Below are positions 1-24,000 of a stretch of 24,000 bases of DNA, piece by piece; positions within the stretch are counted from its first letter, which is position 1, and each line of letters opens with the position of its first letter. The notes beneath the pieces were generated by a model. That model saw only the letters and a program-made list of their open reading frames with translations. It did no database searches and was not told the origin of the DNA. The translations under genes were made by a program, and so were the position numbers. The stretch is taken from the NCBI RefSeq assembly GCF_008000995.1, contig NZ_CP042828.1, positions 2,260,882 to 2,284,881 of the forward strand, written 5' to 3'. Source of the stretch: Ruania zhangjianzhongii (lineage in GTDB: Bacteria > Actinomycetota > Actinomycetes > Actinomycetales > Beutenbergiaceae).

Positions 1-1
1 G

Positions 2-157
2 GTCACCGACGAGATCTGGGCCGCTGCCGCGGCGCACTTCGACGAGTCCGAGCTCGGTGGCCTGGTGCTGGCGATCGCCACCATCAACGTCTGGAACCGG
101 ATCGCCATCGCCACCGAGATGTCCCCGCCCATCGACGATAAGCACCCGCTGGTGTGA
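2..157 (+). CDS. C-terminal fragment of a carboxymuconolactone decarboxylase (CMD/AhpD-like) family protein; 5' end lies outside the window
   Basis: The frame is open from the window edge to TGA 155-157. It translates to VTDEIWAAAAAHFDESELGGLVLAIATINVWNRIAIATEMSPPIDDKHPLV, which resembles the C-terminal helices of CMD/AhpD-family proteins (INxWNR-type motif). GC3 is high. It is absent from the ORF track because there is no in-window start. Confidence 0.65.
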   Translation, partial: VTDEIWAAAAAHFDESELGGLVLAIATINVWNRIAIATEMSPPIDDKHPLV

Positions 158-181
158 CCGGGCCCGGGTGGCGCCGCTACG

Positions 182-1084
182 GTGAGGAGCATGACCGCCC
201 CCAGCGTCGCGGCCCTCGCCTGGCAGTCCGAGCAGCCCCGGCTGCTCGGTATCGCCTACCGGATGCTGGGCGACTACGGCCACGCGGAAGACGTCGTCTC
301 CGAGGTCGGGCTGGAGGCGGTGCGCGCCGAGCGGGAGGGGGCCGTGCGCTCCTGGCCGGCGTGGCTGACCACCGTCTGTGTGCGCCGCGCCATCGATCGG
401 CTGCGCTCCTTGGCACGAGCCCGGGAGGAGTACCCGGGGCCCTGGCTCCCGGAGCCGGTTGCCACCGACCTGCTCCCGGAGGAGGTGGTCGCCCAGCGGG
501 AACTGCTCTCCATCGGCCTGCTGCACTTGGCCGAACAGCTCAGCCCGGAGTCGCGCGCGGCGCTGGTCCTGCACCGGGCGTTCGCCATGACCGCAGTGGA
601 GATCGCCGAGATCCTGGACAAGACCCCGGCAGCGGTGCGCCAGCTCGTCTCTCGCGCCGAGCGCAGGTTGCAGGTGCACCCGGAGGCACCTGCCCCACGG
701 GCCGCGGACCCGGCGATGCTCGCCGAGCTGGTCACTGCCCTCGAACGCGGCGAGATCGGTACGCTGCTGCGGCTGCTCGAGGACGACGCCATCCTCTGGA
801 CCGACGGCGGAGGCGTGGTGCGCGCCGCCCTCAACCCGATCTACGGTGCGGAGCGGATCGTGCGGTTCTACGCCGGCGTCTACGCCAGCGCCCAGGACCA
901 GAACCCCGAGGCACCGATGCGAGCCACGGTGGTGCCCATCAACGGCGAGCTCGGCCTGGACGTACGCCAGGCGGGCCGGCAGGATCTGGTCACCTTCGAC
1001 GTCGGCCCGACCGATCGCCTGCGCGCGCTGCACCAGATCGCCAACCCGGACAAGCTCACCCGCACCGGGACTGAGCCGGTATGA
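182..1084 (+). CDS. sigJ: ECF sigma factor, ECF41/SigJ-like, with a fused SnoaL-like C-terminal domain (copy 1)
   Basis: 300-aa ORF. The sigma2 region reads LLGIAYRMLGDYGHAEDVVSE. The linker motif is EEYPGPWLPEP. The sigma4 HTH reads LSPESRAALVLHRAFAMTAVEIAEILDKTPAAVRQLVSRAERRL. The C-terminal extension carries DGGGV and NPDKL motifs. The start is ambiguous (GTG 182 or ATG 191). Confidence 0.85.
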   Translation: MRSMTAPSVAALAWQSEQPRLLGIAYRMLGDYGHAEDVVSEVGLEAVRAEREGAVRSWPAWLTTVCVRRAIDRLRSLARAREEYPGPWLPEPVATDLLPEEVVAQRELLSIGLLHLAEQLSPESRAALVLHRAFAMTAVEIAEILDKTPAAVRQLVSRAERRLQVHPEAPAPRAADPAMLAELVTALERGEIGTLLRLLEDDAILWTDGGGVVRAALNPIYGAERIVRFYAGVYASAQDQNPEAPMRATVVPINGELGLDVRQAGRQDLVTFDVGPTDRLRALHQIANPDKLTRTGTEPV

Positions 1085-1680
1085 CCGGCCAGGCGCCGCC
1101 GTCGACCGCTGTGTTCGGCTACGGTTCGCTGCTCGAGCCGCGTTCACTGCACCGCACCCTGCCCGAGATCGACCTGCAGGAGTGCATCCCCGCCACTGCC
1201 GGTGGTCTGGTCCGATGCTTCGACGTGGCGTTCCCGAACGACGGCAGCCAGGCCGACAAGGCCTACTATGCCGCCGACGGGCACCGGCCACCGCGGATCC
1301 TGCTCTGCAACCTGCGCCCGGACACGGGCCGGAGAGCCAACGGCGTCTGCATCCCGGTCGGTCCGCGTGAGCTGGCCGCCCTGCGTGATCGGGAACGGCG
1401 CTACACGCCCACCGACATCACCGAGCTCGTGGTTGCCTACGCGGGCCACCGGGCGCCGGCCGGCCGCGTGCTGGCCTTCCTCGGCCGAACGGAGTTCACC
1501 AGAGCCGAGGACGCCGCCCGAGGCGTGCTGTCGGCGGCCTACCGGGACACGATCCTGGCCGGTGCGGCGTACTGGGACCAGCGGGTGCCCGGCTTTGCCG
1601 CGGACTTCCACGCTGGTACGCACCTGCCCGCGCCGGACCGGGTCCAGCCGGTCCGGCAGGTGGACCTGCGCGCCCCCTAG
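1081..1680 (+). CDS. Gamma-glutamylcyclotransferase-like (AIG2/ChaC/GGCT fold) protein
   Basis: 199-aa ORF. The N-terminus VFGYGSLLEPRSL matches the YGSL-type GGCT/ChaC signature. ATG 1081 overlaps the sigma-factor stop (ATGA), implying translational coupling. GC3 is high. Confidence 0.55.
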   Translation: MTGQAPPSTAVFGYGSLLEPRSLHRTLPEIDLQECIPATAGGLVRCFDVAFPNDGSQADKAYYAADGHRPPRILLCNLRPDTGRRANGVCIPVGPRELAALRDRERRYTPTDITELVVAYAGHRAPAGRVLAFLGRTEFTRAEDAARGVLSAAYRDTILAGAAYWDQRVPGFAADFHAGTHLPAPDRVQPVRQVDLRAP

Positions 1681-1761
1681 CAGCCGTCCCGTCCCGACGG
1701 CGGAGCGCGCCCGCCGTACTCGGGTTCGACTGGGGCCCGTGGGTGAGCTTCTCGGCGCCTG

Positions 1762-1785
1762 CGTCTTCGGCGCGCGCCGAAGACG
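1762..1785. repeat. Perfect 24-bp palindrome CGTCTTCGGCGC|GCGCCGAAGACG; possible terminator hairpin or operator
   Basis: Read directly: the 12-nt arms are exact reverse complements with no loop. It lies in the 178-bp gap between the stop at 1680 and the start at 1859. Confidence 0.5.
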
Positions 1786-1858
1786 TAGCGCTGGAACACT
1801 CGCAGCACGGCTGATCGACCGAGCATCGTGATGCCCGGCACTGGGAACGGAGGTAGTG

Positions 1859-2341
1859 ATGGCACAGTCGGAGCCCACGCAGAGCCAGCAGCTGGACCGC
1901 AAGTGGAGCGAGCTCCTCCAGGAGTTGCGGGTCGCCCAGACCGGTGTGCAGATCCTCACCGGCTTCCTGCTCACCATCCCGTTCTCCGCCCAGTTCCCCG
2001 ACCTGGACCCGAGCACCCGCACGGTCTACCTGTACGTGCTCTGCGGATCGGTGCTGGCCACCGCGTTCCTGGTGGCTCCGGTGGCCTTCCACCGGAGCAA
2101 GTTCTACTCCGGTCAACGCCCCTGGCTGCTGGCGGCGGCGAACCACACCGCGCGCTACGGACTTGCCACCCTGGCGGTGACGATCGGCGGAGTCGTGTGG
2201 CTGGTGTTCTCCGTCGTGGAGAGCACGACCACCGCTTTCATCGCCGCGGGGTGCGTGCTGCTGTTCTTCCTCCTGCTCTGGGGCCTGGTCCCGTTGATCG
2301 GGCGTACCGATCGCCAGGACGCCGGCCGCGACGGTCAGTAG
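1859..2341 (+). CDS. DUF6328-like integral membrane protein
   Basis: The ORF begins (M)MAQSEPTQSQQLDRKWSELLQELRVAQTGVQILTGFLLTIPF and is followed by about 3 more hydrophobic helices. The N-terminal ELLQELRVAQTGVQIL motif is typical of DUF6328. A GGAGG-containing RBS (1845-1853) lies 5 nt before ATG 1859. GTG 1856 is an alternative start. Confidence 0.6.
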   Translation: MAQSEPTQSQQLDRKWSELLQELRVAQTGVQILTGFLLTIPFSAQFPDLDPSTRTVYLYVLCGSVLATAFLVAPVAFHRSKFYSGQRPWLLAAANHTARYGLATLAVTIGGVVWLVFSVVESTTTAFIAAGCVLLFFLLLWGLVPLIGRTDRQDAGRDGQ

Positions 2342-2369
2342 GAGAGGACGAGAACGGCGACCCCTTGTC

Positions 2370-3026
2370 GTGTTCGGCCGGCGGCGCAAGCCTGGCGTAC
2401 CGGCGCCGGATAGGCTCGGGCTCGTGACCTTCGCGGACGCACCCACCCTGCAGCACGCCGCCGTGCGCCTGGAGCGGCTCGACCAGTCCCACCGGGAGGA
2501 CCTGGCCGCTGCCGTACGCCCCGGCGAGCTCTGGCGGACCTGGTACACGGCCATCCCCTCCCCGGAGGGGATGGCTGCGGACATCGACCGTCGGCGCGCC
2601 GAACATGCGGCCGGGCGCGTGGCCCCCTGGGCGGTCATCGATACCAGCACAGGCACCGCCGTCGGCGTGACCACCTACCTGAACCTGGACCAGACGCACC
2701 GCCGCCTCGAGATCGGCAGCACCTGGCTCGCCCGTCGCGCCCAGGGCACCGCGATCAACCCGGCTACCAAGCTCCTGCTTCTCCGGCGTGCCTTTGACGA
2801 GCTGGGCTGCCTCGCCGTGGAGTTCCGCACGCATTGGCACAACCACCAGTCCCGGGCAGCCATCGCCCGGCTCGGGGCGAAACAGGACGGCGTGCTGCGC
2901 AGCCACCGGATCCTGCCCGATGGCAGCGTGCGGGACACCGTCGTCTTCTCCATCCTGCATGCCGAGTGGCCGGCGGTCCGGGCCGGACTCGTGGCACGCC
3001 TGCCACCGGCCGAGGAGTGGCAGTGA
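2370..3026 (+). CDS. GNAT family N-acetyltransferase (RimJ/RimL-like)
   Basis: 218-aa ORF. The motifs VRLERLDQSHREDL, RRLEIGSTWLARRAQGTAINPATKLLLLRRAFDELGCLAVEFRTHWHNHQSRAAIARLGAKQDGVLR match the acetyl-CoA binding core of RimJ-type GNATs. The start is uncertain (GTG 2370 or GTG 2424). Confidence 0.8.
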   Translation: MFGRRRKPGVPAPDRLGLVTFADAPTLQHAAVRLERLDQSHREDLAAAVRPGELWRTWYTAIPSPEGMAADIDRRRAEHAAGRVAPWAVIDTSTGTAVGVTTYLNLDQTHRRLEIGSTWLARRAQGTAINPATKLLLLRRAFDELGCLAVEFRTHWHNHQSRAAIARLGAKQDGVLRSHRILPDGSVRDTVVFSILHAEWPAVRAGLVARLPPAEEWQ

Positions 3027-3655
3027 GGGACAAGGTCGACCTGAAGAAGAGCCTCGACTCCTACCGGGCCCGGCGCGGGCAGTTCCGCGTGCTGGACGTC
3101 CCGGAGCTGCACTACCTGATGATCGACGGGCACGGCGACCCGAACACCGGCGCCTTCACCACCGCTGTCGAAAGCCTGTACCCGCTGGCCTACACGCTGA
3201 AGTTCACCAGCAAGAGCGAGCTGGGTCGGGACTATGTGGTGCCACCGCTGGAAGGGCTGTGGTGGGCCGAGGACATGGACTCCTTCACGGCGGCACGGGA
3301 CAAGAGCGCCTGGGACTGGACGCTGATGCTGCTCGTCCCGCACTGGATCGACGCCGCGATCGTCACCGCCGCGATCGCGAAGGTCGAGAAGAAGGGGGCA
3401 CCGGCCCGGCTCGCGGATGTGCGCTGGCAGGCGCTGGCCGAGGGCCGGTGCGTGCAGACCCTGCACGTCGGCTCCTTCGACGAGGAGGCCGGGGTGCTGG
3501 CGCAGCTGCACCACGAGTTCATCCCCGCCCACGGTCTGCGGCTGCGTGGCACCCACCACGAGATCTACCTCAGTGACGTGCGCAGAACCGCACCGGAGAA
3601 GCTGCGCACGATCCTGCGCCAGCCGGTCGCGGCGGCCCACGACGCCGGCCGATGA
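3023..3655 (+). CDS. GyrI-like small-molecule-binding domain protein
   Basis: VRDKVDLKKSLDSYRARRGQFRVLDVPELHYLMIDGHGDPNT...PLEGLWW...VQTLHVGSFDEE...HHEIYLSD is the typical GyrI-like/SOUL-like pattern. GTG 3023 overlaps the GNAT stop (GTGA). The upstream part of ORF 2834 overlaps the GNAT gene and is not coding. Confidence 0.8.
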   Translation: MRDKVDLKKSLDSYRARRGQFRVLDVPELHYLMIDGHGDPNTGAFTTAVESLYPLAYTLKFTSKSELGRDYVVPPLEGLWWAEDMDSFTAARDKSAWDWTLMLLVPHWIDAAIVTAAIAKVEKKGAPARLADVRWQALAEGRCVQTLHVGSFDEEAGVLAQLHHEFIPAHGLRLRGTHHEIYLSDVRRTAPEKLRTILRQPVAAAHDAGR

Positions 3656-4710
3656 GCGCCGACGATTCCGTGGTGCCGGCTCCGGCCGAGAGCCAGGGTG
3701 GCTGGCTGCGCCGGGTGCTGCTCTGGGTGATCGTGGTGGTGGTGACCATCGCGATCGCGCGCCTGATCGGGCGGATCGAATGGGCCGCCGTGTGGCAGGC
3801 GATGGGCCGGTTGACCTGGTGGCAGCCGTTCGTGCTGCTCGCCATGCTCGCTGTGCGTCAGGTCGCCAATGCGGCACCGTTGGCCTTCTACATCCCCGGA
3901 GTGAGCCTGTACCGGGCCACGGTGAACGACCTGGGTGCCTCCACGATGTCCGCGTTCGCCCCGCCGCCCAGCGATATGGCGCTGCGGGTGGCGATGTTCA
4001 CGTCCTGGAAGGTGGAGCCCACGCGGGCCGTGGCCGGCACGGTGATGAACGCACTGACGTTCTTCATCGTGCGGTTCGCCGCCCCGCTGCTCGGCTTCGC
4101 GGCAGTATTCGCGGGCGGACGCTCGCTCGGACTGCGCTGGCTGGACCTGATCAGCCTCGCGGTCGCGGCCGTGCTGCTCGCCGGGGTGCTGCTGCTGGTG
4201 CGCACCGACTCCTGGGCGGCGTGGTGGGGTCGCACCGCCGGACGGATGGTACGCAGGGTCCGCTCCTCGGTGGACCCGGAGGCGTGGGCCAGAGCGTGCG
4301 TGCAGTTCCGGGGCGCGATCGCCGCCCGGTTCGGCTACGGCTTCCCGCGCTCGCTGGCCGTGCTGGTGCTGATGCTCGCCGCGGACATGATGATCCTGTT
4401 CTGCGCGCTCCGGTTCGTCGGTGTGGGCGGGGACCAGCTCAGCGTGCTGGATGTGGCGATCGCGTTCCTGTTCGCCTACCCGCTGACCGCGTTCGCGATG
4501 TCCGGGCTGGGCCTGGTGGACATGGTGGCGCTGGCTTCGCTGGTGGAGGCCGGCGGCGACGCCGTGCAGGAGCCAGCGCTGGCGGCGCTGATCATCTGGC
4601 GGGTGTTCACCGTGGCCGGGCCGCTGATTTCCGGCCTCGGTGCGGTGTGGCTGTGGCGCCGCTCCACCCGCGCCGACCGGCGGGGGAGCGTAGCCAAGCC
4701 AGGCAACTGA
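3652..4710 (+). CDS. Lysylphosphatidylglycerol-synthase transmembrane-region (flippase-like, UPF0104/YbhN) family membrane protein
   Basis: 352-aa polytopic ORF with about 8 hydrophobic helices. The N-terminal pattern RLIGRIEWAAVWQAMGRLTWWQPFVLLAML is typical of the MprF-TM/UPF0104 family. ATG 3652 overlaps the upstream stop (ATGA). Confidence 0.7.
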   Translation: MSADDSVVPAPAESQGGWLRRVLLWVIVVVVTIAIARLIGRIEWAAVWQAMGRLTWWQPFVLLAMLAVRQVANAAPLAFYIPGVSLYRATVNDLGASTMSAFAPPPSDMALRVAMFTSWKVEPTRAVAGTVMNALTFFIVRFAAPLLGFAAVFAGGRSLGLRWLDLISLAVAAVLLAGVLLLVRTDSWAAWWGRTAGRMVRRVRSSVDPEAWARACVQFRGAIAARFGYGFPRSLAVLVLMLAADMMILFCALRFVGVGGDQLSVLDVAIAFLFAYPLTAFAMSGLGLVDMVALASLVEAGGDAVQEPALAALIIWRVFTVAGPLISGLGAVWLWRRSTRADRRGSVAKPGN

Positions 4711-4863
4711 CCCGGGCCCGGTTCCTCGACCGGCACCCGACCACGCGACTGGACGACATCCATTGCTCCGGGCGGGGTGGGTTCAGGTGGTGAGTGCACG
4801 GACCTCGGCCACTCGCGGCAGTCTCATCGCGCGGGCGCCGGACATCGGTGCCAGGGTCGAAGG

Positions 4864-6108
4864 ATGATCCCGCAGGTGTCGCTTCGCAGACTGCCCGGCC
4901 TGCTCACCGAGGGATACGCGTTCATCTCCCGCACCTGCGACAACGTCGGCACGGACGCTTTCCGGGTGCACGCCTTCGGCCGGCCGGTGACCTTCCTGCG
5001 AGGTGCGGACGCCTCCCGGCTGTTCTATGGCGGCCAGGGCCGCTTCACCCGGGCGGGAGCGGTGCCCACCTTTGTGCAGCACCTGCTGCAGGACGAAGGC
5101 TCGGTACAAGGACTCGACAGCGCAGCTCACCGGCATCGGAAAGCGATGTTTCGCGCTCTGCTCACCTCCTCAGATGCCGGCCGGATCGTGGATCTGTTCG
5201 CCGAGGACTTCGCTCGGGCAGCGAGGTACTGGGCCGAGCAGGACCGGATCGCGCTGCACAGCCAGGCGGAGCTGCTGCTCACCCGGACCGCGCTGCGCTG
5301 GGCCGGTGTGCCGCTCGCGGGCACCAGTGTGCGCCACCGCGCCCGAGAGCTGTCGGCGATGGTGGACTGGATCGGCTTGGTCGGCCCGGGGAACTGGGCG
5401 GCCCGACTGCTCCGCCGCCGCACCGAGGCCTGGGCGGCGGGACTGGTGTCCGCGGTGCGTGCGGGTGAGCTCTCCCCGCCCGGCCGCAGTGCCTTGGCGG
5501 TGATCGCCGGCTTCCGGGATGACCACGGTGACCTGCTGACCGAGGAGGTGGCCGCCGTCGAGCTGATCAACGTGCTCCGCCCGATCGTGGCGGTGAGCCG
5601 TTTCGTCACCTTCGCCGCGGTAGCACTGATGACCCATCCGCACTGGCGAGAGACCTTTGCGCAGGGAACGGAGGCGGATCTGCAGCCATTCGTGCACGAG
5701 GTGCGCCGCTACTATCCGTTCTTCCCTGCGGTGCCGGGCCGGACCACCGAACCGTTCACCTGGCAGGGCGCAGAGTTCGCCGCCGGGGAGCTCGTGGTGC
5801 TCGACCTGTACGGGACCAACCATCACCGGAGCCTGTGGGAGCTGCCCGAAGCGTTCGCCCCGGAGCGGTTTCGAGACTGGGACGGCGACCCGCACACGCT
5901 CATCCCGCAGGGCGGCGGGGACTCTGTCACCGACCACCGGTGCCCCGGCGAGCCGATGACGATCGCGCTGATGAAGGAGGCGGTGCGGCTGCTCACCCGC
6001 TCGGTGACGTACACCGTGCCGGTCCAAGACCTGAGCGTGCCGCTGAACCGCGGGCCGGCTCTGCCGCGGGAGGGCGTGCTGCTGGCGGGCGTGCAGCCGG
6101 TCGGCTAA
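4864..6108 (+). CDS. Cytochrome P450, CYP152 fatty-acid peroxygenase family
   Basis: The N-terminus LLTEGYAFISRTC, then SVQGLDSAAHRHRKAMF, the I-helix Arg-Pro (VLRPIVAV) and the Cys-ligand loop HRCPGEPMT are CYP152 (P450 BSbeta/SPalpha/OleT) hallmarks. ATG 4864 is preceded by GAAGGA. The upstream part of ORF 4777 is probably not translated. Confidence 0.85.
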   Translation: MIPQVSLRRLPGLLTEGYAFISRTCDNVGTDAFRVHAFGRPVTFLRGADASRLFYGGQGRFTRAGAVPTFVQHLLQDEGSVQGLDSAAHRHRKAMFRALLTSSDAGRIVDLFAEDFARAARYWAEQDRIALHSQAELLLTRTALRWAGVPLAGTSVRHRARELSAMVDWIGLVGPGNWAARLLRRRTEAWAAGLVSAVRAGELSPPGRSALAVIAGFRDDHGDLLTEEVAAVELINVLRPIVAVSRFVTFAAVALMTHPHWRETFAQGTEADLQPFVHEVRRYYPFFPAVPGRTTEPFTWQGAEFAAGELVVLDLYGTNHHRSLWELPEAFAPERFRDWDGDPHTLIPQGGGDSVTDHRCPGEPMTIALMKEAVRLLTRSVTYTVPVQDLSVPLNRGPALPREGVLLAGVQPVG

Positions 6109-6246
6109 GGTGGCGCCGCTCCGCCCGGGCCGGCCGACGGGGGAGCGTGGTTCTGTGGCCGCGACTGGACAAGAACTGTTGCCCAGCCACGCTCGGGCCA
6201 ACACACTTTGGCAAGTCGGCGGCATTCGTTATCGGCCGGCCTCGGA

Positions 6247-6282
6247 TGTCACAGGTGAGCCGAGCATCTTGTCTTCGGGGTG
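6247..6282 (+). promoter_or_regulatory. Candidate ECF41-type promoter: TGTCACA-n16-TGTC, within the 13-mer TGTCTTCGGGGTG
   Basis: TGTCACA lies at 6247-6253, followed by a 16-nt spacer and TGTC at 6270-6273. As I recall, the published ECF41 target motif is TGTCACA-n16-CGTC. The 13-mer ends 33 nt before ATG 6316. The same 13-mer recurs at 7413-7425. Confidence 0.4.
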
Positions 6283-6315
6283 ACAGGTACGCAGAGCCGG
6301 AGGAGGGTGGGAGGT

Positions 6316-7278
6316 ATGCGTGGGCAGGGCAACGGTGCTGCACCGGGCGCAGGAACGAAGCGCGCCGAGGAGTTCACCGAGCTGCGTCCGCTGCTGTTCG
6401 CGATCGCCTACCGGATCCTGGGCAGCGTGACCGAGGCCGAGGACGTCGTTCAGGACAGCTGGTTGCGCTACGACGCTGCCGAGGCGCGGCCGGAGTCGCC
6501 GAAGGCCTACCTGTCCACGATCGTCACCTGGCTCGCGGTGAACGTGCTGAAGTCAGCCCGGGTGCGGCGCGAGGAGTATGTGGGGGAATGGTTCCCCGAA
6601 CCGTTGCTCGAGGATCCGTACCAGGATCCGGCGCGGAGCGCGGAGCTGGCGGACTCGGTCTCGATGGCCGCGCTGGTGCTGCTGGAACGGCTCAGCCCGC
6701 TGGAACGGGCCACGTTCGTGCTGCGGGACGTGTTCGGCTTCGAGTACATCGATATCGCTGCGGCGGTGGGGCGGTCCGAGTCGGCCTGCCGGCAGCTGCT
6801 GGTGAGGGCCAGGCGGCACGTGCGCCAGGGCCGGCCGCGGTTCGAGGCGGACCGGGAAGCCCGCGACGAGCTGGCCGCCCGGTTCTTCGAGGCGATCGGC
6901 AACGGTGACCTGGACGGCCTGCGCGACTTGTTGGCGGCCGACGTCCAGCTGGTCACCGACACCGGCGGCAAGGCCCCCGCGCCGCCGAGGCCGATCGTCG
7001 GTGCGAAGCAGAACCTCCGGTTGCTCGGCGCCATCATCCCGGATCTGGACCGCATCGGCCTCACCCTGGAGCCGCAGGAGGTGAACGGCGAGCCGGGAGC
7101 GCTGGCTCGCGACGGGGAGGGCAACATCGTGCAGGTGATGACCCTGGACATCGCCGGCGGCCGGATCCAGACGATCCGGATGGTGAGCAACCCGGAGAAG
7201 CTCGCGCACCTCGGACCGGTAGCCGATCAGTGGGCAGTGGCACGGGAGTACCGCCATGGGCGGGACGCCCGGCGCTGA
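6316..7278 (+). CDS. sigJ: ECF sigma factor, ECF41/SigJ-like, with a SnoaL-like C-terminal domain (copy 2)
   Basis: Sigma2 reads LLFAIAYRILGSVTEAEDVVQDSWLRY. The linker is EEYVGEWFPEP. Sigma4 reads LSPLERATFVLRDVFGFEYIDIAAAVGRSESACRQLLVRARRHV. The C-terminal motifs are DTGGK and NPEKL. A strong RBS (GGAGGAGGGTGGGAGG) precedes ATG 6316. Confidence 0.85.
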   Translation: MRGQGNGAAPGAGTKRAEEFTELRPLLFAIAYRILGSVTEAEDVVQDSWLRYDAAEARPESPKAYLSTIVTWLAVNVLKSARVRREEYVGEWFPEPLLEDPYQDPARSAELADSVSMAALVLLERLSPLERATFVLRDVFGFEYIDIAAAVGRSESACRQLLVRARRHVRQGRPRFEADREARDELAARFFEAIGNGDLDGLRDLLAADVQLVTDTGGKAPAPPRPIVGAKQNLRLLGAIIPDLDRIGLTLEPQEVNGEPGALARDGEGNIVQVMTLDIAGGRIQTIRMVSNPEKLAHLGPVADQWAVAREYRHGRDARR

Positions 7279-7378
7279 TCTGGATGGACTGGTGCTGATC
7301 CGCACTGGCGCTGATCTGGACGGACTGGTGCTGATCCGCACTGGCGCTGACCTGGACAGCCACTGGTGCTGATGCTTG
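7271..7378. repeat. 36-bp tandem repeat, about 3 copies, containing six copies of the 12-mer CTGGYGCTGAYC
   Basis: Units 7271-7306 and 7307-7342 are 35/36 identical. A third, degenerate unit spans 7343-7378 and carries a 2-nt insertion. The 12-mer copies start at about 7269, 7289, 7305, 7325, 7341 and 7363. The repeat starts at the sigma-factor stop codon (TGA 7276-7278). Confidence 0.9.
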
Positions 7379-7391
7379 CTAGCACCGGCGA

Positions 7392-7425
7392 TGTCGCGGC
7401 GTGCCGTCGTGCTGTCTTCGGGGTG
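7392..7425 (+). promoter_or_regulatory. Second copy of the promoter-like motif: TGTCGCG-n14-TGTCTTCGGGGTG
   Basis: The 13-mer at 7413-7425 is identical to that at 6270-6282. It ends 32 nt before ATG 7458, compared with 33 nt at the other site. Both upstream elements read gaTGTC(A/G)C(A/G). The spacer is 14 nt rather than 16. Confidence 0.35.
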
Positions 7426-7457
7426 GACCGCATCTCTCACTCAGAACGGAGACCGCC

Positions 7458-7928
7458 ATGACTGCCGAGCCCGCCACCGGTCGCGGAAGGACGCAGCAGC
7501 GTCCGGCGCTGCCCAGGACCGTGCTGCCCAGGACCGTGCTGCGCAGGGCCGCCTTCGGGCTGCTCGCCGCGACCGCGATCAACCTCGCCCTCTACGCCAC
7601 CGGTCGCCTGGTCGGTGCAGCGCTCAGCCTGGACCCAGCGATCGGCCCACCGAACCACCACCTCACCGCCTTCGATGTCGCCTGGAAGACCTTCGTCCCG
7701 CTGAGCCTTGGGGTCGGGGTGCTCCTGCTCGCTCGGTTGCGCTCGCGGGCCTGGGTGAGCGCCGTGATGGTGCTCGGCGCCGCTGTGGCGGTGTCCACCG
7801 GCGCGGTGCCGCCGCTGTACGCCCACGACGGGATCACCGCTGTGCTGCTCGCGGGGATGCACACTGTGCCCGGGGTGGCGCTGGTGTGGATCGGCCTGGC
7901 CGTGCGCCGCGCTAGTCGCCGCCGCTGA
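7458..7928 (+). CDS. Small four-helix integral membrane protein, DUF6069-like
   Basis: 156 aa counted from ATG 7458 (RBS AACGGAGA). A basic N-terminus is followed by 4 hydrophobic segments (FGLLAATAINLALYATG, FVPLSLGVGVLLLA, VSAVMVLGAAVAV, AVLLAGMHTVPGVALVWIGLAV). The family call rests on pattern memory only. Confidence 0.5.
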   Translation: MTAEPATGRGRTQQRPALPRTVLPRTVLRRAAFGLLAATAINLALYATGRLVGAALSLDPAIGPPNHHLTAFDVAWKTFVPLSLGVGVLLLARLRSRAWVSAVMVLGAAVAVSTGAVPPLYAHDGITAVLLAGMHTVPGVALVWIGLAVRRASRRR

Positions 7929-9213
7929 GGGCGGCGAGTCGGCGCAGCAGATAGCGCTGCTCCGGCAGGATGGTGGTCAGCCGCGCCGCCTGCCGGTAGT
8001 GCTCGGCCGCCGCGGCCCGGTCGCCGGCCAGCTCGAGCAGGTGGGCGCGGACAGCGTGCACCCGGTGTTCCTCCACCCCCTCGGGGTGGTCCAGCAGTGG
8101 GTCGGTCATCTGCAGCCCGGTGCGGGCATCGTGAGCCATCGCGACGGCGACCGCACGGTTGAGAGTAGTGGTCGGGCTGGGTGCGACTCGCCCGAGCAGG
8201 TCGTAGAGCACACTGATCTGCAGCCAGTCGGTCTGCGCGTAGCTGGCAGCGTCGGCATGCACAGCGGCGATCGCCGCCTCCAGCTGGAACCGGCCCACGT
8301 GCCCGCGGGGAAGCGTCCGTTCCAGCAGCTCGCGGCCGCGGTCGATCAGCCCGGTGAGCCAACGGCTCCGATCCTGCTCGGCCAGCGGGACCAGATCGCC
8401 GGCCGCATCGGTACGTGCTGGGCTGCGGGCATGGGTGAGCAGCATCAGCGCCAGCGCACCGGACACCTCGTCATGGTCGGGCAGCGCCCGGTGCAGGTGC
8501 TCGGTGAGCGCGATCGCCTCGCCAGCCAGCTGGACGTCCTGCAGCTGGGCACCGGCGGTGGCGGTGTATCCCTCGGTGAAGATCAGGTAGCACGCGTCCA
8601 GGACAGCGTTCACCCGGGCCGGCAGCTCCTCGGGCGGCGGGAGCTCGAACCGGGCGCCGGACTGGCGGAGCGTGCTGCGGGCGCGGGTGAGGCGCTGGGT
8701 CATCGTGCGGGCCGGCACCCCGAACCCGGCAGCGATCTGAGTCACGCCCAGCCCGGCGACTGCGCGCAGGCAGAGGCACACCTGCGAGGATCTGGTCAGC
8801 GACGGGTGCGCACAGAGCAGCAGCAGCAGCCGCAGCCGGTCAGCGTCCGGCCCGGTGGCCACGCCCGCGCCCTGGCCAGGCGCACCGGAGGGCTCCCCGG
8901 TGCGTGCGCCGTCGTCGACGACCTGCTCCTCCCGCCGGGTGCGCGCGGTATCGGCGCGCACCCGGTCGATCAGCCGGCGGGAGGCGACCCGGATGAGCCA
9001 GGCACGCGGATCAGCCGGTGTACCCGTGCGGGGCCACTGCCGCACCGCGGCCTCGGCCGCCTCCTGCACGGCGTCCTCACAGTCGCCGTAGTCGCCGTGC
9101 CGGCGCAGCAGCGCGGCGAGCACCTGCGGCGCCTCGGCCCGCCAGAGCCGGGCCAGCGGGTCACCGGGGGCCGCGGGCTCGCTCCCGGTGGCCGCACGTG
9201 GCATACCCGTCAC
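7912..9213 (-). CDS. ECF sigma factor with a long C-terminal TPR-like/DUF6596 extension (ECF42-like)
   Basis: 433-aa ORF. Sigma2 reads GDYGDCEDAVQEAAEAAVRQWP. Sigma4 reads LCLRAVAGLGVTQIAAGFGVPARTMTQRLTRARSTL. It is followed by an approximately 230-aa helical extension (YLIFTEGY...FQLEAAIAAVHA...). GTG 9213 overlaps the YCII stop (GTGA). ATG 9204 is an alternative start. Confidence 0.8.
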   Translation of the reverse strand: MTGMPRAATGSEPAAPGDPLARLWRAEAPQVLAALLRRHGDYGDCEDAVQEAAEAAVRQWPRTGTPADPRAWLIRVASRRLIDRVRADTARTRREEQVVDDGARTGEPSGAPGQGAGVATGPDADRLRLLLLLCAHPSLTRSSQVCLCLRAVAGLGVTQIAAGFGVPARTMTQRLTRARSTLRQSGARFELPPPEELPARVNAVLDACYLIFTEGYTATAGAQLQDVQLAGEAIALTEHLHRALPDHDEVSGALALMLLTHARSPARTDAAGDLVPLAEQDRSRWLTGLIDRGRELLERTLPRGHVGRFQLEAAIAAVHADAASYAQTDWLQISVLYDLLGRVAPSPTTTLNRAVAVAMAHDARTGLQMTDPLLDHPEGVEEHRVHAVRAHLLELAGDRAAAAEHYRQAARLTTILPEQRYLLRRLAALSGGD

Positions 9214-9605
9214 GCCGGGTCGTCACCCGCTGAGCCCATCACCGGTCGCAGCTCCACGGTCTCGTCCGGGCCGGCGAACCTGGCAGCGATCTGCTCGGCC
9301 CGCTCCGGGCTGGCCACGTCGATGAGGAAGAACCCGGCCAGGTGCTCCTTGGTCTCCGAGTAGGGGCCCGCGGTGGGGACCGGTGCGCCGTCGGCCCACC
9401 GGTACAGCCTCGAGGTGGTCGGATCGCCGAGCGCCTCCCCGCCGAGGAGCTCACCGGCCGCCTGCATCTCGCCGAGGGTCTCCTCGAAATCGGCGTTCAG
9501 CTGCTCCCGGACCTCAGCGGGCAGCTGCTGGTGTGCCGCCAGGTAGTCGGCAGTGGGGTGGCCCCACGGCTGCGGGTTGGAATGGATCAGCAGCACGTAC
9601 TTCAT
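9210..9605 (-). CDS. YCII-related / DGPF domain protein
   Basis: 131 aa. MKYVLLIH...GGEALGDPTTS...GPYSETKEHLAGFFLIDVASPERAEQIAARF is a typical YciI/DGPF pattern. A GAGGAG RBS lies 6 nt upstream of ATG 9605. The gene is translationally coupled to the downstream sigma factor. Confidence 0.8.
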   Translation of the reverse strand: MKYVLLIHSNPQPWGHPTADYLAAHQQLPAEVREQLNADFEETLGEMQAAGELLGGEALGDPTTSRLYRWADGAPVPTAGPYSETKEHLAGFFLIDVASPERAEQIAARFAGPDETVELRPVMGSAGDDPA

Positions 9606-9654
9606 CGTGGACTCCTCTAGTCAGGCGACAGGCGGATCCTGTCACGTGCTGAAC

Positions 9655-9681
9655 GTCGGAGCCAGTATCGCGATGTCGACA
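9655..9681 (-). promoter_or_regulatory. Candidate ECF-type promoter on the minus strand: TGTCGA-n17-CGAC
   Basis: The minus strand reads caTGTCGAcatcgcgatactggctcCGACgttc. The CGAC lies about 50 nt upstream of the YCII ATG. It shares the aTGTC start with the two candidates near 6247 and 7392. It overlaps the 10-bp palindrome ATGTCGACAT. Confidence 0.25.
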
Positions 9682-9753
9682 TGTGCGGTGCGCGAGGGTG
9701 TGGTGAGGGTGGCGATTCCACACGATCGCAGCCACAGAGTCACCCCCGGCGCG

Positions 9754-11310
9754 CTAGGTCGTCTCCTGAGTCACCTCGGTGTGCACGCTGGTGGCCAGCG
9801 GCACCTCCTTGAGGAAGATCAGGGCGACCAGTGCCACCACCGCCAGCGGCACCAGGAACGCGAAGATCGGCATCAGCGCGTGGTTGTAGGCGTGCACGAT
9901 CACGTCGCGAAGCTCCTCCGGGAGCGCGTTGACACCGGCCGGGGTGAGCGAGTTGATCGCCATGCCGTCCGGCACCCCGCCGGCGCTAGGCAGACGCGCG
10001 GTGAGCTCGGCGGTCAGCCGGGAGGCGAACACCGAACCCACCACGGCCGACCCGAGCGTGGCCCCGACCTGACGGAAGTAGTTGTTCGACGCCGTCGCCG
10101 TGCCCACGATCGCGTTCGGGAAGGTGTTCTGCACGATCAGGGTGAGGATCTGCATGCTCATCCCGATCCCGAGGCCGAACAGGCAGATGTAGGCGCACAG
10201 CACTATCAGCGGAGATTCGACGGTCAGAGTGGAGATCAGCAGCATGCCGATCGCCATCACCACGGACCCGGTCAGCGGGAATGCCTTGTACCGCCCGGAC
10301 CGGGACACCATCTGCCCGGAGACCACCGAGGCCACCAGCAGGCCACCCATCATCGGGATCATCAGCAGTCCCGCCTCGGTGGCATCCACCCCGGTGACCA
10401 TCTGCAGGTAGGTGGGCATGTAGCCGATCGTGCCGAACATCATCACCCCCACCGAGAGGCTGGCGACGGTGGTCAGGGCGAAGTTCCGCTCGCGGAAGAG
10501 GCCCAGGGGGATGACCGGGCTGCTCGCACGGGACTCGGCCCAGACGAACAGGCCCGCCAGGGCCAGGAACGCCACGGCCAGACCGATGATCTGCGGGGAG
10601 AGCCAGTCGAACTCGTGCCCGCCCCAGGTGGTGACCAGCACCAGCGCGGTGGTGGCGCCGGCGAGCAGCGCCATGCCCAGGTAGTCCAGCCGGGGCCGGC
10701 TCGCCGAGGCACGGCGGGGCAGGTGCAGGAGCAGGCTCACCGCACCGATCGCCAGCGCACCCAGGGGCAGGTTGATCCAGAACGCCCAACGCCAACCGGG
10801 GCCCTCGGTGAACCAGCCACCGAGCAACGGCCCGGCCACTGAGGAGACGGCGAACACGGCACCGAGAGCGCCCATGTACTTCCCACGTTCCCGGGCAGGG
10901 ACGACGTCGGCGATCGCGGCCTGGGACAGGATCATCAGCCCGCCGGCGCCAAGGCCCTGGATCACCCGAGCGAGGATCAGCGCCGCCATGTTCGGGGCGA
11001 GACCGCCGATCACGGACCCGGCGATGAACAGGGCGATCGCGGCGAGCAGTACGGGTTTGCGGCCGAGCTGGTCGCTGATCCGCCCGTAGACCGGCATCAT
11101 GATGGTGGAGGCGAGGATGTAGCTGCTGATCACCCAGGTCATCTGGTCGACCCCGTGCAGCTCGCCGACCATGGTTGGCAGGGCGGTGGCGAGGACCGTC
11201 TGGTTCAGCGATGCCAGCAACATCGTGACCATCAGTGCGGCGAACAGCAGGCCCACGTTCGTGGGTCGTGATTCATCCTCTTCCGGAGCGGGTATTCGGG
11301 ATGAAGGCAC
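9754..11310 (-). CDS. MFS transporter, DHA2 (EmrB/QacA, 14-TMS) drug:H+ antiporter family
   Basis: 518 aa. LASLNQTVLATALPTMVGEL, GRISDQLGRKPVLLAAIALF, ARVIQGLGAGGLM and about 14 hydrophobic segments are DHA2 hallmarks. The GTG 11310 start is uncertain because no clear RBS is present. Confidence 0.85.
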   Translation of the reverse strand: MPSSRIPAPEEDESRPTNVGLLFAALMVTMLLASLNQTVLATALPTMVGELHGVDQMTWVISSYILASTIMMPVYGRISDQLGRKPVLLAAIALFIAGSVIGGLAPNMAALILARVIQGLGAGGLMILSQAAIADVVPARERGKYMGALGAVFAVSSVAGPLLGGWFTEGPGWRWAFWINLPLGALAIGAVSLLLHLPRRASASRPRLDYLGMALLAGATTALVLVTTWGGHEFDWLSPQIIGLAVAFLALAGLFVWAESRASSPVIPLGLFRERNFALTTVASLSVGVMMFGTIGYMPTYLQMVTGVDATEAGLLMIPMMGGLLVASVVSGQMVSRSGRYKAFPLTGSVVMAIGMLLISTLTVESPLIVLCAYICLFGLGIGMSMQILTLIVQNTFPNAIVGTATASNNYFRQVGATLGSAVVGSVFASRLTAELTARLPSAGGVPDGMAINSLTPAGVNALPEELRDVIVHAYNHALMPIFAFLVPLAVVALVALIFLKEVPLATSVHTEVTQETT

Positions 11311-11399
11311 GCACGAACACTACGCATGTAGATTACACATCACAACCTGGCAGCCGGCTGGCGGTCGGTCGGCACGACCTGGTCTCAGGTCGATCAGGA

Positions 11400-11466
11400 G
11401 GTGGCGACGGCGTCCCGTGGGTGCGAATCAGCGGGTGGCGACGGCGTCCCGTGGGTGCGAATCAGC
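11400..11466. repeat. Tandem duplication: two perfect 33-bp copies (period 34) of GGTGGCGACGGCGTCCCGTGGGTGCGAATCAGC
   Basis: The copies at 11400-11432 and 11434-11466 are identical and separated by a single G. A partial ATCAG at 11394-11398 precedes copy 1. Copy 2 contains the stop codon (11462-11464) of the minus-strand VOC gene. Confidence 0.9.
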
Positions 11467-12142
11467 CGGCGCAGTGGTAGCCGTACAGGTCGTCCTGGGT
11501 GCCGTTCACCCAGAGCTGGTGACCGTCCGGGATCTGGACCAGGAGGGTGCGGTTGTAAGCCTCGTCCACCACGGTGGCCCGCACTCCGGCCTCGCTGAGC
11601 CGAGTGCTGAGTGCGTCCAGATCACCGGAGTGCTCCAGGGCCAGCTCGAGCGCTACGGACGGTGCCCGGTGCCAGGCCACCTGCCCTCCGCCGTCGGCCG
11701 TGAAGTCCTTCCAGTTGCCAGAATCGGAGGCGAGCCGGGGCTGCAGGCCCAGGCCGGTGAGGATCGCAGTGGGTTCGTCCGGATCCGGGCCGTACCAGAT
11801 CGGCATGATCGCCACCTGCGTCTGGCCAGAGGCGAGCGTGGGGGTGGGGGAGTCCTCGACGGCGGGACTCACCGTGATCGTGGTGCCGTCCGTGGCGCCG
11901 ACGGCAGGCTCGGCGACGGTGGCGACCGTTTCGGCGGTGGCCAGTGCTGCGCTCGGGTCGGTGACCAGGATGTCCAGGTGGGTGGTGCCGGCGGCGGTGG
12001 CCTCGGTGGTTTCGTGCACGGTGAGCTGGCCGCCACCGGTATAGCGTCCGGGCTCGCCGGTGGGGGAGAAGCCGAGGATCGGGGCGACTCGCTGCCACCA
12101 GCTGAGGTCGGTGGTGGTGTAGACGGCGTGCACCGTGGTCAC
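11462..12142 (-). CDS. Two-module VOC (glyoxalase/bleomycin-resistance/dioxygenase fold)-like protein
   Basis: 226 aa. Two beta-alpha-beta-beta-beta-like modules are visible ([22 protein letters not shown]... and [24 protein letters not shown]...HQLWVNG). GTG 12142 overlaps the RHH stop (GTGA). The family call is made by eye only. Confidence 0.5.
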
Positions 12143-12285
12143 TGGTCAGCCTCCGCGAGATAGCCGGACATCACGCGTTCCACCAGAGCGGACAAGGACT
12201 CCTCCTCGTCGATGGCGCGGTGCTTGATCTGGCGAACCAGGTCCGCCGGCAGATACACGTTGAACTGCACCTTGGCTTCTCGCAT
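12139..12285 (-). CDS. Ribbon-helix-helix (CopG/Arc/MetJ-like) DNA-binding protein
   Basis: Counted from ATG 12285, the 48-aa product is [48 protein letters not shown]. This is a classic RHH layout of beta-strand, helix, helix. The longer ORF beginning at 12360 adds a Cys/Gly-rich leader that is unlikely to be real. Confidence 0.65.
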
Positions 12286-12388
12286 GCTAGCAGTGTAGCA
12301 ACACCCTGAGTGCGGGCCCTGGCCATCGGGACACTCGGCAATCTGGACGGCGATCTTCACGGGCCAAGCCGCCCTTTCAGTGCCGCCC

Positions 12389-12418
12389 TTGCATTAGATC
12401 CAGAATCCTGGATATTGT
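12389..12418 (+). promoter_or_regulatory. Sigma70/HrdB-like promoter TTGCAT-n18-TATTGT with an embedded palindrome ATCCAG-aatc-CTGGAT
   Basis: A locally AT-rich patch sits in GC-rich DNA. The -35-like TTGCAT lies at 12389-12394 and the -10-like TATTGT at 12413-12418. Inverted-repeat arms lie at 12398-12403 and 12408-12413. GTG 12426 lies 7-8 nt after the -10 and has no SD, which suggests a leaderless mRNA. Confidence 0.4.
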
Positions 12419-12425
12419 CTGGTTC

Positions 12426-13340
12426 GTGGCCGTTCCCGGGATTCTGATGTCGCGCGCAGGTTTCGCCGCGATGCGCCTCGCCCAGCGCCTCTCCGCGCTC
12501 TCGGCGGGCGACCGGATCCCGAAGTTCGAAGACCTGGCCACCGAGCTCGGCTGCGGGAAGGGCACTGTCCAGGCGGGCTTCGACCTGCTCGGCGAGGCGG
12601 GCGGGCTGCGGCTACGCTCCCGCGGACGGCTGGGCACCTTCGTGGACGAGATCGACCACACCGTGCTCTGGCGGCTCGCCGGGCAGCGATCGGTATCGGT
12701 CGCGATGCCGTTGCCCTACTCGCGCCGCTACGAGGGGCTGGCAACGGGTCTGCATGCCAGTTTCGCGGATGCCGGTATCCCGCTGACCCTGATGTTCATG
12801 CGCGGATCGGTGGCCCGGCTGCGGGCGCTGGCCGAGGGCCGCGCCGACTTCGTGGTGATGTCCGCCCTGGCGGCCGGTAGCAGCGATGACCTCGAGATCG
12901 TGCACAACTTCGGACCGGGCAGCTATGTGGCCGCCCACGCCCTCATCCTCGCCGACGGCTGCACCGCCGACACCCCCGGCCTGCGGGTGGGAGTCGACCC
13001 GGCCTCGGAGGACCAGGTGCGTCTGGTGGATCGGGCCTTTGGTCCCCTCCCCGGTGCGCAGCGAGTCGAAGTCTCCTACAACCAGCTCGAATCGGCGTTC
13101 CGCGACGGGCGCATCGACGCCACGGTGTGGAACGTCGATGAGATCCGCGCGCACATCAGTGCGCCGGTGAGTATCGAACCGCTGGCACTCGCACGCGATG
13201 CGGCCAATACGCAGGCGGTGATCGTCCGGGCGGCCACCGAGGTGCCGGTACCGGTCGGTGTCCGGGCTGCGCTCACCGCTGCGACTGTTCTCGACCGGGC
13301 CCACGACGTCGTCGCGGGCCGTGCAACCCCGACCTATTAG
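12426..13340 (+). CDS. yhfZ: YhfZ-family transcriptional regulator (GntR-like winged HTH plus a periplasmic-binding-protein-like YhfZ C-domain)
   Basis: The 304-aa ORF has the N-terminal HTH IPKFEDLATELGCGKGTVQAGFDLLGEAGGLRLRSRGRLGTFV. It is followed by an approximately 230-aa alpha/beta domain (VSVAMPLPYSRRYEGLATGL...RVGVDPASEDQ...). It heads a cluster with the other yhf-type genes. Alternative starts are ATG 12447 and ATG 12471. Confidence 0.75.
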   Translation: MAVPGILMSRAGFAAMRLAQRLSALSAGDRIPKFEDLATELGCGKGTVQAGFDLLGEAGGLRLRSRGRLGTFVDEIDHTVLWRLAGQRSVSVAMPLPYSRRYEGLATGLHASFADAGIPLTLMFMRGSVARLRALAEGRADFVVMSALAAGSSDDLEIVHNFGPGSYVAAHALILADGCTADTPGLRVGVDPASEDQVRLVDRAFGPLPGAQRVEVSYNQLESAFRDGRIDATVWNVDEIRAHISAPVSIEPLALARDAANTQAVIVRAATEVPVPVGVRAALTAATVLDRAHDVVAGRATPTY

Positions 13341-13349
13341 GAGCAGCAG

Positions 13350-13730
13350 ATGGATCCGACGCTGCAGGAGCGACTCGACATCTTCCGCGCGATGCCCGCC
13401 GTACCGGACGAGGCGGTCGACCTGGTCGCGGCCGAGCTCACCCGGCTCGACCCGGCACAGACACTGACCGACGACCAGGCCGGCAGCTTTGTCTCGCACG
13501 CCGTCAACGCGCTGGCGCGACTGTCCGCCGGAGACGTCTCGGTCGAAGCGCCCAGCGACACCGTCTACCAGCAGGTGCGGGATGAGGACCCCCAGGCGGA
13601 AGAGCGGGCGCGCGCCTTCGTCGAGCGCGTGCAGGCCCGGCTCGGCCGAGCACTGCCGGAGGCGGAACTGAAGTTCATCACCATCCACTTCGCTGCGTTG
13701 GCGCAGCACACCAGAAAGGAGCACCCGTGA
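13350..13730 (+). CDS. yhfY: Stand-alone PRD-domain protein (YhfY-like)
   Basis: 126 aa, all-helical. Two His residues sit in PRD-like contexts: FVSH(50)AVNAL and FITIH(113)FAAL. Their 63-residue spacing is typical of the two phosphorylatable histidines of one PRD. An AGGAGC RBS precedes ATG 13350. Confidence 0.7.
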   Translation: MDPTLQERLDIFRAMPAVPDEAVDLVAAELTRLDPAQTLTDDQAGSFVSHAVNALARLSAGDVSVEAPSDTVYQQVRDEDPQAEERARAFVERVQARLGRALPEAELKFITIHFAALAQHTRKEHP

Positions 13731-14086
13731 AGATCATCACCGGCGGTGTCGGAAAGGCCCAGGTGGCCGAGGTCCTGAAACCCCTCCTGCGACCCGAGGA
13801 CGAGGTGAGCGTCGGCAGTGACATGGATGCCGCGATCAAGCTGCAGTCCGGCCAGGCCGACTTCTTCCTCGGCACCTGCCACACCGGTGCTGGTGCAAGC
13901 CTGGGGGTGCTGGTCGGCCTCCTCGGCGGCGACCGATGCCACACCTTTGCCCGGAAGATCCCCGCTGCCGAAGACGTGGACCACGCGCTGGCGAGCGGCG
14001 CGGTCGCGCTCGGCTTCTCCGTGGACCAGATCACCGAGGCGGTACCGGTGATCTACGCCGCGCTGCAGCGCCGGAACGAGGGCTGA
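13727..14086 (+). CDS. yhfU: DUF2620 (YhfU-like) small glycine-rich protein
   Basis: 119 aa: MKIITGGVGKAQVAEVL...SDMDAAIKLQSGQADFFLGTCHTGAGASLGVLVGLLG. The RBS GAAAGGAG lies 5 nt upstream. GTG 13727 overlaps the upstream stop (GTGA). Confidence 0.7.
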   Translation: MKIITGGVGKAQVAEVLKPLLRPEDEVSVGSDMDAAIKLQSGQADFFLGTCHTGAGASLGVLVGLLGGDRCHTFARKIPAAEDVDHALASGAVALGFSVDQITEAVPVIYAALQRRNEG

Positions 14087-14087
14087 G

Positions 14088-15485
14088 ATGGGTCACCTCC
14101 CGATGGACGTCACCGCTGGCGGCGTCAGCTTCCTGCTCTGGCAGTCGATCGTCGTCATGGCGGTGACGGCGATCGGTGCGATGATGGCGCACTCCGCTCT
14201 TGCGGTGTTCAACGACGGCGCCCGGCCGTTCATGCTTGACTTCGTCCGCGGTAAGACGAACCGGGCGGCGACGGCCACGATCGTGTTCGGGCTCTCCGCC
14301 GGGTTCATCTTCGGGCTCGGGGCTCCGATGGCCCTGGCCACCGGGGTGCTCAATCCCTGGCTGATCTTCCTGCCTGCCGAGATCCTCGGTCTGCTCGCCC
14401 CCTGGCGCTGGTTGGCAGGTGTGGCCGGTGCGGCTTGGGGCGCGGTGTGCGCGTTCGGTCTGGGTACGGTCAACTCCGTCGCTCAGCAGCTTCCGGTCGA
14501 CTTCATCACCGCCCTGCAGGTACTGGGCGACCCGATTCTGTGGCTGTTCTCGATGTTCCCGGTGCTCGCGGTGGCCCGCCAGTTCGGGCGACTTCGCGGG
14601 TTCATCACCCTGCTGGTCGAGGCGGGCATGATCGTCCTCGCCACCCAGCTCTGGCCGGACATGTTCGCCGGGTCCCTGGCGATGGCGCTCGGTGTGGTGC
14701 TGCTGCTGGTGTTCGCGCTGACCAAGGACCGCACCGCCAAGAGCGAGGAGAAGGTAGCACTCGCGGCGATGAACGCGGACCAGCGCACCGCGGCCGCCGA
14801 GGCGGAGGCCACCAGCGCAGCGGCGGTGAACCAGCTGTTCGGGCCGAACGCGCTCCGGCTCCGCAAGAACATCGTCTGGCTCGCGCTCCTCGGTGGCGCG
14901 GTGGCCGCCCTGTCCGCCACCCACATCTTCGGTGGGGGAGAGGCCACCAGCTTCCTGCTCGCCGACGGCAAGGTGACCGAAGCGGCCCAGGTCGACTTCT
15001 ACCGGGCGTTCGGGTTCATTCCGCTGATTGCCACCACCGCCCTCGCCTCCGGGGCCTACGCGATGGCCGGGTTCACCTTCGTCTACCCGGTCGGCTACCT
15101 GATCGGCGCGGGCTTCGACTCGCCGGCGCTCGCACTGGCCGTGGCGTTCGTCGCCGGTGCCGTGGTGATGGCGCTCGAAGTGCTGGCCCTGTCCTGGGTG
15201 GGGAACTGGCTACAGCGCTGGCCGAGCGTGCGCGACTCGGCCGACCATATCCGCAGTGCGATCACCGAGTCGCTGCAGGTGGCGATCCTGGTCGGTTCGG
15301 TCATGGCGGCCAGCCAGATGGGTGGCGGATTCGGAATCTTCCTCGTCGGTGGCCTCTACCTGGTCAACGAGGCGCTCGGCCGGCCCGTGGTCCGGATGGC
15401 AGCCGGCCCGGCTGCGGTGATCGTCAGCGGCGTGCTGCTCAACCTGCTCTATCTGGTCGGGCTGTTCACCCCGATCGCTGCTTAG
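14088..15485 (+). CDS. yhfT: YhfT-like polytopic inner-membrane protein (putative permease)
   Basis: 465 aa with about 12 hydrophobic segments. They fall into two halves separated by a charged, Ala-rich loop (KDRTAKSEEKVALAAMNADQRTAAAEAEATSAAAVNQ). The gene starts 1 nt after the yhfU-like stop. The assignment rests on position and size within a yhf-type cluster. Confidence 0.7.
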   Translation: MGHLPMDVTAGGVSFLLWQSIVVMAVTAIGAMMAHSALAVFNDGARPFMLDFVRGKTNRAATATIVFGLSAGFIFGLGAPMALATGVLNPWLIFLPAEILGLLAPWRWLAGVAGAAWGAVCAFGLGTVNSVAQQLPVDFITALQVLGDPILWLFSMFPVLAVARQFGRLRGFITLLVEAGMIVLATQLWPDMFAGSLAMALGVVLLLVFALTKDRTAKSEEKVALAAMNADQRTAAAEAEATSAAAVNQLFGPNALRLRKNIVWLALLGGAVAALSATHIFGGGEATSFLLADGKVTEAAQVDFYRAFGFIPLIATTALASGAYAMAGFTFVYPVGYLIGAGFDSPALALAVAFVAGAVVMALEVLALSWVGNWLQRWPSVRDSADHIRSAITESLQVAILVGSVMAASQMGGGFGIFLVGGLYLVNEALGRPVVRMAAGPAAVIVSGVLLNLLYLVGLFTPIAA

Positions 15486-15493
15486 GAGAACCG

Positions 15494-16459
15494 ATGCTCA
15501 TCCAGACGGTCCTCGGCCCGATCCAGCCCGATGCGGTCACCGGACCGGTACTCCCGCACGAGCACCTTGCGCTCGACCTGCGCACCGAGGCGGACGCCGG
15601 TGGCATGCTGTCCGGCCGGCATGCGGCCGCGGTGGCCGCCGAGCTCGCCGACGCCCGCGAGCGGGCGGACCTGAGCCTGGTGATCGATCAGACCTGCCGG
15701 GGGATGGGTCGGGACCCGGACACCCTGCAGACGATCGCTGCTGACTCCGGTGTGCCCGTGGTGGCCAGCACCGGCTGGTACTACCAGCGTTTCCACCCCG
15801 AGGGCGAACCGGGACCGGACCTGGACGCCGCGACCGAACTGCTGCTGACCGATCTGAGGGTGGGGATCGATGGCACCGACGTGTGCGCCGGTCTGATCGG
15901 TGAGATCGGTACCCACGGGCCCGCGCCGACCTCGGCCGAACGGACCAGCCTGCGCGCCGCGGGCCGCGCCAGTGCCCGCACTGGCGCACCGATCGCCACC
16001 CACGCCCACCTGGGCATCGGGGCGCTGGGCCAGCTCGACGTGCTGGCCGACTCCGGTGCCGACCTGGCTCGGGTGTGCGTCGGCCACCAGGATCTGATCG
16101 ACGACGTCGACCAGCACGCCCGGATCGCCGACGCCGGTGCCTACCTCGCCTTCGATACTGTGGGCAAGGAGTCCTACCAGGGGGACGACGTTCGGGTGCG
16201 GATGCTGCTCGCGCTCCTCGAGCAGGGTCTGGGCGCCCATCTGCTGCTGTCCAACGACATCTCCCGGCACTCCTATCTGCGCAGCGAAGGCGGGCAGGGG
16301 TATGCGCACGTGCTCTGCCCGTTCGCGGACCGGCTGCGGGCCGCCGGCGTCGACGGAGCCACCCTCACCATGCTCTACCGGGACAACGCCCTGCGCTGGC
16401 TCACCGGGAGCGAGGACATCGGCCCGGCTGCGGCCCTGCGGATCGGGGTGCGGTCATGA
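15494..16459 (+). CDS. php: Phosphotriesterase-homology protein (Php/YhfV; amidohydrolase superfamily, COG1735)
   Basis: 321 aa counted from ATG 15494 (RBS AGGAGA at 15484-15489). The full binuclear-metal ligand set is visible: H-x-H (LPHEHL), bridging Glu (LIGEIGT), His (IATHAH), His (VGHQD) and Asp (LSNDIS). The remainder of ORF 14435 upstream is a frame artefact overlapping yhfT. Confidence 0.9.
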   Translation: MLIQTVLGPIQPDAVTGPVLPHEHLALDLRTEADAGGMLSGRHAAAVAAELADARERADLSLVIDQTCRGMGRDPDTLQTIAADSGVPVVASTGWYYQRFHPEGEPGPDLDAATELLLTDLRVGIDGTDVCAGLIGEIGTHGPAPTSAERTSLRAAGRASARTGAPIATHAHLGIGALGQLDVLADSGADLARVCVGHQDLIDDVDQHARIADAGAYLAFDTVGKESYQGDDVRVRMLLALLEQGLGAHLLLSNDISRHSYLRSEGGQGYAHVLCPFADRLRAAGVDGATLTMLYRDNALRWLTGSEDIGPAAALRIGVRS

Positions 16460-17562
16460 CCGGGCCGGTGCTGCCCCGCACCCATCCATTGCCGCACCTG
16501 GACGTCGATGCAGCCTTCGGCTTGCAGCAGCGCCTGGTGGCAGCCGCCGGCGACGAGCTGCCCGGGGCAGCCATGTTCACCGCCGACGCCGGGGTCCGGC
16601 CAGAGACAGGACGGCCGCGGACCACGGCGGCCGTTGAACGCGTCCTCGCCACCGCGTTCGGTGCGCAGGCTGCCTGCCTGGTCCAAGGTGCCGGTACCGG
16701 AGCGATCCGGACCGCCCTGTCCGCAGGGCCCTGGGAGGCCGGCGACCGGCGGCTGCTGGTGCACGACGCCCCCGACTACTCCACCACCGCCACCACGTTC
16801 CGCGACGGGATGGTCCAGCCGGTCCGGGCTGACTTTGACCTCCCCGACGCCGTCCAGCGGGCCCTGGCCGACCCCGACGGCCCCGCCTGGGTGTACATCC
16901 AGCACAGCCGGCAGCGTCTGACCGACAGCTTCGACCCGATGCAGGTGGTCGCTGCGGCGCGGGCCGCAGGCCGGCGGGTGATCGTGGACGAGAACTACGC
17001 GGCGGTGCGCACCCCGGCGATCGGCACCGAGCACGGTGCCAGCGCCTCCGCCTTCTCCCTGTTCAAGCTGCACGGACCCGAAGGCATCGGGGTGGTGCTT
17101 GGTGATGACGACCTGATCGAGACCGCCCACCGCGCCAACTACTCCGGCGGCGGTCAGGTGCAAGGCCACCAGGCGCTGCACGCTCTGCAGGCCCTGGTCA
17201 ACGCCCCGCTGAACTGGGCGCGGCAGTCGGCCGAGGTGCACCGCCTCGCCGGCCTGCTCGGCCAGGGCGCGGTCCCCGGGATCGTCGACGCGAAGGTCGC
17301 GAACGTGCAGGATCTGTGTGTCGTCGCGCTGCTCGCCGAGCCGGAGGCCGACCGTGTCCGGGCCGCCGCTGCCACCCACGGGGCCGCGCCCTACCCGGTC
17401 GGCTCGAACAGCCGGTTCGAGGTGGCACCGATGATCTACCGGCTGTCCTCCTCAGCGCTGTCCGCCCAGCCCGAGCTGCGCGACTGGACGCTGCGGATCA
17501 ACCCCATGCGCGCCGGTGCCGACCTCGTGGTCGACATCCTCCGCCGCTCGATCCCGAACTGA
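16456..17562 (+). CDS. yhfS: YhfS-like fold-type-I PLP-dependent enzyme (aminotransferase/lyase-like)
   Basis: 368 aa counted from ATG 16456, which forms an ATGA overlap with the php stop. The Gly-rich loop is VQGAGTGAIRTAL, followed by DENYA and a putative PLP-Lys in SAFSLFKLHGPEG. Confidence 0.7.
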   Translation: MTGPVLPRTHPLPHLDVDAAFGLQQRLVAAAGDELPGAAMFTADAGVRPETGRPRTTAAVERVLATAFGAQAACLVQGAGTGAIRTALSAGPWEAGDRRLLVHDAPDYSTTATTFRDGMVQPVRADFDLPDAVQRALADPDGPAWVYIQHSRQRLTDSFDPMQVVAAARAAGRRVIVDENYAAVRTPAIGTEHGASASAFSLFKLHGPEGIGVVLGDDDLIETAHRANYSGGGQVQGHQALHALQALVNAPLNWARQSAEVHRLAGLLGQGAVPGIVDAKVANVQDLCVVALLAEPEADRVRAAAATHGAAPYPVGSNSRFEVAPMIYRLSSSALSAQPELRDWTLRINPMRAGADLVVDILRRSIPN

Positions 17563-17570
17563 GGGGGCTC

Positions 17571-18743
17571 ATGTTCCTGTCGCTGACCCAGCGCCGTAAC
17601 CCGGCACTGCTCGATTCCGCCCGCGAACTGCACGCCTACGGTCGCATCGGTCCGGACACCTACGTGCTCGACCTGGACGTGATCACCGAGAACGCTCAGA
17701 CGCTGGCCGCCACGGCCGCCGGTCACCAGATCGAGCCCTGGTTCGTGACCAAGCAGATCGGCCGAGTGCCCCCGGTGGCCGCCGCGATCGCCCAGCACAT
17801 TCGCGCCGCCACGGCGATCGACGTCCGTGAGGCACGAGCGGTCACCGCTGCCGGAGTGCGGCTGGGCAACGTGGGCCATCTGGTCCAGGTGCCGCGCCGG
17901 GCGCTGCCGGAGATCCTCGCCTCCGGCCCGGCGTACGTCACCGTCTTCGACCTGGCCAACCTGCGCGCCGTGGCGGAGGCAGCGGCGGGGCTCGGGATCG
18001 TACAACCGGTGCTGCTGCGGATCGCCGGTGACCCGGCCACCACCTACCCCGGCCAGGAGGGCGGCATCGAACCCGCCGCCGTCGCGCAGGTCCTGGACCT
18101 CGCCGCCGGTCTGGAGCACGTCCAGATAGCCGGGGTGACCGCCTTTCCGTGCCTCCTCTTCGACGACGTTTCCGCCCAGGTCCGCCCCACCCCGACCGCC
18201 GACCGGGCGCTCGCCGCAGCCGATGTGCTCCGCACGGCCGGAATCGACCCGGTGATCAACCTGCCCAGTCAGTCCAGCTGCTCGACCATCCCGCTGGTGG
18301 CCGCGCTCGGTGGCACGCACGTCGAACCTGGCCATGCCCTGACCGGGACCACGCCCGAGCATGCCGTCCGGGACCACCTGCCCGAGCGCCCGGGCATGGT
18401 CTACGTCTCCGAGATCGCCCAGACCGAGCCGACACCGGCGGTCTTCGGCGGCGGTTTCTACGCCCGCGGGCATGCTCGGCAGGTGCTGCTCGGGCGCGGA
18501 CCGCAGCTGCGAGAGGCCACCCTGGTGGACACCCCAGCGGAGAACATCGACTACTACCGCCGGCTCCGCCTGGGGGGCGGGAGCGAGCCGGAGCTCGGGG
18601 AGGTCGCCCTGATGGCGTTCCGGACCCAGATCTTCGTGACCCGGTCCCAGGTGGCGGTCGTGGCCGGGATCCAATCCGGCAGCCCCCAGCTCGTCGGCCT
18701 GTTCGACGCCACCGGCCGAGAGCTCTCGGAGGTGGGCGGTTGA
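17571..18743 (+). CDS. yhfX: YhfX-like alanine-racemase-fold (fold-type-III PLP) protein
   Basis: 390 aa counted from ATG 17571 (RBS GAGGGGG). The sequence begins MFLSLTQRRNPALLDSARELH...YVLDLDVI, with a putative PLP-Lys in WFVTKQIG. It shows a TIM-barrel-like alternating pattern followed by a C-terminal beta domain. Confidence 0.75.
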   Translation: MFLSLTQRRNPALLDSARELHAYGRIGPDTYVLDLDVITENAQTLAATAAGHQIEPWFVTKQIGRVPPVAAAIAQHIRAATAIDVREARAVTAAGVRLGNVGHLVQVPRRALPEILASGPAYVTVFDLANLRAVAEAAAGLGIVQPVLLRIAGDPATTYPGQEGGIEPAAVAQVLDLAAGLEHVQIAGVTAFPCLLFDDVSAQVRPTPTADRALAAADVLRTAGIDPVINLPSQSSCSTIPLVAALGGTHVEPGHALTGTTPEHAVRDHLPERPGMVYVSEIAQTEPTPAVFGGGFYARGHARQVLLGRGPQLREATLVDTPAENIDYYRRLRLGGGSEPELGEVALMAFRTQIFVTRSQVAVVAGIQSGSPQLVGLFDATGRELSEVGG

Positions 18744-20011
18744 GTACCACGATCCTCGTCCTGGACGGGTTCGGGATCGGTGCCCTGCCGGACGCGGGTG
18801 ACCTGCGCCCGGGGGACGTTCGCGCGGACACGCTCGGCTCCCTGCTCGCATGGAGCCGGGACGAGCGCCGCAGCACCGCGAACATCCCGTGGTTGACCGC
18901 ACTCGGCCTGGCCGTCCTGCGCCCCGACCTGAACCTGCCCGCACCGCAGCCGGCGCCCGCGCACCTGGAGGTGACTGCCCGGCGCAGCGCCCTCGGCTAC
19001 CCCGGCGCGGACACCTTCGCCGGGCACCAGACGATGATGGGCGCGGACATGTCCCACGTGACCCATTGCCGGGTCGGGGAGCGGCTTGAGCAAGTACGGG
19101 AGGCACTTGAGCTCATCGGTCACCACACCGAGCTTCTCGACGGCCGGGCGGTGATCCTCGTCGACGGGCAGATGCTCGTCCACGACAACCTCGAAGCCGA
19201 CCCAGGACTGAACTGGAATGTGTCCGCACCGCTGGACAAGGTCCGGTGGGAGGACCTGCTGCACGCCGCCCAGGCCGTGCGCGCCGTGGCTCCGGTGGCG
19301 CGGGTGATCGCCGTCGGTGGCTACGCCGACGAGCCGTTGCCGGCCTACGTTCGCCCGGGGGAGGACGCCACGATCGGCCTGGACACCCCGACCAGCGGCT
19401 TCTACCGCAACGGCGGCCTGCAGGTGCGCCACCTCGGTGCCCCGCTCGACCATCACCGTCAGCTGCCGGAAGTTGCAGCCAACGCCGGCCTCCCGGTCAC
19501 CCTGATCGGGAAGGCCGCCGACATCCTCGCTACCGAGGCAGCGGTGGAACGCCGACCCGGAGTCGACACCGCCGCCGTGCTCGCCGACACCCTCGAGGCA
19601 TCCGGCCGACCGGGTCTGGTGATCACCAATGTCCAGCAGACCGACCTGTCCGGGCACCAGCAGGATCCCGGCCGCTACCTCGACCTGCTCGAACAGGTCG
19701 ACGTCGCGATCCCCGACCTGCTCCGCGCACTGGCACCCGGGGAGCAGTTCGTGGTGGTGGCCGACCACGGGAACGACCCGAGGATCGGGCACGCCTTCCA
19801 CACCCGTGAGTACGTCCCCGTGCTCGCCGCCGCCCGGACCACGGAACCGGCCATACCGGTCCGCCGCGGAGACGATCTGCCGTCGCTCGCCGACGTCGGC
19901 GCCTCCGTGGCGCTCAGCCTCGGCCTCGGCGAACACGCCCTCGGCCACGGCGACGCCCACCATCTGACCAGCAGCGAACCCGACCCCGCTACCAGGAGGA
20001 CCCATGCCTGA
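18740..20011 (+). CDS. yhfW: YhfW-like phosphopentomutase-type metalloenzyme (alkaline phosphatase superfamily)
   Basis: The start is probably TTG 18740, which forms a TTGA overlap with the yhfX stop. ILVLDGFGIG carries the metal-binding Asp. GADTFAGHQ carries the candidate Thr nucleophile in a GxDTxxGH context. VVADHGNDP and HTREYVPV are also present. All are phosphopentomutase-like motifs. Confidence 0.8.
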   Translation: MSTTILVLDGFGIGALPDAGDLRPGDVRADTLGSLLAWSRDERRSTANIPWLTALGLAVLRPDLNLPAPQPAPAHLEVTARRSALGYPGADTFAGHQTMMGADMSHVTHCRVGERLEQVREALELIGHHTELLDGRAVILVDGQMLVHDNLEADPGLNWNVSAPLDKVRWEDLLHAAQAVRAVAPVARVIAVGGYADEPLPAYVRPGEDATIGLDTPTSGFYRNGGLQVRHLGAPLDHHRQLPEVAANAGLPVTLIGKAADILATEAAVERRPGVDTAAVLADTLEASGRPGLVITNVQQTDLSGHQQDPGRYLDLLEQVDVAIPDLLRALAPGEQFVVVADHGNDPRIGHAFHTREYVPVLAAARTTEPAIPVRRGDDLPSLADVGASVALSLGLGEHALGHGDAHHLTSSEPDPATRRTHA

Positions 20012-20288
20012 GCGCACCGCCACCATCGCCTCGACCTCTGGCCTGCACGCCCGGCCCGCGAACCTGTTCGTCCAGGCCGTCCAGAGGGCCGGACTGCCGG
20101 TCCAGATCGCGCGGGCCGGCCAACCCGGCGTGGACGCGCGCAGCATCCTGTCGGTGATGGGTCTGGGGGCCAAGCATGGCGAGCAGGTGGTGCTCAGCAC
20201 CGACGCCGATGACAGCCAAGGGGCACTTGAGGACCTGGTCACGCTCTTGGAAACCGACCTGGACGCCGCCGAGAGCACTGACCGATGA
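20004..20288 (+). CDS. ptsH: Phosphocarrier protein HPr
   Basis: 94 aa. His15 sits in TSGLH(15)ARPA and the regulatory-Ser region reads DARSILSVMGLGA. The RBS is AGGAGGA at 19994-20000. The start overlaps the yhfW-like 3' end by 8 nt. Confidence 0.9.
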   Translation: MPERTATIASTSGLHARPANLFVQAVQRAGLPVQIARAGQPGVDARSILSVMGLGAKHGEQVVLSTDADDSQGALEDLVTLLETDLDAAESTDR

Positions 20289-21964
20289 CGCCTGGGACTG
20301 CCCGTGGTGCTGGCGTCGGGTATGGCGCCGGAATCGGCCTGGCCGTCCACGTGCCACCAGCGCCGGTCGCGCCCGAGCACGAGGCCGCCGAGGACATCGA
20401 GACCGCCACGGCCAGGATCCACGACGCGTTCGACCAGGTTGCCCGCGCGCTGACCGATCGGGCCGCGCACGCCACCGGCCCGCTCGCCGAGACGCTGGCC
20501 GCGGCCGCGACGATGGCGGCGGATCCCGCACTGACCGATCAGACCGTCCGGCAGGCCGGCGCGGGCTTCGGCCCGGCAACCGCTGTGACCCGGGCCGTCG
20601 AGAGCTTCGCCACCACCTTCCAGGAGGCCGGCGGCTATCTGGCCGAACGGGTGACCGACCTGGTCAGCGTCCGGGACCGGGTGGTCGCCCTGCTCCTCGG
20701 CCAAGACGAACCTGGCATGCCGGCACTGATCGGGCGGAGCGTGATCATCGCCGCCGATCTGGCCCCTGCGGACACCGCAGCGCTCGACCTGGACCTGATC
20801 GCCGGCATCGTCACTGCGGCCGGCGGTCCGACCAGCCACACGGCGATCATCGCCCGTCAGCTCGGTATCCCCTGCGTGGTCGGGGCAGCCGCCGCACTCC
20901 AGCTACCCGCCGGGGCCCGCATCCTGGTGGACGCCGCCAGCGGGACCGTGGTCGCCGACCCCGACGAGGAGAGGGTCGCCCTAGCCCTGCGCCGTGCCCG
21001 GCGACTCGCTGAGGTTGCCGAGGACGACCGGCCCGCCGCCACCAGCGACGGCCACCGGATCCAGCTCCTGGCCAACATCGGCACCCCGGAGGACGCGCTA
21101 CGCGCGGCGAGTACCGCCGTCGACGGCGTGGGACTGTTCCGTACCGAGATGCTGTATCTCGACCGGGCCGCCGCGCCCAGCTCCGCCGAACAGGTGGGTG
21201 TGTACCGGCAGGTGCTCGACGCATTCGACGGCCGCAAGGTCGTACTGCGCACCCTCGATGCCGGGGCAGACAAGCCGCTCACCTTCGCCACCGCTGACGG
21301 CGAGGCGAACCCCGCGCTCGGGCTGCGCGGCTACCGCACCGCGCGCCGGCACCCGGAGCTGCTCGAGGACCAGCTCGCCGCCATCGCCGAGGCTGCCACC
21401 GACCACCCATCCCCGGTATGGGTGATGGCGCCGATGATCAGTACCGCTGGTGAGGCGGCAGAATTCGCCGCGCGGGCCCGCTCGCACGGGATCACTACCG
21501 TCGGTGCGATGGTCGAGGTCCCCAGCGCGGCCCTGCTCGCCGACGAACTGCTCGCCCCGCTCGACTTCCTGTCGCTGGGCACCAACGACCTGACCCAGTA
21601 CGTGATGGCGGCCGACCGGCTCAGCACCGACCTCGCCGACCTGACCGACCGGTGGCAACCGGCCGTGCTCCGGCTGGTGGCGGCCACCGTCCGTGCCGGA
21701 AAGACGGCGGGGAAACCCGTCGGCGTGTGCGGGGAGTCGGCTGCCGACCCGTTGATGGCGCTGGTACTCACCGGACTGGGCATCTCCAGCTTGTCCATGT
21801 CTGCGCCGTCGGTCGGCGGAGTGCGCTATGCCTTACGCGCTCACGACCTGCGCGCCTGCCGCCGGATGGCCGAGGCGGCGCTGGCCGCCCCTGATGCTGC
21901 GGCCGCTCGCTCGGCGGCAGCGGCGCTGCTGGACGAGACGGTCCGGGAGACTCTGCACGTCTGA
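20285..21964 (+). CDS. ptsI: Phosphoenolpyruvate-protein phosphotransferase (PTS Enzyme I)
   Basis: 559 aa. The active-site His lies in GGPTSHTAIIARQLGIPCVVG. The PEP-binding region reads FRTEMLYL...LRTLDAGADKP...MVEVPSA...LSLGTNDLTQY. The catalytic Cys lies in VGVCGESAADP. The start forms an ATGA overlap with the ptsH stop. Confidence 0.95.
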   Translation: MTPGTARGAGVGYGAGIGLAVHVPPAPVAPEHEAAEDIETATARIHDAFDQVARALTDRAAHATGPLAETLAAAATMAADPALTDQTVRQAGAGFGPATAVTRAVESFATTFQEAGGYLAERVTDLVSVRDRVVALLLGQDEPGMPALIGRSVIIAADLAPADTAALDLDLIAGIVTAAGGPTSHTAIIARQLGIPCVVGAAAALQLPAGARILVDAASGTVVADPDEERVALALRRARRLAEVAEDDRPAATSDGHRIQLLANIGTPEDALRAASTAVDGVGLFRTEMLYLDRAAAPSSAEQVGVYRQVLDAFDGRKVVLRTLDAGADKPLTFATADGEANPALGLRGYRTARRHPELLEDQLAAIAEAATDHPSPVWVMAPMISTAGEAAEFAARARSHGITTVGAMVEVPSAALLADELLAPLDFLSLGTNDLTQYVMAADRLSTDLADLTDRWQPAVLRLVAATVRAGKTAGKPVGVCGESAADPLMALVLTGLGISSLSMSAPSVGGVRYALRAHDLRACRRMAEAALAAPDAAAARSAAAALLDETVRETLHV

Positions 21965-21986
21965 CCCGAGATCTACTGGGACAGGC

Positions 21987-22000
21987 GGACCGATCGGTCC
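21987..22000. terminator. 14-bp perfect palindrome GGACCGATCGGTCC between convergent genes; a weak bidirectional terminator candidate
   Basis: Read directly. It lies in the 43-bp gap between the ptsI stop (21964) and the minus-strand stop (22008). The stem is only 5 bp with a 4-nt loop and there is no U-tract. Confidence 0.3.
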
Positions 22001-22007
22001 CCGGGGG

Positions 22008-22544
22008 TCACGGCCGCCGGGGTCCGGTAGAGATCAGGCGAGCGCTCTCGAGCAGGTCGTGCAGTTCCTGCGCGTCGTGGGCGAGGCCGATGGGTACCGA
22101 GGTGGTCTTGGCCTCGCCGACCAGCGCCACCATCAGTTGCCCGCGACTACTTCGTTGGATCTCGATGTCGCGGATGGTTGACCAGGACACCGCGGGCCGC
22201 AGCGGGCCGGCCTGACGCGCTACCCGGACGCCGTCGGTGGTGAGCACCAGGCCGGGGCTGGCGCCGATGAGGCGGCGCACTGCGAGGACTACCAGCGGGA
22301 CCATGATCAGCACGGCGACCAGGAAGAGCAGGATCACCGCTGCGGCCAGGGCCCGGCGGCCGGCGGAGAGCTCCGCGTCCGCCAGATCCGCAAGAGAGCC
22401 CGGGATCGTCGCGATCGTCAGGATGAGCATCAGCAGCGTGACCGCGCCGCCCAGGATCAGCTCGCGCCTGGCGTAGGCAGTGCTGAAATCAACCTCGACG
22501 CGCCCGGCGGCGCGGAACTGGTGCAGGGTGTGCTCGATGGTCAT
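22008..22544 (-). CDS. Small two-TM membrane protein with a PH-domain-like C-terminal region (paralogue A)
   Basis: 178 aa counted from ATG 22544, which forms an ATGA overlap with the paralogue B stop. The layout is MTIEHTLHQFRAAGRVEV..., two hydrophobic helices, then PGLVLTTDGVRV...VSWSTIRDIEI...QELHDLLESARL. The N-terminal 137 aa of ORF 22008-22955 overlap paralogue B and are not coding. Confidence 0.6.
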   Translation of the reverse strand: MTIEHTLHQFRAAGRVEVDFSTAYARRELILGGAVTLLMLILTIATIPGSLADLADAELSAGRRALAAAVILLFLVAVLIMVPLVVLAVRRLIGASPGLVLTTDGVRVARQAGPLRPAVSWSTIRDIEIQRSSRGQLMVALVGEAKTTSVPIGLAHDAQELHDLLESARLISTGPRRP

Positions 22545-23089
22545 GCCTGTTGGCCTCCGGTGGCGACGAGTCGGGCGTTCTCGAGGAGGTAGTGCAGCTC
22601 CTGGGGGTCGTACTGCATGCTTCGCGGGACATAGACCGGGCGTGCCGCGGTCATCAGGGTGACCACCGGTTGCCCCGAGCCTCGCTGCTGGAGCGTGATC
22701 GAGTCGATCGCGTTCCATGGCACTGGTGTCTTGGGCCTGGCCAACGCTGTGCCGACGGACACTCCCTGGCGACTGAGCAGCAGCCCTGGCGCCGGTGACT
22801 CGGCGTTCATGCGTTCGCGAACAAGGATGATCGTCCACAGCATGAGTCCGACCGGCACGGCGAACAGCACCAGAAGGCCGACCATCGCCGGGACGGCCCA
22901 GCCGGGCCCATCCTCGCGAGTAGCCTCGGCCATCAGCGAGGTGGTGTAGACGCACACGGCGCAGACGGCAACGAGCAGCAGCAGGCCGATGATCGCGCTG
23001 ATCAGGTCTTTGCGGCAGCGCGCCCGGTCGTAGCCCACCTGGGTCTGTCCGGTGCTGCGGAACTGGCGCAGGACATCGTCGATGGTCAT
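22541..23089 (-). CDS. Small two-TM membrane protein with a PH-domain-like C-terminal region (paralogue B)
   Basis: 182 aa: MTIDDVLRQFRSTGQTQV..., two TM helices, then PGLLLSRQGVSV...VPWNAIDSITL...QELHYLLENARL. The RBS AAGGGGAG lies upstream of ATG 23089. Confidence 0.6.
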   Translation of the reverse strand: MTIDDVLRQFRSTGQTQVGYDRARCRKDLISAIIGLLLLVAVCAVCVYTTSLMAEATREDGPGWAVPAMVGLLVLFAVPVGLMLWTIILVRERMNAESPAPGLLLSRQGVSVGTALARPKTPVPWNAIDSITLQQRGSGQPVVTLMTAARPVYVPRSMQYDPQELHYLLENARLVATGGQQA

Positions 23090-23133
23090 GAGCTCCCCTT
23101 GGTATGCGCCGGCGATCTCCGCACCATAGCGGG

Positions 23134-23667
23134 CTAGCGCGGGGGTGGGGCGAACATCCGATGGGCAGAACTCACCAACGCATAGAGCCGTTCATCCTCG
23201 AACTCCAGGCGGATCGGCACCGTCTTGCCCTTCTTCCCGGACATGATCAGCACCACGGTGCGGTGAACGATCCGCAGGGCGCGCACCTCGGTCACCTGGG
23301 GCCAAGGCACCGACGCGGTCGCGCGTCTGCCGGGTGCCCCGACGGCGGCGCCCTGCGCGGTCAGCACCAGGCCGGGGTGCTGACCGTTCACCCGGCCCGC
23401 AGCGAGTGCCGCCAGCCAGGCAGCGAGGCCGACCAGCCCGGCGAGCACACCGGCGCACACGGCGAAGATCGCCACGCCGGCCGGGTCCGGCTCGCTGCTC
23501 AGTCCGGTGATCTGCCACAGCCGCACCAGGCCGGCCAACCCCGCGACGACGACGAACGCCAGGGCAATCAACGAGCCGATCAGGTGGGCGACGGCGAAGC
23601 GGTGCTGGTAACGCACGGCGAGGTACCCGGTATGCCGGAGCTGCGCGAGTGCCTGGTCGACGGTCAC
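23134..23667 (-). CDS. Small two-TM membrane protein with a PH-domain-like C-terminal region (paralogue C)
   Basis: Alignment with paralogues A and B favours GTG 23667 as the start (VTVDQALAQLRHTGYLAV...). ATG 23736 would add a 23-aa Pro/Thr-rich extension that the paralogues lack. Two TM helices are followed by PGLVLTAQGAAV...VPWPQVTEVRAL.... Confidence 0.55.
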   Translation of the reverse strand: MTVDQALAQLRHTGYLAVRYQHRFAVAHLIGSLIALAFVVVAGLAGLVRLWQITGLSSEPDPAGVAIFAVCAGVLAGLVGLAAWLAALAAGRVNGQHPGLVLTAQGAAVGAPGRRATASVPWPQVTEVRALRIVHRTVVLIMSGKKGKTVPIRLEFEDERLYALVSSAHRMFAPPPR

Positions 23668-23743
23668 AGCTTCTGCCCCCCATTTCGGTGATTGCTGCCG
23701 GGTAGCGTAGCCCGGCGTCGGGGTGGGCGGATACATTCGAGGG

Positions 23744-24000
23744 ATGGACCCGCCACTGCACCTCCGCGACGTGATCGGCTACCTGGAGCGACGCTACCCG
23801 CCCGCCACTGCCGAGCCCTGGGATGCGGTGGGGCTGGTGGTCGGGGACCCGGTCGCACCGGTGGAGCGGGTGCTGTTCGCGATCGACCCGACCGAGGAGG
23901 TGGTGGCCGAAGCGGCCTCCGCCGGTGCGGACCTGCTGGTCACCCACCACCCGCTGCTGCTCAAGCCGGTGCACTCCGTGGCCGCCACCGGTGCCAAGGG
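23744..24000 (+). CDS. Nif3-like dinuclear-metal-centre protein (YbgI/NIF3 family), N-terminal fragment running off the window
   Basis: From ATG 23744 the translation is MDPPLHLRDVIGYLERRYPPATAEPWDAVGLVVGDPVAPVERVLFAIDPTEEVVAEAASAGADLLVTHHPLLLKPV, a canonical Nif3 N-terminus (WDxxGL...D.t..v..eA...gadlivtHHP). It is not in the ORF track because the frame has no in-window stop. Confidence 0.85.
   Translation, partial: MDPPLHLRDVIGYLERRYPPATAEPWDAVGLVVGDPVAPVERVLFAIDPTEEVVAEAASAGADLLVTHHPLLLKPVHSVAATGAK

Follow-up and report, generated by a model that had tools for sequence, protein, structure and literature searches.

An ECF41-type sigma factor gene and its DUF6069-subfamily neighbor in Ruania zhangjianzhongii: two ECF41-class promoters, the second probably decayed

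The sigma factor gene and its membrane-protein partner

The window, a stretch of 24,000 nucleotides of the Ruania zhangjianzhongii genome with a GC content of 69%, contains a sigma factor gene followed by a gene for a membrane protein, each preceded by a set of promoter-like elements, here called site 1 (before the sigma factor gene) and site 2 (before the membrane-protein gene). The genes and elements are as follows.

6245 to 6253, forward strand: -35 element of site 1, GATGTCACA (GA prefix at 6245 to 6246 plus TGTCACA at 6247 to 6253), with seven of seven bases of the ECF41 -35 consensus
6269 to 6273, forward strand: -10 element of site 1, T-TGTC, 16 nt downstream of the -35 element; TTGTC is constant in four orthologs
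6277 to 6287, forward strand: G-rich box of site 1, GGGGTGACAGG, downstream of the -10 element; predicted position of the transcription start region
6316 to 7278, forward strand: ECF41/SigJ-type sigma factor gene, 320 amino acids, with sigma2, a WFPEP linker, sigma4, and a SnoaL_2-like C-terminal extension
7271 to 7373, forward strand: 36-bp tandem repeat, 2.8 copies (Tandem Repeats Finder score of 160, 91% matches)
7390 to 7398, forward strand: degenerate -35 element of site 2, GATGTCGCG (GA plus TGTCGCG at 7392 to 7398); orthologs read GATGTCAC(A/G)
7412 to 7416, forward strand: -10 element of site 2, C-TGTC, 14 nt past the -35 remnant; 16 nt in all orthologs
7420 to 7428, forward strand: G-rich box of site 2, GGGGTGGAC, the same in each of the eight Ruania-type loci; DUF6069 transcription is predicted to start here
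7458 to 7928, forward strand: DUF6069-subfamily membrane-protein gene (Pfam PF19545), 156 amino acids, four predicted transmembrane helices

The product of the first gene contains the Pfam domains Sigma70_r2 (residues 21 to 82) and r4_2 (residues 118 to 168), and its residues 188 to 267 match SnoaL_2 with 21.2 bits, below the cutoff of 27. Its linker sequence WFPEP differs by a single conservative change from WLPEP, the motif conserved in the sigma2-sigma4 linker of ECF41 factors (PMC3426412). The SigJ-like identity assigned to this product in a preliminary description of the locus is borne out by the curated models TIGR02957 of NCBIfam (352.8 bits; cutoff, 323.25) and NF007214 for SigJ (314.8 bits; cutoff, 271), both of which the protein passes, and by a match to SigJ of Mycobacterium tuberculosis (PDB 5XE7) with an E value of 2.6e-46, which spans residues 16 to 297 and extends through the C-terminal extension. 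Judged by these models, the sigma factor is a member of the SigJ/ECF41 family. The SnoaL_2 domain of SigJ modulates promoter recognition (PMC5766207). No anti-sigma domain was matched in the products of the neighboring genes, a CYP152-like P450 and the DUF6069 protein. No COE gene adjoins the sigma factor gene, whose partner is the DUF6069 gene; a COE neighbor is typical of ECF41 genes and not obligatory, because more than 30% of the published ECF41 genes lack one (PMC3426412).

The DUF6069 protein, for which hydropathy was computed, scores 40.6 bits against PF19545 (cutoff, 27.2). Its structure model shows four long helices at a pLDDT of 82 and has no match in the PDB at an E value of ≤0.001, the best being 0.3. 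[quoted passage not shown] The same genomes also contain canonical DUF6069 genes of similar size and of the same Pfam family, located in R. zhangjianzhongii at C1:841767-842144. These canonical copies reach ∼88 bits, compared to 36 to 49 bits for the sigma-linked copies, which form a divergent and rare subfamily, and they show neither an adjoining ECF41 sigma gene nor an ECF41 motif. The sigma-linked subfamily is found in 3 Ruania genomes among 401 sampled from the order, with a fourth match (G211) that is unrelated in context. A DUF6069 gene also lies downstream of the sigma gene in the orthologous loci; by this gene order, the subfamily is the conserved downstream partner of this sigma clade and probably the sole target of its ECF41 factor. 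A literature search on DUF6069 found nothing related.

The two promoters and the divergence of site 2

Both sites contain the 13-mer TGTCTTCGGGGTG, with exact copies on the forward strand at 6270 to 6282, ending 33 nt upstream of the ATG at 6316, and at 7413 to 7425, ending 32 nt upstream of the ATG at 7458. These coordinates and offsets, as well as spacer lengths of 16 nt (site 1) and 14 nt (site 2), had been given in the preliminary description and were all reproduced when the sequence was read again. ECF41 target promoters are described as TGTCACA-n16(±1)-CGTC (Wecke et al. 2012, PMC3426412). Site 1 agrees with this consensus, as had been claimed: its -35 element is exact, its spacer measures 16 nt, as in all orthologs, and its -10 element TGTC retains three of the four bases of CGTC. 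The T in the first position is kept within the clade, and a -10 element that also begins with this base, TGTT in PydfG, is experimentally active in Bacillus licheniformis (PMC3426412). Site 1 is conserved in six Ruania-type loci. GATGTCAC is unchanged in four Ruania orthologs, in which GGTGA is constant as well, and also in the loci L065 and L066. By its match and its conservation, site 1 (6245 to 6282) is a canonical ECF41 promoter of the form GATGTCACA-n16-TGTC.

At site 2, the -35 element TGTCGCG retains five of the seven bases of TGTCACA, and the spacer of 14 nt lies outside the published range of 16±1 nt. The -10 element is TGTC, as in most orthologs, with CGTC in Georgenia sp. SUBG003. 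At this position, 12 further distinct loci, which represent at least five genera and include Ruania, Georgenia, Phytoactinopolyspora, a Micrococcaceae MAG, and a Beutenbergiaceae MAG, read GATGTCAC(A/G)-n16-(T/C)GTC; TGTCAC(A/G) and the 16-nt spacer are kept in 12 of 12, which leaves site 2 of R. zhangjianzhongii as the only one of 13 orthologous promoters to deviate. The equivalent of the G-rich box in the other genera is a looser GGG..GAC. Because the 12 other loci keep TGTCAC(A/G) with 16 nt, the second promoter is, on this comparative evidence, ancestral and real, a conserved dedicated promoter of the DUF6069-subfamily gene. In the closest relative (L065), the sequence is GATGTCACACGG, compared to GATGTCGCGG in R. 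zhangjianzhongii; a 2-bp deletion, together with substitutions in the -35 element, accounts for the difference.

As a general rule, and in line with the published range of 16±1 nt (PMC3426412), promoters of ECF sigma factors would not be expected to tolerate a 2-nt change in the spacer. Because 2 bp of spacing and two bases of the -35 element have been lost, site 2 is probably weak or dead in R. zhangjianzhongii, and expression of the DUF6069 gene may proceed mainly by read-through from site 1. Site 2 may still retain some function, because its -10 element and leader match those of the closest relative in 47 of 50 bases (94%), in contrast to the altered -35 part. A stronger version of this retention, an intact mini-regulon with two fully functional promoters and a sigma factor that tolerates TGTCGCG and a 14-nt spacer, would fit the near-identity, which covers the -10 element, G-rich box, leader, and ribosome-binding region, and also the intact DUF6069 gene and the retained GATGTC half of the -35 element. 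It is nevertheless unlikely: the spacer of all 12 other orthologs is exactly 16 nt and is combined with TGTCAC(A/G), an A at position 5 of the -35 element is common to all 29 ECF41-type promoters collected here (all taken with a 16-nt spacer), the published spacer range excludes 14 nt (PMC3426412), and no alternative -35 element is present at the correct distance. The two-promoter mini-regulon of the preliminary description is accordingly upheld in one part, both promoters being phylogenetic footprints in the relatives, and qualified in the other, the intact state of site 2 being ancestral and probably compromised here.

The 36-bp tandem repeat runs from the last codons and the stop codon of the sigma factor gene and fills the intergenic region directly upstream of site 2. 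It is found only in R. zhangjianzhongii; in the orthologs, a single copy or another short duplication is present. Folding of the repeat region gave no significant result (z = −1.42). Between positions 5900 and 8200, neither a sigma-70-type promoter nor an intrinsic terminator was found. A 9-bp hairpin at about 7363 to 7388 has no U tract, is not conserved, and has no significant fold; it could hinder read-through.

Genome-wide occurrence of the motifs and nature of the repeated block

The strict motif TGTCACA-n16-TGTC occurs three times in the genome, compared to ∼0.3 expected occurrences, and all three adjoin ECF41 paralogs. Relaxing the pattern to TGTCACN-n16-YGTC gives 10 matches, of which 3 lie near paralogs, compared to 2 of 152 when this pattern is searched with 16 other spacer lengths. 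Away from the ECF41 loci, the strict and relaxed scans gave only coding or antisense matches and thus no further regulon members, and a scan for the -10 element plus GGGGTG likewise yielded none. The CMD gene preceding the first SigJ-like gene has no ECF41 motif within 900 nt upstream. The genome encodes about nine ECF41-like paralogs, two of which, 43 to 46% identical, lie beside the further TGTCACA-n16-TGTC promoters. These paralogs open the improbable alternative that the ECF41-type promoters of the locus are read mainly by another factor, for example, one of those at C1:1146-1150 kb. Against this stands the observation that the pair of sigma and DUF6069 genes and its promoter stay linked in different genera, in which the other paralogs need not be present; moreover, cis-linkage of an ECF41 factor with a single target is the rule in published work (PMC3426412).

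The 29 collected promoters yield the extended consensus GA-TGTCACA-n15-T-YGTC-n4-GGG, in which the GGG lies 4 to 6 nt past the -10 element in 20 to 22 of them. At both sites, the -35 element, the -10 element, and the G-rich box are conserved, in contrast to the diverged intergenic DNA around them. The G-rich box also follows the -10 element in ECF41 promoters of unrelated targets, namely, epimerase, CMD, and oxidoreductase genes. By this comparison, the identity of the two 13-mers is that of a common promoter consensus, a -10 element followed by a G-rich start region, and not that of a special 13-nt element. The recurrence of the box at unrelated target genes also speaks against the highly improbable reading of the conserved block as an operator for another regulator or as a 5' leader RNA element instead of a promoter part. 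Such a role would account for the conservation of GGGGTG(G)AC beyond the strict need of a start region and for GTGACA (6280 to 6285), which lies within the box of site 1 as the inverted complement of the -35 core; the resulting inverted repeat TGTCAC/GTGACA is kept in five of six Ruania-type loci but is absent at site 2. The 5' leaders form no stable or covarying RNA structure (z-scores of −0.33 and +1.38 against shuffles), and folding of the leader alignment gave one compensatory pair with an unfavorable covariation term.

The preliminary description considered it unlikely that an exact 13-mer would recur by chance at one and the same distance from two start codons. The identity by itself does not carry this claim. 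On the forward strand of the window, 104 13-mers repeat more than 100 nt apart, compared to ∼32 in first-order Markov shuffles, and a search with two mismatches gave at least two matches in 19 of 100 shuffles. Because exact repeated 13-mers are frequent in this GC-rich window, the identity is not above chance and is weak evidence when taken alone. Above chance are the equal offset from the start codons, the GATGTC companion, the uniqueness in the genome, and, above all, the conservation in the orthologous loci. The two copies in the window are the sole exact copies in the 5.1-Mb genome on either strand; 12 more matches with one mismatch are dispersed and mostly located within coding sequence. 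An accidental match or a REP-like repeat dispersed through the genome, in favor of which the frequency of repeated 13-mers in the window would speak, has a negligible probability: it is refuted by the count of two exact copies in the genome and by the footprints in the orthologs, and the shared start-codon offset adds to this.

Proposed regulation and comparison with known ECF41 systems

The reading preferred here, with a probability of roughly 0.78, takes both sites as ECF41-class promoters read by the adjacent sigma factor, with autoregulation at site 1, a probably decayed site 2, and transcription of the DUF6069 gene probably by read-through. RNA polymerase with the sigma factor encoded at 6316 to 7278 would read both promoters. 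Region 4 would contact the -35 element (GA)TGTCACA, and region 2 the -10 element (T)TGTC beyond the 16-nt spacer. The transcript would begin in the G-rich box ∼5 to 8 nt past the -10 element, giving a leader of ∼35 nt, and the repeated 13-mer would represent the -10 element together with the start-site box. In published ECF41 systems, the start site was mapped to a G in two organisms (PMC3426412). Site 1 would confer positive autoregulation on the sigma factor gene, and with a weak site 2, the membrane-protein gene would be transcribed mainly by read-through from site 1.

A subfamily of DUF6069, a family of unknown function, thereby gains its first regulatory context. The related natural promoters with 16-nt and 14-nt spacers also offer a natural test of how strictly ECF41 factors depend on the length of the spacer and on the A residues of the -35 element. 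The remainder confirms a known promoter class, which is useful for annotation and will not surprise the specialist. A broader proposal is tentative: a distinct ECF41 clade may have exchanged the cytoplasmic COE enzyme typical of the group for a dedicated membrane protein with four helices, from the rare DUF6069 subfamily, forming a horizontally mobile two-gene module whose promoters have a dialect of their own, GATGTCACA-n16-TGTC with GGGGTG(G)AC after it. The decay would then mark a transition from two promoters to one operon, and the G-rich box with the inverted -35 sequence could be an extra, as yet undescribed recognition or control element of ECF41 promoters.

The layout of the locus is already known from the description of ECF41 by Wecke et al. 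(2012), based on members such as Ecf41Bli from B. licheniformis and Ecf41Rsp from Rhodobacter sphaeroides, in which the motif is reported before ECF41 genes and before neighboring genes (PMC3426412). A promoter before both the sigma gene and the adjacent gene is found in ∼20% of the cases with the ECF gene upstream of its partner (PMC3426412). The main text of the ECF reclassification paper contains nothing specific on the context of the subgroup. Like Ecf41Bli and Ecf41Rsp, the factor from R. zhangjianzhongii combines sigma2, a WLPEP-like linker, and sigma4 with a fused C-terminal extension of ∼100 residues. The absence of an anti-sigma neighbor, the -35 element, the 16-nt spacer of site 1, the promoters before the sigma gene and the adjacent gene, and the lack of further genomic targets are likewise shared with the published systems (PMC3426412). 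M. tuberculosis SigJ (PDB 5XE7) is the closest solved structure but has a different genomic partner (Goutam et al. 2017, PMC5766207). The published ECF41 targets are COE enzymes only, i.e., carboxymuconolactone decarboxylase, oxidoreductase, and epimerase (PMC3426412), in contrast to the four-helix membrane protein of the DUF6069 subfamily found here. Also unlike the published group, the clade uses TGTC instead of CGTC as its -10 element, and site 2 of R. zhangjianzhongii departs from the spacer range. The regulatory layout of the locus is ordinary, whereas its target is unusual; new are the non-COE target, the TGTC -10 element, and, going by the orthologous promoters, a probable natural promoter decay.

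Genes and candidate promoters of the locus

The two candidate promoters lie upstream of an ECF41/SigJ-type sigma factor gene (site 1) and of the DUF6069 membrane-protein gene that follows it (site 2). The genes of the region are listed below in window coordinates.

182-1084, + strand: second, more distant SigJ-like gene (profile match)
4777-6108, + strand: CYP152-like P450 (profile match)
6316-7278, + strand: ECF41/SigJ-type sigma factor (profile and structure-based matches)
7458-7928, + strand: DUF6069 membrane protein, 156 aa (profile match, helix prediction, model)
7912-9213 and 9210-9605, - strand: ECF sigma factor with DUF6596 and YCII protein, convergent pair (profile match)

The sigma factor encoded at 6316-7278 contains the domains Sigma70_r2 and Sigma70_r4_2 and ends in a SnoaL_2-like tail. 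Its scores exceed those required by NCBIfam TIGR02957 (352.8 bits; cutoff, 323.25) and SigJ NF007214 (314.8; cutoff, 271), and M. tuberculosis SigJ (5XE7) aligns to it with an E value of 2.6e-46 (residues 16-297). Its linker reads WFPEP, compared to WLPEP in the family. The genome encodes about nine ECF41-like paralogs, and the proteins at orthologous Ruania and Ruaniaceae loci are 76-87% identical.

The P450, of CYP152 (fatty-acid peroxygenase-like) type but with a score of 443 bits below the cutoff of 600, precedes the sigma gene in several Ruania genomes; since a TetR gene replaces it in the Ruania-type metagenome locus L066, it is placed outside the module. The convergent pair of DUF6596-type sigma factor and YCII protein, which shares 17 nt with the 3' end of the DUF6069 gene, is syntenic in L066 and in a second such locus, L069. 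The SigJ-like gene at 182-1084 scores below the SigJ model cutoffs and directly follows a carboxymuconolactone-decarboxylase/AhpD-like gene ending near position 155, the classical order of a COE gene (carboxymuconolactone decarboxylase [CMD], oxidoreductase, or epimerase) followed by ECF41; no ECF41 motif was found within 900 nt upstream. The stretch from 12426 to 15485 holds a gene cluster of this actinobacterium with a YhfZ-like regulator, a PRD-domain protein, and a YhfT-like membrane protein.

Rereading of the sequence gave the same elements, spacers, and ATG distances as the preliminary description.

Site 1, + strand: GA-TGTCACA (6245-6253), 16-nt spacer, TGTCTTCGGGGTG (6270-6282), 33 nt, ATG (6316)
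Site 2, + strand: GA-TGTCGCG (7390-7398), 14-nt spacer, TGTCTTCGGGGTG (7413-7425), 32 nt, ATG (7458)

Promoter class and make-up of the shared 13-mer

A dispersed REP-like repeat is excluded because the two copies of TGTCTTCGGGGTG in the window are the only ones in the entire 5.1-Mb genome on both strands. Taken alone, the earlier appeal to the low chance probability of an exact 13-mer repeat is weak: the + strand of the window (69% GC) has 104 13-mers with copies more than 100 nt from each other, compared to ∼32 in first-order Markov controls. It is the position, the accompanying upstream element, and the conservation that raise this repeat above chance.

ECF41-dependent promoters were mapped in B. 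licheniformis and R. sphaeroides (Wecke et al. 2012, PMC3426412). Both carry the -35 element TGTCACA, with TGTT and CGTC as -10 elements, and both transcripts start with G; the consensus from 285 sequences is TGTCACA, a spacer of 16±1 nt, and CGTC (PMC3426412). Site 1 fits this description exactly except that its -10 element begins with T and not C, a variant for which the active TGTT offers a precedent.

Alignment of 29 distinct promoter-like sites from all loci, all taken with a 16-nt spacer and many of them orthologs and thus not independent, gives GA-TGTCACA-n15-T-(C/T)GTC; in 20-22 of the 29, GGG stands 4-6 nt further downstream. At epimerase, CMD, and oxidoreductase genes this G-rich box follows the promoter as well, which marks it as a feature of the promoter class and not of a single gene. 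The 13-mer thus reads as a -10 element (TGTC), three bases, and a predicted G-rich start region, and the two copies would be identical because both are near the same consensus. In other Ruania genomes, sites 1 and 2 differ at 1-3 positions, which argues against recent copying between them. RNA structure in the leaders of both genes is neither significant nor covarying.

Site 1 also contains an inverted repeat of the -35 core TGTCAC (6247-6252) and GTGACA (6280-6285) just downstream of the -10 element, kept in five of six Ruania-type loci; one related genome (G009) reads TGTCACC-n17-CGTC on the opposite strand. The repeat may represent the remains of a bidirectional ECF41 promoter or serve as an additional control element. 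At three loci of related genomes (L008, L009, and L010), ECF41 sigma genes and small membrane or other genes (one for a DoxX-like protein in L008) are arranged back-to-back, with mirror-image TGTCACA-n16-CGTC promoters on both strands.

Conservation of the promoters and probable decay of site 2

In four Ruania genomes, GATGTCAC, TTGTC, and GGTGA are invariant upstream of the sigma gene within DNA that is otherwise ∼58% identical, and five genomes keep GATGTC-C, TGTC, and GGGGTGGAC upstream of the DUF6069 gene. Three further Ruania-type loci (L065, L066, and L069) come from metagenome contigs. Outside Ruania, the sigma-DUF6069 pair occurs with GATGTCACA-n16-(T/C)GTC before the DUF6069 gene.

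Georgenia subflava: pair and DUF6069 promoter
Georgenia sp. SUBG003: DUF6069 gene and promoter; sigma gene not detected in the fetched flank
Phytoactinopolyspora alkaliphila: pair and DUF6069 promoter
Micrococcaceae MAG: pair and DUF6069 promoter
Beutenbergiaceae MAG: pair and DUF6069 promoter

None of the four non-Ruania loci in which the sigma gene was found has an ECF41-type promoter upstream of it. This indicates that the DUF6069 promoter is the older, conserved part and that autoregulation via site 1 would be a Ruania feature. A maximum-likelihood tree requires a single label change for the DUF6069-linked sigma factors, but with a branch support of only 64/54.

The 12 distinct orthologous DUF6069 promoters of other loci all show TGTCAC(A/G) and a spacer of exactly 16 nt, which leaves site 2 (TGTCGCG, 14 nt) as an outlier. 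Comparison with the closest relative, L065, whose sigma coding DNA is ∼92% identical, points to a 2-bp deletion in an ACAC run and three substitutions.

L065, -35 to -10 of site 2: GATGTCACACGGCGCGCTGTCGTGCTGTC
This genome, -35 to -10 of site 2: GATGTCGCGGCGTGCCGTCGTGCTGTC

No other -35 element is suitably spaced from the -10 element of site 2. Every collected promoter has an A at -35 position 5, and the published spacer is 16±1 nt; site 2 of this genome, probably a decayed copy of the conserved promoter, is therefore likely weak or inactive. The surroundings are unusually prone to slippage, given a 36-bp unit in 2.8 copies (7271-7373), found in this genome only, which runs from the sigma gene stop codon to just upstream of site 2, and a 15-bp unit duplicated in tandem early in the DUF6069 gene (7508-7552; GCTGCCCAGGACCGT twice and a degenerate third copy), which encodes LPRTV-LPRTV and which the orthologs lack. 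At the position of the 36-bp repeat, L065 carries another duplication, of 16 bp.

Since no terminator was detected between the two genes, DUF6069 transcripts would likely arise mainly by read-through from site 1. Two observations argue against decay and read-through: a match to L065 at 47 of 50 positions across the site 2 -10 element and leader, and a 9-bp hairpin at ∼7363-7388, which is not conserved.

The probable DUF6069 target and comparison with known ECF41 systems

With 40.6 bits, the DUF6069 protein exceeds the Pfam cutoff of 27.2; it has four predicted transmembrane helices and is confidently modeled as a four-helix membrane bundle (pLDDT 82, pTM 0.72). Invariant residues include His67, Asp73, Trp76, Lys77, His123, Asp124, and His135. 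The model has no structural relatives in the PDB (best match, E 0.3), and no literature on the subfamily was found. A role as anti-sigma factor is unlikely because the N-terminus is short and variable and the protein has no anti-sigma domain. The sigma-linked subfamily is rare, with 12 close relatives among 5.8 billion proteins and 3 Ruania genomes among 401 sampled from the order; canonical DUF6069 genes of the same genomes (∼88 bits) are linked to neither sigma gene nor motif.

TGTCACA-n16-TGTC occurs three times in the genome, compared to ∼0.3 expected from 97 TGTCACA sites and base composition: at site 1 and at two promoters beside ECF41 paralogs (C1:1146-1151 kb), upstream of oxidoreductase-sigma pairs. 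These pairs form a tandem duplicate of a unit of oxidoreductase (Pyr_redox_2) and ECF41 sigma factor (contig C1:1146330-1150942), both copies with the same TGTCACAGATCCGGGTGCACCGGTGTC promoter upstream. With the relaxed TGTCACN-n16-YGTC, 3 of 10 matches lie within 2.5 kb of a paralog, compared to 2 of 152 for 16 other spacer lengths, whose counts follow the three-base periodicity of coding sequence. A scan for the -10 element plus GGGGTG gave no further sites. Beyond ECF41 loci, these scans give only coding or antisense matches, in agreement with a local target.

The preliminary reading of two ECF41 promoters, with an autoregulated sigma gene and its neighbor as a target, appears right in kind; its assumption of an intact second promoter probably does not hold. 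The published motif stands upstream of COE genes and of ECF41 genes, on both genes in ∼20% of cases when the ECF gene precedes its partner, and no other conserved targets were found (PMC3426412). The genome scan agrees with this pattern of one local target per ECF41 factor. In contrast to the usual COE partner, the target here would be a membrane protein, and this non-COE target, the TGTC -10 dialect, and the natural spacer mutant are modestly new.

Follow-up and report, generated by a model that had tools for sequence, protein, structure and literature searches.

In the 24,000-nucleotide stretch of the Ruania zhangjianzhongii (Micrococcales) genome analysed here, hereafter called the window, the genes for the two general PTS proteins HPr and Enzyme I (EI), i.e. 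ptsH and ptsI, are appended to the already known, uncharacterised yhf cluster, and it is this appendage that is new. The yhf/php cluster is conserved in E. coli and many other bacteria, and the structures of three of its proteins have been solved. Of the genomic hints available so far that the cluster depends on the PTS phosphorelay, its hard-wiring to EI and HPr in one operon is the clearest; this hint is strengthened by the universal presence of a PRD protein, by a DUF2620–PRD fusion and by the missing kinase. The rare ptsHI layout hints at a dependence of the yhf cluster on PEP-derived phosphate, while a new transport system is not thereby shown. The best reading, to which we would give slightly less than an even chance, is that EI acts via HPr on the PRD protein YhfY to control the yhf operon or its uptake module.

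Organization of the yhf-ptsHI unit

The ten genes lie on the forward strand between positions 12426 and 21964 in the order yhfZ-yhfY-yhfU-yhfT-php-yhfS-yhfX-yhfW-ptsH-ptsI and overlap at five of the nine junctions, with a widest gap of 9 nt (junctions in order: +9, −4, +1, +8, −4, +8, −4, −8 and −4 nt). GC3 is uniform across all of them (0.85–0.89), and a codon-usage gene caller recovered the same ten genes. The preliminary description had given exactly these junction distances and had portrayed the locus as a single operon-like unit, and the complete yhf set plus ptsH-ptsI is indeed contiguous on one strand. The position 12389 from which it let the unit start is, however, that of the −35 hexamer of a promoter candidate and not a gene start, the yhfZ coding sequence running from 12426.

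All ten family assignments made there were confirmed with Pfam and NCBIfam profiles, including the match to the eight-gene yhf cluster, whose families all scored above Pfam/NCBIfam cutoffs. The same eight families, with the same protein sizes, make up the E. coli K-12 cluster yhfZ-yhfY-yhfX-yhfW-php-yhfU-yhfT-yhfS (b3383–b3376); seven of the eight proteins are 33–43 % identical to their E. coli K-12 counterparts over the full length, while the resemblance of YhfY to its counterpart is at the level of the PRD domain only. As had also been stated, the gene order differs, i.e. Z-Y-X-W-php-U-T-S in E. coli and Z-Y-U-T-php-S-X-W in the window. Compared with the E. coli cluster, Ruania additionally has ptsH-ptsI appended and keeps the second PRD histidine of YhfY, which was lost in E. 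coli. The substrate, previously called unassigned, is given neither in RefSeq nor in PDB names nor in the literature searched, and the same holds for the E. coli cluster.

At the 3′ end of the unit, a repeat search found a GC-rich inverted repeat (21995–22026, not assigned to a strand; 13-nt arms, 6-nt loop), which begins 30 nt past the ptsI stop codon between convergent genes. It has no T tail and was not called by a consensus terminator scan; it is a possible factor-independent terminator.

Promoter region and the regulator YhfZ

The promoter candidate (12389–12418, forward strand) consists of the −35 hexamer TTGCAT (12389–12394) and the −10 hexamer TATTGT (12413–12418). Between the two, and abutting the −10 hexamer, lies a perfect 16-bp palindrome, ATCCAGAATCCTGGAT (12397–12412), which is the probable operator of YhfZ. 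A simple scan against the sigma-70 consensus missed this candidate. The promoter/palindrome motif nevertheless recurs in front of yhfZ in 81 out of 82 actinobacterial loci (≤4 mismatches allowed), at a constant distance from the start codon, and by this phylogenetic footprint the promoter proposed in the preliminary description is real. Since the GTG start codon of yhfZ follows only 7 nt downstream of the −10 hexamer, the yhfZ mRNA is probably leaderless.

The yhfZ gene (12426–13340, forward strand), the start of which agrees with the 304-aa call of NCBI, encodes a regulator with a GntR-type HTH and a YhfZ_C ligand-binding domain (NCBIfam YhfZ_full, 280.7 bits with a cutoff of 260; Pfam HTH_41 and YhfZ_C), which shares 33 % identity with E. 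coli YhfZ; PDB entry 2ozz is a YhfZ_C domain. The layout suggests that YhfZ probably represses the operon promoter via the palindrome until an inducer binds.

ptsH-ptsI and their coupling to the yhf cluster

The start of ptsH (20004–20288, forward strand) overlaps the yhfW stop codon by 8 nt, and its Shine-Dalgarno sequence, AGGAGG, is located inside yhfW. The product is an HPr of 94 aa (TIGR01003, 80.6 bits with a cutoff of 47.9), in which the equivalents of His15 and Ser46 as well as the GLHARPA motif are conserved. The ATG of ptsI (20285–21964, forward strand) in turn overlaps the ptsH stop codon (ATGA), and the encoded EI of 559 aa (TIGR01417, 368.7 bits with a cutoff of 341.7) conserves, as H185 and C482, the catalytic residues H189 and C502 of the E. 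coli enzyme. In line with the earlier statement that the window contains no canonical EII, no Pfam families of EIIA (PTS_EIIA_1, PTS_EIIA_2, EIIA-man and others), EIIB or EIIC were detected in its called ORFs; EII genes were found neither within 12 kb upstream (window) nor within 5.5 kb downstream (syntenic contig L001).

The order Z-Y-U-T-php-S-X-W is common in Actinomycetota, Fusobacteriota and Bacillota, and 80 actinobacterial genomes carry it. The ptsH-ptsI appendage was present in the window and in three related metagenome contigs, but among 72 assessable representative genomes none had ptsI next to the yhf cluster, and only one had ptsH alone. Likewise, ptsHI were not found beside the cluster in E. 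coli, Cetobacterium and Bacillus, and the coupling is missing in relatives with 82 and 72 % YhfT identity. Since only one narrow lineage shows it, the coupling cannot be called a general feature of the yhf cluster, and its rarity means that it may be a lineage-specific rearrangement without special meaning. There is a partial second case, i.e. ptsH directly after yhfW in a Cellulomonas metagenome-assembled genome.

Fructose-PTS operons of the canonical type carry the nearest relatives of the Ruania PtsI (58–63 % identity) at their 3′ ends. In the actinobacterial operon DeoR(FruR)-PfkB(FruK)-EIIA(Fru)-EIIBC(Fru)-ptsH-ptsI, ptsH and ptsI are also the last two genes and have overlapping junctions, whereas in Ruania the DeoR, PfkB and EII genes before ptsH are replaced by the eight yhf genes. 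We regard it as quite unlikely that no specific link exists, i.e. that ptsH-ptsI are general PTS genes displaced from a fructose-PTS operon to a place behind yhfW, where they serve an EII encoded elsewhere via an internal promoter or read-through, the tight junctions being due to compaction only. Such a displacement would be in keeping with the limitation of the arrangement to one narrow clade, with a yhf cluster that works with no ptsHI beside it in every other genome examined and with the embedding of general PTS genes in one sugar's operon in related actinobacteria, where ptsHI still act as general components; an internal promoter for ptsHI may lie within yhfW. However, both overlaps (8 and 4 nt) and the AGGAGG inside yhfW are kept in contigs with a PtsI identity of 73 % and an HPr identity of 67 %, the sequence of the yhfW/ptsH junction being conserved in contig L001, and the persistence of these junctions across a protein divergence of about 30 % argues for a maintained arrangement. 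That displaced genes should by chance have landed in one of the few operons with a PRD gene is also unlikely, and neither the separate Cellulomonas case nor the lack of a nearby EII gene agrees well with a displacement.

YhfY as a possible contact point with the PTS

As had been recognized before, yhfY (13350–13730, forward strand) encodes a stand-alone PRD protein. With its 126 aa, YhfY consists of one PRD (Pfam PRD, 27.9 bits with a cutoff of 23), and Pfam detected no RNA-binding (CAT) domain, no DNA-binding domain and no duplicated PRD. Its histidines His50 and His113, 63 residues apart, are invariant in all 82 actinobacterial orthologues, while E. coli YhfY keeps the equivalent of H50 and has Asn in place of H113. 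Across phyla, nearly all yhf loci have a PRD gene in the cluster.

With the PRD regulators, i.e. the BglG/LicT antiterminators and the MtlR/LicR/LevR-type activators, YhfY shares the PRD, the two histidines and their canonical spacing of about 60 residues; in contrast to them, it has just one PRD in 126 aa, and the DNA-binding protein of the operon, the GntR-type YhfZ, is separate. We found no characterised precedent for a stand-alone single PRD without a nucleic-acid-binding domain, and PRDs have no known partners other than HPr and EII domains. One full-length protein (P0408) is a fusion of the form DUF2620-linker-PRD, which ties YhfU, the DUF2620 protein, physically to YhfY. The combination of a PRD with a small, Cys-containing alpha/beta domain in P0408 recalls the MtlR-type activators, in which a PRD is arranged with an EIIB-like domain.

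In the reading favoured here, EI and HPr would be produced together with the pathway, as the operon layout suggests, and YhfY would be the contact point with the PTS, with His50 and/or His113 accepting phosphate from PEP via EI and HPr. Depending on whether it is phosphorylated, YhfY would then control its partners, most likely the uptake-and-first-step module YhfU/YhfT, the repressor YhfZ, or both, so that the pathway would be expressed, or be active, in line with the PTS/PEP state of the cell. Thus, the PTS would regulate the pathway and would not phosphorylate its substrate. In favour of such control, the yhf genes occupy the position that EII genes have in related ptsHI operons (DeoR-PfkB-EIIA-EIIBC-HPr-EI). 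Since the cluster lacks a kinase, however, a purely regulatory role of the PTS would not explain where the substrate phosphate comes from.

Enzymes encoded by the cluster

The yhf cluster contains phosphosugar-type enzymes and no kinase. The last of the yhf genes, yhfW (18740–20011, forward strand; TTG start), encodes a phosphopentomutase-like metalloenzyme (NCBIfam PRK12383 mutase, 360 bits with a cutoff of 254; also Pfam Metalloenzyme). The php product (15494–16459, forward strand) is a phosphotriesterase-homology protein, i.e. a hydrolase of the amidohydrolase superfamily, which matched Pfam PTE with 205 bits and stayed below the NCBIfam equivalog cutoff (198 vs 486 bits); its nearest solved structures are those of E. 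coli Php (1bf6 and 4lef), with which it shares 37 % identity. Two PLP enzymes are encoded by yhfS (16456–17562, forward strand) and yhfX (17571–18743, forward strand). YhfS is of fold type I and class V aminotransferase-like (Pfam YhfS-like_C, 117.6 bits, and Aminotran_5; 43 % identity to E. coli YhfS), while YhfX is of fold type III and alanine-racemase-like (Pfam Ala_racemase_N and YhfX-like_C) and matches PDB entry 4kbx, named ‘Uncharacterized protein YhfX’, with an E value of 2.9e-79.

The pathway would accordingly comprise an RpiB-like isomerase (YhfU), a phosphomutase (YhfW), a hydrolase (Php) and the PLP enzymes YhfS and YhfX, a set that speaks for an amino compound carrying phosphate, probably one derived from an amino sugar. 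Recurrent ninth genes at yhf loci are of the NagB-like or double-SIS sugar-phosphate deaminase/isomerase types, and these too suggest amino-sugar-phosphate chemistry.

YhfU, YhfT and the question of substrate phosphorylation

The yhfU gene (13727–14086, forward strand; GTG start) encodes a 119-aa protein of the Pfam family DUF2620 (117.5 bits), for which the AF2 model (pLDDT 94.5) predicts an RpiB-like fold. The two best Foldseek matches in the PDB were RpiB structures, i.e. 5ifz (TM 0.67, probability 1.00) and 3he8. YhfU contains the invariant motif G-T-C51-H-T-G-A-G-A-S, with C51 present in 87 of 87 sequences; Cys51 sits in a glycine-rich loop and, as in RpiB, comes after beta-strand 3. In a weak hhalign alignment (E 0.07), C51 and T53 correspond to C66 and T68 of RpiB (Cys-x-Thr-Gly motif), and Pfam LacAB_rpiB gave a weak match to E. 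coli YhfU below the threshold (E 0.065) and none to YhfU of the window. YhfU resembles, in its predicted fold and by this weak alignment of the Cys-x-Thr-Gly motif, the RpiB/LacAB sugar-phosphate isomerases (e.g. LacAB of PTS-lactose/tagatose-6-P operons), enzymes that typically act on PTS-derived sugar phosphates, while it is about 30 residues shorter and has conserved residues of its own, namely K10, D32, D45, H52, H72, R76 and D100.

The adjacent yhfT (14088–15485, forward strand) encodes a polytopic membrane protein of 465 aa (Pfam YhfT, 462.6 bits), presumed to be the permease. Its AF2 model is all-helical (pLDDT 87.6, pTM 0.84); Foldseek found no fold match in the PDB (best TM ≤0.22), and hhalign found no relation to ChbC or UlaA. 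An identity of YhfT as EIIC is therefore not supported.

Rather than being regulated by the PTS, the pathway might receive its phosphate from it. Non-canonical, PEP-dependent phosphorylation of the substrate, with EI and HPr passing phosphate to YhfY (His) and/or YhfU (Cys51) and from there to a compound imported by YhfT, strikes us as rather unlikely. It could take the form of true group translocation or of a Dha-like intracellular phosphorylation, Y, U and T constituting a new EII-like family, and the phosphorylated product would then be handled by the mutase, the isomerase, the hydrolase and the PLP enzymes. This would accommodate a cluster that has no kinase and yet encodes a member of the phosphomutase family (YhfW) and a protein with a sugar-phosphate isomerase fold (YhfU), as well as the NagB-like or double-SIS ninth genes. 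Moreover, synteny of the triad Y-U-T extends over Actinomycetota, Fusobacteriota and Bacillota, the Y, U and T proteins have consecutive accessions in L. rhamnosus, DUF2620 and PRD occur fused, and the location of the yhf genes in place of EII genes in related ptsHI operons fits here as well. The invariant Cys51 also belongs to these arguments, as its loop aligns, again weakly, with the Cys~P loop of UlaB (E 0.096) about as well as, and no better than, with RpiB.

On the other side, no EIIB was among the top 50 Foldseek matches of YhfU and Pfam gave no PTS_IIB signal, so that its predicted RpiB-like fold does not support YhfU as an EIIB. YhfT has no detectable similarity to solved EIICs by Foldseek and hhalign, the window lacks an EIIA, we know of no PRD that passes phosphate on to a substrate, and among 129 family clusters DUF2620 was never fused to HPr, EIIA, EIIB or EIIC. 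The undescribed PTS-dependent uptake system put forward in the preliminary description is thus not borne out, given an RpiB-like YhfU, a YhfT unlike solved EIICs, the missing EIIA and a lineage-confined coupling. That the cluster is linked to PEP-dependent phosphotransfer, as it also proposed, is plausible in view of the universal PRD with both histidines and of phosphosugar-type enzymes without a kinase.

In the dihydroxyacetone kinase DhaKLM, PTS proteins phosphorylate an intracellular substrate, which sets a precedent for EI and HPr supplying a reaction other than transport where the pathway has no ATP-dependent kinase; the window contains no homologues of DhaK, DhaL or DhaM, and its EI matches DhaM weakly. 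It is doubtful, in our estimation, that YhfY, YhfU (Cys51) and YhfT form a new HPr-fed module for PEP-dependent phosphorylation and uptake without canonical EIIA, EIIB and EIIC. If they did, the presence of phosphosugar enzymes without a kinase in the yhf cluster would be explained, a new family would be added to the PTS, and the Ruania operon, with its built-in ptsHI, would be the self-contained form of the module.

Organization of the yhf-ptsHI operon

Ruania zhangjianzhongii (Micrococcales, family Ruaniaceae) harbours a yhf operon, i.e. a gene cluster known from Escherichia coli and as yet uncharacterised, with the genes for HPr (ptsH) and Enzyme I (EI, ptsI) built into it. Gene calls, made from frame-specific GC3 (common to all ten genes) and ORF listing, gave ten consecutive plus-strand genes in this DNA of around 70 % G+C: yhfZ (12426-13340, GTG start), yhfY (13350-13730), yhfU (13727-14086, GTG start), yhfT (14088-15485), php (15494-16459), yhfS (16456-17562), yhfX (17571-18743), yhfW (18740-20011, TTG start), ptsH (20004-20288) and ptsI (20285-21964), all others starting with ATG. 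The junctions are +9, -4, +1, +8, -4, +8, -4, -8 and -4 nt, exactly as in the preliminary description, which had let the operon begin at 12389; that position in fact marks the -35 hexamer of a candidate promoter, and no gene starts there. A codon-usage gene caller, whose training set of 19 Pfam-supported window genes contained these ten, returned the same ten genes, and the NCBI protein calls are sequence-identical for five of the ten, i.e. PtsI, HPr, YhfY, YhfT and YhfZ. YhfU likewise shows 100 % identity to the DUF2620 protein known from R. zhangjianzhongii.

Pfam and NCBIfam profile searches bore out the proposed family of every gene, with several exceeding curated cut-offs, among them YhfZ_full, PRK12383 (YhfW), the HPr family and TIGR01417 (EI). 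The yhf proteins other than YhfY, seven in all, are 33-43 % identical over their full length to their E. coli K-12 counterparts, and YhfY matches its counterpart as a PRD protein of equal size, no more. HPr and EI are both intact, with residues equivalent to His15, Ser46, His189 and Cys502 in place. As claimed beforehand, none of the window ORFs matched an EIIA, EIIB or EIIC family. An Rfam search of the window returned zero RNA families.

Upstream of yhfZ, TTGCAT and TATTGT are separated by 18 nt, with the perfect palindrome ATCCAGAATCCTGGAT inside the spacer, and the GTG start codon lies 7 nt past the -10 element. Comparative footprinting found this architecture at equal distance from the yhfZ start codon in 81 of 82 actinobacterial loci, including those of Georgenia, Aeromicrobium, Jiangella, Cellulomonas and Streptomyces. 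Its general form (window 12389-12426 and loci L002-L087 of the relatives) is cTTGnCAnt-ATCCAGAATCCTGG(A/T)T-ACTGT, followed by 7-9 nt and GTG or ATG. By this arrangement, the yhfZ mRNA is probably leaderless and the palindrome an operator, presumably for YhfZ, which would regulate its own expression. Simple consensus scans for sigma-70 promoters and intrinsic terminators flagged neither the promoter nor the GC-rich hairpin that lies 30 nt 3' of ptsI. Within the operon, an internal terminator does not fit because every intergenic space is 9 nt or shorter, while an internal promoter within yhfW may exist.

Distribution of the gene order and of the link to ptsHI

YhfT relatives were collected from one-genome-per-species representatives (n=458), and gene order was read in the best 80 of these, which belong to the Actinomycetota without exception. 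Every gene recovered in these 80 loci, a few of which end at a contig edge, follows the order Z-Y-U-T-php-S-X-W (single letters denoting yhf genes). The identical order is present in Cetobacterium (Fusobacteriota), a Bacillus thuringiensis plasmid shows Y-U-T-php-S-X, and the genes for the PRD, DUF2620 and membrane proteins of L. rhamnosus have consecutive accessions. Therefore, the actinobacterial order is the widespread one and the E. coli order the exception.

Where at least 2 kb of sequence follows yhfW, ptsI was found behind it in none of 72 loci and ptsH in one, i.e. a Cellulomonas sp. MAG (L030, 16118-16399), where ptsH, standing without ptsI, begins 130 nt beyond yhfW and precedes a NagB-like gene. 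Apart from the window itself, three metagenome contigs (YhfT 90 %, PtsI 73 % and HPr 67 % identical to the window) were the sole cases of ptsH-ptsI behind yhfW, and all three retain both overlaps (-8 and -4 nt) as well as CAGGAGGACCC(A/G)TGCCTGAGCGCAC at the junction; behind yhfW of relatives at 82 % and 72 % YhfT identity, ptsHI is absent. A layout as rare as this could mean that general PTS genes were merely relocated, with no specific link to the yhf genes. However, the translational coupling is conserved, the landing site is an operon containing a PRD gene, and Cellulomonas offers its own case of ptsH, all of which speak against a mere relocation.

No yhf genes were located near ptsI in any of the 80 closest PtsI relatives from metagenomes (47-63 % identity). 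The direct neighbours of these ptsI genes were mostly PTS_IIB, PTS_EIIC, PTS_EIIB, PTS_EIIA_2, DeoR and PfkB, and two of the closest relatives reside in an operon of the order DeoR-PfkB-EIIA(Fru)-EIIBC(Fru)-HPr-EI. Since related operons end in fructose EII-HPr-EI, the yhf genes of Ruania occupy the place of the fructose EII. No EII families were found in the sequence to either side of the yhf cluster in 25 genomes of actinobacteria, in the 12 kb upstream in the window, or in the 5.5 kb downstream in L001, a related syntenic contig.

In a metagenome relative with a YhfT identity of 82 % (L172), genes for a DeoR-family regulator and a 193-aa protein of no known family are located directly 5' of yhfZ on the same strand (3630-4962). 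This locus has no ptsHI after yhfW; DeoR also regulates fructose-PTS operons carrying ptsHI in related bacteria.

Possible routes of phosphotransfer

YhfY consists of a single PRD with His50 and His113 placed 63 residues apart, which is the canonical spacing of LicT-type PRDs. All 82 actinobacterial orthologues carry both histidines. The E. coli protein (L007, 11061-11423) has the first PRD histidine (H48) and an Asn at the position of the invariant H113. A survey of DUF2620, the domain of YhfU, showed a small family of 129 clusters among 1.84 billion representatives. One member, P0408 (267 aa), contains a full DUF2620, a Pro/Ser/Ala linker and a full PRD with both histidines and, to judge from its sequence, joins the counterparts of YhfU and YhfY in one polypeptide. 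None of the 129 clusters showed a fusion of DUF2620 with HPr or with an EII domain of any kind. Two other apparent fusions, Php-DUF2620 (P0356) and DUF2620-YhfT (P0392), were judged from their sequences to be read-through or frameshift artefacts and were discarded.

Tentatively, regulation through the PRD is the most likely reading of these data. The operon would be under the control of YhfZ, and EI and HPr would be co-expressed with it in this lineage because the PRD protein of the pathway, YhfY, is their proposed target. We infer a relay of phosphate from PEP via EI and HPr to YhfY, the output of which would be the regulation of YhfU/YhfT, of YhfZ, or of both.

It is tempting to speculate that YhfY, YhfU and YhfT instead form a new EII-like or Dha-like module, in which phosphate would reach the substrate via YhfY and YhfU; the lack of a kinase gene in the cluster supports this. 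The predicted structures bear on this alternative. AlphaFold2 input alignments were restricted to actinobacterial sequences because a YhfT profile combining E. coli with actinobacterial sequences recovered just more Streptomyces sequences. The closest PDB folds to the YhfU model (pLDDT 94.5) were RpiB ribose-5-phosphate isomerases, i.e. 5ifz (TM 0.67, probability 1.00) and 3he8, followed by generic flavodoxin-like and receiver folds, with no EIIB among the top 50 Foldseek matches. YhfU carries an invariant G-T-C-H-T-G-A-G-A-S loop after beta-strand 3, the location of the catalytic Cys66 in RpiB; C51/T53 were aligned by hhalign with C66/T68 of RpiB (E 0.07), and E. coli YhfU has a weak Pfam LacAB_rpiB match over that region. 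A weak alignment of this loop with the UlaB Cys~P loop (E 0.096) was also obtained, and the motif alone is therefore indecisive; the modelled fold of YhfU favours RpiB. With the fold search returning RpiB and no EIIB, YhfU as an EIIB was dropped as the leading reading and survives only within the module alternative.

Foldseek matched the model of the presumed permease YhfT (pLDDT 87.6, pTM 0.84) to no PDB entry (TM at most 0.22), hhalign profiles showed no similarity to ChbC or UlaA, and a two-fold internal repeat was undetectable (hhalign of the halves, E 0.099). An assignment of YhfT to EIIC was rejected, as Foldseek, the hhalign comparison with ChbC and UlaA, and Pfam (E up to 10) all failed to support it. 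With YhfU modelled as RpiB-like, no EIIA present and YhfT without likeness to EIIC, the module is rather doubtful, and regulation through the PRD is preferred. The preliminary description was correct in its observation of the operon; its interpretation is supported in part, a new PTS not being demonstrated.

Chemistry and substrate of the cluster

The substrate is unassigned, as stated beforehand, with no function given by RefSeq, PDB depositors or the literature searched, where no functional study of the yhf cluster was found, including under DUF2620 and stand-alone PRD. The cluster encodes a phosphopentomutase-family enzyme, an RpiB-like protein, a PTE-family hydrolase and two PLP enzymes. 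The NCBIfam match of the hydrolase points to phospho-sugar lactonases, which are included among its characterised relatives (PMC10971088, citing Korczynska et al. 2014).

Directly after yhfW, relatives repeatedly carry a ninth gene on the same strand, encoding either a protein of about 340 aa in five Aeromicrobium-type loci (L012, L013, L015, L016 and L024; two SIS-domain stretches in the representative L015) or a NagB-like Glucosamine_iso protein in two further lineages (L175, 11623-12399; L030, 16506-17294). These genes suggest an amino-sugar or ketoamine phosphate as the end of the pathway. On a Cetobacterium somerae plasmid, the usual cluster order is interrupted only between yhfT and php, by an amidase-family gene (L177, 11294-12325) that hints at an amide-linked substrate, and the E. 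coli cluster adjoins the fructoselysine (frl) operon. We infer that the pathway intermediate is an amino compound carrying phosphate and probably derived from an amino sugar.

Other genes in the window

Divergent from yhfZ, a small ribbon-helix-helix/CopG-like ORF of 47 aa (12143-12285, minus strand) overlaps a 226-aa ORF without Pfam match (11462-12142, minus strand) at the start of the latter, and the two may form a toxin-antitoxin-like pair. At the other end of the operon, three minus-strand ORFs without Pfam match (22008-23736) lie between ptsI and a NIF3-family gene; they look like an insertion because the gap between ptsI and NIF3 in L001 is only around 90 nt (9327-9419). Unrelated to the operon, three ECF-type sigma-factor genes are found within 9 kb, one with a SnoaL-like C-terminal domain and another with DUF6596 and a 4-nt overlap with a YCII-family gene (182-1084, 6280-7278, 7912-9213 and 9210-9605 for these four genes, the latter two on the minus strand).

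Follow-up and report, generated by a model that had tools for sequence, protein, structure and literature searches.

A PRD-only protein in a yhf operon with its own HPr and Enzyme I genes may receive phosphate and serve the YhfU/YhfT module rather than the regulator YhfZ

To our knowledge, every PRD described so far belongs to a larger transcription regulator. In the antiterminator LicT (BglG/SacY type; PDB 1TLV and 1H99), one chain carries both PRDs along with an RNA-binding CAT domain, and His207 and His269 are phosphorylated by HPr. Escherichia coli K-12 encodes a 'PRD domain-containing protein', YhfY (b3382), beside YhfZ (b3383) in the yhfZYXW-php-yhfUTS cluster, a long-standing uncharacterised gene cluster of this organism; the enzyme families of the yhf operon typically act on phosphorylated sugars. 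Our literature search turned up no functional work on either YhfY or YhfZ. Here we describe members of the same two families from Ruania zhangjianzhongii, encoded in the 24,000-nucleotide stretch of DNA that was analysed as a whole (the window). The two genes belong to a ten-gene orphan yhf operon (Table 1). Its yhf part comprises the same eight-gene set as the E. coli cluster, with yhfZ adjoining yhfY and with function unknown in both organisms. The gene order is Y-U-T here, whereas E. coli yhfY lies apart from yhfU-yhfT, and the operon additionally carries ptsH and ptsI, which are missing from the E. coli cluster. The first-pass annotation of this locus proposed that YhfY and YhfZ form a split regulator. 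We consider it about an even chance that YhfY is instead a receiver of HPr phosphate that works with YhfU and YhfT, and that YhfZ is a separate repressor.

Table 1. Features of the yhf operon and its control region (positions refer to the window)
Feature	Position	Strand	Description or basis
Putative promoter	12389-12418	+	TTGCAT-n18-TATTGT, read from the sequence; tentative assignment
16-bp palindrome	12398-12413	.	ATCCAGAATCCTGGAT; probable YhfZ operator, fills the -35/-10 spacer
yhfZ	12426-13340	+	GTG start, 304 aa; GntR-like winged-HTH (HTH_41) and YhfZ_C ligand-binding-type domain
yhfY	13350-13730	+	Stand-alone single PRD, 126 aa, ATG start
YhfY His50 codon	13497-13499	+	Sequence
YhfY His113 codon	13686-13688	+	Sequence; 63 residues after His50
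yhfU (DUF2620)	13727-14086	+	RpiB-like alpha/beta protein; invariant motif G-x-C51-x-T-G; Pfam
yhfT	14088-15485	+	Polytopic membrane protein (PF10797), presumed permease
php	15494-16459	+	Pfam/NCBIfam
yhfS	16456-17562	+	Pfam/NCBIfam
yhfX	17571-18743	+	Pfam/NCBIfam
yhfW	18740-20011	+	Pfam/NCBIfam
ptsH (HPr)	20004-20288	+	PF00381, 78 bits; His15 in GLHARPA motif
ptsI (Enzyme I)	20285-21964	+	559 aa, all three EI domains

The yhfY reading frame, which is preceded by a GGAG 8-9 nt upstream of its start that overlaps the yhfZ stop, encodes essentially one PRD. Residues 39-116 match positions 15-89/90 of the Pfam PRD profile (PF00874) with 27.9 bits, above the cut-off of 23, and PRD is the sole family found down to E <= 10. 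The annotation was thus right that the protein is a single PRD with no DNA- or RNA-binding domain and no EII domain. YhfY has neither the duplicated PRD1 and PRD2 of the PRD regulators nor the CAT, HTH/Mga or NtrC-type domain by which PRD transcription regulators are recognised, and neither YhfY nor YhfU matches an EII family at E <= 10, which sets both apart from PTS Enzymes IIA and IIB. Its length, its one PRD and its clustering with DUF2620, YhfT, PTE, YhfX and YhfW place it in the YhfY family (about 110-135 aa), which comprises about 100 clusters at 50% identity; its members occur in Actinomycetota, Firmicutes and Mollicutes as well as in Proteobacteria, E. coli K-12 among them. The family profile finds E. 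coli YhfY with E = 6e-25; pairwise BLASTP returned no alignment between the two proteins, which have diverged too far for it, and phmmer with YhfY alone against the PDB gave only spurious armadillo-repeat matches.

Unlike LicT, YhfY consists of a lone PRD that carries no further domain, but it shares both histidine positions that HPr targets in LicT PRD2. With a profile of close homologues, residues 47-114 align to PRD2 (1tlv chain residues 151-217), such that His50 falls on the histidine of FVTH and His113 on that of LTIH, at chain positions 154 and 216. We take these positions, with an offset of 53, to be His207 and His269. The spacing of the two YhfY histidines given in the annotation is confirmed, and the alignment on which its proposal had been staked beforehand puts both residues at canonical phosphorylatable sites. 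Among the stand-alone family representatives, His50 and Arg57 are invariant (104/104 each), followed by Glu106 (103/104) and His113 (99/104). His50 is also kept in 80/80 of the loci retained for the survey, all of them actinobacterial and collected through YhfU rather than through YhfY. The second histidine is replaced by Asn in E. coli YhfY and is likewise missing from the natural fusion protein P0280.

A candidate phosphate donor lies in the same operon. As the annotation had stated, HPr is encoded there, with Enzyme I directly after it; ptsH-ptsI is translationally coupled to the yhf genes and forms the 3' end of the operon. No EIIA, EIIB or EIIC family was detected in the operon, where the PRD is the only PTS acceptor domain found. 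Among Actinomycetota, HPr, with or without Enzyme I, lies inside the cluster at no fewer than five separate places of the tree (the window, L014, L055, L060 and L064). Firmicutes clusters also contain HPr (L089, L090 and the P0269 contig, the last of which shares the ...W-HPr-EI tail), so that HPr recurs at the cluster end in distant phyla. Each operon-linked HPr resembles the HPr proteins of its own phylum; this speaks for repeated recruitment into the yhf cluster, and we reject a dedicated cross-phylum HPr lineage. In 5/5 other cluster-bearing genomes tested, HPr and Enzyme I are encoded elsewhere. The PTS inventory of the present genome was drawn up with PF00381, PF05524, PF00874, PF00359, PF02378, PF00358, PF02302 and PF03611; in the genome-wide profile scan, YhfY is the only PRD match. 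The same genome encodes a DhaM-type EIIA-Man and HPr fusion adjoining a Dak2 gene. Judged from this context and from its histidines, YhfY very likely receives phosphate from HPr.

The genes that follow yhfY point to a candidate partner for it. The yhfU start overlaps the yhfY stop (GTGA), an overlap that recurs in 28/80 loci, and two independent natural fusions join the two proteins. P0075 runs DUF2620-linker-YhfY, has neither part truncated and keeps the cysteine and both histidines, and P0280 has the reverse order, YhfY-DUF2620. All fusions found in the collected YhfY relatives are with YhfU, and none is with YhfZ.

This arrangement could be taken further, to a non-canonical PTS branch in which the PRD plays the Enzyme IIA role and phosphate passes from HPr~P to YhfY (His~P), to YhfU (Cys51~P) and to a substrate entering via YhfT. 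The order Y-U-T, the overlap and the fusions in both orders mimic EIIA-EIIB-EIIC, and the dedicated Enzyme I and HPr are accompanied by no recognisable Enzyme II in the operon. Across phyla, YhfU Cys51 is invariant, unlike the adjacent His52, and YhfY is kept in the cluster as strictly as the enzymes are and more strictly than the regulator. In BglG/BglF, phosphate can return from a PRD His~P to the cysteine of an EIIB. The enzymes are also of the phospho-sugar type (YhfW, which is phosphopentomutase-like, YhfU, and the PTE-family protein, which weakly matches a phospho-furanose lactonase), yet no kinase family was found among php, yhfS, yhfX and yhfW. Such a branch, if true, would explain both a pathway that has no kinase and the repeated recruitment of ptsH or ptsHI. 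We nevertheless consider it unlikely. The AlphaFold2 model of YhfU has a pLDDT of 95.3 when computed with an alignment (the single-sequence model is poor, pLDDT 55.7), and its best PDB fold matches are RpiB 5ifz (TM 0.66-0.67) and 3he8. The G-x-C-x-T-G loop aligns with the catalytic Cys loop of RpiB, with the partner Thr/Ser kept, so that the cysteine fits the position of the RpiB catalytic base; sequence similarity to RpiB is not significant (E = 0.22). An EIIB fold for YhfU is not supported, with no EIIB in the top 50 fold matches, and a comparison of YhfT with the PTS EIIC families gives no match, even weak, at E <= 10. A kinase gene may also lie elsewhere in the genome, and we know of no PRD that serves as a carrier to a substrate.

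YhfZ, judged by its domains and its predicted binding site, looks like an ordinary repressor. The annotation had described the gene upstream of yhfY as a winged-HTH and ligand-binding-domain regulator that has no PRD, and this description holds: the protein matches the NCBIfam equivalog NF041241 (YhfZ_full) with 280.7 bits (cut-off 260), its HTH_41 and YhfZ_C domains score 35.7 and 182.5 bits, and no PRD was found in the Pfam and NCBIfam searches. E. coli YhfZ is 33% identical over the full length (E = 3e-46), and the C-terminal domain matches PDB 2OZZ. Since the yhfZ start codon lies only 7 nt past the putative -10 element, the sequence suggests a leaderless yhf mRNA. In 67 related loci the same arrangement recurs (TTGnCA / palindrome / TAnTGT / 6-8 nt / start codon), and the promoter was assigned from this cross-species conservation; a consensus promoter/terminator scan gave no hits, and it missed the promoter because the -35 element fits at 3/6 positions only.

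In 67/73 loci the palindrome within this promoter precedes the yhfZ start by 27-37 nt. When up to 3 mismatches were allowed over 1.5 Mb, 64 of the 111 matches lay upstream of yhfZ, 45 in the yhfZ-yhfY interval and only 2 off-site, and the palindrome is absent from 7/7 loci that have no yhfZ. A conserved promoter palindrome thus co-occurs with the regulator, as for GntR-type repressors, and binding by YhfZ is predicted. The second operator copy, between yhfZ and yhfY in 45 loci, mostly Streptomyces (and in most Streptomyces loci), therefore places yhfY at the head of the regulated structural unit there, as a predicted target gene of YhfZ.

These data bear on the proposal of the annotation, according to which YhfY, once phosphorylated by the HPr of the operon, may act in trans on YhfZ and the two polypeptides together make one PRD regulator; we take this to mean that YhfY~P would bind YhfZ and gate its attachment to DNA. 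The proposal accounts for a YhfZ that has no PRD, a YhfY that has no DNA-binding domain and the HPr-type PRD2 sites on which the YhfY histidines align. The two genes adjoin in 72/79 actinobacterial loci (about 90%) and most Firmicutes contexts, and also in the rearranged E. coli cluster, where yhfY stays by yhfZ and apart from the relocated yhfU/T. Crude mirror-tree partial correlations, all weak, are slightly higher for Y-Z (0.24) than for Y-U (-0.21) and Y-T (0.04). The adjacency and the correlations also speak against YhfU/YhfT as the partner. Because gene clusters are inherited as blocks, adjacency is weak evidence of physical contact, which counts against YhfU/YhfT as well.

The distribution of the genes makes the split regulator improbable nonetheless. 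YhfY is present in 79/79 informative loci from Actinomycetota and in 10/10 further contexts, whereas YhfZ and the operator are both missing from 7 actinobacterial loci, at a minimum of four separate places in the YhfT tree. In 5 of those genomes, YhfZ_C was found nowhere by a whole-genome search that recovered it in 5/5 YhfZ-bearing genomes used as positive control. YhfY of the YhfZ-less loci keeps R8, H50, R57, E106 and H113, and 0/35 conserved YhfY columns have changed in two or more YhfZ-loss lineages. In Mycoplasma todarodis, Y-U-T is accompanied by a plain GntR protein in the place of YhfZ, and the protein table of one paper suggests that the Y-U-T genes of L. rhamnosus lie beside a sigma-54/LevR-type regulator, an adjacency read from accession order only. 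To this are added the absence of YhfZ from the fusions, the second operator in Streptomyces, and the ligand-binding-type domain that YhfZ already owns. The PRD-only YhfY, its canonical histidines, the HPr of the operon and a PRD-free YhfZ that mostly adjoins YhfY are therefore retained from the earlier interpretation, and the action of YhfY~P on YhfZ is not. In genomes having YhfZ, YhfY may exert an additional effect on it.

As a further alternative, the YhfY PRD might have degenerated and lost its phosphorylation, so that YhfY would act only as a structural or chaperone-like subunit and the HPr and Enzyme I of the operon would serve something else. This would be in keeping with the modest PRD score and the second histidine lost in E. 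coli, but it is very hard to reconcile with the invariance of His50, the (near) invariance of Arg57 and Glu106, as in functional PRDs, and an operon that has no other PTS acceptor domain.

In the reading that we prefer, phosphate would pass from PEP through Enzyme I and HPr to YhfY, which would form the receiving end of the operon's own chain and be phosphorylated on His50, the residue universal in the family, and on His113. The obligate partner of YhfY would be the adjacent core module, namely YhfU and, through YhfU, the YhfT permease, and not YhfZ, because YhfY is kept where YhfZ is lost, is fused to YhfU, overlaps it at the gene level and has a second operator before it. YhfY~P would either turn this uptake or first-step module on or pass its phosphate to the module. 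YhfZ would act separately, as a conventional GntR-type repressor on the palindrome between the -35 and -10 elements of a leaderless promoter, and would presumably be released from its operator by a small ligand bound in YhfZ_C. The missing second histidine of E. coli YhfY and P0280 counts against this reading, as does the isomerase-like position of the YhfU cysteine, in view of which YhfU may be a plain enzyme.

If HPr feeds this PRD-only family and its partner is a protein that does not bind DNA, the family would represent a new PTS output: it would either control a transporter or an enzyme, or relay phosphate in a new way. It would also provide a handle on the yhf/php operon of E. coli. His50 is the likely entry point of phosphate and Cys51 of YhfU the likely partner site of YhfY; both, together with the YhfZ operator, can be tested by standard assays in laboratory strains.

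Three known systems resemble parts of this arrangement. The RpiB/LacAB isomerases are the best fold match of YhfU, with the Cys loop aligned; YhfU is about 30 residues shorter than RpiB and lacks the N-terminal Asp-His motif known from RpiB. The HPr-controlled activators MtlR, LicR and LevR join PRDs to a small alpha/beta domain that bears a cysteine (EIIB-Gat-like), a pairing to which the YhfU-YhfY fusions are superficially similar, but their chains also carry HTH/Mga or NtrC modules and EIIA-like domains, and the fold of YhfU is RpiB-like, not EIIB-like. In PTS-Ntr (EI-Ntr/NPr/EIIA-Ntr) and in DhaM-DhaL-DhaK, a dedicated EI/HPr-type pair likewise supplies a soluble acceptor other than a sugar permease; the acceptor in those systems is an EIIA-type domain, whereas in the yhf operon it would be a PRD.

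The 126-aa ORF of yhfY encodes one PRD (Pfam PRD, 27.9 bits against a cut-off of 23, residues 39–116), and no other family is matched in YhfY even at E ≤ 10. YhfY was compared with the PDB through a profile built from eight close homologues. The best real match is the LicT PRD fragment 1TLV, in which YhfY residues 47–114 lie on chain residues 151–217, with His50 on the histidine of FVTH and His113 on that of LTIH. The two histidines of the chain are separated by 62 residues, the same spacing as between His207 and His269 of LicT PRD2, the established HPr-dependent sites, to which they would correspond through a numbering offset of 53. The H207D/H269D mutant chain 1H99 scores more poorly and is matched through PRD1 only, which fits the assignment of the YhfY histidines to the PRD2 sites. 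His50 and His113 do align, in the profile comparison with LicT PRD2, with phosphorylatable positions, as the model of the first-pass annotation requires. Searched with a profile, 1.84 billion representatives yielded 120 proteins at E ≤ 0.001, about 104 of which stand alone (105–170 aa). His50 and Arg57 are kept in all 104 of these representatives, Glu106 in 103, Arg8 in 101 and His113 in 99.

The source chromosome is actinobacterial, high-GC and 5.1 Mb in length, and ten genes, whose junctions abut or overlap, occupy one strand at 12426–21964. Their family assignments are unambiguous. The operon-encoded HPr on which the first-pass annotation relied is present, as a complete ptsH that closes the operon together with a three-domain ptsI. 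No EIIA, EIIB or EIIC domain is recognisable in the operon, which makes YhfY the obvious acceptor. In the Firmicutes/Mollicutes loci L087, L089, L090, L092, L094 and L096, a ninth gene between yhfT and php encodes an amidase-like product of ~325–375 aa (weak PF01425 match) that has no counterpart in the window; in L089, a NagB/6-phosphogluconolactonase-type gene precedes the HPr gene.

Coordinates of the operon and related features (plain positions refer to the window; L-numbers are compared loci, G000 is the source genome)
Feature	Position	Strand	Description
226-aa gene	11462-12142		start overlapped by the 73-aa ORF
73-aa ORF	12139-12360	-	ribbon-helix-helix (CopG-type) match; divergent, upstream of the yhf promoter
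Conserved promoter layout	12389-12428		also in loci L007-L086
Palindrome	12398-12413		ATCCAGAATCCTGGAT, 16 bp
yhfZ	12426-13340	+	HTH_41 + YhfZ_C; NCBIfam equivalog, 280.7 bits against a cut-off of 260
yhfY	13350-13730	+	single PRD, 126 aa
yhfU	13727-14086	+	DUF2620
yhfT	14088-15485	+	PF10797
php	15494-16459	+	PTE-family protein
yhfS	16456-17562	+	PLP-type protein
yhfX	17571-18743	+	PLP-type protein
yhfW	18740-20011	+	matches phosphopentomutase-like model PRK12383
ptsH	20004-20288	+	complete HPr
ptsI	20285-21964	+	three-domain Enzyme I
P0280	L087:9001-9651; L088:6463-7113		YhfY-DUF2620 fusion
Sites of type (G)TACA-N6-TGTA(C)	L087:8004 upstream; L090:7963 upstream; L092:5510-5676		Firmicutes; follow a TATAAT-like -10
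yhf locus L055	7650-9070; 12648-14646		divergent locus without yhfZ
E. coli K-12 yhfY	L093:11061-11423
Remaining PTS of G000	C1:1585851 (L002); C1:127394 (L001); C1:1509055-1512578

In the source genome, the PRD model matches YhfY only. Three HPr-type sequences occur, namely a stand-alone HPr, a DhaM-type EIIA-Man + HPr fusion that adjoins a Dak2 gene, and the operon copy, alongside two Enzyme I (EI) genes and a single EIIA-Glc near the non-operon EI, which is part of a 754-aa open frame. PF00359, PF02378, PF02302 and PF03611 have no match in this genome, and the rest of its PTS looks small. Besides the window, an in-cluster HPr occurs among the 80 actinobacterial loci, fetched through YhfU, in L014, L055, L060 and L064, accompanied by EI in L055 and L060, and the HPr-bearing clusters fall at at least five separate places on the YhfT tree. 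HPr also closes the operon in the Firmicutes Clostridium sp. D2Q-11 and Hydrogenispora ethanolica, and a Firmicutes-type metagenomic contig carries the exact yhfW-ptsH-ptsI tail. The operon-linked HPr proteins are 45–57% alike within Actinomycetota and ~30% across phyla, and are closest to the HPr of their own phylum, which indicates repeated recruitment of HPr and not the descent of a single lineage. HPr and EI are encoded elsewhere in all five further cluster-bearing genomes that were tested and lack an in-cluster HPr. On this evidence, YhfY is probably phosphorylated in an HPr-dependent manner. In locus L055, a divergently oriented TetR gene and a GAF-ANTAR gene lie upstream, an opposite-strand ptsI-ptsH pair takes the position of yhfS, and yhfW is followed by a gene for ribulose-phosphate 3-epimerase.

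In the window (GTGA) and in 28 of the 80 loci, the start codon of yhfU overlaps the stop of yhfY, and two natural YhfY/YhfU fusions exist, in opposite orders. Representative protein P0075 (267 aa) joins a complete DUF2620 through a Pro/Ala/Ser-rich linker to a complete YhfY and preserves the Cys and both His. P0280 (216 aa), encoded between yhfZ and yhfT on five biogas-type metagenome contigs, has lost the final PRD helix, and with it the second His, as well as ~12 residues (the first strand) from the start of DUF2620. No YhfZ-PRD fusion was found among the matches examined. We favour a reading in which HPr would phosphorylate YhfY on His50/His113, YhfY would act on or with YhfU and, via YhfU, on the YhfT uptake step, and YhfZ would be an independent repressor; taken whole, this reading has about an even chance of being correct.

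Phosphorylation may serve as a switch that activates or inhibits YhfU/YhfT, and the data leave this version unseparated from a relay in which phosphate would pass from HPr through YhfY to Cys51 of YhfU and on to the substrate. The relay accords with the EIIA-EIIB-EIIC-like gene order and the fusions, with an invariance of YhfY equal to that of the enzymes, and with the lack of a kinase among operon enzymes whose families nevertheless act on phosphorylated sugars. The YhfU model, built with an alignment (pLDDT 95.3), has an alpha/beta fold whose closest counterparts in the PDB are structures of ribose-5-phosphate isomerase B (5ifz, TM 0.66–0.67; 3he8), and PTS EIIB is absent from its top 50 fold matches. 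The loop G-x-C51-x-T/S-G is invariant from E. coli to Mycoplasma, and the neighbouring His52 is variable. However, the Cys occupies an RpiB-type position and, to our knowledge, a PRD acting as a phosphate carrier is without precedent, so that we consider the relay unlikely.

The independence of YhfZ in the favoured reading draws on its putative operator. In 67 of 73 loci, the palindrome precedes the yhfZ start by 27–37 nt, and the loci that bear it span Georgenia, Cellulomonas, Jiangella and Aeromicrobium to Streptomyces; judged by this sequence conservation, it is not a chance feature. The conserved layout is TTGnCA, palindrome, TAnTGT, 6–8 nt and start codon, so that the palindrome would fill the -35/-10 spacer of an apparently leaderless promoter, which implies a putatively leaderless yhfZ mRNA. 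A generic promoter scan did not call a promoter at yhfZ. When up to three mismatches are allowed, the 1.5 Mb of loci contain 111 matches to the palindrome, of which 64 lie upstream of yhfZ, 45 in the interval from yhfZ to yhfY and 2 at other sites; the second copy lies 40–60 nt upstream of yhfY in 45 loci, including most Streptomyces loci, and the palindrome is absent from all seven loci without yhfZ. This pattern reads as the signature of a self-contained repressor, and YhfZ presumably binds the site. Firmicutes yhf promoters carry, by eye, a related GTACA-N6-TGTAC site just downstream of the -10, which points to a shared operator architecture built on different half-sites. In L025, L027, L028 and L029 (a Streptomyces clade), an extra YhfT-like gene fills the ~1.5 kb between yhfZ and yhfY, and the second operator copy is still immediately upstream of yhfY.

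The first-pass annotation had HPr-phosphorylated YhfY act in trans on YhfZ as a split PRD regulator. In its favour, 72 of 79 informative actinobacterial loci, and the majority of contexts beyond them, have yhfZ next to yhfY, and in E. coli the two still adjoin despite the relocation of yhfU and yhfT. Clusters of this kind are inherited as blocks. However, YhfY is present in all 79 of these loci and in each of the ten contexts from outside Actinomycetota that form the wider sample, whereas L036, L054, L055, L068, L070, L072 and L083 have no adjacent YhfZ and are flanked by unrelated or housekeeping genes. YhfZ_C has no above-cut-off match anywhere in five genomes of these loci, and the same search matched five YhfZ-bearing genomes at E = 1e-52 to 1e-63. 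The losses fall at at least four separate places on the YhfT tree. YhfY retains R8, H50, R57, E106 and H113 in all seven loci, none of 35 columns conserved at ≥85% in YhfZ-bearing loci differs in more than one loss lineage, and no YhfY surface appears, from these alignments, to be released from constraint. Furthermore, the operator preceding yhfY in the 45 loci (mostly Streptomyces) makes yhfY the head of a regulated structural unit that is not co-expressed with the regulator. In Mycoplasma todarodis, yhfY-yhfU-yhfT lies beside an ordinary GntR protein; for Lactobacillus rhamnosus, the protein table suggests a sigma-54/LevR-type neighbour, with adjacency taken from accession order only. We judge the contrary evidence to be the stronger, and action through YhfZ is improbable. 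In YhfZ-bearing genomes, this action and the relay could each coexist with the favoured reading.

YhfY has no fused nucleic-acid-binding domain and no duplicated PRDs, and is thus not a member of the PRD-regulator families but a novel variant, so far uncharacterised, of an established kind of domain. Literature searches found no functional study of YhfY/YhfZ. The E. coli K-12 proteins are annotated as "PRD domain-containing protein YhfY" and "putative DNA-binding transcriptional regulator YhfZ", and this YhfY belongs to the same family (E = 6e-25 against the family HMM). It keeps the first histidine (MTHMASALMR), whereas Asn occupies the second-histidine position, and yhfX, yhfW and php intervene between its gene and yhfU/yhfT.
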